From the IMG/VR virus record IMGVR_UViG_3300049928_000025, positions 1-63,150 of that record: 63,150 nt of DNA. One strand, 5' to 3'. The first letter of the stretch is position 1, and the number at the start of each line of letters is the position of its first letter. The translations under genes were made by a program, and so were the position numbers. Shown here piece by piece: positions 1 through 63,150 of the stretch. The notes beneath the pieces are model-generated. The model searched no databases. It was not told the origin of the DNA and saw only the letters and a list, made by a program, of their open reading frames with translations. Source of the stretch: a virus (Duplodnaviria; Caudoviricetes).

Positions 1-153
1 CTCCGCGGCGCCGTCCTCCGCGGCGCCGACCTTCGCGGCGCCGACCTTCGCGGCGCCGACCTTCGCGACGCCGACCTTCGCGGCGCCGACCTTCTCGGCG
101 CCGACCTTCGCGGCGCCGACCTCCGCGGCGCCGACCTCCGCGGCGCCGTCCTC
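1..153 (+). repeat. 15-bp tandem repeat encoding LRGAD pentapeptides
   Basis: About ten copies of CT(C/T)CGCGGCGCCGAC. Confidence 0.95.
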
Positions 154-510
154 CGATCCTTCAAGGCCGACCTCTGGCTGACCCTGGCGTCCGCGCAGGG
201 TGAGGTCCCCGGTCTGATTGCCGCTATCCGCGAGGGCCGGATTGACGGGTCGGTCTATGGCGGCTCGTGCGCCTGCCTCGTCGGCACCATCGCCAATGTG
301 CGCGGCGTGCCGGTGTCGACGCTCGATCGCGGTCCACAGCGCCCCGCCGAGCAGTGGTTCGCGATGATCCGTCCGGGTGACAAGCCTGGCGATCCGACTG
401 GCGGCGGGTTCGCTGCGCAGTGGGCGCTCACCGAGTGCCTGGAGTTCTGCCGCACGTTCGGGATCGAACCCGACGCGACGCCGCAGGTTCAGGGCGGGGA
501 GGCCGCGTGA
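1..510 (+). CDS. Pentapeptide-repeat protein (5' truncated by window)
   Basis: Frame +1 reads [15 protein letters not shown]... and stays open to TGA at 508-510. Confidence 0.85.
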
Positions 511-728
511 TGCGTCCCAGCCCTCTCCCCGCCGGGCACGGCCCGCACGTCGCCCGCCGCATCATCGCCGGCAACGGCGACCTGCCGCCCCTGCGCGCCG
601 AGGACGTGCTGCCGCGCGCTGCCAACGATCGCAGCAGCCTCGTCTACGGGCTGATCGGCATTGGCGTTCTGATCCCCGGGTTCATCCTGCTCGGGGTCGG
701 GGCGTTCATGATCGGGCGGGGTATGTGA
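510..728 (+). CDS. Small membrane protein
   Basis: ATG overlaps upstream stop; hydrophobic C-terminus. Confidence 0.6.
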   Translation: MRPSPLPAGHGPHVARRIIAGNGDLPPLRAEDVLPRAANDRSSLVYGLIGIGVLIPGFILLGVGAFMIGRGM

Positions 729-988
729 TGCGCTGGGCGCCTCGCACCCCCGACCCATCGAAGCGCCGCTCCCCGGCGTCGGCTTTCGATCACGCCACGC
801 GGTCCGCAGGCGCCCGCCCACTCCCGGCTCTGCCGCCCATCGCCTGTCCGGCCATCAACGCCGCGTGTGAGGCCCTGGCGGTCTCCTCCAAGCGCCACTG
901 CGCCGCCATCGTGGCCGATCCCTACGCCGATCTTCGGCGCTGGTCTGCCGAAGCTCGCCAATCCCGCAACCCGATCGTCGAGGCGTGA
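728..988 (+). CDS. Hypothetical protein
   Basis: TGATG coupling to upstream gene. Confidence 0.55.
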   Translation: MRWAPRTPDPSKRRSPASAFDHATRSAGARPLPALPPIACPAINAACEALAVSSKRHCAAIVADPYADLRRWSAEARQSRNPIVEA

Positions 989-1302
989 CCATGAGCGCCC
1001 CCTTCCGCGCGGCCGACGAGGCTGCCCGTCTCCCGTCCAGCATCAGGGCCACGCTCGCGTTCATCTCGCATCATCACCGTGCCATCCAGGATCTCGTCGA
1101 AGATCTGGAGCGCGCCCGCCGAGATGGCGCCACCCTCGCGCAGTTCGACGACCGCCTCGGCGCCGCTCACGATTTCGCCTCGCACCTCGCCCGGCAGATC
1201 AACGGCCTGCGCACCGGCGACATGGACGCCGTGAAGCTCGCCGACCTCGAATTCCTGAAGCGCTTTGCGCCCGCCGGGCCGGTGCGGCTGGCGGCGGACT
1301 GA
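985..1302 (+). CDS. Hypothetical protein
   Basis: Coupled ORF, typical codon usage. Confidence 0.65.
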   Translation: MTMSAPFRAADEAARLPSSIRATLAFISHHHRAIQDLVEDLERARRDGATLAQFDDRLGAAHDFASHLARQINGLRTGDMDAVKLADLEFLKRFAPAGPVRLAAD

Positions 1303-1307
1303 CGGCC

Positions 1308-2009
1308 ATGAGCGCAACCACAGACAAGCAGATCGCGGACATCCTGGCGACCTACGGCGAGCCGCTGGCCGGCAACGTCTGGCGCGTGCAGGGCACCGCC
1401 GTGATCTACCACAAGACGCTCGAGCGGCTGGCGGCGCAGGCGCAGATCGCCTTCGCGCCGCCCCAGATCCTGCGCGCCGAGCGCGACGAGGCCGTCATCT
1501 TGGTCACCGGCGAGGTGCAGATGGCCAACGATGGCGGCGTGCGCCGGGAATGGTCGATCGGCGAGGCCCTGATCGGCGTGAACTACCGCGTCTCCGGCAA
1601 GCAGGCGGCCTACGTCTTCGCCATGGCCGAGAAGCGGGCCAAGGACCGGGTGATCCTCAAGCTGATCGGCCTGCACGGCCTGCTCTACTCCGAGGACGAG
1701 GCCGACGAGTTCAAGCCGACTCAGGAAACGCGGGAACAGACCCGGCGCGATGCCGGCGAGCCCCGGGCGGCGCGAGACAACCCGAACAGCCGGGACGCGC
1801 AGAAGCCGCATCGTCCGGAACCTGGCACGCCCGAATGGCGCGAGGCCCTGTTCAAGCGCGCTCGGGCCGAGGCCGCGCTCGGCAACACGAGCTTCAATTC
1901 ATGGTGGCATCGGCAGTCCGACGAGGCGCAGGCCGCCCTTGAGGCGATCAACGACGACCTGGACGCGATCATCAATGGCGCGGTCGAGAGCCGGGACGCA
2001 GCCGAATGA
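1308..2009 (+). CDS. Putative single-strand annealing/recombination protein
   Basis: AMAEKRAKDRVILKLIG...YSEDEADEF motif with low-complexity tail, directly upstream of NinB; function is inference. Confidence 0.45.
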   Translation: MSATTDKQIADILATYGEPLAGNVWRVQGTAVIYHKTLERLAAQAQIAFAPPQILRAERDEAVILVTGEVQMANDGGVRREWSIGEALIGVNYRVSGKQAAYVFAMAEKRAKDRVILKLIGLHGLLYSEDEADEFKPTQETREQTRRDAGEPRAARDNPNSRDAQKPHRPEPGTPEWREALFKRARAEAALGNTSFNSWWHRQSDEAQAALEAINDDLDAIINGAVESRDAAE

Positions 2010-2416
2010 GCCGCGCCCTGGTCATCCTCCGCTCCCCGTCCGATCGCGAGCGCGTCCAGCGCTGGGCCCACGGGTGCTCACCCGGCACCCGCGTCGAGTT
2101 CAAGGGGCCGAAGCGCAGCTTGCCCCAGAACGACCGCATGTGGGCCATGCTCACCGACATCGCGTCGCAGAAAGAGCACTGCGGCCGGCGCTACACGCCC
2201 GATCAGTGGAAGGTGCTGTTCATGCACGCCTGCGGGCGTGAGGTGCAGTTCATCCCAGCGCTCGACGGCAGCACATTCATTCCATGGGGCCAGTCGTCGT
2301 CCGACCTGTCCAAGGACGAGATGACGGCGTTGATCGATTTCATGTTCGCGTGGGGCGCGCAGAACGGCGTCATCTTTGCGGATGAGCGTGCTCCTCTCGT
2401 TGGCGAGGTCGCGTGA
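2006..2416 (+). CDS. ninB: NinB/Orf family recombination protein
   Basis: KRSLPQNDRMWAMLTDIA...SSSDLSKDEMTALIDFMFAWGA. Confidence 0.9.
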   Translation: MSRALVILRSPSDRERVQRWAHGCSPGTRVEFKGPKRSLPQNDRMWAMLTDIASQKEHCGRRYTPDQWKVLFMHACGREVQFIPALDGSTFIPWGQSSSDLSKDEMTALIDFMFAWGAQNGVIFADERAPLVGEVA

Positions 2417-2661
2417 TGCTCTGGTGCCTCGCTCTCCGCCAGGGCTACGCCATCGGCGACTGCACGCCGATCGCCGTCGGCAGCCTCGAGCGCGTCATGC
2501 GCGCCGCCGACGAGCGGTATCACGTCCTCGACGCCCAGGAGCACCCGGACGGTCGGCTCTACGGTGGCCGCTGGCGGCGAGGCGAGGACGGCAGGCCACT
2601 GCCCTACGTGATCGTACCGCTCGCCATGCTGCCGGCCGACAGGCGGGGAGCCGGGGCATGA
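2413..2661 (+). CDS. Hypothetical protein
   Basis: Coupled ORF. Confidence 0.55.
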   Translation: MMLWCLALRQGYAIGDCTPIAVGSLERVMRAADERYHVLDAQEHPDGRLYGGRWRRGEDGRPLPYVIVPLAMLPADRRGAGA

Positions 2662-3062
2662 CCGATCCTCGCCCCCGGCTGTCGGACAGGGACCGTAAGC
2701 GCCTGTTCCGGCTGCACGGCCGGACCTGCCACATCTGCAGCCAGCCGATCGACGGCGTGCATGAGGCCTGGGACGTCGAACACGTCATCCCGCGGAGCCT
2801 GATCGGCCGACACGCCGACACCGACGAGAATATGAAGCCGGCGCACAAGGCGTGCCACCGGGAAAAGTCCAAGGACGATGCCAACAACCTCGCCGAGGCG
2901 AACCGCCGCGAGGACCGGCACATCGGCGCCCATCAGGCGCGGCAGCCCGTGCCGCCCGGCAAGCCGCTGCCGCCCGGTCGGCCCGCCAAGCGCGCCACCG
3001 CGCCCCTGTCGAAACAGCCTCTACCCCGCCGAGCCCTCTACACACCGGAGCATCGCCGATGA
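2658..3062 (+). CDS. HNH endonuclease
   Basis: CHIC...EHVIP...NMKPAHKACHREK. Confidence 0.85.
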   Translation: MTDPRPRLSDRDRKRLFRLHGRTCHICSQPIDGVHEAWDVEHVIPRSLIGRHADTDENMKPAHKACHREKSKDDANNLAEANRREDRHIGAHQARQPVPPGKPLPPGRPAKRATAPLSKQPLPRRALYTPEHRR

Positions 3063-3439
3063 GCCGTCGTGAACCCGTTCTGCGCATCATGACCGCCGAA
3101 GAAGTGTCTGCTGGCGCGGCAGAGCGCTGGCGAGCGCAGTACCAGCACTGGGAAGGTGATCGACGCTTCGCTGATGGCAAGACCAAGCGCGAGACGGATG
3201 ACGCTCTCAATGTCACCGAGCAGACCCCTGATGGCCTGAAGAACATCCTGAACGCTGGCTGGACCCATCCGAGGTGCGACGTGTGCGGCGAGCCGGCCGC
3301 GGTGGTGGCGCATTCGATTGGCGGCTTCGACGACGAGCCCCCGGCCTGCTGCCTGACGTGCGCCGAGAAGATCGTCGCGCTGCTCCGCCAGTTCCCGCGC
3401 GCCGCCGAGCGCGTGTGCGAGCCCATCCCTTATTTCTGA
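3059..3439 (+). CDS. Hypothetical protein with two CxxC motifs
   Basis: ATGA overlap; CDVC and CLTC. Confidence 0.65.
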   Translation: MSRREPVLRIMTAEEVSAGAAERWRAQYQHWEGDRRFADGKTKRETDDALNVTEQTPDGLKNILNAGWTHPRCDVCGEPAAVVAHSIGGFDDEPPACCLTCAEKIVALLRQFPRAAERVCEPIPYF

Positions 3440-3452
3440 GGAGTGTGACGCT

Positions 3453-3704
3453 ATGCGCCGCATCCGCCCGCAGAAGTTCGCCGGATCCGACTACCGCCAG
3501 ATCTGGCGCATCGTCGATGGCGCCGTGGCTCAGGCCTTCAACGATCATCCCGAATACCTCGCCCCCGGAGCCCGCGTCAGGACGGTGCGCAACAGCATCG
3601 TCAAGCGCGTGGCGGGGGCGGTTACCGGCCACGCCGCTCAGTCGGCGCGGGTCCGTTCCGAGGCAAGCAACCCGGCGGACGCAACGGGAGAGGGCCATTG
3701 CTAG
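3453..3704 (+). CDS. Hypothetical protein
   Basis: GAGGAG RBS upstream. Confidence 0.65.
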   Translation: MRRIRPQKFAGSDYRQIWRIVDGAVAQAFNDHPEYLAPGARVRTVRNSIVKRVAGAVTGHAAQSARVRSEASNPADATGEGHC

Positions 3705-3823
3705 GGCTCGCTCAGGGCGCTGCCCCCACAGCCCCCTCGGCTGTCGCCATTCACGGCAGCCTCGCGGGAGGGATGGCAGTCCCTCCCGCACCAACCAATC
3801 TCCGCCAGCCAGAGGAGCCCGTC

Positions 3824-4222
3824 ATGAGCAGCCTGAAGGTTGTCGACTTTCTCAAGGAGATCGACACCCTCCGCGAGGCCGTGCGCCGCTACGAGGAATT
3901 GCTGAAGCCGTCGCTCTACACGCCGCGCGCCTGGCGCCTGACGCCCAACGAGGAGGCCGTCCTCCTGGTGCTCTACGGCGCCAAGACCCGCGTCGTGCAC
4001 CGCGAACGGATGCCGATCGGCGTCTACGGCATCCTGGCCGACGCGCCCGAGCAGAAGATCCTCGACGTCTTCATCTGCAAAGTCCGGCGGAAGCTCATGT
4101 GCGCTCAGACCCGGATCGGCATCGAGACCGTATGGGGCCGTGGCTGGCGGCTCACCGATGAGAGCCACGCCCGTCTGCACGCCGCGGTCGCCGGTGAGCC
4201 GATCGCGGAGCGGGCAGCATGA
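3824..4222 (+). CDS. OmpR/PhoB-type winged-helix protein, CtrA-like DNA-binding domain without receiver domain
   Basis: PEQKILDVFICKVRRKL...IETVWGRGW closely parallels the CtrA C-terminal domain. Confidence 0.85.
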   Translation: MSSLKVVDFLKEIDTLREAVRRYEELLKPSLYTPRAWRLTPNEEAVLLVLYGAKTRVVHRERMPIGVYGILADAPEQKILDVFICKVRRKLMCAQTRIGIETVWGRGWRLTDESHARLHAAVAGEPIAERAA

Positions 4223-4327
4223 GCGCGCCCCTCCCGCCTCGCAGAGGCCTCTACAGCTCGGAGACGGGACGATGAGCACTCCCGTGTCTCAGATCTCTAG
4301 CGGAGGGGCTGGGGGATGGAAAGATTA

Positions 4328-4413
4328 GGGCGCGACCCTAAAGGGTCAGGCTCTCGCCCTTCGGGATAAACCACTTCGTGTTTTGTCGGCTTCGCCGCTT
4401 CGATCCTTCGCGC
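4328..4413 (-). repeat. Four-hairpin dispersed element, left copy L1
   Basis: GGGCGC-hp-CAGGCT-hp-AAACC-hp-GTTTT-hp-GCTTCGATCCTTCGCGC. Confidence 0.8.
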
Positions 4414-4428
4414 ATACGGAGACTTGAG

Positions 4429-4812
4429 ATGAGCGATAAGACCAAGGTCCAAATTATAGTAAGCGGCCCGGTCGGTTGCGGCAAAAGTGCGATCGTAGAA
4501 GAAATCGCGGTAGCGCTCAAAGCCATCGGCATAGAAGTCAGCTTTGCGGACCCGCGAGCTGTACAGAGCGAGCGCAACATGGTTGGTGACCACATCGGAT
4601 CTCTTGAAATCTATCGCAAAGGCATCCGTGTCGAGATCTCGGAGAGTCTGTTTATTCAGAGCCAAATCGAACAGCGAATTGGCGGCGCTTACGAGATGCC
4701 AGACCGGCCTGGGTTCTGGGTCGACGCGCCAGTCGCCAAAGAGATTGCTCGCCGCGTTCTCGGGGTTGCGCCTTCTTCGAACGATCGCCTGAAGCGGGGC
4801 GCATCAGGATAA
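4429..4812 (+). CDS. Hypothetical protein with P-loop-like motif (cargo between L1 and R1)
   Basis: GPVGCGKS motif; GGAG RBS; visibly AT-richer than flanks. Confidence 0.65.
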   Translation: MSDKTKVQIIVSGPVGCGKSAIVEEIAVALKAIGIEVSFADPRAVQSERNMVGDHIGSLEIYRKGIRVEISESLFIQSQIEQRIGGAYEMPDRPGFWVDAPVAKEIARRVLGVAPSSNDRLKRGASG

Positions 4813-4816
4813 GCAC

Positions 4817-4900
4817 CGCGCCAGCGACCAAAGCCCGGAGGGCCGAGACCAAAGGGCTCGGGTCGAAGACCGCGGGCGCGGTCGACGAAGTCGAGGCGCC
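4817..4900 (+). repeat. Four-hairpin dispersed element, right copy R1
   Basis: CGCGCCAGCGACCAAAGC-hp-GAGAC-hp-GGCTCG-hp-GCGCGGT-hp-GGCGCC. Confidence 0.8.
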
Positions 4901-4966
4901 GCAAAGGTAAGTCTATCCCTCCAACTGACCCCCACCCCAATGCCGGCAACGCCGGGAGAATTGAGC

Positions 4967-5623
4967 ATGAGCGAGCACAAGATCATCGAGGCCGCCGACA
5001 CGCCGATGAGCATCGGGCTGGGCGACCTCGCCCTCACGATTTCATGGCCGGACGGCTCAGAGACCGTCGAGCACGTCTCGGAGCAAGCCGCGAAGCTGCT
5101 CGGCTACCAGCGTCCGGATCCCGAACCCCCAGCCCCGCCCGCCTGGATGGTCGAGGTGGCGCGGGAGGCTGCTGACGGATACGGGAACGGAATTGTAGCG
5201 GTGGCTGAGCGCGCCATCGAACTCGCCCTTGAGCGCGGGCATGTGGTGGAGCCGCGACCGGTCCCGACCGACGAGGAGTTGCTGAAGGCGGCGCGGGAGG
5301 ATGCGGCGCAGGTCAACGAGCGTCGCGGATACGAGACCATCCCGAATGAGTGCCGGCGCGGTTTCCGCGATGGAACGGGCGACGTTCAGTGCGCCCTCCA
5401 GGCCCGCCGCAACATGCTGCGGGAGGGGGCTGTGGCAGCCTCGGCGGTCCCGTCGGCAGATTATGAAGCCGCCCTGAGGCAGGCATGGGACGCGGGCCGC
5501 TCCTGGGCTCGAATGAGGGCGCGAGAGGCCGTCGACAATGCGGTGACTCATGAGGCCGGCCGCTCCGATCGTGACCTGCGCGTCTCCGCTCTCCTCGCCA
5601 CCCTGCCGACCCGGGAGGCCTGA
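4967..5623 (+). CDS. Hypothetical protein
   Basis: GGGAG RBS, long ORF. Confidence 0.7.
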   Translation: MSEHKIIEAADTPMSIGLGDLALTISWPDGSETVEHVSEQAAKLLGYQRPDPEPPAPPAWMVEVAREAADGYGNGIVAVAERAIELALERGHVVEPRPVPTDEELLKAAREDAAQVNERRGYETIPNECRRGFRDGTGDVQCALQARRNMLREGAVAASAVPSADYEAALRQAWDAGRSWARMRAREAVDNAVTHEAGRSDRDLRVSALLATLPTREA

Positions 5624-5625
5624 CC

Positions 5626-5958
5626 GTGACAGCGTATGCCTTCAGCCCGCTTCGCGAGTATCAGGATTGGCGCGTCTTCAAGTATTCGCTGATGATGGCG
5701 GACACGCAGTTTGTCGTCATGCCTGAGACGAGCGAGATCCTGTCGGTCCAATTCCAGGGCGAGCAACTCGTGATGTGGGCGGCGGTCTGTGCAGACCGGC
5801 CGACGATCAAGCAGAAGATCGTCATCGCTGGCACCGGACATCCGACCGATCTCCGTGGCCTGAGGTTTGTCGGAACCGCACAGGATCCTACGGCGCCGCT
5901 CGTTTGGCACGTCTTCGCGGGCGAAGTCCGTGCCAATTCCGCCGGAACGGAGGCCTGA
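5626..5958 (+). CDS. Conserved phage protein
   Basis: ILSVQ..GTGH..VGT.Q..LVWHVF pattern recurrent in phage accessory genes. Confidence 0.7.
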   Translation: MTAYAFSPLREYQDWRVFKYSLMMADTQFVVMPETSEILSVQFQGEQLVMWAAVCADRPTIKQKIVIAGTGHPTDLRGLRFVGTAQDPTAPLVWHVFAGEVRANSAGTEA

Positions 5959-5961
5959 GCC

Positions 5962-6924
5962 ATGGCCGAGATCGTTCGCCACAAGAAGACCGGCGGCCTG
6001 TACGATGTGCTGTATCGGGGTGCTACGGTCGAGAGCAGCGTGCCCTTGGCGGATTACGCTGAGGTTATCATCTGCCGGCCCGTTTCGGATAGTGGGATCG
6101 TCATCCGACCCGCCAGACTTCCAGTGCCTACCAACCGTATCGCCCTGTACGGGGCCAGTGTCCAGACCGCCGTGCCACTCACCAACGGCGACGAGGTGGT
6201 GGTCTACCGCACCCAGGACGAAGATCTCCTCGTCTGGGTCCGCCCGACCTCCGAGATGGACGACGGGCGGTTCGAGCCCGCTAATCCCCTCGGCGCACCC
6301 CCTCATGCAAGCGCCTCCGAAATAGAGGAGCGTGCAGCTGTCGTTCGACGCGGGCTGTCGTCCGTGGCCAATCATGCACCGCCTGGCTCCACCACCGCGG
6401 TCTGGGCTGCGCGCGGCGTGGGCGTGATCGACGCTCTCCTCTCCCGTATCAGCCCCAGCCCGTTGGGGGATGCTGTAGGGCGCGGTCCTGCGGACCCGGG
6501 CTCTCGTGCAAGCATCGAGCCTGCTGGCGCAGTCTCGCCCGCCTCCGGTGGCGTCGATCCCTCGCGCGAAGCGTGGCTTGATTTTGAGCCGGATGAGATC
6601 GTTCGGCGCGTTCGCTGTCAGGCCGACGATGCGCCGGATGAAGGCGACAGCCCCGCCCAGATCTGGCGGCATGCCTGCGATACGATTTTGCTGCGCATGG
6701 GTAGGCACCCATCACAGGAGGCGGTGGCCAGCGGCGGCGAGGCGCCCGGCGGTGTGATCCCTGAGGGATGGGTTCTCGTGCCTCAGGAGCCGACTGAGGC
6801 GATGCTGGACGCCGCCGTGAAGGGTAGCGGTGCCGATGTCAGCTACGCCGATGTCGAGGAGCTGTGGCCCGCCATGCTCTCAGCCTCCCCGCGTCCCTCC
6901 CAGGGGGAGACGGGCGATGCGTAG
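5962..6924 (+). CDS. Mosaic protein: DUF1653-like N-terminus, in-frame L/R cassette, PEGWVLVP..PT..ML C-terminal module
   Basis: RHKKTGGLY...VVYR...WVRP..EM.DGRF; element at 6478-6568 is read through in frame. Confidence 0.7.
   Translation: MAEIVRHKKTGGLYDVLYRGATVESSVPLADYAEVIICRPVSDSGIVIRPARLPVPTNRIALYGASVQTAVPLTNGDEVVVYRTQDEDLLVWVRPTSEMDDGRFEPANPLGAPPHASASEIEERAAVVRRGLSSVANHAPPGSTTAVWAARGVGVIDALLSRISPSPLGDAVGRGPADPGSRASIEPAGAVSPASGGVDPSREAWLDFEPDEIVRRVRCQADDAPDEGDSPAQIWRHACDTILLRMGRHPSQEAVASGGEAPGGVIPEGWVLVPQEPTEAMLDAAVKGSGADVSYADVEELWPAMLSASPRPSQGETGDA
6478..6568 (-). repeat. Four-hairpin dispersed element, left copy L2
   Basis: GGGCGC-hp-CCGGGCT-hp-CGAGCC-hp-GTCTC-hp-GCGTCGATCCCTCGCGCG. 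Confidence 0.85.
6721..6747 (+). repeat. Truncated right element R2 (outer arm only)
   Basis: GCGGT-hp-GAGGCGCCC. Confidence 0.5.
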
Positions 6925-7171
6925 GCCGACAAAAGCCCAGCGAGCCGTGCTCGAATTCATGGGCGCACACCAAGATGCGCTTCGCTGCGACCCGCGCCTC
7001 CGGCCCGCATGGTGGCTGGAGGCGGGACCGACCGTCCGGGCTCAGGTCGCCGACAGCATCGTCGCCGCTGGGTGGTCCGAACGCACTGGCGAGGCCGGCC
7101 CACAGCAGTTCTTCACGCGGACGGAAGCCGGCCGCACCGCCCTCGCCAGAGAGGAGATGGGTTGTGAGTGA
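6917..7171 (+). CDS. Hypothetical protein, possible winged helix
   Basis: GGGGGAG RBS; coupled ORF. Confidence 0.6.
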   Translation: MRRPTKAQRAVLEFMGAHQDALRCDPRLRPAWWLEAGPTVRAQVADSIVAAGWSERTGEAGPQQFFTRTEAGRTALAREEMGCE

Positions 7172-7544
7172 ACGCCTGACCGAGTCGGAAATCGCAACGA
7201 TCGTAGATGTGCCCGACCATGCCGGGCGAGCCCTGCGACCCGAGAGCTACCCGCTCCTATCGGACTATGAGATGGACACGGTAATCCCGGCTAAGGACGG
7301 CCGTCCGTGGCGCAAGGCCTGCGCGGATTGCGCGTTCCGGAGCCACGACCCTCAAGGGTTCGGGCGCGGCTACCAGGACATGATCCGTTACTCGGATCCT
7401 CAACGGGATGGGCTGTTCTACTGCACGCACCGGACCGACGCGGGCGAGCACCGGATCTGTGCCTGCTACGCGGCCTGTCGGCATGGTGAGCACGGTAGTG
7501 GAGAGCGCGCCTCGCTCCAGCTCGAGGTTCCCGATGTGCTCTGA
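7164..7544 (+). CDS. Cys/His-rich hypothetical protein
   Basis: CADCAFR...FYCTH...CACY. Confidence 0.65.
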   Translation: MSERLTESEIATIVDVPDHAGRALRPESYPLLSDYEMDTVIPAKDGRPWRKACADCAFRSHDPQGFGRGYQDMIRYSDPQRDGLFYCTHRTDAGEHRICACYAACRHGEHGSGERASLQLEVPDVL

Positions 7545-8385
7545 TCACACAGGATCCGGAGGGGATCGGATGGGCGCTGCCCCTGACGAGGTCGGGCTCT
7601 CGCAAGTCGAGCCGCTGCGCGTCTCGCCGCCTGACGGCGCTTCGATCCCTAGCGCGACACCTATCGCCCGTCGCGTCATATCCTTCGGCAGCCCGGCTGT
7701 GGTGTGCTGCGATGCTCAGTGCTCCAAAGCTTGGGGCATTAACAGTCGCCCGAAGATTGTTCTTAGCGACGATCCTGATGACATCGCCTATCTCGCCGAT
7801 AGTGAGCTGGACGAGGCGCCGGCTAATCCTGGCACCTACGAAGGCGGATGTGCGAAGCCATACACCACGGCCGAGCGCCTAAACAAGTGGTGCGTGCGGG
7901 AATGCGAGCGGTCGTCAATGTCAAAGACTGGACGCAACGACGAGGTCGTCGAGGCGCCAGATTTCAGTCGCCGTCGCTACAACATGCCGTGGCTGCACCC
8001 CGAGCAGCCCGCGCCATGCGATGGAAGCGGCGAAGCCGGCGAGACCGAAGGGCTCGATCCGAAGGACGACAGCGCGGTGCCCGCAGGGCAGGCGCCCGAC
8101 GCCCTCTCCTCCCTGAGGGGTGAGATCGACAGGCTGAAGGAACGGCTCGCGGAGGCCGTATCCGCGGGTCGCATGCTGATTGTCGCTGAGGATGCGCGCT
8201 GGGTCGCCATAGCCGCTTTCAATGCGGCATGGGATGAGCAGCCGGCCCCTCCTACGAAGAAGCAAGTGTCAGCCGAACGGGCCGCAATCCTGGGCACCGA
8301 TATCGCGCACCAAAGAGCCCTTCGGCGGGCGCTTGAGGCTATTCGATCCATCGCCACCCAGGAGACCCCCGATGTCGAGGGCTGA
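7534..8385 (+). CDS. Mosaic protein containing an in-frame L3-cargo-R3 cassette (start uncertain)
   Basis: Open frame through both elements; Cys-rich cargo CCDAQCSKAWGINSRP...NKWCVRECER. Confidence 0.65.
   Translation: MCSDHTGSGGDRMGAAPDEVGLSQVEPLRVSPPDGASIPSATPIARRVISFGSPAVVCCDAQCSKAWGINSRPKIVLSDDPDDIAYLADSELDEAPANPGTYEGGCAKPYTTAERLNKWCVRECERSSMSKTGRNDEVVEAPDFSRRRYNMPWLHPEQPAPCDGSGEAGETEGLDPKDDSAVPAGQAPDALSSLRGEIDRLKERLAEAVSAGRMLIVAEDARWVAIAAFNAAWDEQPAPPTKKQVSAERAAILGTDIAHQRALRRALEAIRSIATQETPDVEG
7572..7656 (-). repeat. Four-hairpin dispersed element, left copy L3
   Basis: GGGCGC-hp-TCGGGCT-hp-CGAGCC-hp-GTCTC-hp-GCTTCGATCCCTAGCGCG. Confidence 0.85.
8010..8097 (+). repeat. Four-hairpin dispersed element, right copy R3
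   Basis: CGCGCCATGCGATGGAAGC-hp-GAGAC-hp-GGCTCG-hp-AGCGCGGT-hp-GGCGCCC. Confidence 0.85.
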
Positions 8386-8767
8386 CGATCTGCGCGCGCT
8401 GCTGGCGATGGTAAATGACGCCAAGGCCAGTAGCTGGGAACTAGATCAGCGCCTCTTTGCGCTCGGCTGGGGCTGGTCGTTCCCGCTCCATGGGGCGTCT
8501 CTCTGTGAGTTCAAGAGAATTAGGCGCGAGGGACTGGGCAATTTCTCATCGTCGGTGGATGCGGCGTACAATCTGATCGACCGTCTGCTGCCCGGCTGGG
8601 CATGGGCGGTCGCTGTCTCGAATGGACGATTTCGAGCAAGTCTGACTGCCCCTAATCCACTTCGACCCATGCCCGTCATCGCGAGGGACTGTGCCACAGG
8701 TGGCCTAGTTTTGTGCGCCGCCCTCCTATCCGCTCTCATCGCGCAGGAGGCCGAGAATGGCCGGTGA
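8372..8767 (+). CDS. Hypothetical protein
   Basis: AGGAG RBS; FSSSVDAA..L..RLLPGW pattern common in phages. Confidence 0.7.
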   Translation: MSRADDLRALLAMVNDAKASSWELDQRLFALGWGWSFPLHGASLCEFKRIRREGLGNFSSSVDAAYNLIDRLLPGWAWAVAVSNGRFRASLTAPNPLRPMPVIARDCATGGLVLCAALLSALIAQEAENGR

Positions 8768-9263
8768 ATACGATCGCGTCTTAGCCGAAGCGCAGACGGA
8801 CGCAATGAACCTCGCGCATCGGCTGTTCAGCAATACGTTGCCGTCTGTCCACTGGCGCGACCTGAAGGCCATCGCGGACGCATACTATGCGCCCGTCTGC
8901 CGGCAGCACATTGAGGCCGAGCGCCGTGCCACAGACGCGGAAAAAGAGCTCGTCGATCTGACCTGGCAGCGCCGTCGAGCCCAAGAGGAAGCGGATCGGT
9001 GGCGCCGGATCGCGGAGCGCTTAGAAACCGAGAAGCAGGATGAGCGCGAGGCGTGCGCTGCAATCTGCGACGAGCGGGCCAAATACTTCGATCAGGCGCC
9101 CGCGCATCGGGATTGGACAGACGCCGCCCGGAGCTACCGCGCGACCGCTAAAGACATCAGAAGTCGGTCCTGGAAGGCCGCGGCAATCGCCGCCATCCCA
9201 CCTCAACCGCAGGAGGCCGATCGCCCTGCCCAGACCCTGAAGAGCGGGGAGGGGCGGTCGTGA
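8757..9263 (+). CDS. Hypothetical protein
   Basis: AGGAGG RBS; EREACAAICD module. Confidence 0.7.
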   Translation: MAGEYDRVLAEAQTDAMNLAHRLFSNTLPSVHWRDLKAIADAYYAPVCRQHIEAERRATDAEKELVDLTWQRRRAQEEADRWRRIAERLETEKQDEREACAAICDERAKYFDQAPAHRDWTDAARSYRATAKDIRSRSWKAAAIAAIPPQPQEADRPAQTLKSGEGRS

Positions 9264-9793
9264 GCGCAATCATCTCCCCCTGCGGCCTCTACCGCACGCG
9301 GCTCGACCGCGACATGGGTTTCCTCGACGGCGAGCCGGTCATCGGTTGGATGCTGCACAACCCCAGCACCGCCGACGCCGAACTGAACGACCCAACGGCT
9401 CGGCGTGGCATCGCGTTCACACGTCGCGAGGGCGGCCGGCGCATGATTTTCATGAACCCGTGGGCCGGGCGGGCGACGAGCCCCGCCGATCTGTGGCGGA
9501 TGGCCGACCCTGTCGGCTCGACCAACGATGAGGCGATCCGCGCGGCGCTAGACGAGATCAGGGCGAGCGGCGGATTTGTCGTCGCGGCCTGGGGGCGGGT
9601 CAATCCGCCAGCGGCGCTGCGGGCGCAGGCCCGGCGCCGACTCGACGATGTCTGCGAGATGATCCATGCGGCCGGCGTGCCCCTGTTTTGCCTCGGCACC
9701 AACGCGGACGGCTCGCCCAAGCACCCACTCTACGTCAGGAGCGACGCCCCGCTGATCCCCTGGCCGCACCAGACCCCGGAGTCCTCCCCATGA
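9260..9793 (+). CDS. DUF1643 family protein
   Basis: SPCGLYR..NPSTADA..DPT..AAWG..GSPKHPLY. Confidence 0.9.
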   Translation: MSAIISPCGLYRTRLDRDMGFLDGEPVIGWMLHNPSTADAELNDPTARRGIAFTRREGGRRMIFMNPWAGRATSPADLWRMADPVGSTNDEAIRAALDEIRASGGFVVAAWGRVNPPAALRAQARRRLDDVCEMIHAAGVPLFCLGTNADGSPKHPLYVRSDAPLIPWPHQTPESSP

Positions 9794-10017
9794 CCGCTGA
9801 CACCGAGAGGGCAGGGCTGGCGGTCATCCTCGCCGGCCTCGAACAGCCCGACCCCGAGATGATCAAGGCGGCCTGGGCCACATGGCTCGCTCGGGACAGC
9901 CGCAAGCTCGGCCCTGGCCCCGCATTCGTCGAGGCGATCACGGCCGCGAACCGGGTGCTGCTCTCCCGAGCCCGTGCCTCCGGTATCCCGGTCGATGAGG
10001 TGGGAGGTGGATCATGA
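9790..10017 (+). CDS. Hypothetical protein
   Basis: ATGA coupling. Confidence 0.6.
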   Translation: MTADTERAGLAVILAGLEQPDPEMIKAAWATWLARDSRKLGPGPAFVEAITAANRVLLSRARASGIPVDEVGGGS

Positions 10018-10361
10018 CGCATAGGTTTCCGCCTCTACGAATGGCGATCATTGACCTGTGGGGCCAGACCGAAAGCGAGTGCGGGATCTGCGAGGCGTGG
10101 GGGGCACACCGCCATGCGGTCGGCTGGTACTGCGGCCCCGTCAAAGAGGGTATCGGAGAGCCCGTTCCTGAGTGGGGGCCGGACGCAGTCGCCGGCGGTC
10201 GGACGGTCTGCAAGGCGTGCCATGATCGTTTCTGTGGCACGGCCGACGCCGTGATTTCGACCTTGATGGGCCAACTCGCCGACCCCGCTCCCCCGCCCCG
10301 GTCGCCACAGCCACGGATGAGGAGGGTAGAAGATGACGTGGACACGAAAGCCGGCCATTGA
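10014..10361 (+). CDS. Hypothetical Zn-finger-like protein
   Basis: CGIC, CKAC; GGAGG RBS. Confidence 0.6.
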   Translation: MTHRFPPLRMAIIDLWGQTESECGICEAWGAHRHAVGWYCGPVKEGIGEPVPEWGPDAVAGGRTVCKACHDRFCGTADAVISTLMGQLADPAPPPRSPQPRMRRVEDDVDTKAGH

Positions 10362-10662
10362 GGGCCGCGGGCCGGTCTGCAATTGTTGTGGAGCAATCAC
10401 GACTACATTTTCCGCCGATGCTGTGATTGCGGTTGGTTTTGGATCCGCCTGCGTCACGCGAGATGGCGTAGCGGTCTACGACGAACAGCAGGCCCTCACT
10501 GAGCGCGAGCTATGGGACGGAGCCGACGCCGAGCGCGCCGCCGCAGCCGATCCAGATCACGACTGGCAAATCTGCAAGTTCGGGCCGCTGTCGTCGTCAG
10601 TCTATCAGCGCCACGGCGAAGGCCAATGGGTCCTAATCGAGCGTGGCGATGGCTTCGCCTAA
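10333..10662 (+). CDS. Hypothetical protein
   Basis: GGAGG RBS. Confidence 0.65.
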   Translation: MTWTRKPAIEGRGPVCNCCGAITTTFSADAVIAVGFGSACVTRDGVAVYDEQQALTERELWDGADAERAAAADPDHDWQICKFGPLSSSVYQRHGEGQWVLIERGDGFA

Positions 10663-10714
10663 CCTCACCCCACAGTTGCCAGATGACAACGGTCAAGCTG
10701 AAAGGAGATGAAGC

Positions 10715-10984
10715 GTGAGTAGGGAGCGTTTGTACCCGCCGGATTGGCTCGACACCGACACGGCGGCTTACATGGTCAGCATGTCTGTCGACACCTTCAA
10801 CCGGCGGGTGGGGGACGGCACTCTTCCGAAGCCCGTCACGGTAGGCGGCAAGCGGCTCTGGCATCGCGCCAAGCTGAGCGAGGCGCTAGAACGCAAGGAC
10901 CCGGCGTTCCTCGACGCTGACGATCCGATCATGAGAGAGCTGCGTGGGAAGACGAAGGACCGCCGTCGTGGCCTTGCCGCCTGA
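10715..10984 (+). CDS. xis: Excisionase / AlpA-like HTH protein
   Basis: AAYMVSMSVDTF..V.DG.LPKP...GGKRLW; overlaps integrase start. Confidence 0.8.
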   Translation: MSRERLYPPDWLDTDTAAYMVSMSVDTFNRRVGDGTLPKPVTVGGKRLWHRAKLSEALERKDPAFLDADDPIMRELRGKTKDRRRGLAA

Positions 10985-11993
10985 GGTGCATCGCGTCGTA
11001 GCGCGGGGGAAGCCATATTATTACTGGCACCCCGGCCGCGGCACTTCGCACGCGATCGACAAGCCGGTTCGGCTGCCGGACGCCGAGACCGAAACACGAA
11101 AGTTCTGGCAGGAAATTGAGCGCCTGGGCGGCAAGCCCGAGTTCGATGAGAAGTCCGTGGCCGCGATGCTGACCAAGTATGAAGCCTCTGAACAGTTCGA
11201 GGCTCTGTCGGCCGCTACACGCAAAGACTACAAGCGGTATGTGGAATTCTGGACGAAGCACCTAGGCAAGTTTGGCGCCGCCGACATCCGAGCCTCGCAC
11301 ATTCTGCACGTTCGAGACGAAGAATATGCCGGCAAACTATCAACCGGCAACCATTCAGTTGCGGTTCTGTCAGCCGCCTACAAGTGGGGCATCCCACGCG
11401 ACTATGCTGCCAACAATCCGGCGTCAGCAGTGCCAAAATCCAAGATCGACAGCGATGGCCGGTTACCATGGCCGCCGTGGGCGCTTGAGATCGCGCACAA
11501 GCACTTCCGGCCAGAGTTGCGTCGCGCCGTGGCGCTCGGACTCTACACGGGCCAACGCCTCGGCGACGTGCTGCGAATGCACCGCGACCACATCCAGGGC
11601 GGAGCCATTCACGTCACTCAGTCCAAAACGGGGAAGGATCTAGCCATCCCGATCCATGTCGCCCTGCGGCCCGAGATCGAAGCTTTCCTGGCCGGCAAGC
11701 ACAACTTTCTCGTCTGCCGAGCCGATGACCGCCCACTGACCTCGCAGGATTTTCAGGCGATGTGGTCGCGCGAGATGGCGAAGAAACCTCAAGAGCGGAT
11801 TAAGCAGGAGGGGTTCAGCTTCCACGGGCTGCGCACGCTGGCTGTCGCGTCGCTCGCCGCGACCGGGAACAACCCCATCCAGATCGCCGCCATCACCGGC
11901 CAATCGCTCAATATAGTGGAGCACTACCTGAAGGAGCACCGCCAGATCGAGCTGGCCTCGCAGGCCATAAAGGCGTGGGAAACGGCGGTCTGA
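10944..11993 (+). CDS. int: Tyrosine integrase
   Basis: YYYW arm-binding N-terminus; TGQRLGD (R), QSKTG (K), FHGLR, HY. Confidence 0.95.
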   Translation: MGRRRTAVVALPPEVHRVVARGKPYYYWHPGRGTSHAIDKPVRLPDAETETRKFWQEIERLGGKPEFDEKSVAAMLTKYEASEQFEALSAATRKDYKRYVEFWTKHLGKFGAADIRASHILHVRDEEYAGKLSTGNHSVAVLSAAYKWGIPRDYAANNPASAVPKSKIDSDGRLPWPPWALEIAHKHFRPELRRAVALGLYTGQRLGDVLRMHRDHIQGGAIHVTQSKTGKDLAIPIHVALRPEIEAFLAGKHNFLVCRADDRPLTSQDFQAMWSREMAKKPQERIKQEGFSFHGLRTLAVASLAATGNNPIQIAAITGQSLNIVEHYLKEHRQIELASQAIKAWETAV

Positions 11994-11995
11994 GC

Positions 11996-12179
11996 GTTTT
12001 ACAAAAAAGCGCTTTGTTCCGGGTCTGATCCGGGGTACGCTGAAAACCAAGTTGCAAGGAAATCAGTCGCTTAGGAGGGAAACGGCTGTTCTACCGTTAA
12101 ACTATCCCCCACCAAGTCCTTGTTAGATAAGGACTTTCGGTCAGTCCGTTTTGCAAATCCCTGAGGTTTTACAAATCCC
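11996..12179. other. attP region: core matches the 5' end of a tRNA (Gln-like) on - strand; arm-type repeats
   Basis: Minus strand 12111-12085 TGGGGGATAGTTTAACGGTAGAACAGC; GTTTTRCAAA at 11996, 12148, 12166; IHF-like AATCAGTCGCTTA at 12061; inverted repeat 12114-12136. Confidence 0.75.
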
Positions 12180-12265
12180 GCTTTGTGCGCGGTCCGTTCC
12201 GACGCCGATGCGTATGCCCGCATTCGCTCCGGAACGCAAGCGCCGATGTGCGAGAAGGAGGAGAG

Positions 12266-13048
12266 ATGCCTGCTGTCACCGTCGCGCGGTCAGCCGAGAA
12301 AGAGGCGCTGCTATTCGAGAGCAAGGTCGTGCCGGAGCCGAACACGGGCTGCTGGCTGTGGACTGGAGGCCTGGACCGCGACGGCTACGGCCACATGCAT
12401 ATTCGTTTGGGTGAGGCGTGGACCACAACGCCAGCGCATCGCGGCATGTGGCAGTTGCGGCACGGACCAATGCCCGCCGACCTCATGGCGTGCCACTCCT
12501 GCGACACGCCTTGCTGTGTGAACCCCGACCACGTGTGGCCAGGAACCGCTGAGCAGAACAACGCTGATTGCCAGCGTAAGGGGCGGAAAAGGTCACGCCC
12601 ACGCAACCCGTGCAAGCTGCATATCAAGCGGATCACCGTGGCAGATGCCGAAGCCGCCGGTCGCGACCCTTCGTTCCCCGAAGAGCGGGCCCGACGCCTG
12701 TTGATGCGGGCCTACAAGCGCCGTGACCCGGTTTGGCGCGAGGCTCATATCGCCAGAGTTATGGCGAGCCGAACCGCCACGCGGCACGATCCAATCGATG
12801 CCCAGACGGAGGCCGAGAAACGGGCGATGATCGCCGGCTACGGCATGGCAGTCGCAATCTTGATGCGGCTGCGCGATGAGCCTGTCATCGCGGCCGACCT
12901 CATCATCGAAAGTGGGTTCGGTTTGGCCGACTTCCGTGCCAGTGGCCTCGAGGCCTACGACCTCAATCCGCTTGAGAAGCTGTACCGCAGCGAGCGCCGC
13001 CTCCGTAGGCGTTCTCCCGCCTCCTCCAATAGGGGAGGGCCGGTGTGA
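12266..13048 (+). CDS. HNH (Zn-binding loop type) endonuclease fused to unknown domain
   Basis: GCWLWTG..GYG..AHR..CHSCDTPCCVNPDH..GT...N..D. Confidence 0.8.
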   Translation: MPAVTVARSAEKEALLFESKVVPEPNTGCWLWTGGLDRDGYGHMHIRLGEAWTTTPAHRGMWQLRHGPMPADLMACHSCDTPCCVNPDHVWPGTAEQNNADCQRKGRKRSRPRNPCKLHIKRITVADAEAAGRDPSFPEERARRLLMRAYKRRDPVWREAHIARVMASRTATRHDPIDAQTEAEKRAMIAGYGMAVAILMRLRDEPVIAADLIIESGFGLADFRASGLEAYDLNPLEKLYRSERRLRRRSPASSNRGGPV

Positions 13049-13368
13049 TGGACGAGCCGCACGACTGGCAAGCACACCTTGCCGAGGTCAGAAAAATCCT
13101 TGAGAGCCACGGATACCATCCTGCGGCTTGGGAGGTTCGGGACGCGGCTGCCGAGATCGCCCGCCTGCGGGCTCATGTGGGCGATCTGGAGGCTGAGAAT
13201 GCACGACTTCTCGGCATGATCGACCGCATGGCCGCAGCGGCCAACGAACTTGTCTCGGCCGCGCGCTCGCACTGCCCGAAAGACCGGCGGTTCAGCTCGG
13301 CGTGGAAGCGGATGCGTGGCGCAATCCCAGTCCAAATCGTGGGCTCTGAGGCCGGAGACCAGCCATGA
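13045..13368 (+). CDS. Hypothetical coiled-coil protein
   Basis: Coupled ORF; AAAEIARLRA module. Confidence 0.65.
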   Translation: MMDEPHDWQAHLAEVRKILESHGYHPAAWEVRDAAAEIARLRAHVGDLEAENARLLGMIDRMAAAANELVSAARSHCPKDRRFSSAWKRMRGAIPVQIVGSEAGDQP

Positions 13369-13991
13369 CCGACCTCCCCGCCCGCCTCCGCACCGATGCC
13401 GCGGGCCTCGATCGCCTGGCAGCAAGATACCGCTCAACCGGGATAGACCGCGATGGTGCTGAACTCGGCGAGCGAGCCGGCCTCATGCGAGCTGCTGCCG
13501 ATGAGATTGAGAGGCTGCGCGGGATGGCGCTGCCGGCCGTTGCGCGTCACGGCCATCCCGATAGCGATCCCTCGCGCATGCCTGACTGGTACGATACCGC
13601 TCGGCAAACGAACGCGGCGCTCACGCTGAAGGGCGGCATCCACGAGGCCGATGTCGGCTTTGATTGTATACTGAGCCTGAATGATGTCGGGCTGAAGGTG
13701 CTTCGGCGAGCGTTAGAGCGGGCCTTCATGGAAGGCCAGGAGCATGCCCGCGCCAGCGCGGTTGACGAAGTCGAGGCGCCCGACCTTGAGGTCACAGAAC
13801 AGATCTGTCTCGACAAGCTGAAGCAGGAGAGGGATGCGTACAAGGATGCGTTGAGACCATTTGCGAGGGAGGCTGAGAGGATCGCTCGCGAGTGGCCCAG
13901 CATGACTGGCCCTGACGTGCAATGGCAGATCAAGTTTCGTCACCTGGATCGCGCCCGCGCCCTCCTATCCCAATCCTCTGAAGGGAAATGA
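13365..13991 (+). CDS. Mosaic protein with in-frame degenerate L4-cargo-R4 cassette
   Basis: AADEIERLR and ERDAYKDALRPFA modules separated by an element-flanked insert. Confidence 0.65.
   Translation: MTDLPARLRTDAAGLDRLAARYRSTGIDRDGAELGERAGLMRAAADEIERLRGMALPAVARHGHPDSDPSRMPDWYDTARQTNAALTLKGGIHEADVGFDCILSLNDVGLKVLRRALERAFMEGQEHARASAVDEVEAPDLEVTEQICLDKLKQERDAYKDALRPFAREAERIAREWPSMTGPDVQWQIKFRHLDRARALLSQSSEGK
13526..13577 (-). repeat. Degenerate left element L4
   Basis: GGCGC...GCGATCCCTCGCGC end, as in L2. Confidence 0.55.
13749..13781 (+). repeat. Internally deleted right element R4
   Basis: GCGCGGTTGACGAAGTCGAGGCGCC differs by one base from the end of R1. Confidence 0.7.
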
Positions 13992-13995
13992 TGCC

Positions 13996-14241
13996 ATGGG
14001 CCTCACGCCTCTGCACATCCTGATCGCCATTCACTACCACTGCCACGTAGAGCAGCACCCCATGCTACACAACCAAGTCCACCGGGATTACGCCGAGGAT
14101 CTCGCGGAGTGTGGGCTACTTCGAGCCGCCGGCCGCCATGACGATGCAACAGCAGCATACGAGAAAACAGATGCCCTCGCCGTCTTCGTCGAGGCCCTGT
14201 GCTCCACCCCATTTCCAGTTCATAAGTGGGTGATGCCATGA
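13996..14241 (+). CDS. Hypothetical protein
   Basis: Coupled ORF. Confidence 0.6.
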   Translation: MGLTPLHILIAIHYHCHVEQHPMLHNQVHRDYAEDLAECGLLRAAGRHDDATAAYEKTDALAVFVEALCSTPFPVHKWVMP

Positions 14242-14348
14242 TGCCTCCGTGGGTTCTGGTCGCTGGCTTACTGTGTTTCGTCGGTCTGATCGGATGGGCA
14301 ACTATCCTCGCCGTCAAGATGGCCAAGGATGATCGCGATGCTTTCTGA
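14238..14348 (+). CDS. 36-aa membrane peptide
   Basis: MMPPWVLVAGLLCFVGLIGWATILAVK...; ATGA overlap. Confidence 0.55.
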   Translation: MMPPWVLVAGLLCFVGLIGWATILAVKMAKDDRDAF

Positions 14349-14415
14349 CGTCGTATTCTATTCGGCGCTCGCCTTCCTTGCGAGCCTACCGGTCGCCGTG
14401 TGGTCGGTTCGATGA
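14338..14415 (+). CDS. 25-aa membrane peptide
   Basis: MLSDVVFYSALAFLASLPVAVWSVR; overlaps both neighbours. Confidence 0.45.
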   Translation: MLSDVVFYSALAFLASLPVAVWSVR

Positions 14416-14564
14416 CTTGGCTTGCGGGCATCGGCCTCCTGCTCGGTTTCGCCCTGATGGTCTGGTCGTGGCATGATGTGAGATTGCCCGACTGGACAGC
14501 GGGCCTTGGCTTTCTCGTCGGCGCTGTAGGGGGCGGAGTCTTCCTGAGCCAGGTGCTCTCATAG
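14412..14564 (+). CDS. 50-aa two-TM peptide
   Basis: MTWLAGIGLLLGFALMVWSW...GLGFLVGAVGGGVFLS; ATGA overlap. Confidence 0.55.
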   Translation: MTWLAGIGLLLGFALMVWSWHDVRLPDWTAGLGFLVGAVGGGVFLSQVLS

Positions 14565-14566
14565 CG

Positions 14567-14621
14567 GGGCGCATCCGGCTTTACCGGACCGCTGGTCGCG
14601 CGGCGCGAGCCCGGTTCCCTG
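14567..14621 (-). repeat. Degenerate left element L5
   Basis: GGGCGC-hp(CCGG/CCGG)-ACCGC..-CGAGCC..CCCTGA. Confidence 0.55.
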
Positions 14622-14677
14622 AAATACGGCGACTGACACGACTTGCACAACATACGCTTATAGAGCATGATGGCATC

Positions 14678-14881
14678 ATGCAGAATAAACTTAAAGACCA
14701 GCGCATCCCCGTCATGATGACCGCCTCCGAGGTGAAGGCGATCGACGACTGGATGTTCGCGAACCGCCTTCGCTCCCGCAGCGAGGCCATCCGGCAGCTT
14801 GTGGCTCAGAGCCTGAAGGGCATACCTGCGTCAGGGATCGAAGCGGCCTCTGGCCGGCAGGACGCGACAACGGAGCGGTAG
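14678..14881 (+). CDS. Ribbon-helix-helix regulator
   Basis: RIPVMM..SEVKAIDDW.F.NR..SRSEAIRQLV. Confidence 0.85.
   Translation: MQNKLKDQRIPVMMTASEVKAIDDWMFANRLRSRSEAIRQLVAQSLKGIPASGIEAASGRQDATTER
14828..14863 (+). repeat. Partial right element (inner arm) inside RHH gene
   Basis: GCGTCAGGGATCGAAGC-hp, reverse complement of the L inner end. Confidence 0.65.
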
Positions 14882-14882
14882 G

Positions 14883-15164
14883 ATGACAGCCGAAGAGATT
14901 GCTGAAGGGTTTGGCCCTGAGCGCCCAGATTGCCTGCTGCCATGTCCATTCTGCGGCGGCGGGCAGTACCAAGGGAGGCCAACTCATTTGCCGCCCCGCA
15001 TGGAAGGGCCGGGCGCCCTGATCACCTTCACGATCTTGCATTGGTGCGAGGGGGCAGCGTGGGGAACTGTTGCGTCGACGCGGCAGGTACGGGCGCGCGA
15101 AGTCGGGCCGGCCGTTGCGGAGTGGAACAGGAGGCCCGCGTCAGGGATAGTCGCCGAAGGCTGA
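14883..15164 (+). CDS. Lar-like (restriction alleviation family) Zn-ribbon protein
   Basis: LLPCPFCGG...A..WNRR. Confidence 0.65.
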   Translation: MTAEEIAEGFGPERPDCLLPCPFCGGGQYQGRPTHLPPRMEGPGALITFTILHWCEGAAWGTVASTRQVRAREVGPAVAEWNRRPASGIVAEG

Positions 15165-15223
15165 GACGCCGTAGGCGGCTCGGGCTCTGCCGACTAGCCC
15201 GGCCCCGGGACGGGGCGACGCCC
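15137..15223 (+). repeat. Four-hairpin dispersed element, right copy R5
   Basis: CGCGTCAGGGAT-hp-GAGAC-hp-GGCTCG-hp-AGCCCGG-hp-ACGCCC. Confidence 0.85.
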
Positions 15224-15241
15224 CGATGCTACACCCCGCCC

Positions 15242-15607
15242 ATGAGCATCCCACCCACCGCCCTCACCTGGTCCCGCGGTCTCGCCAGCCTCTCTCCCGG
15301 CGTCGTCCCGTGCCGCGGTCTCCGCGAAGAGGAATGGCGCGAGACGCACCGCCGCTGCAGCGAGTTCGTCGAGCGCTGGGGGATCCAGGCGCACGAGGCC
15401 GGGTGGGACACGCTGCGCCTCTTTGGCGTTGGGCCGGTCACCGGCACGCTCCGCGGCGATTTCTGCGGGATCCTGATCCCATGCTCGGTCGACGTCCACG
15501 AGGTCACGGCCGAGTGGATCAGGCTGGGGCGGTGGACGGCGTATCGGCGCGAGCCGGTGAAGATGCCCGGCATGGTGGCGGTGTGGGAGGTCGGGAAGGG
15601 CGGTTGA
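15242..15607 (+). CDS. Hypothetical protein
   Basis: F..RWG.QA..AGW..L.LFGV pattern; good codon usage. Confidence 0.65.
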   Translation: MSIPPTALTWSRGLASLSPGVVPCRGLREEEWRETHRRCSEFVERWGIQAHEAGWDTLRLFGVGPVTGTLRGDFCGILIPCSVDVHEVTAEWIRLGRWTAYRREPVKMPGMVAVWEVGKGG

Positions 15608-15634
15608 CTGGCGCACTCATTGAGTACATATTAT
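15604..15634 (+). promoter_or_regulatory. Sigma70-like promoter with palindromic operator
   Basis: TTGACT-17-CATATT; ACTCA-T-TGAGT at 15615-15625 in the spacer. Confidence 0.7.
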
Positions 15635-15691
15635 CTCCATCAGCCGACGTGCTGACGGGCGCCTCGCCGGAGCAGGGGCGGAGACGGGCTC

Positions 15692-16003
15692 ATGACCTAC
15701 TACGTGACGATCGCCGAGCGCCTCGACCGTGGCCATGCCCAGGCCAACGCCACGATCCGGCAGGAGGCCGCCTTCGCCGCGTCCGGCCGCGAGGTGCCGG
15801 CCACGGGATCGCTGGGCACCACCACCAGCAGCGGACAGACGTGGGCCCGCGCCGCGCTCGGCGGCTTCCCGACCGTGGCAGCGGCCCGCAAGGCCGCCCG
15901 CGCCTCGATCCGGAACCGGGGCTTCCGCCCGCGGCGCATGGAGGAGGTCATGGATTACGAGGCGGGCGAGGTCTTCGCCTACGCGATCGAAGGACGGCCG
16001 TGA
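15692..16003 (+). CDS. Small hypothetical protein (anti-defence candidate)
   Basis: First gene after promoter; GGAG RBS. Confidence 0.75.
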   Translation: MTYYVTIAERLDRGHAQANATIRQEAAFAASGREVPATGSLGTTTSSGQTWARAALGGFPTVAAARKAARASIRNRGFRPRRMEEVMDYEAGEVFAYAIEGRP

Positions 16004-16506
16004 TGGCGACCTATGCCGAGACGCAGACCGTCATCGCCCGCGCGTGCCGGTGGGTCGAGGAGCACCCGCGCCGCGCCAAGGCCGTTCGCACCGATCTCGA
16101 CCTCATTCTGCTGATGGCCAATCTCAACGTCGGCCAGGCGAGTGCGGCCTCCCCGATCGGGCAGTTCATGGTGCGCGCCGCCCTCCGGTTGCCGCACAAC
16201 GAAGATCGGGCGCCGCTGGTCCTGCTGGCGGGCTTCCGTGCCGGGATGGACGACTCGGATCCGGTTCACACGGGCCTCAAGGACCTGAAGCGCGTCACGG
16301 AGGGCGACGCGGGCGGCCGGGTGCTGCATCGCCTGACCTACCAAGCCGGTCGCGCCGGGTGCCACCTGTATCAGCTCGGCAAGCTTTTGCATTGCCTCAC
16401 CGAAAACGACGGCGACGAGCGGCCGGATGGCGCGACCAGTTTCGTCTATGGCCTGCTCAGCCAGGCCTACCAGCACCGTTGGACCACGAACAGGGCGGCG
16501 TCCTGA
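16003..16506 (+). CDS. Hypothetical protein (anti-defence candidate)
   Basis: TGATG coupling on both sides. Confidence 0.7.
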   Translation: MATYAETQTVIARACRWVEEHPRRAKAVRTDLDLILLMANLNVGQASAASPIGQFMVRAALRLPHNEDRAPLVLLAGFRAGMDDSDPVHTGLKDLKRVTEGDAGGRVLHRLTYQAGRAGCHLYQLGKLLHCLTENDGDERPDGATSFVYGLLSQAYQHRWTTNRAAS

Positions 16507-16760
16507 TGCCCGCACACCCCAACCGCTCCCGCCGCGCCCCTTCGGTGGCGCGGAACCCCAGCCCGGACGAGATCCGGGCCGCCCGGGAAAAGGCTGGCCT
16601 CACGCAAGAGGCGGCCGGAGCCCTCGTTCACGCCAGCCGCCGAACCTGGATGAACTGGGAATTTTCGGTCGACGCACCGGAGAACCGCGCCATGCATCCT
16701 GGCCTGTTCGAACTGTTTCTGCTCAAGACCGGGCAGTTGTCGACGAAGGCCGTTGCGTGA
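16506..16760 (+). CDS. XRE-type HTH regulator, Aca-like
   Basis: PSPDEIRAAREKAGLTQEAAGALVHASRRTWMNWE. Confidence 0.8.
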   Translation: MPAHPNRSRRAPSVARNPSPDEIRAAREKAGLTQEAAGALVHASRRTWMNWEFSVDAPENRAMHPGLFELFLLKTGQLSTKAVA

Positions 16761-17002
16761 CCGGCGGCGAGGCCTATCGATCCAAGCTCCTGACCCCCGA
16801 CGCCCTCGACACCGCCATCTCCGCCTACCTCGCCGATCCATCCGCACCCGTGGTGCTTGAGATCGGAGACGGGCGCCTCGATGTCGCCGCGGCCGTCTTG
16901 GCGCATCAGTGGTCGGTGGAGGAACTGGCAGTAGAGGATGCGACGCAGGCCCGGAGGCGGCAGGCGGTGAGGACGGCGGTGCTGGTGGCGAGGGTCACCT
17001 AG
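16757..17002 (+). CDS. Hypothetical protein
   Basis: GTGA overlap. Confidence 0.6.
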   Translation: MTGGEAYRSKLLTPDALDTAISAYLADPSAPVVLEIGDGRLDVAAAVLAHQWSVEELAVEDATQARRRQAVRTAVLVARVT

Positions 17003-17220
17003 CCGCCCTCCGTCTCGCGAAGTGCCGCGCGGGCGCCGGTCACGGCCGGAAGCCATTCGTTGAGCGGCACACCCTCCGGCGGATCCATGGCATCCATGGC
17101 GGCAAAGACGGAGAGGGCACCGCGCAGTCGGGCATTCTCGGTGGCGAGACGGGCCGCATCTTGGTTCGCGCCGACGGCTCGCCTTCGGTCGCCCCAGCGC
17201 TTGGTGGTCTCGACGCTCAT
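16999..17220 (-). CDS. Hypothetical protein
   Basis: Coupled to 17217-17594. Confidence 0.55.
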   Translation of the reverse strand: MSVETTKRWGDRRRAVGANQDAARLATENARLRGALSVFAAMDAMDPPEGVPLNEWLPAVTGARAALRETEGG

Positions 17221-17594
17221 AGATCTGCCGCCCGGGGCTCGAACCGGAACGCCGCCTGCTCGGGCAGCACGTTCCCGTCCTCGTCACACCGAACCCAGCG
17301 GTCGCCCTCCCAGGAGCACGCGCCGCCCGGCATCTCGGTCCAGCGGTGGCCCCAGACCGGATAGCTACCCATCGTGCCGCCCATGAACACCTCAGCGGTC
17401 GCGGGCTGGCCGTCCCACATCAGGAGGCGGCCCACGGCGCGTCGCTCGCGGCCAGAGCCCGCGAAGTGCGCCGAGGTGATCTCGCGGAAGGATGGCGGGA
17501 CGCCCGGCGGCAGGACCGCCAGGAGAACGAGGCGCACGGCGTCGGCGGCCGAGCGGAATTCGGAGAGGCGGGCTTCGGGGCGGCTTGGCATCAC
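17217..17594 (-). CDS. Hypothetical protein
   Basis: Coupled ORF. Confidence 0.6.
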   Translation of the reverse strand: MMPSRPEARLSEFRSAADAVRLVLLAVLPPGVPPSFREITSAHFAGSGRERRAVGRLLMWDGQPATAEVFMGGTMGSYPVWGHRWTEMPGGACSWEGDRWVRCDEDGNVLPEQAAFRFEPRAADL

Positions 17595-18319
17595 GCGGCC
17601 TCCGACTCGGTCGCGCCGGTCGTGGCCGGCTCCCCAATGAACTTTCGGCGAATGTCCCCCAGGCGCTCGTGGGTGACGTATTCCTCGTATTTGTCCGGGC
17701 AGCGATTGCAGCGCCAGCTAATCCAGTTCGTGTAGCCGTTCCAGCCGCACCCCCAATCGAAGAGGGTTCCCTCGCCACACGGGCAGGGTCGATGGGCGCG
17801 CCTGTCATAGGTGGCAGCGTCGTTGTCGGCGACCTCGCACCGGATTGGGCTGCCGCCCTCGTAGGGGCCGAGGAGAACGTGCATTTTCGGGTCGGGAAGG
17901 TTGCCCGCCAACCCATCCTCAATCACCTTTAAGCAGCGGTGAGGGTAGTCGCTCCATTGCTCATAGACGGAGTGCGCGGCACGATGGCTGAGGCCGTTGT
18001 CGGTTAGTATCTTCATCACGAACTCCTCGGCGGCATGCCAAGCGTACCTAACACCAGTCGAGTTGCCGCCTCGGCTAACACGATAAGTCTCGCCGCATAC
18101 AGTCAATCTCCGCCCCGCCCCAAAAGATGGAACGTACCTGCCGAGCGGGTGCGTATCGCATATTGCGCGCCCGACCTCTTGGCGCACCTTGCAGATCTTG
18201 GTCCAAGTTGGTCCGCTATAAGAGTGCTTGAACCTGAACTGGATAGCGACCTCCAATTCTTCCGCAGTCGTGGCAGCGCGCATCCCATCGAGATAGTCGA
18301 TCAACCGCACCTTAGGCAT
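17591..18319 (-). CDS. Hypothetical protein with C-terminal Cys motifs
   Basis: GGAGG RBS; CPC, CNRC. Confidence 0.75.
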   Translation of the reverse strand: MPKVRLIDYLDGMRAATTAEELEVAIQFRFKHSYSGPTWTKICKVRQEVGRAICDTHPLGRYVPSFGAGRRLTVCGETYRVSRGGNSTGVRYAWHAAEEFVMKILTDNGLSHRAAHSVYEQWSDYPHRCLKVIEDGLAGNLPDPKMHVLLGPYEGGSPIRCEVADNDAATYDRRAHRPCPCGEGTLFDWGCGWNGYTNWISWRCNRCPDKYEEYVTHERLGDIRRKFIGEPATTGATESEAA

Positions 18320-18335
18320 CGAGCGCCTCCATTCA

Positions 18336-18420
18336 TATGTACGATTGAAGCTATATCGTACCTATTGTAGCGTCAATATCGTAGGTACGAAATCGGTACC
18401 ATTGACGGAATTTCGTATGC
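18336..18420. promoter_or_regulatory. Divergent promoter/operator region
   Basis: AT-rich; inverted repeat TCGTACCTA (18356-64) / TAGGTACGA (18382-90) plus further CGTA half-sites. Confidence 0.65.
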
Positions 18421-18620
18421 ATGCGAAGCGCTGGGCCGTGGGCCGCAAGAAGCAATGGACAGAGCGCTTGACGCTCCCGCTCGACAAAGAGACGCTGGAC
18501 AGGATCGATGCCGTCCGCGCCGAGGGGGAAGCGCGTCTGGACGTTATCCGCGAGGGGATTGCGCTCACCCTCAAGAAGCGTGAGCGCCAGAAGCCCTCCA
18601 AGCCCGAGCCTGCCGCATGA
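18417..18620 (+). CDS. Ribbon-helix-helix regulator (start uncertain)
   Basis: GRKKQWTERLTLPL..ETL.RID......RLDVIRE. Confidence 0.7.
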   Translation: MHAKRWAVGRKKQWTERLTLPLDKETLDRIDAVRAEGEARLDVIREGIALTLKKRERQKPSKPEPAA

Positions 18621-18733
18621 CCCCGCTCGCCTACCTCGCTCTCACCTCCACCCTCGTCCTATCCTGCACCTGGGCTGCTGTGGCGTGGTCGAGGAGGGTG
18701 GCGAGGCGGCTGGATGAGAGGGCGGGACGGTAA
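18617..18733 (+). CDS. 38-aa membrane peptide
   Basis: MTPLAYLALTSTLVLSCTWAAVAW...; ATGA overlap. Confidence 0.45.
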   Translation: MTPLAYLALTSTLVLSCTWAAVAWSRRVARRLDERAGR

Positions 18734-18829
18734 TGAAAAATCTCGCGTCAGCCCGATCCGTAATGATTTTCGCAGCGCCGTAATCGTTTCTGCTGGCCGA
18801 GGCGCTTGTGTTAAACGAACCGGCCTTTC

Positions 18830-19252
18830 GTGAGACACAACGGCCCTAGTGTTCAACCGATAAGCGACATCGCGCCCGTATTGCCGATCGTCTGGCGTCA
18901 CACCTGGCCCGAGCGCGGCCCGGATTTCGTCGCCTCGATCGCGGGCGGACGGATCGGCCGCATCCACAAATCGCACCCCGACCATATCGCGCAGCGGGAG
19001 TGGGTCTGGTCGCTCGCCTACAGGCCCAGGACCAGGATCCCCATGCAGGGGAGGGTTCACACCAAGCAGGAGGCCGCTGAGGCCATCCGCTCGAGCCTGA
19101 ATGCCGAGATGCGGTGGCACGCCGAGCGGAACGTGCCGCTGCTGCTGGATCGGGCCGAGCCGGGACCCGATCCCCGCCTGGACTGGATGCGCTCGCCGGT
19201 GCGGCTCGTCATCGGGCGGGATGTGCCGTGGCCATGCGATGAGCGACCTTGA
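18830..19252 (+). CDS. Hypothetical protein (start uncertain)
   Basis: W.HTWP...DF....GRI...W.WS pattern. Confidence 0.6.
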   Translation: MRHNGPSVQPISDIAPVLPIVWRHTWPERGPDFVASIAGGRIGRIHKSHPDHIAQREWVWSLAYRPRTRIPMQGRVHTKQEAAEAIRSSLNAEMRWHAERNVPLLLDRAEPGPDPRLDWMRSPVRLVIGRDVPWPCDERP

Positions 19253-19270
19253 AAAATCCGCTAAAGAGGA

Positions 19271-19299
19271 TTGACGATATCCGCTTAAGCGGATACCTT
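19271..19299 (+). promoter_or_regulatory. Sigma70-like promoter with perfect 18-bp palindromic operator
   Basis: TTGACG-17-TACCTT; TATCCGCTTAAGCGGATA at 19278-19295. Confidence 0.8.
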
Positions 19300-19324
19300 G
19301 CTCATACCGAAACGGAGCAAGCCA

Positions 19325-19528
19325 ATGACCGCCCAGGACATCGCCAAGCAGACCTCTCCCGCAGTGCTCGCCGCCTACCGGCGCATCCGCGCCCGTCAGA
19401 TGACTGGTTACGTCCCGCTTTTGGTGGCGAGCACCCAGACCGCGGCGAGGGCGGCCTTGTCTCAGGCGAGGAACGAAGTGGCGGAAGCCGAGCGGGAAGC
19501 CTCAAAGCCGAAGGTTCAAGGCTGGTAA
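19325..19528 (+). CDS. Small hypothetical protein
   Basis: GGAG RBS after promoter. Confidence 0.7.
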   Translation: MTAQDIAKQTSPAVLAAYRRIRARQMTGYVPLLVASTQTAARAALSQARNEVAEAEREASKPKVQGW

Positions 19529-19761
19529 TGGAACCCGCGGATTTCGCCGCGTGGCTTGAGCACGTCCAAGCTCGCCACGGTTGGACCAAGGCCGAGGCGA
19601 TGCGCCGCCTCGGGGCCGACAAAAACCAGTCTGCGCGCTGGACTCGCGAGGGGGCGACAATCCCCCTCTACATCGCCCTTGCCTGCGCTGGCCTCGCGCG
19701 CAGGACGCCCATTGCCCCGTGGTCGGGCGATGTCGAGCCTCGAACGGAGCGCCAACCATGA
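19528..19761 (+). CDS. Small HTH regulator (KorC/Aca-like)
   Basis: M..ADF.AW......TKAEA.R.LG......RW.....IP.YIALAC. Confidence 0.75.
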   Translation: MEPADFAAWLEHVQARHGWTKAEAMRRLGADKNQSARWTREGATIPLYIALACAGLARRTPIAPWSGDVEPRTERQP

Positions 19762-19973
19762 AAAACTCTTACGTCTGGCACATCGCCTTCACCCAGACCG
19801 GCAACGAGCCGTTCGGGATCTATGCCCTGATCCAGAACGCACACCAACGCCGAGCCGATGCGGTCGAAGCGGCGCGCCAAGAGGACGGGTGCGGGCTGCG
19901 CTGTGGGGCATTCGCCAAGCGCCGCCGCGTCGCGGTCGAGGAAAAAGCGAAGGCCCGCCCGGCCGGAGCCTGA
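19758..19973 (+). CDS. Hypothetical protein
   Basis: ATGA overlap, GGAG RBS. Confidence 0.55.
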   Translation: MKNSYVWHIAFTQTGNEPFGIYALIQNAHQRRADAVEAARQEDGCGLRCGAFAKRRRVAVEEKAKARPAGA

Positions 19974-20164
19974 CGGGCCTTGATCTCCGCAGGGCGGAGG
20001 AACACCAACCCCAATGGCGGCAGCCACCATCTGACGAGGTCGATCCCCGACAAGGCGAGGAAGCGGGGCGATCGTACCGCAATCAACGGCGTCGGCAAGC
20101 CCTTACGCCGGGTCACATGTCATCGGGCGGGACGTGACGTGGCCGGAGGGGTGGGAGGCGGACG

Positions 20165-20198
20165 AAGAAAAGCCCGCGCCGGGGTGACCGGGCGGGCT
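20165..20198 (-). terminator. Intrinsic terminator ending the late/lysis operon
   Basis: AGCCCGC/GCGGGCT hairpin followed on - strand by a T-rich run. Confidence 0.6.
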
Positions 20199-20260
20199 GA
20201 AGGCGGGTCTCGGGTCTGGAGGATCCGCCGGGCAACGAGCGGGGGGGAGTGGGTTTCGGT

Positions 20261-20785
20261 TCACCCCAACCCAGGACCGTAGAAGCTCCCGGCCTCGGTC
20301 CACCGGTCGATCGCATAGCTGGTAGCCACCATCACGAATACGGCGACCGCGACAACGACGCCCCACCGGATCCAGCGCCGCGGCGGCACGCGCTCCTCGC
20401 CGATCGCCTCGTCAGCGATCAGGTGGAAGTAGGCCCCGCAAGCCACCAGGAACAGGCCGTAGGACACGATCCACGAGTTGGCGAACCAGGCCGGCATGTC
20501 GAGCCAGCGCCAGATGATCGACCACCACCGGGTCAACTGGGTCCCGGCCCAGGACAGGAAAATGCCGAGCGCCAACCAGTGGACTTTGTTGAGCGGCAGC
20601 CGACCGAGCACGATGTCTCGGGTCGTCGTGGCGTAGGCGACGCAGACCCCGGCCGCGAGCGCGACGATGGCGGCGTTCAGGATGCCGATCATCGCCTCCG
20701 ATCCGAGAGTGATCGAACCCAGCAGGAACAAGCCGTTGGGCAGCACGAACAGCAGGGACAGCCGTGACGCGAGGAGGTGCTTCAT
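20261..20785 (-). CDS. Multi-pass membrane protein in lysis module
   Basis: About five hydrophobic segments. Confidence 0.75.
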   Translation of the reverse strand: MKHLLASRLSLLFVLPNGLFLLGSITLGSEAMIGILNAAIVALAAGVCVAYATTTRDIVLGRLPLNKVHWLALGIFLSWAGTQLTRWWSIIWRWLDMPAWFANSWIVSYGLFLVACGAYFHLIADEAIGEERVPPRRWIRWGVVVAVAVFVMVATSYAIDRWTEAGSFYGPGLG

Positions 20786-21033
20786 CGATCCCGTTCCAGG
20801 AGAGCGTTGAGGGTGGCGATCTGCCGGTTGCGGTGCTCCATGCGCCGCTCGGCGGCATCGACCGTGACGCGCATGTCCTCGACCCGGCGCTCCTGCTTGC
20901 GCGCTGCGCTCTGGAGTTCGAGTGCCGACAGCGCGTGCAGTTCGGCAGCTCGGCGCAGATCAGCGCCCGCATCGGAGCAGCGCGCCGGAAAGAGGCGATC
21001 AAGAAGCATCCGGATCCTCCGTCGGATCATCAC
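20782..21033 (-). CDS. Small coiled-coil protein
   Basis: Coupled to both neighbours. Confidence 0.6.
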   Translation of the reverse strand: MMIRRRIRMLLDRLFPARCSDAGADLRRAAELHALSALELQSAARKQERRVEDMRVTVDAAERRMEHRNRQIATLNALLERDR

Positions 21034-21368
21034 GCGCCTCCACGACAGATCGTGTCGATCCGACGCTGGATCTCGCTCATCCTGTCCCGGATCCGCTCGT
21101 CGCTGCCCTCCATCTCCTTCTGGAGCAGGGCGAGCATGCGCAGGATTTCGGTCTGCCCAGCCCTGATGGCGTTGAGGCCGGCGGCCGTCTCGATGTTCGT
21201 GCTGGCCTGGCGTTCGAGGGCCGTCGTGTTGATCTTGGCGTCGGAGACCCGCGCTTCCTGGCAGCCCTGCACGAGCTTGTGCAGGTAGATGACCACCAGA
21301 CACAGCAGCCCGATCATGCCCCAAGGGCCGTAGTCCTTGAGGAGGCTGGCGATTTCGAGCGCGGTCAC
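21030..21368 (-). CDS. Single-TM coiled-coil protein, holin-like candidate
   Basis: YGPWGMIGLLCLVVIYL followed by coiled coil. Confidence 0.6.
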   Translation of the reverse strand: MTALEIASLLKDYGPWGMIGLLCLVVIYLHKLVQGCQEARVSDAKINTTALERQASTNIETAAGLNAIRAGQTEILRMLALLQKEMEGSDERIRDRMSEIQRRIDTICRGGA

Positions 21369-21374
21369 GATCGC

Positions 21375-22073
21375 CTACTTCACCGCCGCCGGCAGGTTCG
21401 CCAGGAACGGCGTCAGCGTGTTGGCGTCGGTCACCGTCTCGTCGAAGTGGAAGGCCCTGAACAGGCGCTCGCTGACGCCCTTCTCGCCGCCGGCCGCCTT
21501 GGTCACCCAGCCCTCGGTCGAGCCCATGGCCCGCTGCAGTCCCACCCGCAGCAGGATCGGAGCGAGATCGACGCTCGCTGCCTGATCCCGAACCGCGCCG
21601 GCGACCGCGTTGATGGCGTAGTCGGCCGCGAGGCGCACCATCCGGTCGATCCGCTGCTGGGTGAACCACATCTGGGCGAACCAGCCGAGCCGGCCGACGA
21701 TCGCGGTCACGATGACGATCACGATGTTGACCAGGGGTTCGCGGATCGTTTCCATCGCGGCGACCAGCCAGGCGCCCCAGGGCAGGATGGTGGCGGTGTT
21801 GCCGACGGTGGCAACCTCGGCGGCGAGCGCCGGGCCGACCATCATCGTTGCCATGAAGGCGAGCGGGAACAGCCAGATCCGCGCGTCGGGCGGCGGCACG
21901 CGCTTCAGCATGTGAGCCAGGACGATGAGGATGCCGAACGCGATGGCGAACACCAGCGAGGCCGAGGACGCATAGTGGTAGAGGACGGAGGGCTCGCCGA
22001 GCCCGAGCGTGCCGGCCATAGCAGGAGAGCAGACGCAGGCGAGCGCCAGCGCCGCGAGCAGTGTGCGGGGCAT
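21375..22073 (-). CDS. Membrane protein, holin-like candidate
   Basis: Several TM segments; lysis cluster. Confidence 0.65.
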   Translation of the reverse strand: MPRTLLAALALACVCSPAMAGTLGLGEPSVLYHYASSASLVFAIAFGILIVLAHMLKRVPPPDARIWLFPLAFMATMMVGPALAAEVATVGNTATILPWGAWLVAAMETIREPLVNIVIVIVTAIVGRLGWFAQMWFTQQRIDRMVRLAADYAINAVAGAVRDQAASVDLAPILLRVGLQRAMGSTEGWVTKAAGGEKGVSERLFRAFHFDETVTDANTLTPFLANLPAAVK

Positions 22074-22121
22074 GATGGTGTCCTGGTTGTGGGGTCCGGC
22101 TGGCCCGGCCGGCGCGGGGTG

Positions 22122-22499
22122 TCACACGAGCGCCAGCACGGCGCCGTTGATAAGGATGTGCAGCGTGTTGTCGGCGATGATGGTCAGCCACACGGCAAGC
22201 CACGGCGACACATCGTCGGGGTATCCGGTCGCCGTGACCGGGCCGCGCGCCCCGTTCTTAAGCCAGACGACGAAACGAGCCAGGCGCCAGCGGTCAACCA
22301 CGAAATGAGTGCCGGCGATCAGCGCCAGGGCCAGCGCGCCGGATAGCCCGCCCGGCACCAGAAGCAGGAACGGCAGGCTGTAGGCCGTCGCGTGCGCGAA
22401 GGCGGCAAGGTGGCTGCGCCCCTTCTCCGTCGCCATCCAGTGGCTCTGGAGCAGGTAGTCGCCGACGAGGTGAGCGACGATCTGGTCAGCGGTGAACAT
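22122..22499 (-). CDS. DUF3307 family membrane protein
   Basis: AHLVGDYLLQS.WMA..K...H...Y...HF.VD...DNT.H. Confidence 0.85.
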   Translation of the reverse strand: MFTADQIVAHLVGDYLLQSHWMATEKGRSHLAAFAHATAYSLPFLLLVPGGLSGALALALIAGTHFVVDRWRLARFVVWLKNGARGPVTATGYPDDVSPWLAVWLTIIADNTLHILINGAVLALV

Positions 22500-22750
22500 C
22501 ACTTCGTCCTCCGCCCGCCGAGCGCCTGGCACCGGTCCAGCGCCGCGCTGATCGCCCGCTCGATGATGATCTGGGTGCGAGCCGTGCGGACAGTGCCGGG
22601 GCGAAGCGCAGCGAGGTCGTCAATCTCCCGCGCCGCCGCGAGGGCGAGGGCATCCACTGGTGGATCCTGCGCATCGCCGAGCGGCATCGGGCCAGCGATC
22701 GGCGCTGGTATGACAGGCTTGTTCGGCGGGATGAGGCGGCGGGCGGGCAT
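22499..22750 (-). CDS. Hypothetical protein
   Basis: Coupled ORF. Confidence 0.5.
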   Translation of the reverse strand: MPARRLIPPNKPVIPAPIAGPMPLGDAQDPPVDALALAAAREIDDLAALRPGTVRTARTQIIIERAISAALDRCQALGGRRTK

Positions 22751-23667
22751 CAGGCAGCCCCCATCCACCGGCGCAGAGCCTCCGGCAGCCAATCCCGCCA
22801 GGACGCACCAGCAGGCGAAGGGCCAGCCATCCTCGTGGGCGGGCTCGGCACCGGCGGGCGAGCCGCTGTCGGCGCCATGGGGGTGAGCGGGCCAGCCGGA
22901 TCGACGTGCGGCGGGGCGGGGAGGGGCGAGACCGCGATCGGCGCGTCCGGGATCCGGGTCGTGACGGCGCCGGGTGCGTGACCGGCCGCGACCAGCGCCG
23001 CCTTGTACCCGGCGTGGATCAGCGCGACGGCGTTGCCGTTCGCCGCGACGTCGCCATTCACCATCGCCCGGGCATCGCGAGCGAGCTCGCGGCCGGGCCC
23101 GAAGAAGTCGGCGAGCCGCTTCCCCGTGTACCAGCCCTCGGAGAGCCCGACGAACAGCATGGCCGCCGAGATGTCGGGGTCGAGCATCAGGCTCGGCGTC
23201 GCCTCGAGATCCTGACCGGGGGAGAGATAGCCGAGGGCGAGAAGCCGCTTCGTGGCCCGCTTGGCGTTGTCCCTGCCGGTGGCTTGGATCAGGCCCATGC
23301 CTCGAAATCGCCAGCCGTCGCCGGGCTGGGAGTTGCCGAGCCGACCGCCGTAGACGTAGTTCGCCAGCCTCTCGGGATCGCGGACGTAGGGCGCGGCGGC
23401 GGCCTCGCTCGCGAAGCGCGTCGGCCAGACCTTCCGGATGCGCGCCGCGGTCGTGTAGTTCAGGTTCTCCACCCGCGGGATCATCGCTCCGCCGGTCTCG
23501 TGGTGCGCCGACGCCAGGCTGTAGGCCAGCGGCGCCGTGCTCATGTCGGGCGGGGCCATGTCGAGCAGGGCGTTGATGCCGTCGACCTGGGATTGCATCA
23601 GGGGCCCACCGAACGGGCGCTGTCGCGCAGCCGTGAAGAAGCGCTCGCGATCGAGGCTCGCGGTCAT
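22750..23667 (-). CDS. Endolysin, GH19 (chitinase-like) family with Pro-rich tail
   Basis: HHETGG..ENLNY..ANYVYGGRLGN..GDGWRFRGMGLIQATGRDN. Confidence 0.9.
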   Translation of the reverse strand: MTASLDRERFFTAARQRPFGGPLMQSQVDGINALLDMAPPDMSTAPLAYSLASAHHETGGAMIPRVENLNYTTAARIRKVWPTRFASEAAAAPYVRDPERLANYVYGGRLGNSQPGDGWRFRGMGLIQATGRDNAKRATKRLLALGYLSPGQDLEATPSLMLDPDISAAMLFVGLSEGWYTGKRLADFFGPGRELARDARAMVNGDVAANGNAVALIHAGYKAALVAAGHAPGAVTTRIPDAPIAVSPLPAPPHVDPAGPLTPMAPTAARPPVPSPPTRMAGPSPAGASWRDWLPEALRRWMGAA

Positions 23668-23731
23668 CAGGATCTCCGGATTGTCAGGGGTGGTGCGTGT
23701 TGGCCCGGGCCGGGTGGCGCGGCGGGCGATG

Positions 23732-24475
23732 CTAGCCGAACAATTTTCGGGCTGCGGCAATGGCGAGGAGCGCCTTCGACATCGCCGCCATTTCGACATC
23801 CAAAACAACGCGGGGCACGATGCAGATGCACCACATGTTGATGAGGGCGTTGAAATTGTCGCCGGTGATCCCCGGTCGACCGAGCCGCAGGGGGACATCG
23901 GACAGGCTGCGGGGCAGCACGGGCGCGGGCTGTTGCGCCATCGTGCCGACGGTCAGATCGTCCATCCGCGTAGCATAATTGTCTGCCGCTCGAACGCAGA
24001 ACAGCCGCGGCGAGTGTGTTACGGATCCGGTCGTCACATAATCAGTAGAGACCGAACCATTAGAAGCTCTGCGTCCGACAAGGGCGTTGACGGTGTTTGT
24101 TCCATCGTTTCCAACAAAGATATTAAATCCTATTTTTCCAGCAGCATCATAGCTGCCGACTATGTAGCCGTAATTTCCAAACGGAACGCTGTTGGCCATC
24201 ATGCCGACGAACACCGTCAGTGCGGTTTGATCGGCAATCAGCGTGTCGACCCAGCTGTTCTGATCGAACAGCACGAAGTTCTGATTGACGTTGTCGGACG
24301 AGCCGAACCGCGGCGCACCGACGATCCTGCCGGGCAGGCCGTCTGGCGCGAGGTTTCGGCCCGGGTCGACGTCGCCGAATATGTTGAGGTAGATCGCATC
24401 CTCAATCGGCGAGATCATCTCGGTTGCGAAAGCGAGGTAGTCGGCGCCGTCGAGATTGATCGCTGCGCGAGCCAT
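23732..24475 (-). CDS. Tail-associated beta-sandwich protein
   Basis: Follows tail spike gene; beta-rich. Confidence 0.65.
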   Translation of the reverse strand: MARAAINLDGADYLAFATEMISPIEDAIYLNIFGDVDPGRNLAPDGLPGRIVGAPRFGSSDNVNQNFVLFDQNSWVDTLIADQTALTVFVGMMANSVPFGNYGYIVGSYDAAGKIGFNIFVGNDGTNTVNALVGRRASNGSVSTDYVTTGSVTHSPRLFCVRAADNYATRMDDLTVGTMAQQPAPVLPRSLSDVPLRLGRPGITGDNFNALINMWCICIVPRVVLDVEMAAMSKALLAIAAARKLFG

Positions 24476-24496
24476 GGTCAGCGCTCCTGCTATCAG

Positions 24497-26419
24497 TCAG
24501 ATGCGGTTCGCGGCGATGTTGAACGCCACGCACCAGTTCCAGAGGGGATAGGGTTTTCCGACAAGTGCAGCGATGTTCTCGCTCGGATACTGCCCGCTGC
24601 CGGCCGTGTACTCGAAATTGAACGGCGCGCGCGTCGGATCGCTGTCGCAGAGGTTGCCGCCACCCTCGGCATCGTCGAGGCGGCCGTACCAGACGCGGGC
24701 CTCGCCCTGGGGCTCACGGGTCAGGTAGATCGCCACGCCTGTGTCGGAGGCGAGATCCACGCGGCGGATCGGGATCTTGCCGGCCGCGTCCGTGACCGTG
24801 AATCCCCTGGCCGGGTAGGTCTTGAGCGCGTTGCCGACTACGGCGTCCTGGAACTGGAGCGGGGGGCACGGGACGTGGAAATCCACGAGCACCGTCCGCC
24901 CCCGGACGGTCGCCTGTAGCGGCGAAGTGGGCCTCCAGCGCTCACCCAGGATCTGCGTCCGATAGAGCACTTTGCCGAACTGGCAGCCGAGCCAGCGCGA
25001 GCCGTTGGCGTTGAGGTGCCCGCCCTTGTCGCTGACCGGGTAGGACGGCGCGACGAGGTGCCAGCTGTCGCGCTCCTCGGAGAGTTGGAGCTGCGCCATC
25101 GCGATCGAGAGGCCGGTCGCGTCGACCGTGTAGCTGCCGCCGGTCTGGTAGGTCAGGACCATCGGCGGGTCGGCCTGGCCGGTCAGGGCCATCGAGTCCG
25201 ACCCGATATTGTCGAACAAGGACCGCATCTTGGCTTTGTAGCCCTCCAGAGAGGGCGTGCCGCCGGCGTCGGAGAAATAATCAAACTCACCCTGCAAATA
25301 CATCACCGCGCCAACCCCGAATGTAGATCCGTTCGGGGTTGCTGCCTTTACGCCGGAGATTGCATCGGTCAGGCGCTGGTAGAGGTTCGGGCTCGCTCCC
25401 CTCATCAACTGCGAGATGTTGCGACCGGACACCGAGCAGTTGACGCCCACCCATTTGCGGTCTGGGTCGGCCAGTTGACCGCGGCGCTTCAGGTGCAGTT
25501 GCCGGGCGAACGCCAGCGCCCCCGGCAGGATCGTCTCGCCATATGCGGGGTCGTTGACGGGCAGCGCCGCGGCCTGCGCGGCCGTCAGCATCGTGCCGTC
25601 CTGACGCTGGCAGGTCGCCACGAGCGGGCGCAGGAGCGCATCACCCACCGGCACGAATGCCGGATCGTAGGGGCCGGCCGGGCGCTCGCACCGGCCCCAC
25701 ATCAGCACGTCGGCGATCCCTTGGACCGTCAGCGCCGGCCAGGCCTCCTGCCCGGCGCCGAGCGACTGGCCGTAGACGAGGAGGAGATTGTAGGCCCACG
25801 CCAGCGACGGCGCGGAGCCGCGCACGGCGTAGCGCTGGTGGACCGCCAGGGCGAGAGCCCGGGCGTTGCGCTCCCGCACCTCGTGCGCGCTGTAGTCGCC
25901 CGCGGGGCGGCCCGAGAGGTCGTGCACGATCCCGTGGCGACTGACGCGCGGCCCGATGATCCCGAGGCGATCGACGAACGCGAGGCCGCCGTTGGGGAGG
26001 ATGCGGGTGCTGTAGCCGCGCAGGGACAGGCCAGCGCCGCGTAGCCGGAATGCCGTAGCGGCGGCTGGGCCGGCCAGCTCGAGGCCGCGCCGACCAAATC
26101 GGGCAAGGATCAGGCCGAGGATCGGGTCGCGAAGGTCGAGTCCCGCCCCCTCGGGACCTGAAACCAGATGCTGACGGGTGTAGGCCGTGGCGGTGTCCAG
26201 GCTGTCGAGTGCCGCGCTCAATTCGTTGAGGTCATTGCGCAGGCTGGTGAACTGGCTGGGATCGAACCCGGCCGCGGCGCTCAGGACGTCGATCCGGGCA
26301 AGCACTTCCGTCAGGAGCACGCGGATCTGCGCCTTGTCGGGCCGGTGGGGGCCGAGCAACGGGTTCAGCCCATTGACGAGGTCGCGCCAGATGTCGTTAG
26401 GCTGGTAGGGCCAGGCCAT
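24497..26419 (-). CDS. Tail spike/receptor-binding protein with SGNH-type carbohydrate esterase domain
   Basis: YGQSL, YLQGEFD, DKGGHL motifs. Confidence 0.75.
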   Translation of the reverse strand: MAWPYQPNDIWRDLVNGLNPLLGPHRPDKAQIRVLLTEVLARIDVLSAAAGFDPSQFTSLRNDLNELSAALDSLDTATAYTRQHLVSGPEGAGLDLRDPILGLILARFGRRGLELAGPAAATAFRLRGAGLSLRGYSTRILPNGGLAFVDRLGIIGPRVSRHGIVHDLSGRPAGDYSAHEVRERNARALALAVHQRYAVRGSAPSLAWAYNLLLVYGQSLGAGQEAWPALTVQGIADVLMWGRCERPAGPYDPAFVPVGDALLRPLVATCQRQDGTMLTAAQAAALPVNDPAYGETILPGALAFARQLHLKRRGQLADPDRKWVGVNCSVSGRNISQLMRGASPNLYQRLTDAISGVKAATPNGSTFGVGAVMYLQGEFDYFSDAGGTPSLEGYKAKMRSLFDNIGSDSMALTGQADPPMVLTYQTGGSYTVDATGLSIAMAQLQLSEERDSWHLVAPSYPVSDKGGHLNANGSRWLGCQFGKVLYRTQILGERWRPTSPLQATVRGRTVLVDFHVPCPPLQFQDAVVGNALKTYPARGFTVTDAAGKIPIRRVDLASDTGVAIYLTREPQGEARVWYGRLDDAEGGGNLCDSDPTRAPFNFEYTAGSGQYPSENIAALVGKPYPLWNWCVAFNIAANRI

Positions 26420-26480
26420 AAGCAAAACTCACGATGAGAAAGAGCAAGTTGCAGCGCCTCGAGCGCTGCAGAACGCGACC

Positions 26481-27179
26481 TCAGAAGGCCTCGTCGAACT
26501 CGATTGATGGTGAGCCGAATTTATTCATGGACAAGTTCAGTTGCCCCGTGTCGTCAGACGCCATGCGCATCCGGCAACGCGGGAAATCGAAATCCATGAT
26601 CGTACCGGCCGGGTAGGCGGCTCGGAGCCACGGCCCGATCCGCACGATCCAAGTCGCACCGCTCTCGAGCCCGAGGACGTCGTCGATCTGGTGCAGCCGG
26701 TTGTCCGGCGGGGAGAACCGCATGCCGGGCAGGGGGGTCAGCCCGGCCGGGATCGTCAGCGCGATCTGCGTCGCATTGAGCGGGGCATCCGCGGCCAGAA
26801 CCGCGCCGGTATAGGCTTGGTGATGGCCCGTCCCGTCCGAGAACGGCGCGCCATCCGAGTGCGGGACGCCGGCGATGCCGCACGGCACGATGCCGGCCCG
26901 ATGCGCCGGGCCGCGCCCATCCTGGCAGGGCACGATGATGACGGAGGCGCGACCCCCGGCTCTCATGGATCGATAGGCCAGCACGAGGTTCTGACGCTCC
27001 GCGGGCCCGTGACGTCGATCCGCTATCGGTATGGTGACGGACGCCCTCCACCGCGCGGTCGGCGACACCAGGATCTGCTCGGCGCCCGTGAACGACTGCC
27101 CGCCGGAGCGCGAGGTGCCGACAGGCTCGAACATCGCGCTCGAGAAACGCAGCCCAGGAGGCCAGGGGCGATCAGCCAT
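26481..27179 (-). CDS. Minor tail protein (distal-tail-like)
   Basis: SGGQSFTG.EQ....ARWRA; tail module. Confidence 0.7.
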   Translation of the reverse strand: MADRPWPPGLRFSSAMFEPVGTSRSGGQSFTGAEQILVSPTARWRASVTIPIADRRHGPAERQNLVLAYRSMRAGGRASVIIVPCQDGRGPAHRAGIVPCGIAGVPHSDGAPFSDGTGHHQAYTGAVLAADAPLNATQIALTIPAGLTPLPGMRFSPPDNRLHQIDDVLGLESGATWIVRIGPWLRAAYPAGTIMDFDFPRCRMRMASDDTGQLNLSMNKFGSPSIEFDEAF

Positions 27180-29278
27180 CAGGTCACCGTCACCGTGATC
27201 GGGCCAGCGGTCGACGAGGCATCGCCGAACCCTGAGCGGTTGAAGGCGCGCACCCAGTAGCGATAGGTGCCGGTCGGGCGCGGGTCGGACCAGTCGAAAG
27301 CCTGGGAGGCCGAGCCGTTGAAGGTGCGGATTGCGGTCGCCTGGGCGAAGTCGGCCGAGGTGCCGCGGTAGAGGCGGGCAAAGCCAAAGTTCGGGCTGTT
27401 CGGCGCGGTGAACGCGCCGGTGGCTTGCCCGGCGCTGCCGTTGGCGACAAAGCCGTCCGGTGGGCCGGGGGGCGTGGTGTCGGCGGTCGCGGTGATGGGC
27501 GACGGGGTGGCTGGTGTGTAGTTGCTGACCTGCGACCGGCCGAAGTTGCTGACCGCCCCCTCCACCTCGTACTGAGCGCCGTCGGTCAGGACGCTCGAGA
27601 CGACCGACCAGGGGTCGCCGGTGTCTGCCGCCATGTCAATCCAGGTGGCATCCCCGACGATCCGGTAGCGACCGACCAGCGACCGGTCCGGCCTGTCCTC
27701 CGGCACGGCGCTCAGGCGTAGGAACGTCGCGTTGATGTCGCCTGAGACCGCTCGCCGCTCGATGGTCACCGTCAGGCCGGTCGGCGGGTCCGGCGGCGAG
27801 GCCGCCGCCGAGGCGCCCGGCAGGGTCGGCTCCAGCCCCTCGTCGGTCTGCGCGTTGAAGGCGTAGACCTCGGGCCCGGTGGATGTGAGCTCGAAGCTGC
27901 AACGGGCGCCGTCGCTGGAGATGACCGGACGTGACACCGTGTAGGCGCCGTTGAGGATCGGGTAGCGGGTCAGCTGTAGATTGATGACATCCTCGAACAC
28001 CGCCGGCAGACCACCGCGCCCGGTCACGAGGGAAACCCGCCACCGCGGGTTCTTCTTGCGGTAGTAGATCCACGCGAGCCGGCGCAGTTGGTTGTGAAGC
28101 TGCACCCACGAGCAAGGGAATTCGGCTTCCAGCGTATCGCCCGCCTCGGCTTGAGCATCGAGATCATCAAGGGGATCACCCTCAATCATCTCCCAGCCGT
28201 GCGGCGCGGACACGAAGCTCGTCTTCAATCGATTGAAGGTCGCGCGCTTCCCGCTCCCGGCTTCGATCGAAATGGATATGATGTCCGGATCAGTTAGAGT
28301 CACCTCGGGGACAACGTAACGGCCGCCCCGAATGCCAATTTTTCCGGCAGGCGTCAGGTAAAGGTCGGCGTCCGAGGCCTGCAACATGCCCTGGAGGTCA
28401 TCGGCCGGGTCTTTGGTCAGGTCGCAGACGCCGCCTAGGTAGTAGCGCGGGAACTGGCGCCCGTCCTTCGTCGTGATCGTCTCGCTGTCGACGTTGGCCT
28501 TGGCGATGAACGAGGCGTCGTCGATCAGCGCCTCGGGCACCTTGAAACCCCACTGTCGATCGATCAGCCTGTCGCGGATGCAGAGCGCAGCGATCGGCGA
28601 GTATTGCCAGGTCGTCGGATCGCTGGTCTGGGCTGGGTCACGGATGTCTCGCACAAGGCTGCCTTCGATCAAGGCTTTAGTACTCGGAAAGGTGCCGCTC
28701 GGATAGTATTTCTTAAAGTATTTTGCTGGCTCCAGCGGCATCGCCGCGCGCATGACGAGATAGGCACAGCCATCAAGACGGTGATGTCCGTCCCAGTATC
28801 CAAGCTCCGATAGGATCGGTGAAACAGCCTGGGGCGCAGTGCCGAGATGTCCTTCTAGGGTAACGAGGTTCTGCCACGGCGCGACGCCCGCGATGCCGCC
28901 GAGCGAGCCGCCTGGGAGTGCAGTCTTGATGTCGTTGCAATGGTACTCCACGAACCGGTTGATCGGCCCCTCGCAAAGGTAGACCCCTGTGTAGAAGCGC
29001 CCGCCGGCCGTATCCCGAGCCACGAAGCCGCCTGAGAGCATCGTGCTCCCATAGACTTTGCGGCGGGCGAACAGCGCCTGCTTGAACGATAGCTGCTGAC
29101 TGGCAAGCCGCTGCTTCTGGTCCGGCGCCGTGAGAGTCTGGATCGCAAGGCTGGTGCCCAGGATCACCGCCGAGCCGATCGCGGCGTTGACCGTCAGCGT
29201 GCCGACAATCGCGGTTGTGCCAACGGCCGCCTCAACAGTAAGTGCCGACAAGATGGCCGCGCCGATCGTCTCAGGCAC
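27179..29278 (-). CDS. Tail tip/hub protein with FN3-like domains
   Basis: R.VYG...SG, LCEGPI, TWQYS..ALC, PPDPPTGL. Confidence 0.8.
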   Translation of the reverse strand: MPETIGAAILSALTVEAAVGTTAIVGTLTVNAAIGSAVILGTSLAIQTLTAPDQKQRLASQQLSFKQALFARRKVYGSTMLSGGFVARDTAGGRFYTGVYLCEGPINRFVEYHCNDIKTALPGGSLGGIAGVAPWQNLVTLEGHLGTAPQAVSPILSELGYWDGHHRLDGCAYLVMRAAMPLEPAKYFKKYYPSGTFPSTKALIEGSLVRDIRDPAQTSDPTTWQYSPIAALCIRDRLIDRQWGFKVPEALIDDASFIAKANVDSETITTKDGRQFPRYYLGGVCDLTKDPADDLQGMLQASDADLYLTPAGKIGIRGGRYVVPEVTLTDPDIISISIEAGSGKRATFNRLKTSFVSAPHGWEMIEGDPLDDLDAQAEAGDTLEAEFPCSWVQLHNQLRRLAWIYYRKKNPRWRVSLVTGRGGLPAVFEDVINLQLTRYPILNGAYTVSRPVISSDGARCSFELTSTGPEVYAFNAQTDEGLEPTLPGASAAASPPDPPTGLTVTIERRAVSGDINATFLRLSAVPEDRPDRSLVGRYRIVGDATWIDMAADTGDPWSVVSSVLTDGAQYEVEGAVSNFGRSQVSNYTPATPSPITATADTTPPGPPDGFVANGSAGQATGAFTAPNSPNFGFARLYRGTSADFAQATAIRTFNGSASQAFDWSDPRPTGTYRYWVRAFNRSGFGDASSTAGPITVTVT

Positions 29279-29666
29279 GCGCGATGCTCCAGGCTACCAA
29301 CATCGGGAAATCCTCAATGATCACGCCGCCGCGGGTCTTGGCGGCCCAAGCGCCGCCGGTGCGGATCGCCGCGACCGGTCGACCGAGCGCGTCGCGGACC
29401 ACGCCGACATCGCCGTCGCGCGGCTCAGTGGTCGTTGCGAAGCCGCTCCACCCCATGCAGATCCGCCACATTCCTTCGAAGGAGCCGAAGCGGCGGATCT
29501 GGCGCGCCGCGGTGCGCGCGTCGCCGTAGGAGCCGCGCAGAGCCGCGGCCGGGTCGATCCCGGCTGCCGCGAGCACCCAATCCGCGACCCACATGCAGCA
29601 ATCGGCATCAGGGCGACGGAAAGGCTCGCGCATGCCCTGCTCGAGATGCGTCAGGAGGCAGGCCAC
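29271..29666 (-). CDS. NlpC/P60-like tail assembly protein
   Basis: F....DCC.WVADW....GIDP...RG.Y..GDVG. Confidence 0.75.
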   Translation of the reverse strand: MACLLTHLEQGMREPFRRPDADCCMWVADWVLAAAGIDPAAALRGSYGDARTAARQIRRFGSFEGMWRICMGWSGFATTTEPRDGDVGVVRDALGRPVAAIRTGGAWAAKTRGGVIIEDFPMLVAWSIARA

Positions 29667-30238
29667 GTCGGGTCCCGCGAGACGAGGGCTGCGATCTCGG
29701 CCGCGCCGGTGTCGCCCGGGTGCAGGCGCTTCTGCGAGCCATCGTTCAGGTAGCCGAAGGGCGGCCGGCGGCGGTTGCTGAGCAGGGTGACGAGGGTCAC
29801 GGTGATGGTCGCCTTGGCCCCTTCGTCGAGCAGCACCATGCGGTCCATGACGCCGGAGTGGATCGCGAAAGGGCCGTCGAGGCGCGTCCAGTCCTCGGCG
29901 TACATCTGCTCGAAAATCCGGCAGGGGCGGCCTTTCACCTCCGACGCGGAGGCGAGTGCCCGGCCGACCAGATCGGGGTCGATCCCGGACAGGGTGAGCG
30001 AGGGGCCGTCGCCGCCCGGCACAAGCGACCGGTCGATGTCCGAGATCTGCCCGAGCGTGCCGATGCCGTCCCAGGTCACCAGCGGCCCGTTCGGGTTATC
30101 CGGATCCTGGGTCGCGATCGGACCGTGGCCCTGGTGAAGGCGCTTCGTCACGGAGGCGAAATCGAGTTGCACGAGGCGGGCAGCGCGGACCGTCTCTCCG
30201 CGCTGGAGCGCGGCGAGGGTGGCGGGCATCCGGGGCAT
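29651..30238 (-). CDS. Minor tail protein
   Basis: W.GIG.LG.I..LTLSG..G.MD..Q...PGD.G. Confidence 0.75.
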   Translation of the reverse strand: MPRMPATLAALQRGETVRAARLVQLDFASVTKRLHQGHGPIATQDPDNPNGPLVTWDGIGTLGQISDIDRSLVPGGDGPSLTLSGIDPDLVGRALASASEVKGRPCRIFEQMYAEDWTRLDGPFAIHSGVMDRMVLLDEGAKATITVTLVTLLSNRRRPPFGYLNDGSQKRLHPGDTGAAEIAALVSRDPTWPAS

Positions 30239-30241
30239 GGA

Positions 30242-33200
30242 TCAGTTGTTCTCCCGCCAGGTGGCGAGCTGCTGGCCGATGGTGCGGCGGTTCTCGGCGT
30301 TGCTCGCGGCGAGCATGGCCTGCAGCTCCGCCGTCGTGGCGCCGGGCTGCGGGGCGTTCAGGACCGTGTCGCCGATGCTGACGTTGATCGGACCCCGTGC
30401 GGCACCGGCGGGCCGCGCCATCGCCGGCACCGGCATCGCTCCCACCATTGGTGTGACGGCGCCGCCGCCCGCGAAGCGCCGGATCCGCCCGGAGTTGATC
30501 GCGTCCAGCAACTCGGGGTGCTGCTGCGCTGCCCGAGCGTTGACCACGAACTCACCGGTCGAGAGCATCGCCGGGATGCTGTCCGACGTCGATGTGCCGG
30601 CTCCGACGATCCGGCCGCCGGTCGCCGCCTTGACTGGGCTGCCCCCGAAGATGCCGGAGAGAAAATTGCCGGCCTTGGCGAGGAAGTCGCCCCCGCTGTT
30701 GCTCGTGCCGCCGCCGAACAGTCCGTTCAGGACGCTGTCGATGGCGCGGTCGCCGAGCTTCGACAGCAGGCCGGTCAACTGGTTCTGGAAGGCTTGGGCG
30801 AGCGTCGCGCCGCGTTGCAGGTCGTTGTTGATGCCCTTCAGGAAGGAGCCGGTGTCGGCCTTCTGGGTGGTGAGGTCGCGCAGGTCTTGCAGCTGCCCGT
30901 AGGCCTTGTTGAACTCGTCCGTGCCTTCGGCGCCGAAGCGGCGGGCGGTGAGGTAGTCTTGCTGCTCACCCGACGTGCGACCAAGGGCGCCGTACTGGTC
31001 GCGCAGGTCGAGGCTGAATTGCGACTGCTGCCGCCCTTTCACCGCCGCCGCCTCGGCATCGACCAGCTTCAGGAACGCGGCACGCTGCGCTTCAAGCTCT
31101 GGCGTCAACTTCTTGTTGCTGCCGGTCAGGAGTTCAGTTGCATTCGCAAACTCCCTGCTGATATCGCCCTGCTGTTTCCGGTCCTCTGCCAGGAGCCGCT
31201 CGGCGGCCTGAAGCCGTTCTGTTTCGGTGACGGACTTGCCGATTTCGGCAGTCTGAAGCTGGGTCTGGCGTATGCGCTCCTGCGCGGCCTGCCCGGCCGG
31301 GCCGGACCCGGTCGCCCTGAACGTCCCGTAGTTCAAGATGTCCTGCACGGTCGCGTTGCCGCGCTTGAAGACCTCCGGGTTGGACGCGGCCGCGCTAGGC
31401 AGCACACCTGCTGCGTTTGCTGATGGGTCGGCGCGCAGGATGCTCACCGCGCCCTGGGCGCCGAGAAAGTGCGCGAGGTGGAGGTTCCGCAGCGATGCTT
31501 CGAACCCCGCATCCTGGAGTTTCACAGCGTTCTGGCGACCAAGTTCGCCGATCGCCTCCCGGTTCAGTTCCGGATCCGTGCGCAGCGCCAGGATGCGCTT
31601 ACGGCTCTCGGCGGTCTCGGCCGCGCCGAGTGTGCCGTAGAGTTGAGGGCGAATTTTCTGGATGACGTCGAGCCATGTGCTCTCGATGAACTGGCCAAGG
31701 CCGGTCGCGGTGGAGCGCGGGTTGCGGGCGGTTGGGTCGCCTCCCGACTCCGGCTTGATGATAGAGTCGATGTAGCCCGCCGGCAGCGTGGTCGAGTTAA
31801 CGGCCTGCTTGCGAGTCTCCTCGCTAAACCCAGCGACCGCCTTGGCCCTGTTCTCCTCGTTCGTCTTAAGAGCCTGGGTGAGATTGGCCGCATCGGTCGT
31901 CTTGGTGATGTTGATGCGCAGTTCGTCGAACTGGCGGTTCACTTCAGCTAGGCCGCGAGCGTAGGGCGACAAGCCTGCTACGGCCTTCTGGAAATCGGCC
32001 GCGCGGATCGCCGCCGCGGCGGCGGCGCCCCCAGCCACGTATTCCTGCCGGAGGAGAGTTAGGCGCTCCTTGAGGGCATCCACCGACGCTTGAGCCTGCT
32101 CGGCGTTGTCCAGCATCCCGAGGGCGCGGTTGCTCTTCGTCGTGTCGTCCAGCGCCTTGATGCGCTTCGCAAGGTCGTCGATCGCCTCGCCCTCGGCGTT
32201 GTAGGCGCGGGCGGTGTCGCCGGCGATGATCGACCGCTCGCGTGCGATGGCATTCTCGGTGTCGTTGAAGCCCTGCGCGCCCTGACGACGGCGCTGTTCG
32301 TTCAAGTCCTCCGCCTGCGCCGTCGCGTCGCCGAGGGCTTTCGCGAGCGCCTTCGTGTCGTCCACCGCGCCCGGCGCGATCGGGTTCACCTCCTGGCGGA
32401 TTTGCGCCTCGGAGAGGCCCCGGTCGCGCAGCTCGGCGACATAGCTCTGATCGCTCGGATTGACGTTGCCGGACTGCTGCGCAGCGGTAGCCGCCGCCGC
32501 GCGCCGCCGCTCGGTTTCCTGCACCCGATCGTCGATCGTGCCGCCAGTGGTTGCCCGGACCACTGCCTTGCCTGCCGCGTCGGCTGCGGCCTCAACCGAA
32601 TTCCAGGCGCGGGCCCACAAGGAGGTCTTCGAGGCGGCGCGATCAAGCTCTGGCTGGGCCAGCTGAGCGAGCGTGCGGATAGCGCCCTGCCTATCACCTT
32701 GAGCGACCAATGTCCGAATGTACTGGCGCGTCCGATCATCAAGAATGCCAAGCCGGGAGTTCAGTTCATCGGCGCCCTTCGCAGGATCAGAAAAAATCTT
32801 AGCGAGGTCCGTGCCTGCCTCTGCCATATCCTTGCCGAACAGCTTCGCATATCCCGGAACTAGGTTCAGCACGTCCGGGATGTTCGAGGCGTCTACCTTG
32901 CCTGTTGCAGCGATCGCGGTGGCGGCCTCGCGGGCGGCACTTGCTGTGATGCGCCCGGACGAGGCCGCCGCTGCGGAAATCTCGTTGATCTGCCTGACGG
33001 TCGCGCCAGAGGCCTTACCCACGCCCATCAGGCCAGCCTCAATCTTCTCCTGCGCATTGTCCCAGCGCACGCCGAGAAGCACAGCGGCCGTTCCGATGCC
33101 GGCGACGCCGCCGACGACAAGCCGCGCGGGCGTGAGCAGGGCGAGGAAGCGGTCTTTCAGATCGCCAAGGGCCCCGCTGACACCTCCGCGAGCCCCCGCG

Positions 33201-33508
33201 AGAGCCTCGTAAATTTGGCCCGACTGCTGGGCGATGACCTGGAGCACCGATGCCCCGCTGCCCAGCGACGTACCAACGTCAATCGCCTGCGAGCGCAGAT
33301 TGCCGATCTGGTCCGGTCGGAGCGCGCGGCGGTTGGCTTCGTCAGCGGCTGAGACAGCGCGCTCAATTGCCTTTGCGGCTCGCTCGGCGGAGCGGGCGCC
33401 ATCGCGGCCGAAGTCAGCTACCTTCTGGCCCGCGCGATCAAGGCCCCTCTCTAGACCGGAGAGGTCGGCTTCGACGCGTTGGACGAGAGGGGGGAGATCA
33501 TTTGCCAT
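30242..33508 (-). CDS. Tape measure protein with lytic transglycosylase-like domain
   Basis: 1088 aa, Ala-rich; ESGGDPTARNPRSTATGLGQF..STW; TSDSIPAMLS.GEFVV. Confidence 0.92.
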   Translation of the reverse strand: MANDLPPLVQRVEADLSGLERGLDRAGQKVADFGRDGARSAERAAKAIERAVSAADEANRRALRPDQIGNLRSQAIDVGTSLGSGASVLQVIAQQSGQIYEALAGARGGVSGALGDLKDRFLALLTPARLVVGGVAGIGTAAVLLGVRWDNAQEKIEAGLMGVGKASGATVRQINEISAAAASSGRITASAAREAATAIAATGKVDASNIPDVLNLVPGYAKLFGKDMAEAGTDLAKIFSDPAKGADELNSRLGILDDRTRQYIRTLVAQGDRQGAIRTLAQLAQPELDRAASKTSLWARAWNSVEAAADAAGKAVVRATTGGTIDDRVQETERRRAAAATAAQQSGNVNPSDQSYVAELRDRGLSEAQIRQEVNPIAPGAVDDTKALAKALGDATAQAEDLNEQRRRQGAQGFNDTENAIARERSIIAGDTARAYNAEGEAIDDLAKRIKALDDTTKSNRALGMLDNAEQAQASVDALKERLTLLRQEYVAGGAAAAAAIRAADFQKAVAGLSPYARGLAEVNRQFDELRINITKTTDAANLTQALKTNEENRAKAVAGFSEETRKQAVNSTTLPAGYIDSIIKPESGGDPTARNPRSTATGLGQFIESTWLDVIQKIRPQLYGTLGAAETAESRKRILALRTDPELNREAIGELGRQNAVKLQDAGFEASLRNLHLAHFLGAQGAVSILRADPSANAAGVLPSAAASNPEVFKRGNATVQDILNYGTFRATGSGPAGQAAQERIRQTQLQTAEIGKSVTETERLQAAERLLAEDRKQQGDISREFANATELLTGSNKKLTPELEAQRAAFLKLVDAEAAAVKGRQQSQFSLDLRDQYGALGRTSGEQQDYLTARRFGAEGTDEFNKAYGQLQDLRDLTTQKADTGSFLKGINNDLQRGATLAQAFQNQLTGLLSKLGDRAIDSVLNGLFGGGTSNSGGDFLAKAGNFLSGIFGGSPVKAATGGRIVGAGTSTSDSIPAMLSTGEFVVNARAAQQHPELLDAINSGRIRRFAGGGAVTPMVGAMPVPAMARPAGAARGPINVSIGDTVLNAPQPGATTAELQAMLAASNAENRRTIGQQLATWRENN

Positions 33509-33519
33509 GGAGCTTCGCT

Positions 33520-33921
33520 TTGTTCAAGCATAAGGTACAAGCATTCGCATGCTTAATTTCGGTGCCGCTTTTCTATTCGTCTCCAACCGTAGCGCTGGAA
33601 GGCAGATACAGGGGGACTAGCGAAGGAGGGCAGCGGTTCTTAGTATTGAAGAAAAATGCAGATGGTTACGCAGGCGAATTTGCGACTGGTGGACCCCGAT
33701 CATTTCCGTGCGCAGGGCAGGTAAGGGGCCAATCAGAAAGCAGAGGATCTACTTTATTATTTAAAATTTGGGACAAGGATAATCCAGATAGCTATTGTAT
33801 AATAACCGTCTCCCCCACAAAGGATGGCGTTGATGTCCATGAAGAGCAGGGTTGTCTTCACTATCACGGAGCAAGCTGTGATTTTTCTGGCAAATTAAGG
33901 AAGGCCAGCTCAGGCAGGTAA
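33520..33921 (+). CDS. AT-rich moron, probable exported Cys-containing protein (TTG start uncertain)
   Basis: Opposite strand, AT-rich, signal-like N-terminus, C..YHGASCDFSG. Confidence 0.6.
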   Translation: MFKHKVQAFACLISVPLFYSSPTVALEGRYRGTSEGGQRFLVLKKNADGYAGEFATGGPRSFPCAGQVRGQSESRGSTLLFKIWDKDNPDSYCIITVSPTKDGVDVHEEQGCLHYHGASCDFSGKLRKASSGR

Positions 33922-34020
33922 ATCGGCCCAAATTACTCTGACCGAGCGTGTGCTTTCGGCGCTACAGCCGAGGGCCGCGCGACGCACGAGTATCGCTGCC
34001 CACGGGGAGGATCAGCGATA

Positions 34021-34425
34021 ATGTACCGCCTACCATTGGTCGCCATTCTGCTGCTTGCAACAACGGCTTGCACTTCAGGTATCAGTTACGTCTTGGACAA
34101 CTACAAAGGCGTCGAAAAACAAGAAATTTTTGTCGAGGGTGACGACACTTACCGTGTGTTCGATAAGCCCGCAGCTGGGCGCATGATGGTTACGTCCAGC
34201 TTAGGGGCCGCGGCTGGTCAGGGCGCCCTCAAAGGGCTAACCCTCGGCGCCGTGGAAAGCGCTCCGCCGAAGCCGCGATTTCAGAAAGCGGCCGAAACGT
34301 TTCTTGTCTCGACTGGCCGTTCTGAATGCCGGATCACCGATGGCTACCTGCTCGTGAACCCGCAGTGGGAGTTCACATACGACTGCTCGAAGCCGGTACC
34401 GAAGCTGGTGGCGCGTCGCCGATAG
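34021..34425 (+). CDS. Lipoprotein moron
   Basis: Signal with LLLATTAC lipobox-like end; GGGAGG RBS. Confidence 0.8.
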   Translation: MYRLPLVAILLLATTACTSGISYVLDNYKGVEKQEIFVEGDDTYRVFDKPAAGRMMVTSSLGAAAGQGALKGLTLGAVESAPPKPRFQKAAETFLVSTGRSECRITDGYLLVNPQWEFTYDCSKPVPKLVARRR

Positions 34426-34437
34426 GCGCGGAAATCA

Positions 34438-34465
34438 CCCAGCAGGGCGCCTCAGCCCTGCTGGG
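34438..34465. terminator. Strong hairpin between convergent units
   Basis: CCCAGCAGGGC-GCCTCA-GCCCTGCTGGG perfect 11-bp stem. Confidence 0.7.
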
Positions 34466-34472
34466 GCGGTTT

Positions 34473-34623
34473 GTAACCATCCCCGCAGGTGCGGGGAACG
34501 CTTCGGCGAACTCGGGCTCACCAAGGCTCGGCTCGGTTCATCCCCGCGAGAGCGGGGGACATCGTAGGTATTCCTCGGCGGCGGCCTGCCGCTCCGGTTC
34601 ATCCCCGCCACCGCGCGGAACGC
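34473..34623 (-). CRISPR. Type I-E-like mini-array: three 29-bp repeats, two 32-bp spacers, no cas genes
   Basis: Repeats start at 34473, 34534 and 34595 (61-bp period); - strand GCGTTCCGCGCGGTGGCGGGGATGAACCG, ATGTCCCCCGCTCTCGCGGGGATGAACCG, GCGTTCCCCGCACCTGCGGGGATGGTTAC. Confidence 0.9.
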
Positions 34624-34640
34624 TTCTTCCAGAGTCCATC

Positions 34641-34814
34641 CTAGGGGATGGGATTTCCAGAGGGCAAGGGATCTGCGGGCTTGGCCCATTCGATCCCGAG
34701 TTCATCGGCGAGACTCTTGGCGGCAGCCTCGCCCCAGATCTCTTTGGCCTCCTCGACCAGGGCCAGCTTCTCCTTGAAGGGGAGGCTGCTCGCCTCATTG
34801 TCGGCCTCAGCCAT
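34641..34814 (-). CDS. 57-aa acidic protein directly upstream of mini-array
   Basis: MAEADNEASSLPFKEKLALVEEAKEIWGEAAAKSLADELGIEWAKPADPLPSGNPIP; overlaps rha stop. Confidence 0.65.
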   Translation of the reverse strand: MAEADNEASSLPFKEKLALVEEAKEIWGEAAAKSLADELGIEWAKPADPLPSGNPIP

Positions 34815-35625
34815 GGATCGTTTCCGGCCTGGCGATGTCTGCCTTCAGTTTCGCCACGATGCCGGACGCCCACCGTAGCTGCCGCACCGGAGTGCCGTCG
34901 CCATGGCTCTTGCTGGTGTCCTGCATCACGCCGCCAGCTTCGCGTCCGAGATCGGTCACCTCGTAGTAGAGCCGATCCTTGGCGTCGCGCAGGGCGACCT
35001 GATAGCCGAATTGGACAAGGTAGCGGTTCACCTCCTGGGCGCTGTAGTCGCCGAGGCGCTTGCCGATGTCCGTGCAGTTCAGCAGCGGCTCGTTCTGCGG
35101 CGCGGTCACGTGGGTGATGCCCATGGCGCTGAGCGGATCGACGCCGCACATCGCCTTGGTCGCGCGGTTCGCAGCCAGAACCGCTTGGTTGCCCTCCAGC
35201 TTCAGCATCTTGGCGATGCCGAGATGGTGCTTGAAGGTCAGGCGCGCCTCACGGGGATCGGGACCGATGCGGGCAGGCGCCGGCGCGGCCGTCTGCTCCT
35301 CCAGCTCGAGCCAGCGATCCATGACGGCAGCCCGGAGGGGGATCGAGTAGCCGGTCACCAAGATCATGCACTCGCGCTTCGGGAGGTTGTGGCAGGGCTC
35401 CATCTTGCCGTTCCCAGCCCGGTAGGACGACGCAAAACTGCTCAGTGGCAGGCCAAGCTCCTCCAGCATCACGCGAACGTCGCGCATCACGTCGCTGTGA
35501 CGCTTCTTAGTCCGTTTCGCGATCTCGGTGGTGCACATCGTCAGCGGCATCGCGCTCGCGAGCGTCGCGGTCGGCGTGCTGCCCGTGGTATGGGGTTGTC
35601 CGTTCATCTGGTGCGCTCCTGGCAT
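34807..35625 (-). CDS. rha: Rha family regulator / antirepressor
   Basis: TM.T.EIA..T.KRH..VMRD.R..LPKREC.ILVTGYSI.LR..V.DRW.ELE. Confidence 0.9.
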   Translation of the reverse strand: MPGAHQMNGQPHTTGSTPTATLASAMPLTMCTTEIAKRTKKRHSDVMRDVRVMLEELGLPLSSFASSYRAGNGKMEPCHNLPKRECMILVTGYSIPLRAAVMDRWLELEEQTAAPAPARIGPDPREARLTFKHHLGIAKMLKLEGNQAVLAANRATKAMCGVDPLSAMGITHVTAPQNEPLLNCTDIGKRLGDYSAQEVNRYLVQFGYQVALRDAKDRLYYEVTDLGREAGGVMQDTSKSHGDGTPVRQLRWASGIVAKLKADIARPETIHG

Positions 35626-35714
35626 CCGGTGAGAAGTGCCCTCGGCGTCGGAACCGAGGGGGCGACGTGGCGGCGGGCCCGTGCCCTAGGAAGCTGTGCC
35701 CGCCGCCGGCCTGC

Positions 35715-36113
35715 TCACGCAGGAACCTGAGCCGCCGCGCCGATTAAGTCGCGCAGGAGGCTGGCAAGGAGAACGTCGGCCTGATCCGTCGAGGGCTCGG
35801 ATCGGGCGGTGTCGGCCGCTAGAAGGCGGGCTTTCGCCGTGAGGCCATCTCGGCTGAAGGCCGGCATCTCGCTCACGGCATCGAACAGCGCGTTCAACTC
35901 CTCGCAGTGGGCGTCGAGCGCGGCGTTGCTCCAATTCTCAGCGAGCGCCCGGCTGTTGATCTCGGCCTTGAGACCGATCGCCCGCTCAGCATCGCGGATA
36001 AGCGCCGCATCGGGCGAGGGGAGGGCTGCAGCGGGGCCAGCGAGCGGCAACGCGGCGAGCGCCGCGACCCCTACAAACATGCCCCTTCGTGTGCTATCTT
36101 GGTTCCTAGCCAT
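35715..36113 (-). CDS. Hypothetical protein with twin-arginine-like leader
   Basis: TRRGMFVGVAALAALPLAGPAAA; PA.S.DGL.AKAR. Confidence 0.7.
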   Translation of the reverse strand: MARNQDSTRRGMFVGVAALAALPLAGPAAALPSPDAALIRDAERAIGLKAEINSRALAENWSNAALDAHCEELNALFDAVSEMPAFSRDGLTAKARLLAADTARSEPSTDQADVLLASLLRDLIGAAAQVPA

Positions 36114-36141
36114 CTTCTGTGCCTTCCAGTGCGGGGTGGTC

Positions 36142-36342
36142 TCAGGCCTCGGACGGCGTTGCACCGCTGTCCGAGGCCGTTTTGTTTTCGGCCTCCAAGA
36201 GTCGCTGAAGCATCCAAACAATTTCGCCGTTGGCGCTGCGCATGTTTTTGCGGGCGCGTTCTTTGATCTGTTCGCGCAGCCCATCGGGCATGCGGACGAG
36301 AAAGCGATCAACGTTGTCGCTGGGGTACTTAGGCCGTGCCAT
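36142..36342 (-). CDS. Arc family DNA-binding protein
   Basis: DRFLVRMPDGLREQIK.RA..N.RS.N.EI. Confidence 0.9.
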   Translation of the reverse strand: MARPKYPSDNVDRFLVRMPDGLREQIKERARKNMRSANGEIVWMLQRLLEAENKTASDSGATPSEA

Positions 36343-36347
36343 GGCGC

Positions 36348-36422
36348 CTCCATATCGCGTCGTTATGGAGACTACATATCGACTTGATAGCATGTCAAGC
36401 TCCATATCGATGCGATATGGGG
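36348..36422. promoter_or_regulatory. Divergent operator region for the Arc-like pair
   Basis: CTCCATA-N9-TATGGAG (36348-70), CCATATCG-ATG-CGATATGG (36402-20), CTTGA..TCAAG (36383-99). Confidence 0.75.
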
Positions 36423-36429
36423 AGAGACG

Positions 36430-36834
36430 ATGCGCAAGCCCCGATCCGAATACCCCAGCGAGCAGGCCGACAAGTTCCTGCTGAGGTTTCCCAACGGCCT
36501 CCGCGACCGCATCAAGACGGCCGCCGATGCAAACGGCCGTTCAATGAACGCTGAAATAATCAACGTATTGGAGCAGCAATATCCACCAGAGCTAAGTGCC
36601 GATGAGTTGATTGCCGATCTTGAGTTTTTTGGAGAAATGTACGCCGCAAGAAAGAGTACAATCAGCGGCGCATATCTTAGAGACGTCATCTTGAGGCTGA
36701 AGGAAAAGCTTCGAAGCGAAGGCGTTCCCGACGCCGCCCTCGACCCCACCGCCCCCTCAACCCCCACCCCGCCCCCTTCCGAGAGTCCACGCCCTCAGGT
36801 CCGCCAAGGGGTCAGACGCAAGATGAAACTTTGA
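36430..36834 (+). CDS. Arc/Mnt family repressor
   Basis: DKFLLRFPNGLRDRIK.AA..NGRSMNAEI. Confidence 0.9.
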   Translation: MRKPRSEYPSEQADKFLLRFPNGLRDRIKTAADANGRSMNAEIINVLEQQYPPELSADELIADLEFFGEMYAARKSTISGAYLRDVILRLKEKLRSEGVPDAALDPTAPSTPTPPPSESPRPQVRQGVRRKMKL

Positions 36835-36892
36835 TCTCGCGCTTGCGTGATATCGTGCAGACCGCAAACGCCGATTCCATAAGGCCCCGTCC

Positions 36893-37180
36893 ATGAGCGC
36901 ATCCGCCGTCCTCAAGCTCCAGAAGGCCGGGTTCTCCACCGAACAGGTCGAGGCACTGGCCGACTTCATGGATACCCAGGCCGCCAGCAAGGCGGATCTG
37001 GACGCCGCCGTCCACAAGCTCGAACTCGGTCTTGCCGGTGTGCGGGCGGAGGTTGCCGATGCTCGCGCCGAGTCGCGCCTTCTTGAGCAGCGGATGACTG
37101 TGAAGCTCGGCGCCATGCTGGTGGCGCTTGCCGGGTTTCTTGTCGCCGTGCTGCGCTATCTACCGCCGGCCGGGCACTGA
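36893..37180 (+). CDS. DUF1640/CCDC90-like coiled-coil membrane protein
   Basis: L..AGFS.EQ.EAL..ASKADL..LEQRMTVKLG plus C-terminal TM. Confidence 0.75.
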   Translation: MSASAVLKLQKAGFSTEQVEALADFMDTQAASKADLDAAVHKLELGLAGVRAEVADARAESRLLEQRMTVKLGAMLVALAGFLVAVLRYLPPAGH

Positions 37181-37192
37181 GGAGGGCATCGA

Positions 37193-37288
37193 ATGACCGA
37201 GATCCAGATCCTGGCCTTCATCGTGACGCCGCTGTTCGCGGTCGCTGTCGGATGGGGTGTAGCCTACTGGGCGCGGCACGCCGGATGA
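37193..37288 (+). CDS. 31-aa membrane peptide
   Basis: GAGGAGG RBS; MTEIQILAFIVTPLFAVAVGWGVAYWARHAG. Confidence 0.6.
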   Translation: MTEIQILAFIVTPLFAVAVGWGVAYWARHAG

Positions 37289-37434
37289 CCGGCGCCACCT
37301 TCCTCTATCTCCTGCTCCCGCCCGCCGCCGCTCTCCTCCTGACCTGGGCGGCAGCTCGGCAGGTGAAGCGGGACACCGCACGGATCGACGCCATGCTGGC
37401 CGAGCGAGCCAAGCGGGCGTCCACCGAGGCCTGA
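37285..37434 (+). CDS. 49-aa membrane peptide
   Basis: ATGA overlap; MTGATFLYLLLPPAAALLLTW. Confidence 0.55.
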   Translation: MTGATFLYLLLPPAAALLLTWAAARQVKRDTARIDAMLAERAKRASTEA

Positions 37435-37440
37435 CCCGCC

Positions 37441-37662
37441 TCATATCCCCATCCACTCCGCCAACGCATCCGCCTCGCCGTCTGTCATCGGCGCCTTGTC
37501 CGGGTCCTGGGCCCTGTTCCAGGCCTGAACCAGTTCGTTGAACTCCTCAACGGACAGACCGTCGAGGCTCTGCAGCCCGATGATGAGGGCGCTCGCGCGG
37601 ATCGCGGCGAAGTCGATGCGGCCGTCGTCGGCCGCTACGAGGTCGCCGCTTTCCGGTTTCCC
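37441..37662 (-). CDS. Tail assembly chaperone frameshift extension (gpT-like)
   Basis: Open -1 frame after slippery GGGAAAC at 37662-37656. Confidence 0.7.
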   Translation of the reverse strand, partial: GKPESGDLVAADDGRIDFAAIRASALIIGLQSLDGLSVEEFNELVQAWNRAQDPDKAPMTDGEADALAEWMGI

Positions 37663-38009
37663 TCGTCTGCCTCCTCCTTGGGCGCGGGCGCGGGCGGCGG
37701 GTTGCCGAGCACGGCGGCCCCGAGGACCATCAGCGCCGTCGCGATGACCTCGACGAGCGGGGTGTCGTCGCCGGCGTATTCTCCGACGAGCTTGAGCGCT
37801 TGTTGCGCCGGCATCCCACCGCCGATGAGCCCGAGGCGGATGGTCTCCTGAGCGTCCTCGACCCGGGCCCGCCCATCGGCGAGCCGGGCCAGGATCTCCG
37901 GCGGCCCGGCGTTGCACTTCTCCTGCAGCTGCTTCAGCCGCGGGATGTCGAGGTGGAAGTGATGCTCGGCGTCGCCGAAGGGCAGGTCGATGCTGGTGCG
38001 CCGGGCCAT
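37635..38009 (-). CDS. Tail assembly chaperone (GTA gp10-like)
   Basis: F.L.I..L..LQEKC.AGP..ETIRLGLIGGGM. Confidence 0.8.
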   Translation of the reverse strand: MARRTSIDLPFGDAEHHFHLDIPRLKQLQEKCNAGPPEILARLADGRARVEDAQETIRLGLIGGGMPAQQALKLVGEYAGDDTPLVEVIATALMVLGAAVLGNPPPAPAPKEEADEGNRKAATS

Positions 38010-38011
38010 CG

Positions 38012-38461
38012 TCAGGCGCTCGCCGGGGTCCAGACGACGGGTCCCGTCGACTGCATCTCGATCGACTTGGTGACCCGGTTGCCCTTGGTCGCGCCGTCCT
38101 CCATCGACGAGAGGTGGAACTTGCCGAGCCAGTAGCCGCCGCCGGCCGCGAGGTTGCCGGACTTCTGGATACGGACCTGCACCGGCTGGTCGCTCTCATA
38201 GGCAGCACGCCACCGGTCCTCGCTCTCCCGGGCCATCACGCCCTGGCCGGAGACACGGACGCTCTTCGCGACCACGTCCCGCTCGGTCCACGAGGCGTTG
38301 TCCTCGTTGTCGCAGTCGGGCACGTTGGTGTCGGAGAGGTCCTTCGTGAACTGCACCGAGCGCTCGGTCAGGCCGCAGGGAGCAACGAAGGTGCCGGCCG
38401 TGGTCGTGCTCTCGAGCAAGACCTGATAGCCCGCGAAGCTGCGGGTGGTCGCCTGGGTCAT
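38012..38461 (-). CDS. Major tail tube protein
   Basis: F.APCGLT..PDC..W..SG.GV. Confidence 0.85.
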   Translation of the reverse strand: MTQATTRSFAGYQVLLESTTTAGTFVAPCGLTERSVQFTKDLSDTNVPDCDNEDNASWTERDVVAKSVRVSGQGVMARESEDRWRAAYESDQPVQVRIQKSGNLAAGGGYWLGKFHLSSMEDGATKGNRVTKSIEMQSTGPVVWTPASA

Positions 38462-38472
38462 GGCCTGTCCTT

Positions 38473-38667
38473 TCAGGTGGAGGAGGTGTCGGGGGTGTCG
38501 TCCTCGGCCCTGGCCTGCGGATCGATCAGTTCGGCGGCCTTGTCGGCGAGCGCGGCCTCGACTTGAGCCTGAGGCAGGCGCTTCTCTTCGCCCTTCTTGA
38601 ACATCATCACGACGTTGGACTTGGGCCAGAAATCCCAGTCGCGCAGAAACCTGACCCGAGCGGCCAT
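38473..38667 (-). CDS. Small virion-associated protein
   Basis: VRFLRDWDF; between tail terminator and tube genes. Confidence 0.65.
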   Translation of the reverse strand: MAARVRFLRDWDFWPKSNVVMMFKKGEEKRLPQAQVEAALADKAAELIDPQARAEDDTPDTSST

Positions 38668-38691
38668 GGGCGCATCCTTATGGTTGGCTGA

Positions 38692-39114
38692 TCAGCCCGC
38701 GACCTCGACCACGAGCGCGCGGAAACGGACGATGCCGTGCCAGTCGGCCGGCTGCTCGGCGTCGGGACCGGTCGTCGAACTGCGGTGATCGAGGCCGATC
38801 AGGACGCCCTCGGAGAGGGGTAGGGCCGCCTCGTCGAGCGCAGCGACGATGGCGGCGTTGAGGCGCTGCACGCCGCGGCTGCTGCGATCGGCACGCACAA
38901 ACGAATGGACGACCAACTCCGCCTCCATCCCGACCCAGCACGAGGCCTCCCAGGGGAGCACGGTGGGCGGGTCGAGGCGCAGGAACGGCCACGTCGGCTT
39001 GGCCTCGACGTAGTCCCGGACGCGCCCCTTCACGATCGCCGCCACGCCCGGGTTCTGCGCCAGGGCCAGCATCGCCGCCGAGGTCAGCGCGTCGGAGAAG
39101 TCGCGCGACGCCAT
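38692..39114 (-). CDS. Tail terminator (DUF3168-like)
   Basis: V.GRV.D...WPF...D..HG...FRA. Confidence 0.8.
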   Translation of the reverse strand: MASRDFSDALTSAAMLALAQNPGVAAIVKGRVRDYVEAKPTWPFLRLDPPTVLPWEASCWVGMEAELVVHSFVRADRSSRGVQRLNAAIVAALDEAALPLSEGVLIGLDHRSSTTGPDAEQPADWHGIVRFRALVVEVAG

Positions 39115-39527
39115 CAGCGCAGGCCCCGGGCCTTGGCGAGGCCTTCCAGGAAGTCAATTGCGGCCGCGTCCTGCTCGAGGCGGACAGCCGGCGCCATGAA
39201 GGGGCGGGCCGCCATCTTCGAAGTGCCGTACTCCAGCGCGGCGGCGTAGCCGGCGGTGACCCGCACCTCGGCGGTGAGCTCGTCAACCTGGACGACGCGG
39301 ATGGACCGGTCGAGGAAGTGGGTGTCAGCGTTCGGCGGCTCACCCGGCGCGGAGGGGACATGCCCGGCGCCGGAGACCGCGCCGTCGCGGATCAGGTGCA
39401 CGGCCCGGTTCGCGATCCGCTGGGCGCCCTTGAACACGCTCTGGCTGACCTGCCGCCGCGCATCCCGCGAAAGGTCGTCCAGTTTCGCTGTCACGCGCGA
39501 GACGTTGGTGACGCTGCCGCGGGCCAT
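39114..39527 (-). CDS. HK97 gp10-like neck protein
   Basis: SAPGEPP..DT..L..SI..YA..LEYGTSKMAARPFM.PA. Confidence 0.9.
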   Translation of the reverse strand: MARGSVTNVSRVTAKLDDLSRDARRQVSQSVFKGAQRIANRAVHLIRDGAVSGAGHVPSAPGEPPNADTHFLDRSIRVVQVDELTAEVRVTAGYAAALEYGTSKMAARPFMAPAVRLEQDAAAIDFLEGLAKARGLR

Positions 39528-39530
39528 GGT

Positions 39531-40529
39531 TCACCTGCCGAACAGGATTTCGAGGTCGCATTCGCAGTTGATCCGCTCGACGGCGGGCGCCCGCGGGTCG
39601 GCCGGGTAGCGCAGCACCGCGCCGCTGGCGCTCACGAACGAGGCCCGGGCCGGGACCGTCTGCCCGTTGAGCAGGCGGTGGGTGTGGCGCACGTTGGGCC
39701 CGCCCGAGTCGCGCCAGCGCTTTCGGACCTCTCCGATGTCGACCCGACCCGAGTCGCCGGCCTGCTCGAGCGCCTGGATGCGCGCCTCGTAGAGCGCAGG
39801 CGTCGTCTCGGTCTTGGCGATGGTCTCGCCCCGGTGCCGGAGCATCCGGCTCTCGTAGGCGGCGACCATGCGGGTGATCTGGTCGGAGTTGGGCGGCTTA
39901 CCCTCGGCGATCGCCCGCTTCAGGGCGCCGTCGTAGCGGGGATCGCGCAGCTGCCGCTCCAGGGCCGCCGGATCTGCGCGGGCGAGCTCGGCGGCATAGT
40001 TCCTGACGATGGCCTCCTGATAGGCCGTCAGTCCGATGATGCCGCCCGTCCGGCGCCCGGTTGCGCGATCGACGCGGCCGACGAGGTCGAGGGCAATTTC
40101 GCGCGGGTTGCGGCCCGCCTCCATGCCAGCGACGAGGCGCTGCCGGATCGCGAGGCGCTGGTCGTCGATGATCTCCCGGACCAGAGTCGCCGAATGGTCG
40201 CGCAGCCAGGCCTCGGCCAGCTGGCTGCGGATGTCGAAGACGGTGCTGATGCGACCGCCGTCAGGGCCGCGCACAGCCGGCAGCGCGTCGATGGTCGCCC
40301 TCCCGCCGCCCTCGAAGGCCTGCTCCAGCGCCGCGTCGAGCGGGCGGAACATCGCCGGCGCCAGCGGCACCGCGGCCACCGCCGCATCCGGGCCGATCGC
40401 CACGAGGCGCGCCGCGACGTGGTTCGGCTGCACCAGCGCTTTGATGTCAGCCACGACTTCCGCGAAGGCCTGCGCCACCTTGGGCGCCCAGGCGTCGAGC
40501 AGGGTCCCGAGCCCCCTGAAGATGGGCAT
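39531..40529 (-). CDS. MuF-like head morphogenesis protein
   Basis: IAKTET..KRW....VR.TH..LNGQ..LRYPAD..ERINCEC. Confidence 0.85.
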   Translation of the reverse strand: MPIFRGLGTLLDAWAPKVAQAFAEVVADIKALVQPNHVAARLVAIGPDAAVAAVPLAPAMFRPLDAALEQAFEGGGRATIDALPAVRGPDGGRISTVFDIRSQLAEAWLRDHSATLVREIIDDQRLAIRQRLVAGMEAGRNPREIALDLVGRVDRATGRRTGGIIGLTAYQEAIVRNYAAELARADPAALERQLRDPRYDGALKRAIAEGKPPNSDQITRMVAAYESRMLRHRGETIAKTETTPALYEARIQALEQAGDSGRVDIGEVRKRWRDSGGPNVRHTHRLLNGQTVPARASFVSASGAVLRYPADPRAPAVERINCECDLEILFGR

Positions 40530-40900
40530 CAGGGCTCCTCAGGCGGCGCTACGGGGACTGCCCGGACATCGTGGTAGCTGCGGGCCGGGTCCTGCGACAC
40601 GGACAGGATCCGATAGCGGCCGGTCGCGATCTCGATCTCGTCCTCGGTCGTCGGATCGGGGGACAGGCCAGCAGCGAGGATGTAGAGGCTGACCGACCCG
40701 TCCGGAATGCCGGCTCGGGCGCGGGCCTCATCGCTGATGGCGTTCGGCTGGTAGCGCATCGGGGAGGGCGTGAAGCCCGTGCTCGTGACGCGCTGGTCAG
40801 CGCCCCGGGCGAGCTCGGCGCGGTGCAGGGTGCCGGGGCGATAAAAGCTGCCGAAGGCCGCACCGAAAACCCGGGCGATATCGCCGTCAAGAAGGCCCAT
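40529..40900 (-). CDS. Head closure/stopper protein
   Basis: Position after adaptor; P...D.I..Y.I.SV..DPA. Confidence 0.7.
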   Translation of the reverse strand: MGLLDGDIARVFGAAFGSFYRPGTLHRAELARGADQRVTSTGFTPSPMRYQPNAISDEARARAGIPDGSVSLYILAAGLSPDPTTEDEIEIATGRYRILSVSQDPARSYHDVRAVPVAPPEEP

Positions 40901-40906
40901 AAGCGA

Positions 40907-41110
40907 TTAGCCTTCGGCGCTTTCAACCTTAGCAGCAGCCATCGTACAGAGGGCCACCATCAGAGCGAGATGGCCATGCGCCTCATCCACATCGCCTTCA
41001 GCTATAGCCTTCACTGCCCGCTGACCGGCCATTGCCGCGTCAACGAGCGATAGATTACACTTGCTGACGATTTTTTTAGCTCGCTCATAAGCGTCTGCGC
41101 CGGAATTCAT
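40907..41110 (-). CDS. Small AT-rich inserted gene
   Basis: Own purine-rich RBS region; compositional shift. Confidence 0.55.
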   Translation of the reverse strand: MNSGADAYERAKKIVSKCNLSLVDAAMAGQRAVKAIAEGDVDEAHGHLALMVALCTMAAAKVESAEG

Positions 41111-41130
41111 ATTTATTCTTTCCTTCCAGC

Positions 41131-41514
41131 CTATACCACCAACACGCCGACGAAACGGGAGCGGATGAGCGCCTGAAGGCGGCGGCCATAGGCGGTCTGG
41201 CCGTAGCCGGTCGCGTCCGAAACGGCCGACGAGGCCTGCCCTCGATCCAGGGAGAGGCCGCCGGAGCGGATTGACGAGAAGCCGAGCAGGCCGGTTGCCG
41301 CCAACTCGGCCTCGGTGCCGCCGCCCACCCCATCCAGCGTCAGCTCATGCGCCGCCTTCAGCATGACGGCCTGGCGCCGATCAGCGTCAGACCATCCGTC
41401 ATCCGCCACCGCCGCGGCGTAGTCCAAGGCGGCGGCAATCGTCGCATCAGCAGCCGACGCGAACGTGGGGAACCGGTCCTTGAAGTCTGTCGCGGTGGGG
41501 GCGGCGTAGGGCAT
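41131..41514 (-). CDS. Head-tail adaptor (DUF4054-like)
   Basis: FK.RFP.F..AAH.L..T.YG. Confidence 0.85.
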   Translation of the reverse strand: MPYAAPTATDFKDRFPTFASAADATIAAALDYAAAVADDGWSDADRRQAVMLKAAHELTLDGVGGGTEAELAATGLLGFSSIRSGGLSLDRGQASSAVSDATGYGQTAYGRRLQALIRSRFVGVLVV

Positions 41515-41517
41515 GGA

Positions 41518-41832
41518 TCAGCCCTTGACCTTCTCGGCCTGGGTGAGGAGGGTCTTGCGGCCCCACCGGTTGTCGACGGTCACGCCGCGGTCGACGAGAA
41601 AGGCGCGAAGCTCCTCGTCGGACAGCTTCTCGAGCTCGGCGTCGGGCTTCTGCGCCTCCTCCGGCGCGTCGCCCGTCACCGACCCGTCGAGGCTGAACCA
41701 GCCGGTCTTGCGGGCCGCGGCCAGATCGCCGTCCGACACGTCGAGGTCCCGGCTTTCGCCAGGAGCGAGCATGATCACGGCGCCTTCGGACCAGACGCCG
41801 CGCGGGCCTTCGGAGATGTTCTTGATCTGCAT
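41518..41832 (-). CDS. Small capsid-associated protein
   Basis: After capsid gene; helical C-terminal EELRAFL..G motif. Confidence 0.7.
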   Translation of the reverse strand: MQIKNISEGPRGVWSEGAVIMLAPGESRDLDVSDGDLAAARKTGWFSLDGSVTGDAPEEAQKPDAELEKLSDEELRAFLVDRGVTVDNRWGRKTLLTQAEKVKG

Positions 41833-41844
41833 CGTGACGTCTCC

Positions 41845-42807
41845 TCAGATGCCGTCGACGTAGGACACGGCGCCCGGCAGCCGGATCTCGGTCCCGCCGG
41901 TCCGCATGATGCCGGGGATCTCCCAGGCCATGCCGCTCTTCTGGAACGGCGGCAGGAAGCGGTGCGGCATCGGGAGGTGGAAGCGGAGCACCTCCGGGCT
42001 CCGGCGATAGGCGATCATGCGCTTGGTGCCGCCGGCGCCGGCTGTCTCGAGCGAGCGCAGACCGATGATTGTCAGCGGCTGCCGGGTCCGGGCGGTGTAG
42101 ACGTTGTTGTTGCGCAGGTACTCCAGCACGGTCGTGTCGCTGGTGGACGAGCGCGCGGTCGAGGACAGCGACAGCAGGCGGGAGGTCGGCAGCGCCAGCG
42201 TGTCGGCCATCTCCACCTCGACCGTCGAGGTGACGATGCCGGTCAGCGCCGCGTTGATGTCGCCGAGCTGCTGGTCCGGGGCCTTGGTGGGCCAGGTCGT
42301 GCTGGATCCCGTGCCGGTGGCCGCCGCCGTGACGGTCGGCACGTTCGGGTCGTTGACGAGGCCAGTCCAGTTCTTCTGGTTGGTGACGCCGTCCGGACGC
42401 CCGGTCATGGCGATGTTCCAGAGGAACTGTTCCGCCACGCGGCGGGCCGCCATCGCCTTCACGTCCGAGAGGTTGATGCCCTCCATCTGCGCGGTCATCA
42501 GTTCCTCCAGGCTCCACTCGTAGCCGATGCCGGCGAGCGCGAAGCCCTTGGTGAACTGGTTGCGCGACACGTCCGCGTAGGGCATGTCGAACCCCTTGCC
42601 GGAGATGAACTGCGCCTGCCCGGCCATGTCGACGGACGAGAACAGCGTACCGCGCGCCCACTCGTTGCCCTCGGTCACGACCGGGATCAGCGAAGCGTAG
42701 TCGAACGACGGATACTTCTGCTCGTAGATCGTCGCTTCGATGTTGTAGAACTGCGGACGGACGAAGCCCAGAGCCTGCTGGGCGTCATAAAGATTGATGG
42801 CACCCAT
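41845..42807 (-). CDS. Major capsid protein (DUF2184/encapsulin-like)
   Basis: IYE..Y..IPV..G..W..EEL..GL.N.PN..TGG..IR.P.A..YVDGI. Confidence 0.9.
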   Translation of the reverse strand: MGAINLYDAQQALGFVRPQFYNIEATIYEQKYPSFDYASLIPVVTEGNEWARGTLFSSVDMAGQAQFISGKGFDMPYADVSRNQFTKGFALAGIGYEWSLEELMTAQMEGINLSDVKAMAARRVAEQFLWNIAMTGRPDGVTNQKNWTGLVNDPNVPTVTAAATGTGSSTTWPTKAPDQQLGDINAALTGIVTSTVEVEMADTLALPTSRLLSLSSTARSSTSDTTVLEYLRNNNVYTARTRQPLTIIGLRSLETAGAGGTKRMIAYRRSPEVLRFHLPMPHRFLPPFQKSGMAWEIPGIMRTGGTEIRLPGAVSYVDGI

Positions 42808-42834
42808 CGCGGGCTCCTTCGTATCTGGTGTGGA

Positions 42835-43311
42835 TCAGGCCTTGCGGACGCGCAGGCGCACCATCGCGCCGCTCGTCACGGTGTCGTCGAACACGGCCGG
42901 AATGGCGGTGTTGCTGGTGGAGGTGGCGGTGATGAGCCCGGCCGAAGTGACGTAGGCCGCGGCGCCCTGGGTCGTATTGGACCCCGCCGTGACCCAGATC
43001 ACGCCCTCGTTGAGCAGGCCGGCCTCGCCGTTCTGATGGTAGATGTCGGCGGCAAACCCGCCCGCGACCACACCGGCCGTCGGCTGGATCGCGAGGTTGG
43101 CGATGGCGATGCCGAGGAACGCGCCCGCAGTGGCCGACGGCGTCGCCGTGCAGCCGCGGTCACCGGCGCCGCGGAAAGCCGCGCGGCCGAACGGCAGGCC
43201 CGCAGCGTCCTCGACGGTGCGGGAGAGGCGGTTGCCCTCCTCCCCGTTGGCGACCATGCCCGGGAAGCCAACCGGGATGGACTGGGTGTAGGTGCTCTGA
43301 ACGACTGCCAT
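42835..43311 (-). CDS. Capsid decoration/cement protein
   Basis: G.PGM.A..FGRA..FLGI..GVIWV. Confidence 0.8.
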   Translation of the reverse strand: MAVVQSTYTQSIPVGFPGMVANGEEGNRLSRTVEDAAGLPFGRAAFRGAGDRGCTATPSATAGAFLGIAIANLAIQPTAGVVAGGFAADIYHQNGEAGLLNEGVIWVTAGSNTTQGAAAYVTSAGLITATSTSNTAIPAVFDDTVTSGAMVRLRVRKA

Positions 43312-43334
43312 GGGGGTGCTCCTGTGTCTGGCGA

Positions 43335-44579
43335 TCAGGCCGCAGCCGGCGACTTGTAGGCGTTGCGCATGTCGGCGATCCGCTTGGCCTGGGCCGCGGC
43401 CGCGCGGGCCTCGGGGGACGCAGCGTCGCCGGTCTGGATGCCGGCAGTGAAGGCGTTGCGGATCGGGTCGCTGGCCGGGGCGATTGCGGTGAGGGCGGCG
43501 AACGCACCATCGATCGCAGCATACGACATGGTGGTGGCCGCATCGCCCATCCGGAGCGCGACGGCATCGCGGCGGATCTGCGCCTCGGTCTTGCCGGCGC
43601 CGTTGTAGGCATCGCCGAGAACAGCCTTGGCGGCGCTGAGAACCGCGGTGCGGGCCGCGACGGCGGCATCCAGCTTCGCCGGAGTCATCTGCGCGTCGGC
43701 GAGCTGCTGCTTGAGCACGGCGATCTCGCCGTCCTTGGCCTCTACCTCGCGGCGCACGCCGGCGATCTCGGCGTCCCTGGCGGTGGTCGCCGTGGTGTGA
43801 CCGGTGCGCGCCGCGTTGAGGTCGGCGGTCAGCTGCAGGTTGTCGGCGACGAGCGTCTGGTTCTGGCGCTGGAGGTCGGAGATGGCGATCGCCGCGGCGT
43901 CGCTGACCGTGACGGAGTGGTCACCGATGATGACGGTGCGCTCGGACATGGGCGCTGGTTTCCTCTGCTGGGGCTGGGGCGGGGTGAGCTGGTCTGAGAG
44001 CGCCCGCATGGTCTTGCCGTCGGCGGGGCGCTCGTCGCCGATGCGGCAGTCGGGGCCGGCGCGGCCCCGCGCCACGATGGCGACGTGGTCGACGACGATG
44101 CGGGTTTGGCGGGCGTCGTAGGGCCGGCCGTCCGGGGTCGTGCCGGGTGTCCAGTCCAGCGAGCACACGTAGCCAGCGGAGATCTCGCGACGCCGGCCCG
44201 ACTTGACGTCGTCGATCGCCGCCCGGTCCGCGAGCATCATGGGGATACGAACGAACTCGCCGTCGCGCACCACCTCGTCGCCGACGTGCCCGCGCGCGAC
44301 ACCGCCCCAGGTGTCGGGGGTAACCGGCGCCGGGGGATGGTCGAGGGTGACGGGCTTGTGGCCGAACGTCTTCAGGCTCTCCGCCCGGAATACCTCGTCG
44401 GCGTCGCGATAGATCCGGACCACGCCGAGATCCGGGCGGCCAACCTCGGCGCCGAGGTAATCCTGAATGTTGCCGCCGCGGGCCGCCCGGGCGTTCACCA
44501 GGAGGTTGCCGTTCGCCATCTCGCGCGCGTTCGCGATCTCGGCGTTGGCGCCGAGCGTCATGTGGTCGAAGAACTGCAT
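43335..44579 (-). CDS. DUF2213 prohead protease/scaffold
   Basis: R..DEVF..SL..F..KPVTLDHP..E.SAGY..DHVAIV..GRAG. Confidence 0.9.
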   Translation of the reverse strand: MQFFDHMTLGANAEIANAREMANGNLLVNARAARGGNIQDYLGAEVGRPDLGVVRIYRDADEVFRAESLKTFGHKPVTLDHPPAPVTPDTWGGVARGHVGDEVVRDGEFVRIPMMLADRAAIDDVKSGRRREISAGYVCSLDWTPGTTPDGRPYDARQTRIVVDHVAIVARGRAGPDCRIGDERPADGKTMRALSDQLTPPQPQQRKPAPMSERTVIIGDHSVTVSDAAAIAISDLQRQNQTLVADNLQLTADLNAARTGHTTATTARDAEIAGVRREVEAKDGEIAVLKQQLADAQMTPAKLDAAVAARTAVLSAAKAVLGDAYNGAGKTEAQIRRDAVALRMGDAATTMSYAAIDGAFAALTAIAPASDPIRNAFTAGIQTGDAASPEARAAAAQAKRIADMRNAYKSPAAA

Positions 44580-44679
44580 GGGATACCTAGCAGGTCACAC
44601 GTATAGTAATGGGTGCATAAATCCACGGGCCGTAAACGTGCCAGCCGTTGATCGCGGCGTGCCGAGCAAATTCATGGGC

Positions 44680-47262
44680 TCAGGCCGCGATCAACTGGTC
44701 GACTGCGGCCACGACGGCGTCGGCCATTCGCCCGCCGTAGGTCACATGCCCGCCCGGCTTCGGATGGACCGGGTAGGACGCGACGCCGTTCTCGGACTGG
44801 AAATTCAGGGTCGTGCCGGCGGCGATGTCGCCCCCGTTCGGCGGGAGGTCGAGCTGGTAGGTGCCGGCGCCGCCCGTCGTGCCCGTGAGCTGCTTGTAGA
44901 CCCGCGACAGCAGGAACGTGTTGCCCGCCGCATTGAACAGGAAGTGGCCGGGCTCGATGCCCGAGCCGCTGGTCACGGTCATGACGTTGCCGGCCACGGA
45001 GCCCGTCGCCGTCGGGGCGTTGGTGGCGTAGAAGTTCGGCGACGCGCCGGTGCCGCCGGCCGTCAGGGTCGCCCAGCCCTGGGCCACACCGTCGTGGAGG
45101 TAGAGGCCCGGGTCGTTGGCGGCGGTGATCGCGGCCCGGTAGGTGCTGACCACGGCGCTCGACGGCGGATCCTGGGGGGCCCAGAAGCCGAGGGTGAAGA
45201 TGATGAGCGCTCCAGGGCGCAAGTAGCGCGCCTTCAGGAACAGGTTCGTCATCATCGCCTGCATCTGGGTCTGATCGGATTGCCCGTTGTCGTTGATGGT
45301 CGGGTTGAGCCAGATCACATCCGCGGCCTGCGGGCTGGTCACGTCCCCGATCCCGAGGACGTTCGCGCCGATCCGGTCGAGCCCGAGCGGGAACACGGAG
45401 GTGGCGGGCAGCGTGTAGCGGTGCGCCGGGATGCCCATGTTCCAGACGTTGAGCAGGCCCAGCTGGCGAGCGGCCACGCGCAGCATGTTCTGGGTCTGGT
45501 CGAGGGCGCCGACCCCGTTCATGAAGCTATCGACCATACCCACGGCAACGGGGCTGCTGTCGTTGACCGCCTGCGGGGTCTCCCCGCTCTCGTAGCCGAA
45601 ACCCGGCTGGAACGACGGGTTGTTGAGGATCGAGTAGGAGGAGAACTCGACCTCCCAGATGCGGCCGGCGCCGGGCGCAGCCACGCCCGGATCGATCTTC
45701 AGGTAGCGATTACCCGTCATCGAGAAGAATGGTTCGACGTGCTCCTTCAAGTTCGCCATCTCATCGTCGGAGTACCGGATCTTGACGTGCACTGGCACGC
45801 CCGGGGTCGCCGAGATCGGCAACACCCACGTCTGCTTGAACAGGCGCATCCGCAGGACGCCGTTGTTGGTGGCGGCCGAGAGGGGGACGAACTGCTGGGT
45901 CGCCGACTTGCGCTCGATGAAGTCGTAGACGCTCGCCCCGAACTGCGGCGGCTGAAACCCGCCGACGCTCGCGTAGGCCTGCCCCGCGGGCGCGGAGCGA
46001 CCGTCGAAGTAGGTCGTGCTGTAGGTGTAGCCGGACGGCTTGGTGTTGCCGTTGTCGGTCAGCGTCAGCGTCGTCGGAGTGTAGGTGGGCTTGGCGTTGA
46101 TCCGGGCCTTGAGCCGGTTGGCCGTGGCCTTGAGGTCGGCGAGCACGGCGACAGGCTTCGCGACCACGTTGATGGTCTGGCTCGACACGCTCGTGCCGCC
46201 GCCGTTGCCCGCGCTCAGGGTCTCCGTGAACGTCAGCGTCTTGCTGCCCGTCGTGGCGAACGTCCCATAGACGATCACCGCGCCGCCCTGAGTCTTGGTC
46301 TGCAGCGTTGTCCCGTCGGACGCGGTGACCGCCACCGTCGATCCGGATTTGAAGTCGCCCGCGATCGGTTCGTAGAACAGCACGCCCGCGAACAGGACGA
46401 CGCCGATGAGCCGAAGCGGGTTGTTGTTCGCCGCCGCTGCCGTGGCGCTGACCGCCGCCGATTGCGGACCCTCGCCGAGCGCGTTCCAGGATGAGACCTT
46501 GTACCACTCGGTCGAGCCGTTCGACAGGTAGCGGCGGAAGTCGCGGGCGTTGTAGCACCAGGCGATCCGGGTGTAGGTGCCGGTCTCCGTGGCGCTCGCG
46601 TAGACCCCGTATTTCTGGACGCCGACCGAGGCCGGGTCGTCGGTCATCCGCAGGATCGCCTGCACGTTGCCTCCGACGGCCGACACGCTCGGCGCCCGGG
46701 GCACCTCGGTCGGGACCGGCACCGTCGAGACAGTGATGGACAGGCCAGAGAGCATCGCCGACCCAGTGCTGTCGGCGACCGTAATGCCGATGCCGCTGAA
46801 CGTGCCGCCAGTCGTCGGCGTACCAGTGATCGCTCCGGTCGGGGACGAGAACGACAGTCCTGGGGGCAACGCCCCACTTCGAGAGAACGACTTGGTGCCA
46901 GATCCGCCGGAGACGGTCGGGGTGAAGTTGTAGGCCACGCCCACGCTGGCCGCGCTCGGGGTGCCCGCAATCGAGACAACTGGCGCCACCGCCGTCCCCG
47001 CCGATCCCGTGACCGTGCCGTCATAGGTCATGATTGTGCCCGCAGCCGGCGCGGCCCCAAGCGTCCACGTTGCGAGACCACTGCTGTCTGCCGTAGTTGT
47101 CGCGGCTTGCGTGCCGTTGGCGTACAGGATCGCCGTTGAGCCGGGTTTGAGCCCGGACACAGTGTAGATCTTGCCCGTCGCGTCGGCAGAAGCGGCGCCT
47201 ACGCCGGTGCCACCGGTTCGCCCCCGGGCGAACCGGGATAGGCCGAGAGAGTAGCCGCCCAT
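44680..47262 (-). CDS. Large virion-surface protein: Ig-like (He_PIG-type), FN3 and SGNH hydrolase domains
   Basis: GALPPGLSFS..TGAITGTPT; YKVSSWNALGEG; DSF..N.G..IND..HP..GH. Confidence 0.75.
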   Translation of the reverse strand: MGGYSLGLSRFARGRTGGTGVGAASADATGKIYTVSGLKPGSTAILYANGTQAATTTADSSGLATWTLGAAPAAGTIMTYDGTVTGSAGTAVAPVVSIAGTPSAASVGVAYNFTPTVSGGSGTKSFSRSGALPPGLSFSSPTGAITGTPTTGGTFSGIGITVADSTGSAMLSGLSITVSTVPVPTEVPRAPSVSAVGGNVQAILRMTDDPASVGVQKYGVYASATETGTYTRIAWCYNARDFRRYLSNGSTEWYKVSSWNALGEGPQSAAVSATAAAANNNPLRLIGVVLFAGVLFYEPIAGDFKSGSTVAVTASDGTTLQTKTQGGAVIVYGTFATTGSKTLTFTETLSAGNGGGTSVSSQTINVVAKPVAVLADLKATANRLKARINAKPTYTPTTLTLTDNGNTKPSGYTYSTTYFDGRSAPAGQAYASVGGFQPPQFGASVYDFIERKSATQQFVPLSAATNNGVLRMRLFKQTWVLPISATPGVPVHVKIRYSDDEMANLKEHVEPFFSMTGNRYLKIDPGVAAPGAGRIWEVEFSSYSILNNPSFQPGFGYESGETPQAVNDSSPVAVGMVDSFMNGVGALDQTQNMLRVAARQLGLLNVWNMGIPAHRYTLPATSVFPLGLDRIGANVLGIGDVTSPQAADVIWLNPTINDNGQSDQTQMQAMMTNLFLKARYLRPGALIIFTLGFWAPQDPPSSAVVSTYRAAITAANDPGLYLHDGVAQGWATLTAGGTGASPNFYATNAPTATGSVAGNVMTVTSGSGIEPGHFLFNAAGNTFLLSRVYKQLTGTTGGAGTYQLDLPPNGGDIAAGTTLNFQSENGVASYPVHPKPGGHVTYGGRMADAVVAAVDQLIAA

Positions 47263-47271
47263 GAAAAGCCC

Positions 47272-47607
47272 CTACGCCCCGAGCCAAGCGAGCTTATCGC
47301 CCACCACGCAGGCGATGGGACGGGGATCGGCCCCGCCCCTGATGAGCGTGCGGGCCGCATCGCCGGCCCCGTTCGCCTGGGTCGCATCCGGATTCGTGCC
47401 GACGGCCACGTAGGCGTCGGTCGCCGAGGACACCTCGAAAATCAGGAGTCCATCACCGCGGGAGGGCATGCGGGCGGGGTTCTTGGCCGTGTTGGTCGTC
47501 GCACCGGGTGATCCGATGGTCTCAGACCAAGCGGCACCAGCGACAAGTCCGACACCGCTGATGATCGTCACGTAGCTGCACGTGACATGGACGCCGGTGA
47601 GGGCCAT
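47272..47607 (-). CDS. Small beta-rich structural protein
   Basis: D.YV.VG.NP.A pattern; coupled to 860-aa gene. Confidence 0.65.
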   Translation of the reverse strand: MALTGVHVTCSYVTIISGVGLVAGAAWSETIGSPGATTNTAKNPARMPSRGDGLLIFEVSSATDAYVAVGTNPDATQANGAGDAARTLIRGGADPRPIACVVGDKLAWLGA

Positions 47608-47640
47608 GGGGTGTCCTCGGGTTGGGGTGGGCGGCTGCCG

Positions 47641-48327
47641 CTACTGGCAGACGGCGTCGATGAGCACGGTCACGCCCACGCTCGCCTTCCTCGACGTGAG
47701 GCCGAGGGCGAGCAGGGTGATGGGCTGGATCACGGCGCCCGTGATCGTGGTCGAGGTGCGGGCTGTGGCGAAGGCCTGCACCGCGTCGGCCGCTGCCTGA
47801 GTGGCGCCGATGGCCTGGGCCTGGACGCTGATTGGCGCCGCCGCGCAGCCCGCGGAGGCGATAGAGACGGACCAGTTGCCGTTCGCGTCGGTGGTGGTGG
47901 AGCCGACCCACACCCTGGCGCCGGAGAGGAGCCCGGCGGCGCCGTAGACGGGGGCGGAGGTGCCAGCCGGGCCCTGAGGTCCCGCAGTTCCCTGCGCGCC
48001 GGCGGCGCCCGCAGGACCGGCTGGGCCGGCCACGCCCTGCTGCCCCGCGGCGCCGGGCGCTCCATCCTTCCCCGGTGCGCCGGTGTCACCTTTCAGCCCC
48101 TGGGCGCCATCCTTGCCAGCGATGCCCGGTTGCCCTTGTGGCCCCGCATCCCCCCTCGGTCCTGCATCACCCTTCGGCCCAGGCGATCCGGCGGGGCCCG
48201 GCGCGCCGTCCGGCCCCTGCTCGCCACGAGGCCCGGGCGGGCCCGGCGGCCCAATCCCGGGTGCGCCCTCCTGCGCGAGCGCGCCGCCGGCCAACAGGCA
48301 AAACGCGAGAGCGATGGCGGCGCGCAT
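47641..48327 (-). CDS. Collagen-repeat protein with signal peptide
   Basis: [18 protein letters not shown] then a long Gly-X-Y run and a beta-rich C-terminal domain. Confidence 0.85.
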
Positions 48328-48803
48328 CAATTCCCCCGCCCGTAGAGCATCCGGAAGGCGCACCAGGCCGGAGGCGCGGCGAGGGCCCGGGTCGAGACGT
48401 ACCGGACCGTGCCGCCAGCCGGGTTCGGCGAGGAACCGAAGTTGCGGGCCGTCCGGGCGAAGAAGAAGGTTCCCGTGAAACGGTTCACCACCGGGGATGG
48501 GGAGGTGACCAGCCGCACGTTCGGGATGGTCTCGCCGTCGACCACGATGGGCTGCGTCGTCACAGGCGGCGCGGGCACCACCGACGTGACCACGATGTCG
48601 GCCGCGCATTCGTTGGCGCCGCGGTAGCTCATCGTGCCGGCCGGCTGCTCGATGGCGTAGGTCTGCGGCTGAGCCGTCACGGGGAGGGCGAAGGACACCC
48701 CGTCCCGGGTGAACGGCATCGGCTGCGGGGTCGGATCGCTCGACTGGGCAAGCGCGACGGCGGCCGACAGGGTGAGCGCGAGGATGAGAGCGAGCCGGTG
48801 CAT
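48327..48803 (-). CDS. Exported protein
   Basis: [19 protein letters not shown] signal peptide. Confidence 0.7.
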
Positions 48804-48811
48804 GGCGGGCC

Positions 48812-49312
48812 TCACTGCACCACCGCCCCGATCAGCGCGGGCGCGCCGGCGGTGTAGGTCGAGCACGAGGTGGTGAAGAGGAGGACGATGCCGACCGTGT
48901 AGCGGTCCGGGATGTCCTGGCGGGTCCGGTATGTGCCGTTGGCCGGCACCGCCGAGCATTCGAGCGGGGCGATGGCGGCGCCTGCGGCAGGGACGGTGGT
49001 GGCGTTCAGCAGCGCGACGAATGCGGCCGAGCCGCCGGCCGTGGCGTGGTAGCCGTAGAGGTTTCCGGGGCTGGCCTTTGCCACCAGGGAAGGGGCAGTG
49101 GAGGCGACCGGCGCGATGCCGCCCGTAACGCTCGGCGCGAGCATGGCCGGCAGCGGGTTGGCAGGCGAGACCGCCGCGTCGCCGACCTCGACCACCACGC
49201 CTTGCGAGTCGGTCGGCGCGCCGGCGTTCTTGTACTGCCGAGCCGCGGCCGTCCCCGCGAGGACCGCGAGCATGCCGATGGCCGGCACGACTATGAGGGA
49301 CGCGCGTCTCAT
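48812..49312 (-). CDS. Exported protein
   Basis: [24 protein letters not shown] signal; VSPANPLP motif. Confidence 0.7.
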
Positions 49313-49361
49313 CGTCCGTCCTGTCGTTGGTGGGTGGGGCCCCTCCGGATCGGGAGAGGGG

Positions 49362-49610
49362 TCAGGCCGCGTCCTCCGGCAGCCGTGCCCGCGCCGGCTG
49401 GAACACGGCCCGATTGATGGCCATGAAGCCCTGCTCGATCGCGGTCCGGCCGATCGACAGCCAGCGCTCGTCCACGCCGGCGCCGCGCAGCTTGTCGAGG
49501 TGGCGCAGGACGCGCTCCTCCATCGCCTTGTGCTCGTTCACGAGCGCGACGTTGGCCTCGTTCTGCGGCCGGTAGCCGGCCACGGGCAGGCCGTTGTGCT
49601 GGTCGGACAT
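49362..49610 (-). CDS. Acb2-like cyclic-oligonucleotide sponge
   Basis: GYR.....VALVN..K..EE...RWLSIGRT.IEQGFMA.NRAVFQP parallels Acb2. Confidence 0.8.
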   Translation of the reverse strand: MSDQHNGLPVAGYRPQNEANVALVNEHKAMEERVLRHLDKLRGAGVDERWLSIGRTAIEQGFMAINRAVFQPARARLPEDAA

Positions 49611-49612
49611 GG

Positions 49613-49849
49613 TCACCTCACGTCGTGCTGGCCGAAAGGGTATGTGGCGCCCCTGTGAAGCGGGATGTCCTTGTCCTTGAGCGCCTTCAGAGCGCGCTCG
49701 CGGTCGTAAGCGAGCATCGCGTCCTGGACGTGCGGGAGCGACTGGTTGAAGGCGCCGTCCGCGATGCCGAAGCGGTACTTGCTCTGCGCCGTCCAGATGA
49801 GGGCACCGTTGGTGAGTAGCAGCAGGGCGAGCCACAACCAATCGCTCAT
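49613..49849 (-). CDS. Small membrane-anchored protein
   Basis: N-terminal TM; GAGGAG RBS. Confidence 0.6.
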   Translation of the reverse strand: MSDWLWLALLLLTNGALIWTAQSKYRFGIADGAFNQSLPHVQDAMLAYDRERALKALKDKDIPLHRGATYPFGQHDVR

Positions 49850-49855
49850 CGCGGG

Positions 49856-49999
49856 CTACTCCTCGTCGCCTTCGTCGTCCTCGGGCGGCGTAATCGTCAT
49901 GCCCGAGCCGTCATCGACGTAGCGGCCCGGGCGGATCTCGTCGCCGTCTTCATCTTTGACGACTTCGTTCGGGTCGTTGATCGGCTTCTTCGGGTCCAT
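49856..49999 (-). CDS. 47-aa highly acidic protein coupled to portal-ART stop
   Basis: MDPKKPINDPNEVVKDEDGDEIRPGRYVDDGSGMTITPPEDDEGDEE; TGATG overlap. Confidence 0.65.
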   Translation of the reverse strand: MDPKKPINDPNEVVKDEDGDEIRPGRYVDDGSGMTITPPEDDEGDEE

Positions 50000-52899
50000 C
50001 ACAGCACCTCGACGGTCATGACATTGCCGACGAGGCTTTTAACACGAAACCGCGACCCTCGGGGCAACAGAACCTCATGCTCCTTGGGGTAATGCGATGC
50101 GCCGCGGCCATTCATGACGTAGGCCGAATTGCCCTTGGGGAGCAGCATCTTGAGCACCACGCCTTCAGGGGTGGCAAACTTCTTGCTCGTGTCACCCTTC
50201 AGCGAAGTGCTGACGTAGCCGGGATCATCGATGGTGGACCCAACCTTCGCCGCCAGGATCTCTTTCGAGAACGGAGGCTTGATGCCCCGGTAGACGACGG
50301 TGTCCTCGGGAATGCGTGAGCGCGCGAGGACGTTGTCGATGTTGCTGATGTTCTGCCGCATCAGCGCCGTGGCGGGGTTCTTGCCGCGAAGGTGTCCGTT
50401 GATGCTGGAGTAGCCGGCGCCAGAGTAGACGCCTATGGACGTTTTTTCAGCCGTAGTTTCCGGCTTGGTGAGCATCGTCTTGTAAAGATCGCGCTCGACC
50501 TCGACCGTCGTGCGATGATCCGTGTCTGAGAAGTCGGAGAAGTTGTCTGCGTTGTACTTCTCGGATGCCGAGCCACCGGCGACCTTGAACCCGATGACGC
50601 CCTTCTGGTGATCCGCGGCCAGCTTCCGGAGCGCGTAGGCCTTGCCCTTGGGGTGGTTGTCGACGAAATCGCGGACCGTCTTAGCGCCAGCATAGGCCTT
50701 CACGCGCTTCGACAGGACGGCGATCTCGTCGTCATGGCTCACGCCAGCGGTCTTGAGCGCGGCGGCGCCCTTGGTCAGCTTCTCCTCACCCGCGGCGGAC
50801 TTGACCTTCGCCGCCGGCTTCGCGCTCCCTTTGGCGGCGGCCTTGCCCTTCGACGCCCATTTCCCGTCCGGTCCGCGGGGGTGCAGCAACTCGTTGAAGG
50901 CCGCCACGACGCCGCTCATTCGGCCGCCGGATGCCTTGTCGGACAGGCGGATGCCTTCCAGCATCTCAGTCCCGAAAAGCGCGCGGAGGTCGTCAGGCGT
51001 GACAGCTGCGATCTCGGCCTCAGTCGCCTCTTCCGGGTCCAGGGCGGCATCGCCCGTCAGCCCCGCCCGCCAGTCCTCATTGACCTGCTCGAAGATCTCC
51101 GGCCCGAACACGAGTGGACCGTTGTAGGCCGCCAGGGTGTCGACATCGACCTGGGGCGCATCCCAAGACAGCGTGACGTGCGGCTGGTACTCGGGATGAT
51201 CCCACGAGGCGCCGGACTCGCCGATCTCGCGATGCCGGTACTGCAGCGCGCCCGAGGCGAACGAGAGCACGAGCGCGTCACCGAAACGCTCCAGCAGCCT
51301 CGGGCCGCCGGCGTCGACCTTGAGCTCTGACCCCTGCCAGCTGTCGCCGACCTTCATCCAGTCGACGGGCTGCCGGCTGTAGGCGATCGTGACGTGCAGG
51401 GCCTCGGCCGGCATCAAGTTGGGGATGCCGGCGTCCCTGGCCCAGGCAAGCACGTCAGCGGCGTTCGTGAGCCTGCGGCTGACATAGAGCGTGCGCGGTG
51501 CGGCGTCGCTCACGGCCGCCCTGGAGCGGAAGGGAACGACGTTTGTGCCGGTGAAGCCCTCGGCCGGGTTGCCATCGGCGTCGAACTGGTCGGCGGCCGG
51601 GTCTGCCTCGGTCAGCGGCGCGTCACCATGCTCGTCATAGGCGGCGTCGATGCCGGGCAGGAGCCCGCTGTCGACGACGGCGCCCCGCACACCCCGCGCC
51701 AGGATCTCGAGCGGCGCCACCTTGGCCTCGGCCAGCGTCTTCACCGCTCCGGCGATGACGTTGAGCGCGTCCGCGTTTTCCTTGTGGCTCGTCTGGTAGA
51801 GCGGGTTCCAGCGATACCAGATCTCGGCCGGGCGGTCGCCGAGGGCATGCCGGATCAGCAGCTCGTCGAGGCGCGAGATGCGCGGCGTGAGGTCGACGTT
51901 CTGCTCCGCCGAGATGCGATCGTAGTACTGCCGGAAATCGCTATCGCCGGTGGCGTTCTGGCCGTCCGGGCTCTTGCCGAGCAACCGGGTCGCCGGGATA
52001 TCGGCGGCGCCGGCGGCGATCGACAGGTAGAGCCGGACCACGTCGGGCAGGCCGGCGAACGAGATCTGCTTCTGCTCGAACACCTCCCCGTCGGGGCTCT
52101 TGCCGTCGCCCTCGAGCAGCAGCATGCCGAACATGCTCTTCATCCGGGCCGCGTAGGCGAACCGGTCGGTGAGCGCCTTGGTGCCGGCCGCAGTGCTGAG
52201 ATGCTGCGACAGGCCTGGGACGCTGATCACGTCCTGCTTGGCCTCGGGCAGCATGGCGTTGACGTAGGCCGCCGAGGACGAGGCCTGGTCGACCGCGTCC
52301 ATCACCGCCTGAAGCACGCTGTCCCCCCAGCCGTCACCATCCAGGACCTCGTCGAGGATCGGGGCGCCCACGAGCCGGATCACCCGCGAGGGGTGGATGG
52401 TCTGCGCGCCGCGCGCCGAGCTCGTGATGGTGTACCCGGAGGGCTCGCCGAACCACTCGCTCGCTGGGTCGCGCTCGCGCTGGCCGGGGGTGATCTCCCG
52501 CCGCGACATCACGGCGATGTAGCGGATCCCGCCCTGCGGCATGCGCTCGGCGACGAGGGGCTGGGCTGGATCTGGCGAACCATCGCCAATCACCAAGGCG
52601 GCACCGCCATCGCGCCGGGCGAGCTTCAGCCCGTCGAGGAGCTTGCCGCGCAGGCGCAGGGCTTTCTCGGCCGCCTCGATCGCCTGGACCTCATCGTCTT
52701 TCGCCTGCCAAGCGCGCCACTCGCGCAGCATGTCGAAGGCAGGGACGTCCACGATCTTCCGCGCGATCCAATCTGTCCGGTAAGCGGCCTGGATCTGCGC
52801 CAGATCACGAAGCGCGAGGACGTGCAGGTTGCCGGTGGTCTTGTCCTTGGTGGTGCCGAGGCCGGAGACCAGATTGGCGAGGGTGTCGGCGAGCCACAT
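49999..52899 (-). CDS. Portal (DUF1073-type) fused to 2H phosphoesterase (Acb1-like) and VIP2-like ADP-ribosyltransferase
   Basis: Follows TerL; IPATRLLGKSP.G.NATG; HVTIAYS and YQPHVTL; YRG, YVSTS, EHEVLLPRG. Confidence 0.88.
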   Translation of the reverse strand: MWLADTLANLVSGLGTTKDKTTGNLHVLALRDLAQIQAAYRTDWIARKIVDVPAFDMLREWRAWQAKDDEVQAIEAAEKALRLRGKLLDGLKLARRDGGAALVIGDGSPDPAQPLVAERMPQGGIRYIAVMSRREITPGQRERDPASEWFGEPSGYTITSSARGAQTIHPSRVIRLVGAPILDEVLDGDGWGDSVLQAVMDAVDQASSSAAYVNAMLPEAKQDVISVPGLSQHLSTAAGTKALTDRFAYAARMKSMFGMLLLEGDGKSPDGEVFEQKQISFAGLPDVVRLYLSIAAGAADIPATRLLGKSPDGQNATGDSDFRQYYDRISAEQNVDLTPRISRLDELLIRHALGDRPAEIWYRWNPLYQTSHKENADALNVIAGAVKTLAEAKVAPLEILARGVRGAVVDSGLLPGIDAAYDEHGDAPLTEADPAADQFDADGNPAEGFTGTNVVPFRSRAAVSDAAPRTLYVSRRLTNAADVLAWARDAGIPNLMPAEALHVTIAYSRQPVDWMKVGDSWQGSELKVDAGGPRLLERFGDALVLSFASGALQYRHREIGESGASWDHPEYQPHVTLSWDAPQVDVDTLAAYNGPLVFGPEIFEQVNEDWRAGLTGDAALDPEEATEAEIAAVTPDDLRALFGTEMLEGIRLSDKASGGRMSGVVAAFNELLHPRGPDGKWASKGKAAAKGSAKPAAKVKSAAGEEKLTKGAAALKTAGVSHDDEIAVLSKRVKAYAGAKTVRDFVDNHPKGKAYALRKLAADHQKGVIGFKVAGGSASEKYNADNFSDFSDTDHRTTVEVERDLYKTMLTKPETTAEKTSIGVYSGAGYSSINGHLRGKNPATALMRQNISNIDNVLARSRIPEDTVVYRGIKPPFSKEILAAKVGSTIDDPGYVSTSLKGDTSKKFATPEGVVLKMLLPKGNSAYVMNGRGASHYPKEHEVLLPRGSRFRVKSLVGNVMTVEVL

Positions 52900-54368
52900 C
52901 AGGAGATGACACCCATCATGCCGTATCCGGGTTTGGCGACCTCACCGAACGCGCGGGACAGCGCATCGACCTGATCCTTGAAGGCGCCGTTCGGGAACGA
53001 CGACACCTCATCGAGGAAGGCATCGTTCCAGTCGCCCTGCACGAGCACGATGTTGCCGGCTTCTGCCTGAGCCGATACCGGTTCGGCGCGCTGGACCTTA
53101 TCGCCGCTCTCCGGCGTGGCGCGGGCCACGAACCCGTCGAGTGCCCGGATGAGGTACTGAGCCTGCATCTTTCCGGCTTGCCCAGGGTCTTGAGGCATGG
53201 AAACACGGCAGCCCTTGCCGTCCTGCTCCGCCGTGTTGACGATCATCCTTTCGACGCCGCCGGCCGAGAGCCGGTCGCGGCGGACATCGCCCACGTAGAG
53301 TCTGCCATCCGGCGCGCGTCCAAGCTTCACCCCGGCCGTGTAGGCGGGTTGCGATCCGCCCTTCGCTTCCGTCGCGGCCAAGTCCCAAGCCCGCACCCAT
53401 GTGCAGCCTGCCGGCGCGGCTCGAACGATCGGGAACCAGGACCGCTTGAACAGCCCGCCTTCTCGAGGCGCCGGCCGCTGCTGGAACTGCCCCGCCACCG
53501 CGTAGGAGCCGAGCGGGACCTTGTCGCGCTCCACCACCTCGCGGGGGAAGCGGGCGGGGAACAGCAGCTCGCCGTCCTCTGTCCGCGGATCGCGGAACCC
53601 GATGCTCGTCACGCACCGGCGGTCCGGCTCGAACTCCATCGGCAGCATCAGGTGCTCGTAGCCGAGGTTCTTCGCCAGGATCACGCCCGAAACGTCGCGC
53701 TCGTGCAGGCGCTGCATCACCACCACGATCGCGGAGTCCCGCGGGCTGTTCAGGCGGGTGGGAACCGACTCCAGGAACGTCGTCGTGACGCCGTTGCGTT
53801 CCGCCTCGCTCTCGGCGCTGTCGACCGAGTGCGGGTCGTCGATGATGACCCGGTCGCCGCGCGAGCCGGTCAGGCTCTTGAACGCCATCGCGTCTCTGAA
53901 CCCCGTCCTCGTATTCTCGAACTTGGTCTTGGCATTCTGGTCACCGGTGAGGGTGATCCGGTCGCCCCAGAGGGCCTGATACCAGTCGCTCTGGATCAGT
54001 CGCCTCGCCTTAAGGTTGTCGCGCACCGCGAGCGGGATGCTGTGCGAGGTCGCCACCACGCGGGTCGAGGGGCGGTTCCTCGGCCCCCATTCCCAGGCCG
54101 GCCAGAACACGCCGACGCACAGGCTCTTCATCGTGCCGGGCGGGACGTTGATCAGCAGGCGCGTAATCTGGCCGCTGGTGATAGCCTCCAGATGCTCGGC
54201 GATGGCGTCGATGTGCCAACCATGGACGTAGGGCGCTGCGGGCTCGATTACCGACCACGCGCGGCGGATGAAGCCCGCTAGGCTCTCCTCGCTGTCGAGA
54301 CGGTCAAGCTCGCGAAGGCCCGCGATTGGGTCCTTCAGCGCGACGCTCAAGGATTGCTCGAAGTGCAT
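52899..54368 (-). CDS. terL: Terminase large subunit
   Basis: PPGTMKS Walker A variant, IIDDP, MQRLH, WDLA, DQVDA. Confidence 0.95.
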   Translation of the reverse strand: MHFEQSLSVALKDPIAGLRELDRLDSEESLAGFIRRAWSVIEPAAPYVHGWHIDAIAEHLEAITSGQITRLLINVPPGTMKSLCVGVFWPAWEWGPRNRPSTRVVATSHSIPLAVRDNLKARRLIQSDWYQALWGDRITLTGDQNAKTKFENTRTGFRDAMAFKSLTGSRGDRVIIDDPHSVDSAESEAERNGVTTTFLESVPTRLNSPRDSAIVVVMQRLHERDVSGVILAKNLGYEHLMLPMEFEPDRRCVTSIGFRDPRTEDGELLFPARFPREVVERDKVPLGSYAVAGQFQQRPAPREGGLFKRSWFPIVRAAPAGCTWVRAWDLAATEAKGGSQPAYTAGVKLGRAPDGRLYVGDVRRDRLSAGGVERMIVNTAEQDGKGCRVSMPQDPGQAGKMQAQYLIRALDGFVARATPESGDKVQRAEPVSAQAEAGNIVLVQGDWNDAFLDEVSSFPNGAFKDQVDALSRAFGEVAKPGYGMMGVIS

Positions 54369-55065
54369 CGCGCTCGTCGGGGCTCATTCCGGTGAGGTCG
54401 GGGCGGCTCTCGGTCTGGATCGGCCCACCGCCGGGCCCTGAGTGCTCGACTTTGTCCCTGAACATGCCGAGGTGCTTGCCGAGCTTTTCGAGGGCGCCGA
54501 GCTTGTCGTGCAGCTTGAAGGCCAGGCCCTCTCGGGTCTGCTTGACCTCGGCGATGGCGGCGGCCGTGTCCTCGTCGATCTGGTCCGACGCGACCAGAGC
54601 CATCGGCGTATGGGCTCGAACGGCAATGACGCCATCCGCGCCGACCCGCCGTCGCTTGAGCGCTCCGCCACGAGGTTGAGGCTCCAACTCCTCCTCGACC
54701 TCGGCCTCGAAATCCTCTTCGATCCCCTTGCCGTCGGACCGGATGAAGTGATCGGCGACCTCCGGCGCGCACGGCACCATGACCGTCTCGCCCCACTTCA
54801 TCGCCTTGCGGATGTCGCTGAAGCCGATCTTGGCGAGCTCACGGACTACCCGCTCAACGGTTACGCCTGCGCGCTCGGCCCCTTCAGCAAGGATCTCGTC
54901 GACCCTGGCGCGGACCTTAGCATTTTTCAGCAACCGGCCCGCGTTGATGCCGACGCTCGCGCCCGTCGCCTCATATCCAGCGGCACGGTAGGCAGCCGTT
55001 GCGGACTGTCCCTTAGCCACTTCCTGCGCGAACCGCTCGTGACGGCTATTGTTCAGTGTCGGCAC
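54304..55065 (-). CDS. terS: Terminase small subunit
   Basis: HERFA..G.SAT.AY..AGY..RLL; KLHDK..ALEKLGKHLGMF. Confidence 0.92.
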   Translation of the reverse strand: MPTLNNSRHERFAQEVAKGQSATAAYRAAGYEATGASVGINAGRLLKNAKVRARVDEILAEGAERAGVTVERVVRELAKIGFSDIRKAMKWGETVMVPCAPEVADHFIRSDGKGIEEDFEAEVEEELEPQPRGGALKRRRVGADGVIAVRAHTPMALVASDQIDEDTAAAIAEVKQTREGLAFKLHDKLGALEKLGKHLGMFRDKVEHSGPGGGPIQTESRPDLTGMSPDERDALRAILERRAEGPNRGPSRA

Positions 55066-55205
55066 GGCTTGCGAACTGCTTGTGGCGGCTGAAAGGGCGC
55101 TACCCCTTCCGCATCCCCTCCAGTGCCTTCGGCACCTCGGGCGAGGGATCCTGGATCGTGATGATGCGGCCGGAGGAGGCCCAGCCTATGGTGAGAGAGG
55201 AGGGC

Positions 55206-55436
55206 TCAGTCGAACTGGAGACGGACAGATCCACGCTCTGCGACGACCTTGTACTTCTCGCCGTCGTCCGAGACGAGATAGCCGGTTTCATCGTCTCGGA
55301 CGAACCGATGGATCTCGCCCGCCTCGTCATCGGCCGTCACGCAATTGAAAACCTCACGGCCATTGAGAAACACTCGAATACCGCTGACATCCTCACGGTA
55401 GCCGTGGTCGCCGCGCTGACTTGAGATCCGCATCAC
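55206..55436 (-). CDS. Conserved small phage protein
   Basis: VFLNG.E...CVTAD.E.G. Confidence 0.65.
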   Translation of the reverse strand: MMRISSQRGDHGYREDVSGIRVFLNGREVFNCVTADDEAGEIHRFVRDDETGYLVSDDGEKYKVVAERGSVRLQFD

Positions 55437-55570
55437 GCTTCCTTCGCCCTCAGAGCAGCCCTGCGCTCCGGCAGGTAGACGACGCCTTCGCGGTCGACGA
55501 GCCAGATGGGGCGGACATCCTGCTCAGGAGCGTCGTTCAGGCCGAGGAAGCGCTTGAGGCGGGAGAGCAT
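55433..55570 (-). CDS. Hypothetical protein
   Basis: GAGGA RBS, coupled downstream. Confidence 0.5.
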   Translation of the reverse strand: MLSRLKRFLGLNDAPEQDVRPIWLVDREGVVYLPERRAALRAKEA

Positions 55571-55723
55571 GACCTGATCCTCAAACGGCCGCTGGCGGGG
55601 CTGTGTGGAGGCGGGAGGGGCTATCCGGACCTGTGGAAGCGCCACACGAAATGCCCCGTGGCGTCGAACAGGAGGCAGGCGAAGATCAGCATCAGCCAGC
55701 CGGCAGCGTCCTGCGCGGTCATC

Positions 55724-56074
55724 TCAATTCCCACCGCCATCCGACGACCCGCCATCCGAAGAGGACGAGCAGGAGAACGAGCCGCTATCGTAGCTCGAGC
55801 TGTAGGACGACGTGCTGTCGTGGCCGTGGCAGTGCGACGTGCTCGGGGCGGAGTGGCCGCCGTAGAGCGGAGAGGTGGGGCTGAGCGGGCTCAGGATCAT
55901 GCCGGAGGGCGATGCCGGGTTCATGGGGCTGTCGTCGTAGGCGGAGCGAGCCGAGCCGGCGCCGATGCTGCCGCCACCTGGGTATCGCTCGCGACGGCGG
56001 CGGGCAATCTCGTCGTCCTGAGCCTTGGCCGCCGCCTCAATCTCGCGACGCCTTTTGCCGAACCAGTCGAACAT
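55724..56074 (-). CDS. Ser/Gly-rich low-complexity protein
   Basis: GAGG RBS; SSYSSSYDSGS tail. Confidence 0.6.
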   Translation of the reverse strand: MFDWFGKRRREIEAAAKAQDDEIARRRRERYPGGGSIGAGSARSAYDDSPMNPASPSGMILSPLSPTSPLYGGHSAPSTSHCHGHDSTSSYSSSYDSGSFSCSSSSDGGSSDGGGN

Positions 56075-56087
56075 GTGAGCCTCACTG

Positions 56088-56339
56088 TCAGGCTGGCTCG
56101 GAGTACGAGAGCCGAACGCTGTAGACCGAACCGGGCTGTCCGGGCTCATTGCTGCCAGTACACGTCAGTCGATGGTCGGTGGCGTGTGGGCACCGTTTGT
56201 TGCCGCACTCGGTGCAGGCGTACATGTGGCCTGGGAAAAGCTCGGTGCTGCAGGCGCGGCAGCCGCAGCCAGGGCGAGGATCTGTTGCCGGCTGGCCCGG
56301 AGCCCGGGAAGCAAAATCGGATACCGAGATGACAGTCAT
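56088..56339 (-). CDS. Cys-rich small phage protein
   Basis: C.C..C..M..C.ECGNKRCPHATDH...CTGSNEPGQPGS. Confidence 0.65.
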   Translation of the reverse strand: MTVISVSDFASRAPGQPATDPRPGCGCRACSTELFPGHMYACTECGNKRCPHATDHRLTCTGSNEPGQPGSVYSVRLSYSEPA

Positions 56340-56369
56340 TCCAACGGCTCCGACGCCGGATTGGTGAAG

Positions 56370-57118
56370 GACAGCGGGGCGGTCGGGAGGCACGCTCCGA
56401 CTGCTAAAGGGCCACTGCCACCGTTACCGGAAGGCTCGCCCCGCTGTCTCGATGCGGGCCGGTCGCTACTCCGGCGATCCACGGCTACAGACGATCTAAA
56501 TGGGTATTGGCCGAAGCCGCAGGGCTCCTGATACCGTGGAAGTCCCAAGCCCTTTTTCCGCGTGGCTGCTTCCACGCTGCCGCATCGAAATCTAAACCAC
56601 GACTTCCATCAGGACCTCGCGTCGTGAGCAATTCCGCACGATTGCGGAAACGTTGTCCCTTGGTGCCGGGAGGGAGGAGGCATCCCCTCTGCGGTGTCCC
56701 GCCCCGGCTGAGACACTGTTCCGATGCGGGCCGAGGTCGCCCAGATGGGCCGGGAGCGCTGCTGGCTGCCGGCATGCCCTCGCATCTTCGCGCCGCCTGC
56801 GATGGCCCGCAGGCCCAGGACGGCGCCCGCATCGAACTCTATCGGTGTAGGCCGGGCTTGATACCGGCTTGCCCCAATCGGACCTCAGAGAGGGTGCCGG
56901 TCTACGAGGACTTCCCGCGGCGATTATCCAACTATCCCGCGTCAGGTGCGAAGCGGGATACCCCGCAGCCTGATCCGCTTGCCCGTCCTTCCAGGCTGCC
57001 ACACCGAACTGTACCGATGCGGACCGGCGGTCATCCCGATCGCGCCACCCAACCAACTACGGGGTAGCCTCGCACCGATCCTCTTTGCCCCGGCACGTCG
57101 TCGCTGCTCTGGGCGAAT
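56370..57118 (-). ncRNA. Putative array of structured RNA modules in the late-operon leader
   Basis: No credible ORF; consecutive modules each closed by a long-range terminal stem (56370-56448, 56449-56588, 56721-56835, 56842-57007, 57014-57078). Confidence 0.6.
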
Positions 57119-57247
57119 TTCGGACACAACAATCCCGTCGCCTCGGTGCTACCGTGGGCCGGGTCCTGCAAAAGCCAGACTGCCGAATGGCTATCGCTGC
57201 AAGCAGGGTGATCCTGGCGCAGGAGGTATGGCGGCGCGTTGATGTGG

Positions 57248-57937
57248 TCAAGCAGCTTCGACCTGTTTGCCGGAAAGATCAACAGTCGTTATGCGGCCGA
57301 ACAGGTTGATCCCGACGCTGATGCGCCCGGTCTTCGGGTCCGCATCCTCGACCGTGCCGCCATATGACACGAAGGGGCCATCGGTCACGCGCACCGCGAG
57401 GCCGATCAGGTCCAGCACGGTCTTGGCCTTCTCGACGTCATCGCCATGGCCGGTGATGCAGTCGGCGAAGCCCTGAAGCTCGCCGGCGGGGATCACAATC
57501 GGTCGGTGATCGCTGCCGCGCAACAGGCCGCCGCGGCGGTAGCCGGTCACATCGTCCAGCACGCCGGGGTGGCTCTCCACGAGCGCGAGATCCTGCCACC
57601 TCGAGATGCCGACGAAGAGCAGCCTGCGCAGGACCGGGACGTGAGCGGTCACCAATCGGTTCCGGAGGACGCGGTTGACGACCTCGCGCGCCTCGAAAAC
57701 CGGGATGCCGGCCTTGCGGATCTGCGCGGCAGCTCGAGCATCCCAGCGCGGGAGCGTGCGGACGACGTGCCAGGCGAGGCCCGTATTCACCTCGAAGCGC
57801 TCAGCAGGCTCCACAGGGGCGCGGAGATGCGCGAGGCTCGACGAGTGCTGATGCGTCGCTACGGCCCGCCGAACAGCCTTGTGGCGGGCTTGCTGGGCCT
57901 TGGCGCGGCGCTGAGCCCTGCGCTGCTTCTTCGTCAT
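57248..57937 (-). CDS. NusG-family antiterminator (NGN + KOW)
   Basis: WHVVRT..A..I...GI..F; VRVTDGPF..Y.G.V..INLFGR.T.V.L. Confidence 0.88.
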   Translation of the reverse strand: MTKKQRRAQRRAKAQQARHKAVRRAVATHQHSSSLAHLRAPVEPAERFEVNTGLAWHVVRTLPRWDARAAAQIRKAGIPVFEAREVVNRVLRNRLVTAHVPVLRRLLFVGISRWQDLALVESHPGVLDDVTGYRRGGLLRGSDHRPIVIPAGELQGFADCITGHGDDVEKAKTVLDLIGLAVRVTDGPFVSYGGTVEDADPKTGRISVGINLFGRITTVDLSGKQVEAA

Positions 57938-58152
57938 CAGCGCTTCCCTCCCTTCGCCGAGCCCCAGAACGCGTCCTGCGCCGCCCGGATGCCGTAATCC
58001 ACGAACCCGATCGCGTGCGTATCTGTGGCCTGGGGGATGTGCTGGGGGTTGAGCCGCGGTGTCCGGTGGCCGATCCAGCGATCCGCGCACATGCCGTAGT
58101 CGCGGCGCTCGGGCTGACGGATCGGCCGGCCACTTGGATGCTTCTTCGTCAC
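57937..58152 (-). CDS. Hypothetical protein (start uncertain)
   Basis: TGATG coupling to NusG-like gene. Confidence 0.45.
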   Translation of the reverse strand: MTKKHPSGRPIRQPERRDYGMCADRWIGHRTPRLNPQHIPQATDTHAIGFVDYGIRAAQDAFWGSAKGGKR

Positions 58153-58207
58153 GGTACGCACCTCCACGCTGCAGGATGAGGCCGGCACCGGAGCGCCGGC
58201 CTGGGTG

Positions 58208-58525
58208 TCAGGCTTCCATCGCCCGACGGATGCGCGCCTCATCGGCCACCAACGGGTTGCGGCCCCACCGCCACCGGCGAAGGGCCACCGATCGCCAGAC
58301 GGCCGGCGTGGTCAGGAAGTGCAGCACACCGCGCCCCGTCAGGCTCTGCATGCCGCCGGAGCGGACGGCGTAGCCGTTGGCGACGAGGTGATCCCGGGAG
58401 GACTTGCTGGCGAGGTTGCCGTCCCAGACCATGCCGCAGGCGAACAGCTGCATGGCCACATCGAGGTCACCGTTGTTCCAGCCGTTCGAAGCGCGCGGCT
58501 CGCGGCGGATCATGCGCTCGGCCAT
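58208..58525 (-). CDS. Hypothetical protein
   Basis: Coupled to MucR-like gene; WDGNL.SK..RD.LV..GY. Confidence 0.65.
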   Translation of the reverse strand: MAERMIRREPRASNGWNNGDLDVAMQLFACGMVWDGNLASKSSRDHLVANGYAVRSGGMQSLTGRGVLHFLTTPAVWRSVALRRWRWGRNPLVADEARIRRAMEA

Positions 58526-58965
58526 CACGCCACTGCCCGCAGCTTGCGCCGGCTCTGCCCCAGTCCGATCGACTTCGCCAGCTCGCTCCGCTGCGCCGCG
58601 TAGTTGGCCGCGACCATCGGGTAGTCGACGGGCAGGCCCCACTTCGCCCGGTACTGCTCCGGGGTCAGCCCGCGGCCGGCGAGGTGGCGCTTCAGGGTCT
58701 TGTAGGGCTTCCCGTCCTCGAGGCTGACGATGTGGTCGGAGGTCACGGTCTTGCGGATCGAAATGGGCGGGGTCAGCGGCTCGGCGGCGGGTGCAGCCGG
58801 AGCGCCGAGGCCGACCAGCGCGCCGTGCACCGAGGCGATCAGCCCGGGCAGGTCGGCGGCCGGGACAGCGTTGCGCTGGACATAGGCCGAGACGATCGCG
58901 GCCGTGTAGCCGAGCAGCAGGGGCTGGCTGGAGTCGACGGCGAGGGTGATCTTGTGGTCGTTCAT
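58525..58965 (-). CDS. Ros/MucR family regulator
   Basis: TA.IVSAYV..N..SLEDGKPYKTLKRHL..YRAKWGLP.DYPMVA.NY...RS.LA..IGLG. Confidence 0.95.
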   Translation of the reverse strand: MNDHKITLAVDSSQPLLLGYTAAIVSAYVQRNAVPAADLPGLIASVHGALVGLGAPAAPAAEPLTPPISIRKTVTSDHIVSLEDGKPYKTLKRHLAGRGLTPEQYRAKWGLPVDYPMVAANYAAQRSELAKSIGLGQSRRKLRAVA

Positions 58966-58987
58966 CAGGTTGCTCCTAAAACGTAAA

Positions 58988-59215
58988 TCAGCGAGTGACG
59001 TGCTTGACCGCCCACATCACCGCCTGCTCGGCGTTGTTGATTGCGAGGCTGATTTCGCGACTAGCTCCGGCCTTCTGGCACTCAGCGATAAAGGCGGCGC
59101 CGAGGTCCTTGATCCGGACCATCTGCTCCTTCTCGGCGTCGCTCAGGACGCGGTACTGGTGGCGCACGGCGTTGTTCGCGGTGCGGTCGTTAGATTGGCT
59201 GTCGACGTAGGACAT
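58988..59215 (-). CDS. Acb2/Tad1-like hairpin sponge protein
   Basis: YRVLSD.E...M..IK.LG; SRE.SLA..N.EQAVMWAVK. Confidence 0.7.
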   Translation of the reverse strand: MSYVDSQSNDRTANNAVRHQYRVLSDAEKEQMVRIKDLGAAFIAECQKAGASREISLAINNAEQAVMWAVKHVTR

Positions 59216-59284
59216 GGGCTGCTCCTGGTGGTTGGACCCTCCCCTTTGTGGGGGAGGGTGGCCCGCGGTGGCGGGATTGGGGGA

Positions 59285-60097
59285 TCAGGCGTCGGCGGGC
59301 TGGTGGATGCCGTGCTCGGCGGCGTAGCGGCGGTTGCTGTCGCGCAGGGCCGTAGAGATCGTCAGGCCATCGGCTGAGACGGGGACGGTCTCTCCGGCCG
59401 CGGCGAGCCGGGCGTGCTCCTTCAGCTTCTCGCGCTGGTTCGTCTCACGGAAGCCGGAGATCTGGAGGTTCTTCGGGCTGTCGCCGCTACTGCCGGCGAC
59501 GATTTCTGCCCGTAGAGCCTCCCACCTGGCGACGGCAGCCTTGCGTTCGTCTTGCGAGACCGAGGTGTCGACGATCGTGGCATCAAGCACCTTCGACAGC
59601 CGACCGATCTCTTCCTCGACCGGGAGCATGCAGTGCTTGGCCTCGCCGCGGATCTGGGGCGGGGTCGGGGCGCGATCGTGAGACCAGATCACCCGGACGT
59701 TGCCCTTCACGAACCGACCAGCGGCCTCCTGCACGGCCCACACCGGGATATCGTCGAGGGCGCGGCACGCGAGGGCGGTCACGGCGTTCGCGTCGTCCGC
59801 CGTCGCCCCGAACGTCGGAAATGACCCGAGCAGGGCCTTCACGACCTTGCGCATCATGACCGGGTCCCCGGGTCCCAAGCTCTCGCGAAGATGTGCCCGG
59901 CGATCCTCAAGGGCCGCCCTTTCGGCAACGCTCGGCGCAGAACCCGCGCTCAGCAGCATGTGGCCTTGATGATCGTAGTCCTCCTCCAGCCGGTTCGCGA
60001 GCCGGGAAACGAGGTCGAGCAGCGGCCTAGAAGCGTCCACCGGCCGCGAGACGAAGGTGCGGTCGTTTCTGATCTGCATATCGCTCATCGGGGTCAT
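59285..60097 (-). CDS. Replication-associated protein (helicase loader-like)
   Basis: Downstream of initiator; L.D.P.WA...A....PTP.Q. Confidence 0.55.
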   Translation of the reverse strand: MTPMSDMQIRNDRTFVSRPVDASRPLLDLVSRLANRLEEDYDHQGHMLLSAGSAPSVAERAALEDRRAHLRESLGPGDPVMMRKVVKALLGSFPTFGATADDANAVTALACRALDDIPVWAVQEAAGRFVKGNVRVIWSHDRAPTPPQIRGEAKHCMLPVEEEIGRLSKVLDATIVDTSVSQDERKAAVARWEALRAEIVAGSSGDSPKNLQISGFRETNQREKLKEHARLAAAGETVPVSADGLTISTALRDSNRRYAAEHGIHQPADA

Positions 60098-60764
60098 TCT
60101 CTTCGGCGTCGAGACTGGCAAAGAAACCGTTGCTGTACTTCGGCTTTGCAGGGCTTGCTCTGGCGGTCGGACGACGGCGCAGGTTCTCGCGGATCCGATT
60201 GCGAAGCGTCCGAGGCCAATCAATTTTCCGGGCTTTCGCGCCGCCTTCGGCCAACCAGTAGTCGCAGAACTCGGCCAGCACTGCGTCGGCCTCAGCCTCG
60301 TTCAGGCCCATCTCGGCGCAGACGGCACGGGCCTCAGGGCTGTCGGCGAAATCGGGGCTGAGCCGGCGGCCCCGGGGCTCAGCCTTCGGCTTTGGCGTCT
60401 CGGCACCGGGCTTGGCTGCCGGGGCGGTGCGTGCCTCGACCGGATCGACCAACCCGGGCAGCTCGGCGTCATCGGCCCCCTTGGGGGCTGTCGATCCGTC
60501 AGGATCGACTGGGGGAATGGGTTGGGTGGGGGTTTGATTATTATCTTTGGGGGAGGGGTCACGTGGCTGTGGCGTGACTGTAACGTTACCGTCACGTGAC
60601 TTTGCGCGGCTCTTCGCGGTGCGTTCTCTTTGAGAAGCTTTCCGAGCATCCTCAGCGGCGGCGAAACGGGCTTCGGCAGCCTCAACGGCGGCAACAGCGA
60701 TTTCAATAGCCTCCAGCGGAGCGCCAGCATCGCGAAGTTGACGAATGAGTACCGCGATGCTCAC
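60027..60764 (-). CDS. Replication initiator
   Basis: RG.RL..DF..F.DYW......K.DW..T.RN DnaT-like C-terminus; internal GTCAC/GTAAC repeats. Confidence 0.75.
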   Translation of the reverse strand: MSIAVLIRQLRDAGAPLEAIEIAVAAVEAAEARFAAAEDARKASQRERTAKSRAKSRDGNVTVTPQPRDPSPKDNNQTPTQPIPPVDPDGSTAPKGADDAELPGLVDPVEARTAPAAKPGAETPKPKAEPRGRRLSPDFADSPEARAVCAEMGLNEAEADAVLAEFCDYWLAEGGAKARKIDWPRTLRNRIRENLRRRPTARASPAKPKYSNGFFASLDAEENDPDERYADQKRPHLRLAAGGRF

Positions 60765-61120
60765 GCGCCCCTCCATTCTTTAGGGGTGCGATCCTTTTTT
60801 GAGCTGTTACAACTTTTGCAGGATACCACCAAGTTTTCGACTACCGATGCGCCTCCACGGCTGCTCGGCATCACGTGGTCGAGATGCGGAACGGAGACGT
60901 CAGAGCCGCAATAGGTGCAGACGAAACCATCCCGGGCAATTACCTCTGCCCGAACTGCTGGCGTGATATAGAGAACCCTTACCGCTGCCGCAGCCTCGGC
61001 CTTCGCGGCGGCGGCATCGGCGCGCTGGCGCTCTTCAGCGGCAACAGATGCGGCCAGGAGCATGTCGGGCGTAGCGCCCATATCAATGAGCGCGCGGAGC
61101 ACTTTCGTGGGTAGCCCCAT
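60761..61120 (-). CDS. HNH endonuclease
   Basis: RDG..CTYCG..LDHV.P.SRGG...NLV.SC.SCN.SK. Confidence 0.9.
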   Translation of the reverse strand: MGLPTKVLRALIDMGATPDMLLAASVAAEERQRADAAAAKAEAAAAVRVLYITPAVRAEVIARDGFVCTYCGSDVSVPHLDHVMPSSRGGASVVENLVVSCKSCNSSKKDRTPKEWRGA

Positions 61121-61392
61121 CAGCGTCGCCCCTGGTGAGATTGCGTGACCACCGCCGCGTCGACACGCGCCCGGCAATCGGGATCGTCACAGGCCGTCCA
61201 GGATGGGCGGAGCCATTGCTGGGGACCGGGCTGACGGCAGGTGTAGGGAGTCCAGGTGCCGACGCGGCAGAAGGCGCAGAAATACGGATCGGGGCCGGGT
61301 AGGCCCCTTCGAGCACCTTCCCACTCTTGAGGGGTGATCGGGGCGCGGGGTGCGCCGTTCGCCGGCTGGATGAGGATGGCGGGCTGCGGCAT
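61120..61392 (-). CDS. Hypothetical protein
   Basis: Coupled ORF; CAFC. Confidence 0.55.
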   Translation of the reverse strand: MPQPAILIQPANGAPRAPITPQEWEGARRGLPGPDPYFCAFCRVGTWTPYTCRQPGPQQWLRPSWTACDDPDCRARVDAAVVTQSHQGRR

Positions 61393-61395
61393 GGG

Positions 61396-62661
61396 CTACT
61401 CCGCCGCATCGCCCAGGAAGGCGAAGAGCCCGCCGGGCGCCTCGACCTTGCCTCGGGCCTTCAAGATGGCGTGCCGCTTCTCGTCCGGGCCGGCGAGGAC
61501 CAGTGCCATGCGGCGGGCGATGTCGGCGCGGTACTCCTCCTCGCGCTCGATGAGGACGGCCGAGAAGCCCTCGCGGTAGGCCGCTTCGCCGGTGGTGCCA
61601 GTGCCGGCGAACGGGTCAAGGACGATTCCGCCCGGAGGCGTAACGAGCCGGACGATCCACCGCATCAGGTCGACAGGCTTCACGGTCGGGTGCTTCGAGC
61701 CGATGCGGTCGTCAGCGTCGGCCTTGGCGCTGTAGAAGAAGCGGGCGGCGGAGCCGGTGTCGCCCCTGGGGGTGAACTCGTCACGGGCTCCAAAATCGCC
61801 GTAGACGTTGACGCTGTTCTTCGCCCCATGGCGCGGGCCGACAGCAGCGATTTGCCCCGGCGCATCCGGGAACGCGCTCACCACCTCGTCCGAGCCATCG
61901 TGCACGACGTTGGCGGGCCAGCGGCCGGCGGGCGACCCACCACGGGGCCCCGGCTTGGCGGCGAAGTTCGTGCTGCCCTTGTCGGTGTATCGGCGCTCTG
62001 CGCTCGCCTCGCCCGCCCTTTGATGCGACCACAGCACCCCAGCGCCGGCTCGCAGATCGTCCTCGGTCGCAACCCGGCACGCATCGATGTTAAGCGCGCC
62101 GACGCCGTGCTGCGCGAGGTTCGCGGCCACAGTCCCGATGAGCGGTTTGCGAGCGAAGACGATGGGCTCGATCGCTGGCTTGAGGGCCGTTCCCCAGCCG
62201 GCCCATTCGCCGGCCTGGTTGTGGCTCTTCGGGAATCCGCTGCCGTACATCCAGGCGATGAGATCTCGGATCTCGAACCCAGCATCCTCGATCGCACAGG
62301 CTAGGCGGTGATAGGTACGGGTGCCGCCGAAGGCGACGACGTGGCCGCCGGGCTTGAGGACGCGCAGCGCCTCCGCCCAGAACTCGACCGAGAAGGCTCG
62401 GTCGCCGGTATCCCAAGCCTTACCCATGAAGCCACGCGAGGCGCGGGCATAGACGTCGCCCTTCGCGGGAGCGGCATTGGCGCCGCCGAACCGCCTGACG
62501 ATCGACGCCAGGGCGTAGGGGGGGTCGGTGACGATGGAATCCACCGAGGCGTCCGGGATGGTGCGGAGCACATCGAGGCAGTCGCCGGCATGAAGGCAGA
62601 TGCGACCATCCAAGTAGGGCGTGGCGCCCTCGGCAAAGTGCTCTGTGCGGATGGCGGCCAT
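61396..62661 (-). CDS. Orphan DNA methyltransferase (N6A/N4C, beta class)
   Basis: TDPPY before HPTVKP and LDPFAGTGTT. Confidence 0.92.
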   Translation of the reverse strand: MAAIRTEHFAEGATPYLDGRICLHAGDCLDVLRTIPDASVDSIVTDPPYALASIVRRFGGANAAPAKGDVYARASRGFMGKAWDTGDRAFSVEFWAEALRVLKPGGHVVAFGGTRTYHRLACAIEDAGFEIRDLIAWMYGSGFPKSHNQAGEWAGWGTALKPAIEPIVFARKPLIGTVAANLAQHGVGALNIDACRVATEDDLRAGAGVLWSHQRAGEASAERRYTDKGSTNFAAKPGPRGGSPAGRWPANVVHDGSDEVVSAFPDAPGQIAAVGPRHGAKNSVNVYGDFGARDEFTPRGDTGSAARFFYSAKADADDRIGSKHPTVKPVDLMRWIVRLVTPPGGIVLDPFAGTGTTGEAAYREGFSAVLIEREEEYRADIARRMALVLAGPDEKRHAILKARGKVEAPGGLFAFLGDAAE

Positions 62662-62663
62662 CG

Positions 62664-63103
62664 TCAGACGAGTCCTGTGCAGGAGCGAAGAAGGCCGCGA
62701 TCCATCAGCAGCCGGTGAGCGCCATCCACGCTGTCGCGCAGCTCCCAGGTGCCGCCGGCACAGGCGACGCGATCGGCGAAGGCCTCTTGATCGTCGGACG
62801 CCTTCTCGCCGCGGCGCTTGAACTCCAGCGCCAGCATCTCGCCGCGGTGCAGGATGATGAGGTCCGACGCGCCGGGCAGGGCGCCCAGGCGCTCCATGCG
62901 CTGCCAGGCGCGGGCCATCTGCTCCCGGGTAGCGCCCGGTGCCCAGAACCCGTTCGGACGTGAAAGAACAGCACGTCGGGCAGGGCGAGGGTCTGGAGCG
63001 TGCCGAGGACGGTGCGATGAACCGCGTCCTCTCTCGGCTCGGCGACGGGCTGCGCAGAGGCGCGGCGGGTGAATAGGTCGATCTGGCCGGGGCGGCGAGC
63101 CAT
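62664..63103 (-). pseudogene. VRR-NUC nuclease with 1-bp frameshift
   Basis: Upstream frame ends FFHV; downstream frame starts PNG..G..PG.SDL..EFK..S.DQ; one C missing at 62956-62957. Confidence 0.75.
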
Positions 63104-63150
63104 GATGCACGTCCATGACAAGGCGACGTGCGGGCGCCGGTGGGGCGCCC

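Follow-up and report, generated by a model that had tools for sequence, protein, structure and literature searches.

What is the repeated sequence that accompanies the small early genes of this temperate siphovirus, and in what form might it act? The window, by which we mean the whole stretch of 63,150 nucleotides that was analysed, spans all 63 kb of the source record. An earlier note had described about 11 copies of an element in the early region, arranged as left (L) and right (R) forms around 150–500 nt of cargo. Searched with a covariance model (model R2, filters off; its predecessor is model R1), the window contains six full copies of an element of approximately 93 nt, with E-values from 1e-8 to 4e-14, and the best remaining R2 match reaches only 17.8 bits (E 0.1). 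The repeated element is therefore real and six of the copies claimed are full; the five described as degenerate or partial are far weaker, some having been seen by eye only. The full copies are:

4323–4416, plus strand: copy L1, intergenic (model R2, 70.3 bits, E 3e-13)
4815–4906, minus strand: copy R1, B-type, beginning 2 nt past the stop codon of cargo 1 (model R2, 65.6 bits)
6473–6570, plus strand: copy L2, within the open frame 5962–6924 (model R2, 74.1 bits)
7567–7658, plus strand: copy L3, beginning at the ATG of an open frame and read through (model R2, 69.1 bits)
8008–8102, minus strand: copy R2, B-type, read through in frame (model score 63.8 bits)
15135–15228, minus strand: copy R3 (model R2, 49.7 bits, E 1e-8)

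The order L...R around cargo is correct, with gaps of 398 and 349 nt in the two full pairs, and in the full copies the linkers are conserved and the hairpins variable yet paired, as had been described. In-frame read-through of copy R2 yields a C-terminal coiled segment, copy L1 has a stop in the reading frame that is usually translated, and copy R3 overlaps the 3′ end of ORF 14883–15164 and extends 3 nt beyond the start of the next ORF (15226). A generic ungapped repeat finder applied to the window did not pick up the family, nor did a 12-mer motif count single it out (13 matches against 8.65 expected), because insertions and deletions in the arms mask it.

We aligned 51 copies from 33 sources, using a model from which helices P2a and P3 were absent. 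The comparison supports selection for pairing: 95.6% of 1133 cells pair in the aligned copies against 76.2% in shuffles, both-sided changes occur at 18 of 23 base pairs, and the covariation score is 0.462, compared with 0.132 for shuffles and no more than 0.075 when partners are slid. The covariation-supported fold has six helices (P1, H1, P2a, H2, P3/H3 and H4) and two junctions. P1 is a 5-bp closing stem that encloses hairpin H1; P2a, which pairs GGGCUC with GAUCCC in the L reading and includes a conserved C.U mismatch, leads into three more arms, namely H2, P3 tipped by H3, and H4. In copy L1 both P3 strands are altered and the pairing is kept. A first consensus from RNAalifold (GGCU with AGCC, UCG with CGA) was rejected, its pairs being invariant, and the covarying P2a and P3 were substituted. 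Single-sequence folding as RNA was no better than shuffles (z −2.1 to +2.0) and as DNA was not better for most copies (z −2.7 to +1.0); hence support for the fold comes from comparison between copies and not from thermodynamics.

It had been envisaged that L and R would pair through their linkers into a long helix with four-way junctions, but this is unsupported. Across 11 L/R units and five variable base-pair positions, 101 of 108 cells pair within their own copy, and just 33 of 107 columns have the same base in both partners, as an L:R duplex needs. Every copy folds on itself.

Watson-Crick-only stems and strand-biased loops point to single-stranded DNA rather than RNA. Among 1086 stem cells, 1027 are Watson-Crick, 15 G.U, 13 A.C and 31 other, and G.U is no commoner than A.C among sense-only bacterial copies as well. 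Triloops cap 132 of 189 arms; in the L reading 105 of them are TNC (91 closed by C-G) and one is GNA, and the 47 tetraloops include 17 TNNC and no TTCG. The bias is present both in the B-type, or antisense, class (40 TNC to 0 GNA) and in all remaining copies (65 to 1), although the copies share descent, so that counts of loops and orientations do not represent independent events. Since loops in the L reading are mostly TNC, the complementary strand bears C-GNA-G DNA mini-hairpins, and on that strand almost all arms are capped by a C-GNA-G or GNNA loop. With DNA parameters the complement strand folds better, by 0.9–3.3 kcal/mol, in six of six copies; its fold returns at least the P1 closing stem in at least three of the six (7572–7656, 8010–8097 and L026) and recovers all six helices in L026. 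Loops of d(GNA) and GNNA with C-G closure are described as very stable DNA mini-hairpins (PMC13037366, PMC3201870), and are reported at the G4 complementary-strand origin, RSF1010 ssiA and the N4 early promoters (PMC13037366). The element most likely acts through the strand complementary to L, in the form of single-stranded DNA; the paired fold and biased loops thus agree with the original suggestion of a single-stranded nucleic acid.

Of the loci picked out by pattern, 18 of 19 viral and 34 of 75 bacterial ones carry the element; in a sample of 151 genomes of the class, 12 hold a match. Copy numbers are 1–8 per genome and 1–5 per phage record. It constitutes a family of ~93-nt DNA elements in temperate phages and in integrative/conjugative islands of alpha- and beta-proteobacteria. 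Rfam 15 at gathering thresholds gave no matches in the window or in six copy-bearing bacterial loci, and at E ≤10 over 4200–8300 the sole match was an unrelated 19.6-bit riboswitch at 7009–7109, which bears out the earlier impression that this is not a named element. ARAGORN found no tRNA or tmRNA genes in the window, megablast of 4000–16000 against phage records gave no match, and an Azospirillum-type copy had a single blastn match among plasmids, of 78.6% and without annotation. The element was not described in the literature searched, this being open-access text, in which sequence motifs cannot be searched. A structured DNA family absent from Rfam is well supported whether it is read as a single-strand signal or as a recombination joint, and appears to be a single-stranded-DNA signal not catalogued before.

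What do the copies surround? In phages, neighbouring copies are convergent in 15 of 20 pairs, around single unrelated small genes, the largest cargo between paired copies being 790 nt, and copies are frequently read through in frame. Two subtypes, A and B, hold sense and antisense roles in at least 8 of 11 units. The description of inverted copies around diverse cargo is supported. The relevant genes of the window are:

4429–4812, plus strand: cargo 1, 127 aa, P-loop NTPase-like, with its own ribosome-binding site and stop
7659–8007, plus strand: cargo 3, from a family of small Cys-rich proteins usually found on their own
14678–14881, plus strand: small repressor-like gene (phrog_4738, transcriptional repressor, 2.9e-7)
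10944–11993, plus strand: tyrosine integrase (Pfam Phage_integrase, 1.3e-13), separating two groups of copies; context only

Cargo 1 is named from weak Pfam and PHROG P-loop matches, and no relatives were found in viral contigs. Cargo 3 has 216 homologues, mostly of 105–135 aa, and 48 of 49 homologue loci in viruses are without an element within 1.2 kb. The 3′ end of the repressor-like gene enters a weak copy at 14825. Two HNH endonuclease genes lie in or near the region (2376–3062 and 12185–13048). The absence of an adjacent transposase is confirmed, none lying between copies in the loci examined, and tblastn with the window integrase found relatives only in the near-identical loci L012 and L019, among the loci then collected. 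No primase gene was seen among the scanned window ORFs, many of which lack any family, and PHROG and Pfam searches of the large unnamed ORFs 867–2009, 15226–16506 and 17591–18319 returned nothing; a phage primase or recombinase partner may therefore hide there.

Bacterial copies are solo, upstream of ArdC, ParB-like, toxin-antitoxin and defence-like genes. Of 19 annotated loci, 14 have the first downstream ORF on the same strand as the element, the ORFs having been called by an ad hoc, crude GC3 rule, and 12 of these 14 ORFs have Pfam names: ArdC (twice), ParB_N (twice), ParA/VirC1, DUF736, RelE, Ros/MucR, Peptidase_S26, patatin (twice) and SIR2_2. Conserved multi-kb blocks at these copies encode DUF736, RovC-like, ECF sigma/FecR and similar genes; an origin of the blocks as rRNA spacers or intervening sequences was considered and rejected, no rRNA being found.

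The reading that we favour, tentatively, is of a candidate single-strand initiation or recognition signal that points into a gene and doubles as a recombination joint. The fold would be a single-strand signal of the ssi or hairpin-promoter kind that single-strand binding protein does not readily coat, and would serve as the recognition site of a primase, of RNA polymerase or of some other enzyme acting on DNA. It would be oriented so that synthesis on the folded template proceeds into the adjacent gene, which would explain why solo copies stand ahead of island genes; in phages, one copy per strand would bracket one accessory gene, both pointing inward. A further property, this one observed, is that the conserved sequence of ~90 nt behaves as a joint for gene-sized module exchange between relatives. 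We know of no dsDNA phage that enters as single strands, and so extrusion or replication intermediates must be assumed. Furthermore, the benefit of convergent initiation into a gene of 130–800 nt is not obvious on an ssi-type reading.

The closest parallels are the ssi signals (the G4-type complementary-strand origin, RSF1010 ssiA and ssiB), which are likewise folded single-stranded DNA, of 40–140 nt, with GNA- or GNNA-loop hairpins; the CCGAAGG hairpin of ssiA has a loop of the same kind as the element's (PMC13037366), and ssiA and ssiB are described as inverted repeats on opposite strands (PMC8567376). The element has loops of this type on one strand, as counted above, but is likened to ssi by fold and loop and not by sequence, being a closed five-armed junction with conserved junction bases, and it occurs in many copies per genome at gene boundaries, whereas ssi lies at the origin. 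Frpo, from plasmid leading regions, is also structured DNA upstream of anti-restriction and establishment genes, and is reported, like the element, in several co-oriented copies with polarity into genes (PMC11541004). However, Frpo is described as a long hairpin of enterobacterial plasmids that rebuilds −35 and −10 boxes (PMC11541004), and the element, compared with it by description, is G+C-rich. Taking Frpo to be defined by a stem rebuilding −35 (TTGACA) and −10 (TATAAT) and by an A+T-rich UP element, we find copies of 57–77% G+C and, on reading the consensus, no A+T-rich stretch; without −35 and −10 boxes the element is not Frpo-like. STAXI (RF01728) is presented as a structured motif, RNA or single-stranded DNA, near ssb, antirestriction and integrase genes and often multi-copy, but it is a tandemly repeated pseudoknot of Enterobacteriales (PMC2864571), and our element has no Rfam match.

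A second possibility, which we consider unlikely, is a gene-cassette recombination site. A structure-specific recombinase, either a tyrosine recombinase (as with integron attC and Xer/pdif) or an HUH enzyme (as with REP/RAYT and IS200/IS605 ends), would act on the folded strand and move or swap L-cargo-R units. Homology between relatives often stops at element edges: in the first alphaproteobacterial group seven pairwise alignments end 0–8 nt from the element's 3′ end, and in the Azospirillum-type group two alignments begin 2–5 nt away from its 5′ end and in two nothing but the element is shared. Copy L050 has lost its 3′ P1 strand precisely after the GAUCCCU tail. In two phage slots an L-cargo-R gene in one phage has ordinary, unrelated genes as its counterpart in the relative, with one of the right-hand junctions falling inside R, and contigs from a metagenome stop at 4891 and 4903, at the outer edge of R1. 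Protein P0006 joins the N-terminus of P0001 to the cargo of P0003, and cargo is diverse, the cargo 3 family being normally naked. Three same-strand copies, spaced 1.1–1.6 kb apart with one preceding a RelE/HTH pair, resemble a cassette array.

Plain homologous recombination at a conserved 90-nt sequence would explain these breaks equally well, however, and no recombinase regularly lies next to the element: the Phage_integrase matches closest to it on the same contigs of five bacterial genomes are 4–30 kb away, and the two loci related to the window integrase come from two near-identical records. No target duplications were found at four units inspected by eye; at the element ends only the 5-bp P1 is inverted, and unit L161 is flanked by a direct repeat of ~45 nt of the gene junction. 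There was no sign of circles, inversions or strictly defined empty sites. Four DNA runs mapped on 3500–16500 showed no joint at any L or R, their only clean joint being a 132-nt skip within ORF 4940–5623; as the mapped runs are contigs, the lack of variants says little. Integron attC resembles the element in conserving arm structure rather than sequence, with a folded strand at the boundaries of diverse cassettes. Each attC site is nevertheless a single imperfect hairpin with R''/L''-L'/R' boxes and extrahelical bases, and there is one site per cassette, in a single orientation, in an array next to intI, whereas the element has conserved linkers, a five-arm fold and inverted, mostly convergent pairs with no adjacent integrase. 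Comparison with attC models, those of Rfam only, gave no match. The T4-type PeSL cassettes are also described as short repeated stem-loop sequences that flank small accessory ORFs and mark insertion, deletion or replacement between close phages, but they combine an early promoter with a stem-loop in direct orientation (PMC2839356); the element is four times larger, forms inverted pairs and has no promoter hexamers in its consensus.

The favoured signal and the recombination joint could be one thing in a stronger sense: a two-ended cassette system common to temperate phages and conjugative islands, in which a single accessory gene lies between inward folded-ssDNA signals that drive its earliest expression or priming from single-stranded DNA and also serve as joints for its transfer between mobile elements. 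We regard this as quite unlikely; if true, it would be an integron-like economy without an integron.

Equally improbable in our view is a cis element acting as RNA and transcribed with its operon, as punctuation, mRNA stabiliser, processing site, terminator or leader, in the manner of REP elements or a structured 5′ leader. Copies do lie between co-directional genes, often 0–50 nt past a stop codon, and L copies stand at gene starts in the sense direction; the junction bases are conserved as in riboswitch-like RNAs, and a G.U at H2 is conserved in the L reading (33 of 47 cells). Nevertheless, the near parity of G.U and A.C in the stems is not the RNA pattern, the arms are symmetrical about 3-nt loops and none of the tetraloops is UUCG, so the RNA-level processing signal once suggested is disfavoured by stems and loops alike. 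R copies, moreover, keep the linkers as complements, useless to a sequence-specific reader of the same transcript, the spacing to the downstream start ranges from about 30 to 500 nt, and Rfam gave no match even at E 10.

More doubtful again is a selfish miniature repeat (MITE/REP-like), spread by a putative transposase and merely tolerated, for which inverted pairs would persist because direct pairs would delete the intervening gene. Its patchy occurrence and variable copy number, given above, suit such a repeat, as do the remnants and internally deleted copies of the window and its entry into reading frames without stops, a habit of Rickettsia palindromic elements. Against it, junction bases and loop type are strongly conserved across alpha- and beta-proteobacterial hosts and phages, which speaks for a function under constraint; the copies keep one polarity with respect to genes, the A and B subtypes keep their sense and antisense roles, no target duplications were seen at the four units read by eye, and no autonomous transposase-coding partner lies between copies in the loci examined. 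Rickettsia palindromic elements and REP/BIME, compared from general knowledge, are likewise structured and intergenic or read through in frame, but differ in hosts, sizes and sequences, and to our knowledge pairing around cargo is a feature of neither. REP is described with a GTAG/CGTC head (PMC3733652), which the element lacks.

That the repeats encode N- or C-terminal peptide tags (..GLSPSVEP..ASIP.., ..ETEGLxPKDxSAV..) on small phage proteins is very improbable: 13 database proteins have unrelated middles and both ends in common, the frame is open across the whole cargo in 11 of 13 units and ribosome-binding sites with ATGs stand directly upstream of L in four, but the reading frame differs between copies (L2 and L3 of the window; L161), L1 and R1 are not translated, the bacterial copies lie between genes, covariation in the hairpin arms is seen in the nucleotides themselves, and the two 'tags' are reverse complements of one another.

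Should the element prove to be a single-strand signal, no earlier example would be on record from G+C-rich alphaproteobacterial phages and islands, nor any common to phages and conjugative elements; the covariance model would give a handle for finding early and anti-defence gene sets, and one would ask at what stage single strands become exposed in a temperate phage with a dsDNA genome. As a recombination joint, the element would provide a base-pair-level account of gene-sized module swaps in these phages. Under either reading the family is open to simple assays.

Besides the full copies, the window contains the following weak copies and remnants:

13747–13786, minus strand: internally deleted B-type copy keeping P1, H1 and the start of P2a (model R2, 16.2 bits, E 0.22)
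14825–14931, minus strand: weak copy (model R1, 24.2 bits, E 0.005; model R2, 14.1 bits, E 0.61)
13526–13590, plus strand: degenerate shortened copy, by eye, with P1, one hairpin and the 3′ tail
6721–6775, minus strand: possible truncated remnant, by eye, limited to the outer P1 strand, H1 and the beginning of P2a
14567–14630, plus strand: degenerate copy, by eye only, in an intergenic gap, with its 5′ half recognisable

Neither model R1 nor model R2 reports the remnants at 6721 and 14567. At the shortened copy the model match spans 13461–13580 on the plus strand (R2, 12.2 bits, E 1.6). The copy at 13747–13786, whose deletion was judged by eye, agrees with the 5′ part of R1 (4815–4906) at 24 of 25 bases.

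The element is present in six full copies in the window, each found by both covariance models, model R1 built on 21 copies and model R2 on 51 copies with a revised structure (the models are distinct from the copies R1 and R2). L is a plus-strand copy to the left of a cargo and R an inverted copy to its right:

4323-4416, plus strand, copy L1
4815-4906, minus strand, copy R1
6473-6570, plus strand, copy L2
7567-7658, plus strand, copy L3
8008-8102, minus strand, copy R2
15135-15228, minus strand, copy R3

With model R2 and filters off, these copies score 49.7-74.1 bits, as against 17.8 bits for the next match. The layout described in the earlier note is visible on reading 4200-8200 and 13300-15400. 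Its five partial copies resemble truncated or internally deleted copies by eye but are weak in the covariance models: two have E-values of 0.2-0.6 under model R2, one of them reaching E 0.005 with model R1, a third stands at E 1.6, and the other two give no match. The remnant at 13747-13786 retains helices P1 and H1 together with the beginning of P2a, and agrees at 24 of 25 bases with the 5' part of copy R1 (4815-4906). The long ORFs at 5962-6924 and 7570-8385 each look like separate small genes run together, since the frame used meets no stop within the repeats. ARAGORN found no tRNA in the window. The earlier note had recognised no named element, and no already catalogued family was matched in Rfam 15, either in the window at gathering scores or for the element at E up to 10 over 4200-8300. 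No description of the element was found in open-access full text, where a text search cannot match a sequence. The element is not a member of the Rfam families, nor is it attC, Frpo, PeSL or a tRNA-like gene, and it is probably not a classical MITE.

The first automatic consensus structure, in which the invariant linkers paired with one another, was replaced by helices P2a and P3 after comparison of subtypes. P2a pairs the linker that follows H1 with the 3' tail, reading GGGCUC/GAUCCC in the common A-type and GCGCUG-like/CAUCGC-like in the B-type, with a C.U mismatch retained in both; P3 pairs CGAG with the CUCG following H3, with variants GGAG/CUCC, CAAG/CUUG, CUGAG/CUCAG and AAAC/GUUU. In the predicted architecture P1 closes a three-way junction (H1, P2a) and P2a closes a four-way junction (H2, P3 tipped by H3, H4). 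When the 51-copy alignment was fitted to a model without P2a or P3, the six helices paired in 95.6% of 1133 cells compared with 76.2% in column shuffles, and both-sided changes occurred at 18 of 23 pairs. The covariation score was 0.462, against 0.132 for shuffled alignments (0/500 reached the observed value) and at most 0.075 with partners slid by 1-3 columns, bearing out the selection on structure that the earlier note had suggested. Folding energies of single sequences are not distinctive. The long helix that the same note had proposed, with L and R joined through their linkers, does not stand up to a direct test. Over the five variable pair positions of 11 L/R units, complementarity within the same copy holds in 101 of 108 cells, and an identical base in L and its R partner, as an L:R duplex requires, is seen in only 33 of 107 columns. 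Compensation for the A/B subtype difference takes place inside each copy and not between partners. As a separate observation, the 3' strand of P1 can in several bacterial copies (L026, L042, L046, L084, L020 and L056) also pair with sequence within the next 10-20 nt downstream, e.g. GACGC..GCGTC, and one variant has changes in both strands (GACGG..CCGTC); either an alternative hairpin or a recombinase core-like dyad may be involved.

A search by the pattern of three linkers returned 19 loci in viral contigs and 75 in one-genome-per-species bacterial contigs. Eighteen of the viral loci hold a copy at E 1e-11 or better; the nineteenth (L003), A+T-rich and without the 5' half, was dropped by eye. 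Copies at E 1e-7 or better occur in 34 of the 75 bacterial loci, mostly in Alphaproteobacteria (Azospirillum and other Rhodospirillales, Caulobacterales-like MAGs, Bradyrhizobium, Sphingobium and Hyphomicrobiaceae) with a few in Betaproteobacteria. There are 1-5 matches per record in 15 whole viral records, and 1, 2, 3, 4 and 8 matches in five bacterial genomes. Under stricter filters a match is present in 12 of 151 genomes evenly sampled from the class; given this and the variable copy number, the element is accessory and patchy, not housekeeping.

Nineteen bacterial loci were annotated, with ORFs called by a crude GC3 rule. Copies often lie 0-50 nt after the stop of a small upstream gene, and one MAG has three same-strand copies spaced 1.1-1.6 kb. 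The next downstream ORF is on the element's strand in 14 of the 19 loci, and 12 of these 14 have a Pfam name:

ArdC, two loci
large ParB_N protein, two loci
ParA/VirC1, one locus
DUF736, then a RovC-like regulator, one locus
RelE with an HTH partner, one locus
Ros/MucR, one locus
Peptidase_S26, one locus
patatin, two loci
SIR2_2, one locus

A third ParB_N protein is encoded by the second gene downstream. Gene sets like this belong to integrative, conjugative or defence islands.

Selection on an RNA normally tolerates G.U pairs far more than A.C. The stem cells, counted like the loops from related copies that are not independent events, comprise 1027 Watson-Crick pairs, 15 G.U, 13 A.C and 31 other mismatches, leaving out one conserved G.U position in H2. 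Three-base loops cap 132 of 189 arms, and 105 of them are TNC in the L reading (91 with 5'-C...G-3' closure) compared with a single GNA; the bias is alike in B-type/antisense copies (40 vs 0) and the remaining copies (65 vs 1). The 47 four-base loops include TNNC in 17 and TTCG in none. On the complement of the L strand these loops appear as C-GNA-G and GNNA, which passages in PMC13037366 and PMC3201870 describe as very stable DNA mini-hairpins; such hairpins, according to a part of PMC13037366, occur at the G4 complementary-strand origin, in RSF1010 ssiA (a CCGAAGG hairpin) and at N4 early promoters. Folded under DNA parameters, the complementary strand proves more stable by 0.9-3.3 kcal/mol in 6/6 copies tested, and its minimum-energy fold matches the covariation-derived architecture in several copies. 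From the Watson-Crick-only stems, the loop bias and the stability of the complement, we read the element as a probable single-stranded DNA fold formed by the L strand's complement.

The analysis establishes a self-contained conserved fold whose stems are Watson-Crick only and whose mini-hairpin loops are of DNA type on one strand, a fixed polarity toward the adjacent gene, inward pairs in phages and homology breaks at the element's edges. Our tentative preference is for a signal of the ssi or hairpin-promoter kind, serving initiation or recognition, because loop chemistry, polarity and the anti-restriction and partition neighbourhood match that class. The fold would form on single-stranded DNA during transfer, in replication intermediates or by extrusion, would exclude single-strand binding protein and would be read by an enzyme. 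A pair inverted on opposite strands has a precedent in RSF1010 (PMC8567376). The element is probably one of the structured single-strand DNA signals of mobile elements, closest to ssi signals in its proposed mode of working and to attC or PeSL in genomic role.

The main rival, a structure-specific recombination site, is possible though doubtful, and it accounts best for the homology joints. Seven pairwise alignments between Caulobacterales-like loci, up to 2 kb long, stop 0-8 nt from the element's 3' end, and one copy has lost the 3' P1 strand directly after the tail. In Azospirillum-type loci homology of the downstream block begins 2-5 nt from the 5' end in two pairs, and in two other loci the element is the sole shared sequence. 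Two related phages have two slots with conserved flanks, each slot holding an L-cargo-R gene in one phage and unrelated plain genes in the other; one right-hand junction falls within R, in its outer part. Contigs of one metagenome that are identical to the window end at 4891 and 4903, where R1 has its outer end. These breaks mark where homology ends, not a mechanism. Tyrosine recombinase genes are common in genomes with copies, yet lie 4-30 kb off on copy-bearing contigs. The initiation-signal and recombination-site readings are not mutually exclusive. Contig matches in metagenome runs also start at 4040 and 4046, upstream of L1, and summed contig depth over 3934-4367 is 2-4x that of neighbouring bins in three runs; the segment directly upstream of L1 appears common to other, more abundant genomes. 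One sequencing run contains a variant with an in-frame 132-nt skip (5157-5290) inside ORF 4940-5623, the rest being identical to the window.

An RNA element, acting in a transcript, is unlikely, G.U pairs being hardly commoner than A.C, and a selfish repeat is rather improbable. A protein tag is most improbable: thirteen database proteins with unrelated middles share both repeat-encoded ends, but the reading frame differs between copies and L1/R1 are untranslated, which makes the encoded peptides a by-product.

Neighbouring copies within 1000 nt of each other were surveyed in the window, the 15 viral records and three further loci (L001, L085 and L161): 15 pairs are convergent, with 5' ends outward, 4 tandem and 1 divergent (nominal binomial P = 4e-6 for an earlier tally of 14/18 convergent, the copies being related). 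A-type sense and B-type antisense copies are combined in at least 8 of 11 units, with exceptions at loci L014 and L012. The cargo between partners measures 127-790 nt and is unrelated from one unit to another. A frame is open through the entire cargo in 11 of 13 units. Four units have a ribosome-binding site and ATG directly upstream of L, and three of those a stop after R. The element is unlikely to be a new two-ended cassette system. Cargo 3 (7659-8007), encoding a Cys-rich small protein, has 216 homologues, mostly of 105-135 aa, whose ends coincide exactly with the end of L3 and the start of R2, and 48 of 49 viral loci with a homologue are without the element within 1.2 kb. The sole exception, L161, holds the closest relative and has an L/R pair (784-876, plus; 1064-1149, minus) around a different, 187-nt gene directly upstream; this unit is flanked, within 700-1260, by a direct repeat of about 45 nt of the gene junction, namely the upstream ORF end, ribosome-binding site and GTG start.

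The window is one contig of 63,150 bases, the entire virus record, and its genome is temperate and siphovirus-like: Pfam names a tape-measure protein, portal, terminase large subunit, Mu-F-like head protein, Rha regulator, DNA methylase, tyrosine integrase (10944-11993) and two HNH endonucleases. The copies sit in a plus-strand early/accessory block with third-position G+C of 0.65-0.86, compared with 0.81-0.94 in the minus-strand structural block, and one cargo gene has its nearest named homologue in a Methylobacterium. At the record start (1-180) a 15-nt unit is repeated in tandem about ten times (repeat-finder families D1/D2), perhaps as a coding pentapeptide repeat or as an artefact of the end. 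Two 134-aa plus-strand ORFs (34021-34425 and 36430-36834) have the same codon-position composition figures and may be a duplicated gene. A single 966-aa minus-strand ORF (49999-52899) combines portal, Acb1 anti-CBASS and ADP-ribosyltransferase domains, and may be a head-delivered counter-defence fusion.

What the first reader, a model, noticed from the sequence alone, without database searches (positions are those of the whole stretch)
34473..34623. Phage-borne cas-less type I-E CRISPR mini-array
Seen: three 29-bp repeats at exact 61-bp spacing. Spacers on - strand are GAGCGGCAGGCCGCCGCCGAGGAATACCTACG and AGCCGAGCCTTGGTGAGCCCGAGTTCGCCGAA. The two repeats that precede spacers keep the GGGGATGAACCG end that supplies the crRNA 5' handle, while the last repeat has lost it. 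A strong hairpin follows. There are no cas genes and no AT-rich leader, and I saw no self-match by eye. Known: 29+32 geometry and this repeat end are type I-E, and viral mini-arrays and repeat-mimic RNA anti-CRISPRs exist. Inference: it borrows host Cascade to target competitors or host genes, or acts as a decoy.
Basis: partly seen in the sequence, partly recalled or inferred. Interest (0 to 1): 0.85.

Follow-up and report, generated by a model that had tools for sequence, protein, structure and literature searches.

The report
Cas-less CRISPR mini-array in Methylobacterium phage
A temperate phage of Methylobacterium-like soil bacteria carries a real two-spacer CRISPR mini-array without cas genes, a kind of element already known from other viruses, and what its two spacers target could not be found.

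Summary
On the minus strand at 34473-34623 lie three 29-nt repeats and two 32-nt spacers with a 61-nt period. A strong hairpin follows. The array sits in a moron island inside the tail-gene module of a temperate siphophage.

The closest relative is a prophage of Methylobacterium terricola (capsid protein 93% identical), and it lacks the array at the same site. In that genus, 19 of 146 species genomes have type I-E Cas7e. Ten of 146 have arrays whose repeat, GTGTTCCCCGCAGGCGCGGGGATGAACCG, matches phage repeats R1 and R2 at 24/29.

Of the 14 phage-repeat differences, 13 fall in the loop and 5' flank. The stem and the 8-nt handle are spared.

No protospacer was found in IMG/VR, JGI metagenome contigs, phage and plasmid collections, or 146 genus genomes. 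No match to host cas8e upstream regions rose above shuffled controls.

Similar I-E mini-arrays occur in 41 IMG/VR stretches and in Saccharomonospora phage PIS 136.

Verdict: a new member of a known kind. It most likely supplies crRNAs to host Cascade (about 45%). The rivals are an RNA anti-CRISPR role and an inert captured remnant. Interest is modest.

The parts
34595..34623 (-). Repeat R1 (first in the direction of transcription). It supplies the ATGAACCG 5' handle for spacer 1. One stem position is changed (C8 to G), so the predicted hairpin is bulged and shifted in register.
   Evidence: 24/29 identical to the host consensus. Fold.
34563..34594 (-). Spacer 1, 32 nt, GC-rich. No target found.
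34534..34562 (-). Repeat R2. It has a perfect 6-bp stem, a TCTC loop and an intact ATGAACCG handle.
34502..34533 (-). Spacer 2, 32 nt. No target found. Its PAM-distal 19 nt match a spacer of an orphan host array in genome G018 at 17/19.
34473..34501 (-). Repeat R3. It has a perfect stem and an ACCT loop, and its last 5 nt differ from the handle (GGTTAC instead of AACCG). AACCG follows 6 nt later, so an alternative reading is a whole repeat with a 6-nt insertion.
34438..34465 (.). Hairpin with an 11-bp stem and a 6-nt loop between the array and the convergent lipoprotein gene. It is probably a terminator for both directions. It is 97% identical to the hairpin in the M. terricola prophage that lacks the array.
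34641..34814 (-). 57-aa ORF directly upstream of the array. Its start overlaps the end of the Ant gene. It has no family or solved relative.
34807..35625 (-). Rha/Ant-type anti-repressor gene, the first gene of the small moron unit that ends with the array and the hairpin.
   Evidence: phrog_8235 3.8e-20, phrog_63. (PF09669 1.3e-11).
34021..34425 (+). Convergent 134-aa ORF whose N-terminus resembles a signal peptide with a cysteine. The lipoprotein reading is my own reading of the sequence, not a tool result.
   Evidence: No family hit.

Best explanation
It is a virus-borne, cas-less type I-E CRISPR mini-array. The proposed mechanism has five steps. (1) The minus strand is transcribed, either as the tail of the Ant/57-aa-ORF moron transcript that ends at the hairpin, or by late read-through of the tail operon. 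(2) Host Cas6e binds the repeat hairpins and cuts at their 3' base. (3) This gives two 61-nt crRNAs, each made of the 8-nt ATGAACCG handle, a 32-nt spacer and a 21-nt hairpin. Predicted 5' ends are at 34602 and 34541. (4) The crRNAs load into the host's Cascade. (5) Cascade and Cas3 then attack DNA that carries the matching protospacers, most likely competing phages or plasmids of the same hosts (heterotypic superinfection exclusion). Shown here: the array's anatomy, its place in a phage, the matching I-E systems in the candidate host genus, and the selective conservation of the functional repeat parts. Inferred: transcription, processing, loading and the nature of the targets.
For: The geometry is exactly 29+32 nt. 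The repeats match the consensus of Methylobacterium arrays that lie next to I-E cas genes. The handle ATGAACCG is identical in R1 and R2. Of 14 differences from the host consensus, 13 lie in the loop (9) or the 5' flank (4), only 1 lies in the stem and 0 in the handles. Under an even spread the binomial P is 8e-6. The only handle that is lost is the one no crRNA needs (R3). R2 and R3 fold into the canonical hairpin. The orientation agrees with the neighbouring minus-strand genes and the downstream terminator. The array sits in a moron island beside an anti-repressor and a convergent lipoprotein-like gene. The syntenic site of the related prophage has the same Ant gene and hairpin but no array, so the array is an accessory insertion. 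The array is identical in contigs of three other DNA runs. In one soil metatranscriptome the only identical piece within 1.8 kb is 34393-34595, which covers the array and hairpin; this is a weak hint of transcription only. Canonical 32-nt spacers fit real adaptation products better than mimics do. Spacer 2 shares a 19-nt word with a host-array spacer, and that word is otherwise absent from 146 genomes, which ties it to genuine CRISPR spacer content. Published precedent was read as passages in PMC6858448 and PMC11656645.
Against: No protospacer was found for either spacer. There were 0 exact matches in IMG/VR and in JGI metagenome contigs. There were 0 matches at up to 3 mismatches in 146 genus genomes. 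Matches in the phage and plasmid collections were at chance level only, with E of 0.06 or more. Nothing exceeded shuffled controls in related prophage loci. The repeats are only 24/29 identical to the nearest host consensus and differ from each other, whereas published viral mini-arrays are described as having host-identical repeats. R1's stem change shifts the predicted hairpin, so crRNA1 may be poorly processed. There is no leader and no sigma-70-like promoter. The actual host strain and its CRISPR status are unknown, and only 19 of 146 genus genomes have Cas7e.
Confidence: 0.45

Rival explanations
1. It is an RNA anti-CRISPR. The transcript mimics host repeats, ties up Cas6e and Cascade subunits with useless guides (Racr-like competition), or guides Cascade to repress the host's own cas promoter (Cracr-like). 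Either way it protects the phage from host I-E immunity.
For: I-E Racrs (RacrIE1, RacrIE2) were shown to work (passages of PMC10651486). [quoted passage not shown] The array keeps exactly the parts that Cas6e and Cascade bind. It lies in an accessory island. The lack of any target fits a non-targeting role. Late read-through would give high RNA levels during lytic growth; this last point is inference.
Against: It is not a solitary repeat unit. The spacers are canonical 32 nt, whereas the tested CracrIE pseudo-spacers are 24 and 21 nt. Neither spacer matched the cas8e genes with 1.5 kb on either side in 7 host genomes with the same repeat type, nor the M. terricola cas region, better than shuffled spacers did. 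The best matches were 21-22/32 against shuffle maxima of 19-23, and the seed runs were no better than shuffles. No known Acr or Aca was recognised in the neighbouring ORFs.
Confidence: 0.25
2. It is an inert remnant. A piece of a host array was picked up by illegitimate or repeat-mediated recombination, is carried along in a non-essential intergenic spot, and is slowly decaying.
For: The repeats differ from each other and from every host consensus seen. R1 has a stem defect and R3 a broken end. There is no leader, no target was found, and the closest relatives lack the array: 0 of 2 distinct relatives covering the region, L003 (identical to L106) and L107. About 12 nt upstream of R1 resemble the leader-repeat junction of host arrays (phage CTCTGGAAGAA|GCG against host CTTCTGGGAAGA|GTG), which suggests capture from a host array. 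Spacer 2 resembles a spacer in a decayed orphan host array.
Against: Decay should hit the stem and handle as often as the loop, but 13 of 14 changes avoid them. One caveat applies: loop differences could have been imported from different host repeat variants. The 61-nt period is exact, with no indels between R1 and R3. The array is unchanged in contigs from several independent runs.
Confidence: 0.25

Closest known systems
Virus-borne mini-CRISPR arrays. These include SPV1/SPV2 of Sulfolobales (Medvedeva et al. 2019, PMC6858448) and the phage and prophage mini-arrays surveyed in the reference cited there and in PMC11656645.
   Same: One or two spacers. No cas genes. Located in an intergenic spot of a viral genome. 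Repeats of the host's CRISPR type. Bacteriophage examples are reported to lack leaders (passages read).
   Different: The SPV arrays have leaders and are of an archaeal type I repeat class. Published arrays are said to have host-identical repeats and mostly target related viruses. Here the repeats are 24/29 identical to the nearest host consensus and no target was found.
I-E Cracr arrays of prophages (Liu et al., bioRxiv 10.1101/2024.10.29.618823)
   Same: A prophage-borne, cas-less array of two or three units with I-E repeat-like sequences. An imperfect third repeat is also described there.
   Different: Their pseudo-spacers are short (24 and 21 nt) and match the host casA promoter or CreR elements. 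Here the spacers are 32 nt and no such match was found in 7 host loci. That paper's Table S2 could not be seen, and the words Methylobacterium, Hyphomicrobiales and Rhizobiales do not occur in its main text.
RNA anti-CRISPRs (Racr; Camara-Wilpert et al. 2023, PMC10651486), including RacrIE1 and RacrIE2
   Same: Repeat mimicry by a phage, and conservation of the Cas6-binding hairpin.
   Different: Racrs are solitary repeat units. Their pipeline set mini-arrays aside as a separate class. This element has three repeats and canonical spacers.
Unannotated I-E-like array in Saccharomonospora phage PIS 136 (JX006077.1) and I-E mini-arrays in IMG/VR contigs
   Same: Repeats ending GCGGGGATGAACC at a 61-nt period inside phage genomes. 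PIS 136 has 4 repeats. 41 IMG/VR stretches hold such repeat pairs, and 23 of them show only 2-3 repeats. Several have a last repeat that has lost the handle (L076, L090, L092, L093, L094, L101). One lineage (L079) has the array among phage replication genes.
   Different: In most of those arrays the repeats are identical to each other. None shares a spacer with this window, and none of their spacers matches this phage.

Membership tests
Type I-E CRISPR array | 29-nt repeats and 32-nt spacers (61-nt period) | tested here: met
   three copies, spaced 61 and 61 nt.
Type I-E CRISPR array | Repeat sequence of the kind found next to I-E cas genes (CCCCGC-loop-GCGGGG stem, 3' end ATGAACCG) | tested here: met
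   Host arrays with GTGTTCCCCGCAGGCGCGGGGATGAACCG occur in 10 of 146 genus genomes. Cas8e was found in 7 of these 10 and Cas7e in 8 of 10. Where located, the arrays adjoin cas8e. The phage repeats are 24/29, 24/29 and 20/29 identical to this consensus.
Type I-E CRISPR array | Each repeat forms the Cas6e hairpin | tested here: inconclusive
   R2 and R3 give the canonical 6-7 bp hairpin. R1 gives a bulged hairpin with a shifted register.
Type I-E CRISPR array | Leader with promoter and integration signals upstream of the first repeat | tested here: not met
   Host leaders share ...TTGACATCGTGAAATG...CTTCCAGAAGGA. The phage has only a similarity of about 12 nt at the junction, and beyond that comes the end of a 57-aa ORF. 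No promoter-like site was found.
Type I-E CRISPR array | Transcription and Cas6e processing into 61-nt crRNAs | not testable with these tools
   The only indication is a contig from an RNA library covering 34393-34595. The strand and RNA ends are unknown.
Virus-borne mini-CRISPR array | One or two spacers, in a viral genome, without cas genes | tested here: met
   Two spacers. Phage structural, lysis and integrase genes are present. No cas homologue was found.
Virus-borne mini-CRISPR array | Repeats the same as those of the host's CRISPR system | tested here: inconclusive
   The nearest consensus in the candidate host genus is 24/29 identical. The handle and 3' stem are identical. The actual host strain is unknown.
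Virus-borne mini-CRISPR array | Spacers target related viruses or other mobile elements | tested here: inconclusive
   No target was found in any collection searched. These collections hold few relatives of this phage.
Racr (RNA anti-CRISPR, solitary repeat unit) | A single repeat-like unit without canonical repeat-spacer periodicity | tested here: not met
   Three repeats with two 32-nt spacers.
Cracr array (viral crRNA-like regulator) | Pseudo-spacer with at least 9 PAM-proximal matches to the host cas promoter or CreR element | tested here: not met
   The cas8e genes with 1.5 kb on either side in 7 host genomes, plus the M. terricola cas region, were scanned. Seed runs and total matches were no better than for shuffled spacers. 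The true host locus may differ.

The most novel reading that the evidence does not exclude
The array is not primarily a guide store. It is a Cas6e-cleavable 3' untranslated tail of the anti-repressor (Ant) transcript. In a host with active type I-E machinery, Cas6e would cut off the terminator hairpin and change the stability of the Ant/57-aa-ORF message. The phage's lysis-lysogeny or superinfection behaviour would then be tuned to the CRISPR status of its host. A related bold reading is that the three different loops and 5' flanks are kept different on purpose, either to suit several host Cas6e variants or to prevent recombinational loss.
Probability: 0.05. Interest if true: 0.75.

Novelty: new member of a known kind. 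Interest (0 to 1): 0.35.

Why it matters
It adds a clear example of a cas-less I-E mini-array in a phage of Methylobacterium-type hosts. No paper in the searched library mentions such an array for that group (0 papers hold Methylobacterium, phage, CRISPR and mini-array together). Its repeats have diverged from each other while keeping only the stem and the handle. That makes it a small natural experiment on what a phage must preserve to use host Cas6e and Cascade. It is also a useful test case for telling apart the three published roles of viral repeat elements: inter-virus targeting, decoy and regulator. It does not open a new class of system.

Tried and rejected
Searches and tests that gave nothing:
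- Exact spacer scans of IMG/VR and JGI metagenome contigs gave 0 hits.
- Each spacer at up to 3 mismatches in 146 genus genomes gave 0 hits.
- blastn of the array and of each spacer against the phage and plasmid collections gave only repeat-driven hits to other arrays, or short chance hits with E of 0.06 or more.
- Relaxed matching to the window, to related prophage loci and to host cas8e regions was not above shuffled controls.
- About 300 host and viral spacers (596 counted on both strands) were compared with the window. None matched at up to 6 mismatches given a shared 10-mer.
- Relatives sought in IMG/VR with the 212-aa ORF and with Ant gave none. With the capsid protein, the hits were the M. 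terricola prophage again and two distant contigs, all without repeats.
- Megablast of 24 kb of the window against the phage collection gave no match.
- Rfam on 30000-40000 gave only a chance snoRNA-like hit.
- The 57-aa ORF had no Pfam, PHROG or PDB relative.

Hits judged to be chance:
- BLAST hits in G050 and G141 spanning part of R1 plus the start of spacer 1. They are gapped, GC-rich and not in repeat context, so I judged them chance.

Things that cannot be interpreted or were not available:
- Run X4 has no contig over 34361-34602. This is a gap in cover and says nothing.
- The fourth sequence folded used wrong coordinates and is not a repeat. Ignore it.
- Supplementary tables of the papers cited could not be read. 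The array might be listed in Table S2 of the Cracr preprint.

Full report
**What is there.** The window is an IMG/VR virus record of 63,150 bp, linear, with an estimated completeness of 82% and 67% GC.

On the minus strand lie three 29-nt repeats with start-to-start spacing of 61 and 61 nt:
- R1, 34623-34595, GCGTTCCGCGCGGTGGCGGGGATGAACCG
- R2, 34562-34534, ATGTCCCCCGCTCTCGCGGGGATGAACCG
- R3, 34501-34473, GCGTTCCCCGCACCTGCGGGGATGGTTAC

A pattern for the I-E repeat core matched twice on the minus strand, never on the plus strand, and never when read backwards. A hairpin with an 11-bp stem follows at 34438-34465.

**Context.** The minus strand carries a siphophage late module:
- large terminase 52899-54368
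- portal 49999-52899
- protease 43335-44579
- major head protein 41845-42807
- major tail protein 38012-38461
- a tail-tube-like gene 37635-38009
- tape measure 30242-33508
- tail fibres 27179-29278 and 24497-26425
- endolysin 22750-23898

An integrase at 10944-11993 makes the phage temperate.

Between the tail-tube-like gene and the tape-measure gene lies an island of about 4 kb with lower third-position GC. It holds several ORFs without family, a Rha/Ant anti-repressor (34807-35625), an overlapping 57-aa ORF (34641-34814), the array, the hairpin, and a convergent 134-aa ORF with a lipoprotein-like N-terminus. The array is therefore the last element of a small minus-strand unit that ends at the hairpin. 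No sigma-70-like promoter was found. No cas homologue exists in the window.

**Host and matching CRISPR systems.** The major head protein is 93% identical to that of a prophage in Methylobacterium terricola 17Sr1-39. That genome has I-E Cas7e and Cas6e genes and an 18-repeat 29/32 array of a sister repeat type.

Among 146 species-representative genomes of the genus:
- 19 have Cas7e.
- 10 have arrays with TTCCCCGC-NNNN-GCGGGGATGAACCG at up to 1 mismatch.
- Of those 10, Cas8e was found in 7 and Cas7e in 8.

The commonest host repeat is GTGTTCCCCGCAGGCGCGGGGATGAACCG. The phage repeats are 24/29, 24/29 and 20/29 identical to it. Candidate hosts with a compatible I-E system therefore exist, but they are a minority of the genus and the real host strain is not known.

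**Signs of constraint.** I left out the last 8 nt of R3, which no crRNA would need. The three repeats then differ from the host consensus at 14 positions: 9 in the 4-nt loop, 4 in the 5' flank, 1 in the stem and 0 in the two handles. With changes spread evenly over the sites, the chance of at most 1 falling in stem or handle is 8e-6.

One caveat applies. If the units came from different host repeat variants, part of this pattern was made in hosts, not in the phage.

R2 and R3 fold into the canonical hairpin. R1's single stem change gives a bulged hairpin with a shifted register, so the first crRNA may be made less well. All three hairpins and the terminator appear in the fold of the whole region (z = -4.8).

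**Origin.** Host leaders are well conserved (…TTGACATCGTGAAATG…CACTTCCAGAAGGA before the first repeat). The phage shares only about 12 nt at the junction (…CTCTGGAAGAA before R1), and beyond that comes coding sequence of the 57-aa ORF. This is a weak hint that the array was captured from the leader end of a host array.

The M. terricola prophage has the same Ant gene (87% identity) and the same hairpin (97%) but no repeats between them. A more distant IMG/VR relative also has none. The array is thus an accessory insertion of this phage line.

Contigs from other public runs reproduce the array and both of its junctions with 0 differences:
- X3: 34410-34560 and 34573-34841
- X5: 34536-34864
- X4: 34603-34899

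In a soil metatranscriptome (X6) the only identical piece within the 1.8 kb laid is 34393-34595, that is, the hairpin, R3, spacer 2, R2 and spacer 1. Contigs give neither strand nor RNA ends, and DNA can be present in such libraries. I count this only as a weak hint that the region is transcribed.

**Targets.** None was found.
- Exact scans of IMG/VR and JGI metagenome contigs gave 0 hits.
- Each spacer at up to 3 mismatches in 146 genus genomes gave 0 hits.
- blastn against 50,697 phage and 72,556 plasmid records gave only chance-level pieces.
- Relaxed matching to the window and to related prophage loci stayed within the range of shuffled spacers.

To test the regulator (Cracr) idea I scanned the cas8e genes with 1.5 kb on either side in 7 host genomes of the same repeat type, plus the M. 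terricola cas region. The best totals were 21-22/32 against shuffle maxima of 19-23, and the seed runs were no better than shuffles. None of the roughly 300 host and viral spacers I could extract matches this phage.

**One unexplained link.** A decayed orphan array in genome G018 has no Cas7e nearby and lies among transposases. It holds a spacer whose last 19 nt match the last 19-20 nt of phage spacer 2 at 17/19. The orientation relative to the repeat is the same and the register is offset by one.

A 19-letter motif covering both versions occurs once in all 146 genomes, in that spacer, and never when read backwards. For calibration, 1.1% of 1,500 random 32-mers from the window share a 13-nt word with any of 332 spacers.

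The first 13 nt of the two spacers are unrelated. This may mean a shared target or shared descent through array recombination. I cannot tell which. Either way it ties spacer 2 to genuine CRISPR spacer content.

**Comparison with what is known.** I read the following in papers.
- Virus-borne mini-arrays of 1-2 spacers that use host Cas proteins against related viruses are established. Bacteriophage examples are reported to lack leaders (passages of PMC6858448 and PMC11656645).
- Solitary-repeat RNA anti-CRISPRs, including two tested against an I-E system, are established (passages of PMC10651486).
[quoted passage not shown] Their short pseudo-spacers (24 and 21 nt in the tested case) match the casA promoter (sections 7 and 8 of 10.1101/2024.10.29.618823).

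My own scan found repeat pairs of this I-E family in 41 IMG/VR stretches. My repeat-chain detector recovered arrays in 38 of them, and 23 show only 2-3 repeats. Some of these lie at the ends of the held DNA and may be cut. Several have a last repeat without the handle. One lineage has the array among phage primase, helicase and annealing-protein genes and varies from 2 to 5 spacers. The cultured Saccharomonospora phage PIS 136 has an unannotated 4-repeat array of the same type.

The element here is therefore a new member of a known kind. Its particular traits are mutually diverged repeats with spared functional parts, a position as the tail of an anti-repressor moron inside the tail module, and a host group for which the searched library holds no such report.

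**Verdict.**
- Most likely (about 45%): a working mini-array that feeds two crRNAs, or at least the second one, into host Cascade against unsampled competitors.
- About 25%: it serves the phage as an RNA anti-CRISPR, as a decoy or a regulator.
- About 25%: it is an inert captured piece.

The sequence alone cannot separate these. The experiments listed under decisive next steps can.

Noticed in passing
window 49999-52899 (-): The 966-aa portal protein carries a C-terminal stretch (about residues 768-966) that matches ADP-ribosyltransferase families of phages (phrog_3895 2e-16; Alt-like phrog_802 1.6e-12). This suggests a portal-ART fusion.
   Followed up: no
window 33509-34020: There is a gap without convincing ORFs between the tape-measure start and the lipoprotein-like gene. 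It includes a patch of 38% GC at 33726-33816 that gave a chance-level snoRNA hit. The tail-chaperone ORFs of the related M. terricola prophage have no homologue in the window.
   Followed up: partly
L105:1361-1584 (JX006077.1, about 15680-15903): Saccharomonospora phage PIS 136, a cultured phage, holds four I-E-like repeats (…CCGCCCCGCRCACGCGGGGATGAACC) at a 61-nt period. They are unannotated and overlap the 'hypothetical protein' PIS_013.
   Followed up: partly
L066, L068, L070, L079, L082 (IMG/VR): One phage lineage carries the same I-E mini-array with 2, 4 or 5 spacers, one of them duplicated in L082, behind a shared AT-rich upstream sequence. In L079 the array lies among primase, Dda-like helicase, Sak4 and Cas4-domain exonuclease genes. 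This suggests spacer turnover in a viral array.
   Followed up: partly
L104:9735-10430 (G018:C1, about 1719635-1720330): A decayed orphan array of about 12 mutated repeats in a genome without Cas7e. One of its spacers shares 17/19 nt with the PAM-distal end of phage spacer 2, and the shared 19-mer is otherwise absent from 146 genus genomes.
   Followed up: partly
G001:C49:96386-96409 and 89454-89538 (L018): In the M. terricola I-E locus, a solitary repeat-like unit lies on the far side of the cas genes from a small two- to three-repeat array. The solitary unit might be a host crRNA-like regulator of the CreR type.
   Followed up: no
window 34467-34480 (-): After GCGGGGATG, R3 reads GTTACA and then AACCG. 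R3 could therefore be a complete repeat interrupted by a 6-nt insertion rather than a truncated one.
   Followed up: no
host loci L023-L031, L049: Leaders of Methylobacterium I-E arrays share a conserved block …GGTGCGYTCTTTGACATCGTGAAATG…CTTCCAGAAGGA immediately before the first repeat. In several genomes one array lies directly upstream of cas8e.
   Followed up: no
window 57248-58090 (-) and 61396-62661 (-): A Q-like transcription antiterminator (phrog_6386, 5.8e-20) and a DNA methyltransferase (phrog_67, 2.5e-73). The antiterminator could let late transcription read through the hairpin that follows the array.
   Followed up: no

Follow-up and report, generated by a model that had tools for sequence, protein, structure and literature searches.

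The window analysed here is a stretch of 63,150 nucleotides from a Methylobacterium phage of the class Caudoviricetes (IMG/VR record IMGVR_UViG_3300049928_000025). On its minus strand, a gene for a NusG-like antiterminator is followed by a conserved late leader, by an array in which five end-paired modules, M4 to M0, tile the region from 56370 to 57082, and by a small ORF encoding a zinc-ribbon-like protein. The features are listed in Table 1.

Table 1. Features in and around the module array, given in 5′ to 3′ order on the minus strand (window positions).
Feature	Position	Strand	Description
NusG/KOW-like transcription antiterminator gene	57248..57937	-	ORF open from 58090; likely start Met52
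Invariant block of the conserved late leader	57134..57166	-	GGACCCGGCCCACGGYAKCACCGAGGCGA; small hairpin predicted; upstream of the array and outside it
Array leader segment	57083..57130	-	Common only to array-bearing relatives
Module M4	57012..57082	-	About 70 nt; 9-bp closing helix including two G.U pairs; two internal hairpins
Module M3	56841..57010	-	About 170 nt; closing helix UCGGUGUGG/CUACACCGA
Module M2	56720..56836	-	117 nt; 12-bp closing helix
Segment S (unwrapped)	56591..56719	-	C-rich CCUCCUCCCUCC stretch and 7-bp hairpin
Module M1	56449..56592	-	144 nt; 9-11-bp closing helix, 5′ hairpin, family core, 3′ hairpin
M1 core	56473..56560	-	88-nt member of a pseudoknotted RNA family; no Rfam match
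Module M0	56370..56448	-	79 nt; perfect 12-bp closing helix; three small internal hairpins
First ORF past the array	56088..56339	-	83 aa; Cys-rich, zinc-ribbon-like

A preliminary description of this DNA had reported about 750 bp without a credible ORF. The region is indeed non-coding, but its extent is larger, as coding signal is absent over some 900 nt (56340-57247). The difference in GC content between codon positions does not exceed 0.12 from approximately 56190 to 57090, compared to 0.35-0.52 in the flanking genes, and a Pfam scan of the long ORFs overlying the array gave no matches. A protein-coding signal, named in that description among the observations that would speak against its reading, is absent by both measures. 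The array had also been described on the plus strand, whereas the RNA strand is the minus strand, which is that of the flanking genes. This is indicated by the covariance model R1 of the M1 core, which matches M1 on the minus strand only, by a G.U pair in helix 3 that is retained in 18 of the 23 sequences of the M1 family, and by the predicted minimum free energy of M4 (-31.5 kcal/mol on the minus strand versus -21.4 on the plus strand). Moreover, a count over 20 modules gave 203 Watson-Crick and 11 G.U pairs in their closing helices, besides 6 mismatches, just 2 of which are A.C. No terminator-like site was found on this strand between 56340 and 57250. An array of intrinsic terminators or attenuators was rejected on this ground, and uninterrupted transcription across the modules is plausible.

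All five inverted-repeat pairs that had been pointed out are present. The arms of M0 lie at 56370-56381 and 56437-56448, those of M1 (9 bp) at 56449-56457 and 56580-56588, and those of M2 at 56722-56731 and 56825-56834, where 10 bp extend to 12 bp including one G.U pair when read on the minus strand. The pairs of M3 (56842/57007) and M4 (57015/57077) each form a 9-bp helix on the minus strand when G.U pairs are allowed; for M4, a scripted arm search chose another helix of equal score. The common closing-stem sequence and the close packing of the modules were borne out as well, as four modules share their ends, both as direct-repeat families and in alignment, and the linkers measure 0-6 nt. The proposed tiling applies to the five modules, but leaves 129 nt (56591-56719) outside any such stem.

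Single stems of this kind are unexceptional: the window holds 127 perfect inverted repeats (2.0 per kb) whose arms measure 9 bp or more and stand 30-200 nt apart. The folding z-score of M0 is -3.2; those of M2 (-1.3), M4 (-1.2) and the interior of M3 (+0.2) are weak. The internal folds of these four modules are predictions from folding energy, as each has one homolog at most. What goes beyond chance is that the stems share a sequence and carry compensatory changes, that the modules tile the region and that they are conserved whole in other genomes. The motif CGRTGYGG occurs six times within 570 bp here, versus 34 times in the other 62.5 kb. Compared to M1 and M2, the closing helix of M3 carries changes on both arms that preserve pairing (A-U to G-C and C-G to U-A). 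The closing arms of module c of G127 read UUCGACGACGG/CCGUCGUCGAA, and those of M1 covary, with GAUGCAG/CUGCAUC in L173 and CAAUGCGG/CCGCAUUG in L160. Judged from the changes in M3 and from the arms in G127, L173 and L160, the closing helices are real. An alternative in which the 3′ arm of one module pairs with the 5′ arm of the next in a junction hairpin was rejected: the M3-to-M2 junction has two mismatches, the helix of M3 itself is compensated and the arms in G141 have no junction partner.

The 3′ hairpin of M1 has a loop containing UAGCG, and the core of this module matches R1 over the full model with 102.4 bits (E 8e-21). R1 finds a single copy in the window, and M0, M2, M3 and M4 therefore lie outside this family. 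In the 33 sources searched, R1 gave 30 matches, 23 of them distinct, at E ≤ 6.5e-12. The family layout begins with GAAAAAGGGYU, a 7-bp variable helix, CAGG and ARCCC, which forms a pseudoknot with GGGYU, and continues with a GGC/GCC hairpin, AAUACCCAUUYAGAUCG, UCUG and the 3′ strand of the helix. An exact match to 20 nt was the criterion by which the family was gathered, so that this stretch is invariant in part by construction. In the alignment, 98.2% of the cells pair, versus 74.9% when shuffled (none of 500 shuffles equalled the observed value) and 32-49% in slid registers. Covariation, which the preliminary description had put forward as a check, is found for the M1 core in other phages: it affects all seven pairs of the outer helix and three of the five pairs of the pseudoknot. 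On the strength of the R1 matches and this covariation, M1 can be taken as a real structured RNA. An HDV-like ribozyme topology was considered for the core, but, compared by eye, the order of the helices does not fit.

The M1 core is carried by phages as different as GC-rich soil prophages and AT-rich phages of 200 kb. A tRNA lies within about 150 nt of the core at 7 of the 32 loci scanned (6 distinct ones, as L174 is the same array as L176); many of the other scanned loci are short contigs, and some longer ones are tRNA-free too. In L180, the core has tRNA-Arg on one side, at 12 nt, and tRNA-Leu on the other, at 6 nt. In L162, 6 nt separate the core from a preceding tRNA, and a GOLLD RNA (193 bits), the tRNA and the core are all found within 1 kb. 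The core fills tRNA-sized slots in the tRNA arrays of unrelated phages. A role as cis-acting leader of one gene family was rejected, the ORFs downstream of 25 members being unrelated. Literature searches returned no description of the M1 motif or of its sequence string. The family seems widespread in phages and is apparently undescribed, i.e., outside Rfam 15 and the literature searched. A catalogue of 10,006 candidate viral RNAs may include the M1 core (PMC10690425).

Other modules also recur as complete elements. M3 has one homologous locus, G141, in a related prophage of a cultured Methylobacterium; a viral contig, L208, is a copy of the same locus. The match covers 173 nt (window 57010 to 56838), is 95% identical and is bounded by the module ends. 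It starts 0-3 nt past tRNA-Met, the last of four tRNAs confirmed by both ARAGORN and Rfam (tRNA-Pro, -Thr, -Gln and -Met at 1599-1955 of L154, with the M3 homolog from 1956), and it is followed by more wrapped modules, which measure 140 and about 282 nt. In the metagenome contig L175, M1 is matched over 144 nt (56592 to 56449) with 94.4% identity, again up to the module ends, and M0 over 75 nt (56446 to 56372) with 85% identity, one of its closing pairs being G.U on the minus strand. The order there is M0, wrapped M1 and, 2-3 nt on, tRNA-Tyr, so that M1 and M0 are swapped compared to the window. This is the one homolog found for M0; for M2 and M4, none was found. Segment S shares 35 nt (94% identical) with a piece between two modules of G127, and the array leader (57119 to 57081) matches G141 (90%) and G145 (85%) just upstream of the first tRNA or module there. 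As BLAST matches stop at the module ends and the order is shuffled in L175, the modules behave, on this comparison, as units. A blastn search with 56300-57250 had no match in phage GenBank records. In viral contigs, the M3 pattern matched L208 alone, whereas five matches to the pattern CTGTNYCGATGCGGRCCG are attributed to chance because all lie within coding sequence. The M0 pattern AGCAGTCGGAGCGTGC gave 11 matches, which show no likeness past the pattern itself. The zinc-ribbon-like ORF has 44 relatives in viral contigs, one of them inside an array of 26 tRNAs; at these 44 loci, neither DNA similarity to the array nor an R1 match was found.

The modules do not belong to the classes of RNA that were searched for. 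The checks with ARAGORN and covariance models suggested in the preliminary description show that they are not tRNAs: ARAGORN predicts no genes in the whole window, and the Rfam tRNA model RF00005 has no match at its gathering score and none at E ≤ 10 over 55900-57500, while the same tools find tRNAs in G141, L161, L162 and L180. In general, Rfam 15, whose families include ribozymes, riboswitches, Y RNA, cuckoo/CcsR, drum, ROOL and GOLLD, has no gathering-score match in the window, and the two matches at E ≤ 10 are at chance level and lie outside the array. In the related loci L162 (1690-1900) and L154 (1300-2800), just tRNAs and weak noise were found. A ToxI-like or CRISPR array was rejected as well, since the units measure 70-170 nt and have unrelated interiors, with only their ends in common; the neighboring ORFs that were scanned showed no ToxN or Cas domain.

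Exact matches in RNA libraries are limited to two single contigs, X10 (56411-56549) and X8 (56810-56960), each of which crosses a module junction. Both have a depth of 2-5, come from runs selected with this stretch, may reflect DNA carry-over and carry no information on expression level, strand or ends. As they run over junctions, they are compatible with a precursor as well as with DNA carry-over. In total, 23 sequencing runs share some words with the array, and four of these (X8, X10, X7 and X5) were compared as Logan contigs, parts of the array without coverage being uninformative. The exact pieces in these four runs are identical to the window save one C>A in a low-depth contig, and therefore add no covariation variants.

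The NusG-like protein matches phrog_6386, ‘transcription antiterminator’ (E 3.5e-20), and weakly the KOW domain of Pfam; its alignment with three relatives begins at Met52. As sole query, it found no relative in viral contigs. The invariant leader block is conserved at 90-94% identity in 15 of 17 Methylobacterium prophage loci, and also in L046-L048, in which the neighboring protein is only about 45% identical. This arrangement of a NusG-like gene followed by an invariant leader hairpin before the late genes is reminiscent of RfaH/ops, lambda Q/qut and HK022 put, and would fit their common scheme, in which an antiterminator acts with a recruitment site. The likeness concerns 57134-57166 and not the array. 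The sequence CGGUAGC of the window resembles the ops core; relatives have CGGCAUC at this place. Several module hairpins have UAGCG loops, to which the UAGCA loop of the leader hairpin is similar by eye.

It had been suggested that the array is a large antitermination leader for the NusG paralog. In a broader form of this idea, all 0.9 kb would serve the late operon as a single leader in cis, without giving rise to discrete RNAs; its structures would help the NusG-like antiterminator to be loaded or kept in place, would block Rho or would set the timing of late translation. The location between the antiterminator gene and the late genes, the lack of an internal terminator, the junction-crossing RNA-library contigs and the similar leader and module loops are in line with such a leader. 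However, in 18 relatives with the same antiterminator family and conserved leader, these run straight into terS without an array, so the array is an insertion behind the late leader rather than the antitermination leader itself. In addition, M1 occurs behind unrelated genes (the 25 following ORFs are non-homologous) and in the tRNA arrays of unrelated phages, and the order of modules varies between phages. The original suggestion is therefore not supported for the array, and the broader form is considered unlikely.

Less probable still is that the modules act as DNA, either as miniature inverted-repeat or REP-like mobile elements, as recombination cassettes or as arrays of protein-binding sites. 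Their ends do resemble terminal inverted repeats, entire modules move between genomes in matches bounded by the module ends, and the common ends constitute direct repeats, a possible substrate for cassette-shuffling recombination. Yet wobble pairs favor one strand (G.U over A.C, as counted above), the covariation in the cargo of M1 is strand-specific, pseudoknot included, and the compensatory changes in M3 are unexpected for protein-binding half-sites. Nor are the modules multi-copy in hosts: pieces of the array occur in 5 of 146 Methylobacterium genomes, always at one locus, and R1 matches 2 of the 146, in single copy each. Across 401 genomes of the host family, the junction pattern is no more frequent than a control, with 3 matches each. 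A MITE- or REP-like host repeat was rejected on the basis of these counts. Lastly, that the tiling is a functionless chance product of a GC-rich non-coding spacer, as the frequency of inverted repeats and the unremarkable z-scores of several modules would allow, is very improbable given that M1, M3 and M0 are kept whole elsewhere at 85-95% identity in different surroundings and that the M1 family covaries.

We therefore favor the reading that 56370-57082 is probably a cluster of five or six separate structured RNA genes, other than tRNAs, that are encoded polycistronically on the minus strand. The earlier comparison to a polycistronic precursor like a tRNA operon gains support from genome comparison, with the M3 homolog adjoining tRNAs, M1 and M0 next to tRNA-Tyr and the M1 core in tRNA slots. 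Such a precursor may be cut into discrete RNAs; the only exact RNA-library contigs each cross a module junction. By its position, the array can be regarded as the non-tRNA counterpart of a phage tRNA island, sitting where related phages carry tRNA genes. It resembles such islands in its tight tandem spacing, its co-orientation, the mixing with real tRNAs in relatives and its map position past the late antiterminator and before the late genes. In lambdoid phages, tRNA genes are found behind the late promoter. Different from tRNA islands are the units themselves, which measure 70-170 nt, are not tRNAs and have closing helices of 9-12 bp instead of 7.

The closest known analog, by its layout, comes from the tRNA cluster of phage T4, which encodes two small stable RNAs, rnaC (species 1, 139 nt) and rnaD (species 2, 119 nt). 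These non-tRNA RNAs are located head to tail with a tRNA (tRNA-Arg, rnaD and rnaC adjoin with gaps of 1 and 6 nt) and are cut out together with tRNAs. To our knowledge, their function has never been explained. As in M1, M3 and M4, the 5′ and 3′ ends of rnaC are paired and a T-arm hairpin is stacked on the 3′ strand. In contrast to T4, the window is tRNA-free and has five or six RNAs in a row whose closing stems have a common sequence. The likeness is one of layout, with no kinship in sequence or model: homology was rejected after R1, run with filters off on the T4 tRNA region, matched neither RNA, its best score being 15 bits inside a coding region. GOLLD and ROOL are likewise phage-borne structured RNAs that accompany tRNA genes, but they are single RNAs of 400-800 nt, whereas the array consists of several small independent folds without an Rfam match. 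YrlA, a bacterial Y RNA, is stem-closed, modular, sometimes tandem and has tRNA-like features, as in the array; its model has no match in the window even at E ≤ 10, and elsewhere weakly hits real tRNAs only.

In the favored reading of a cluster of RNA genes, the array would be part of a late transcript that starts behind the NusG-like gene and runs into the zinc-ribbon gene, terS and terL, with the phage antiterminator possibly sustaining RNA polymerase over the long untranslated stretch. Each RNA would be a ‘wrapped’ cassette, in which a helix of 9-12 bp, formed by the two ends, surrounds a folded cargo of about 50 to 150 nt; several modules are also predicted to stack a short hairpin directly on the 3′ strand, like the T-arm on the acceptor stem of a tRNA. 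In relatives, the same putative cassettes adjoin real tRNA genes in tandem, spaced as tRNAs are. The precursor may be cut at the short linkers by host enzymes that process tRNAs or stable RNAs. For modules flanked by tRNAs these could be RNase P and 3′ trimming enzymes; elsewhere, the wrapper, which resembles a minihelix, could be a substrate of RNase P, or RNase III or RNase E could do the cutting. Cutting would free stable RNAs that act in trans. As a best guess, the cargos are accessory RNAs tied to tRNA biology or host defence.

More tentatively, these elements can be joined into one picture, which we consider possible but doubtful. The modules would be exchangeable RNA cassettes of alphaproteobacterial phages, with the shared wrapper, a closing helix of the GAUGCGG/CCGCAUC type and a hairpin with a UAGCG loop, as handling signal. 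The wrapper would mimic the acceptor/T-arm minihelix of a tRNA for RNase P, or would be read by a phage protein, so that diverse functional RNAs could be expressed, excised and stabilized from one late transcript. The core of M1 might be catalytic, as a self-cleaving or tRNA-processing element, or a decoy that serves as bait for tRNA-targeting host defences. T4 species 1 and 2 would then share this functional class, as companion RNAs in tRNA islands.

Large gaps without genes in prophages usually stay unannotated, and this one resolves into defined candidate RNA genes. The analysis also provides a covariance model of an RNA family that is widespread in phages and has no match in Rfam 15. Besides, the leader and the phage NusG paralog are a separate candidate case of late-gene antitermination in alphaproteobacterial phages. 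The occurrence of non-tRNA RNAs in the tRNA islands of many unrelated phages suggests that the cargo of such islands is broader than tRNAs, an idea that dates back to the species 1 and 2 RNAs of T4. For the expression of structured RNAs in tandem, the shared wrapper would offer a signal that is natural and portable. Should the RNAs act on tRNA biology or on host defence, phage counter-defence would gain an RNA layer.

The stretch behind the NusG-like gene is an array of non-coding, minus-strand RNA folds that are closed by stems and independently conserved. One of them belongs to a covarying, pseudoknotted family, the array lies behind a conserved late leader, and in relatives its modules are mixed with tRNAs. 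In the window, a 63,150-bp IMG/VR virus record, all credible genes around the array are on the minus strand. Judged from sequence, the phage host is Methylobacterium, because 17 of the 17 genome loci encoding relatives of the NusG-like protein belong to that genus.

Features of the array and its surroundings (window coordinates; M0-M4, stem-closed modules)
Feature	Position	Strand	Remarks
Acb2/Tad1-hairpin-domain protein gene	58988-59215	-	E 3e-17; just upstream of antiterminator gene
MucR/Ros regulator gene	58525-58965	-	E 4e-45; just upstream of antiterminator gene
NusG/KOW-like gene	57248-57937	-	phrog_6386 'transcription antiterminator', E 3.5e-20; KOW match weak
Gene-free stretch between NusG/KOW-like gene and 83-aa ORF		-	
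M4	57012-57082	-	
M3	56841-57010	-	
M2	56720-56836	-	
M1	56449-56592	-	core 56473-56560
M0	56370-56448	-	
Cys-rich 83-aa ORF	56088-56339	-	followed by two small ORFs
terS	54304-55065	-	
terL	52899-54368	-	

The preliminary description had reported five inverted-repeat pairs in a stretch without a credible ORF, and both observations hold. The pairs are present where it had placed them, and the stretch lacks a coding signal: the GC codon-position difference is at most 0.12 (approximately 56190-57090) vs. 0.35-0.52 in the flanking genes. Pfam gave no match for the long ORFs overlying the array. The tRNA search it had proposed, using ARAGORN, found none in the window, and no known Rfam 15 family reached its gathering score there; at E <= 10, two chance-level matches appeared, both outside the array. 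None of the stems is striking by itself, since perfect inverted repeats of at least 9 bp with arms 30-200 nt apart number 127 in the window, i.e., 2.0 per kb; several modules fold no better than shuffled sequence. The notable features are the sequences common to four modules (5′ end UUCGRUGYGG, linker NASAGU and 3′ end CCRCAYCGR; minus strand), the tiling with gaps of 0-6 nt and the compensated stem changes of M3. The 129 nt at 56591-56719, between M2 and M1, lack any enclosing stem of this wrapper type, i.e., a helix closed by a module's own ends. This segment contains a C-rich run, CCUCCUCCCUCC (56655-56700, minus strand), which is complementary to Shine–Dalgarno-like sequences and reminiscent of the CcsR/cuckoo RNAs. 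The array of Methylobacterium genome G127 contains a 35-nt piece of the segment with 94% identity (L152 1500-1540). Rfam gives no match on the segment. A relative of the 83-aa, zinc-ribbon-like ORF lies between tRNA-Phe and tRNA-Trp (L016 4001-4222) within a 26-tRNA array (1169-6079), and same-strand tRNAs accompany such relatives at 6 of 30 loci scanned.

The strand of the RNA is indicated by the closing helices: wherever these are imperfect in the window, the minus strand has a G.U pair, and the plus strand would have an A.C mismatch. In 20 modules, taken from the window and from related loci, the helices contain 203 pairs of Watson-Crick type and 11 of G.U type, and only two of the 6 mismatches are A.C; as some of these modules are related, the counts are not independent. 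M4 folds with -31.5 kcal/mol on the minus strand vs. -21.4 kcal/mol on the plus strand, and R1, the covariance model of the M1-core family, matches on the minus strand only. Compared to M1 and M2, two positions of the M3 stem are changed, each compensated on the opposite arm. As the module arms have one sequence in common, neighboring modules could conceivably pair across their junction, 3′ arm of the first with 5′ arm of the second. This junction pairing is rejected in favor of the closing helix, because the M3-to-M2 junction has two mismatches whereas M3's own helix is compensated, and because some arms in the Methylobacterium genomes G141 and G127 have no junction partner.

Two Methylobacterium genomes each have a single copy with 87-89% identity to the M1 interior, and one inner helix has three different, fully compensated sequences among these three RNAs. 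Using an exact 20-nt pattern from the most conserved stretch, the family was gathered from 12 viral and 25 metagenome contigs; the invariance of these 20 nt is therefore partly by construction. R1 gives 30 matches, 23 of them distinct, with E <= 6.5e-12. From 5′ to 3′, the members consist of GAAAAAGGGYU, a 7-bp variable helix, CAGG, ARCCC, a GGC/GCC hairpin, AAUACCCAUUYAGAUCG, UCUG and the 3′ strand of the helix, with GGGYU and ARCCC predicted to form a pseudoknot. Covariation in related phages, a check suggested at the outset, is indeed found: 98.2% of the alignment cells pair vs. 74.9% when shuffled, none of 500 shuffles of the 23 distinct sequences reaches the observed pairing, and slid registers give 32-49%, with the caution that the alignment was fitted to R1 and the family gathered by an exact pattern. 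Covariation extends to all seven pairs of the variable helix, at each of which four or five pair types occur, and to three of the five pseudoknot pairs. In GC-rich members the core lies inside a GAUGCGG/CCGCAUC-type helix, as in the window, and this enclosing helix covaries as well (GAUGCAG/CUGCAUC in L173, CAAUGCGG/CCGCAUUG in L160). As the window holds a single R1 copy, M0, M2, M3 and M4 are different RNAs that have only the wrapper in common.

No Rfam model matches the M1-core family even at E <= 10. Among GenBank phages, it is found by blastn in four Vibrio phages of approximately 190-196 kb and in a 50.6-kb metagenome-derived phage record, without annotation under the copies. It was not found in the literature searched, a coverage that stops short of the supplementary tables of PMC10690425, in which it may be listed. 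Where phages have tRNA islands, the core fills a slot of tRNA size and has the same strand as the tRNAs. In L180, 12 nt separate it from the preceding tRNA-Arg and 6 nt from the following tRNA-Leu; in L162 it comes 6 nt after a tRNA, with a GOLLD RNA 0.4 kb upstream. Further examples are L161, L174/L176, L181 and L175; in total, 7 of 32 loci scanned have this setting, six of them distinct as L174 and L176 are one array, and many of the others are short contigs. The GOLLD RNA (L162 926-1388; 193 bits), on a 203-kb viral contig, has an embedded tRNA. In L161 (4884-4961) and L162 (1697-1773), two unrelated tRNA-rich phages, the tRNA directly before the core has a CTA anticodon (tRNA-Pyl according to ARAGORN, potentially an amber suppressor). 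Two other roles for the core were rejected: the ORFs following 25 members are mutually unrelated, unlike those behind the leader of one particular gene, and R1 matches in only 2 of 146 Methylobacterium genomes, unlike a host housekeeping RNA.

In a DNA search, pieces of the array were found in 5 of the 146 Methylobacterium genomes. G141 has a leader piece matching window 57119->57081 and, behind it, four tRNA genes (tRNA-Pro, -Thr, -Gln and -Met; L154 1599-1955) that ARAGORN and Rfam both call. A 173-nt unit 95% identical to M3 starts at 1956, the match stopping exactly at the M3 boundaries. Behind this unit are two more wrapped modules of 140 and approximately 282 nt, closed by UCGGUGUGGG/CCCACACCGA and a 16-bp helix; a NusG-like gene upstream was identified by eye only. 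G145 has the leader piece and two wrapped modules. G127 has three, one with fully compensated closing arms (UUCGACGACGG/CCGUCGUCGAA), and then an ORF homologous to the 141-aa ORF of the window. Metagenome contig L175 carries an M0 homolog (85% over 75 nt) and a complete M1 (94.4% over 144 nt) in the order opposite to the window, with matches again stopping at the module boundaries, then tRNA-Tyr 2-3 nt further and a relative of the 141-aa ORF. The unit-bounded matches, the changed order and the adjoining tRNAs together indicate that the modules are units exchanged between phages and mixed with tRNA genes.

The array had alternatively been read as an antitermination leader for the NusG paralog. 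A common layout is found in the three closest terL relatives (L046-L048, 72% identity) and in 15 of 17 Methylobacterium prophage loci: a NusG-like gene, a promoter-like element (TTGACG-N17-TACAAG or TATCAA, by eye, the -10 boxes being outside the promoter-scan rule), a leader of approximately 110 nt, the invariant block GGACCCGGCCCACGGYAKCACCGAGGCGA and directly thereafter terS. The leader has hairpins with some covariation, one pair being G-C in 8 and A-U in 6 sequences. The 29-nt block corresponds to window 57166->57134 (minus strand) and is 90-94% identical across loci where the antiterminator proteins are only approximately 45% identical; it is a candidate recruitment site for the phage NusG paralog. 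None of these 18 relatives, with both leader and NusG-like gene, has the array. The antitermination reading thus applies to the neighboring conserved element and not to the array, which, with the small ORFs behind it, is an insertion downstream of the conserved late leader. Lambdoid phages carry tRNA genes and morons at the corresponding position. In the window, a possible TTGACC-N17-TACCTC, seen by eye only, overlaps the stop codon, with the leader region at 57104-57251 (minus strand); the same layout is seen in, e.g., L047 2490-2660. A palindromic insertion of approximately 100 nt (GAGCACTTCGCGATTGC...GCAATCGCGAAGTGCTC) between leader and terS in L047 (2690-2800), L134 and L141 resembles a host repeat element. 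Among the NusG-like relatives, the closest (54% identity; L131 6700-7500, Methylobacterium genome) has neither leader block nor nearby terL, and a low-GC stretch without coding signal follows its gene.

Words of the stretch occur in 23 public runs, four of which were examined. The DNA runs contain fragments identical to the window, and two soil metatranscriptome runs hold one identical short contig each: 56411-56549 in X10, across the M1/M0 junction, and 56810-56960 in X8, reaching 29 nt into M2. Both runs were picked with this stretch and offer contigs only, possibly from DNA, which are silent on expression, strand and ends.

The preliminary reading as a precursor similar to a tRNA operon is supported by the comparative evidence; cleavage into RNAs is what we infer from it. 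The late transcript would include the array, in which no terminator-like site was found, and the NusG-like antiterminator may help RNA polymerase to cross the untranslated stretch. Enzymes that process tRNAs or stable RNAs would then cleave the precursor at its linkers. In M1, M3 and M4, the 3′ strand of the closing helix directly adjoins a hairpin with a stem of 5-6 bp, and several of these hairpin loops contain UAGCG. This layout resembles a tRNA acceptor/T-arm minihelix and is also that of T4 rnaC, a hairpin against the 3′ strand of an end-paired helix. In T4, the order is tRNA-Arg, rnaD, rnaC, the gaps being 1 and 6 nt; rnaD and rnaC are the closest known analogues of the array RNAs, not homologs. 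We place the array in a known kind of phage gene cluster, that of tRNAs and small stable RNAs, with an M1-core family that has no Rfam 15 match. Acb2/Tad1 proteins are sponges against cyclic-nucleotide defence signalling. Given the link to tRNA islands and the nearby Acb2/Tad1-like anti-defence gene, a role of the array RNAs in tRNA biology or counter-defence is a reasonable guess, no more.
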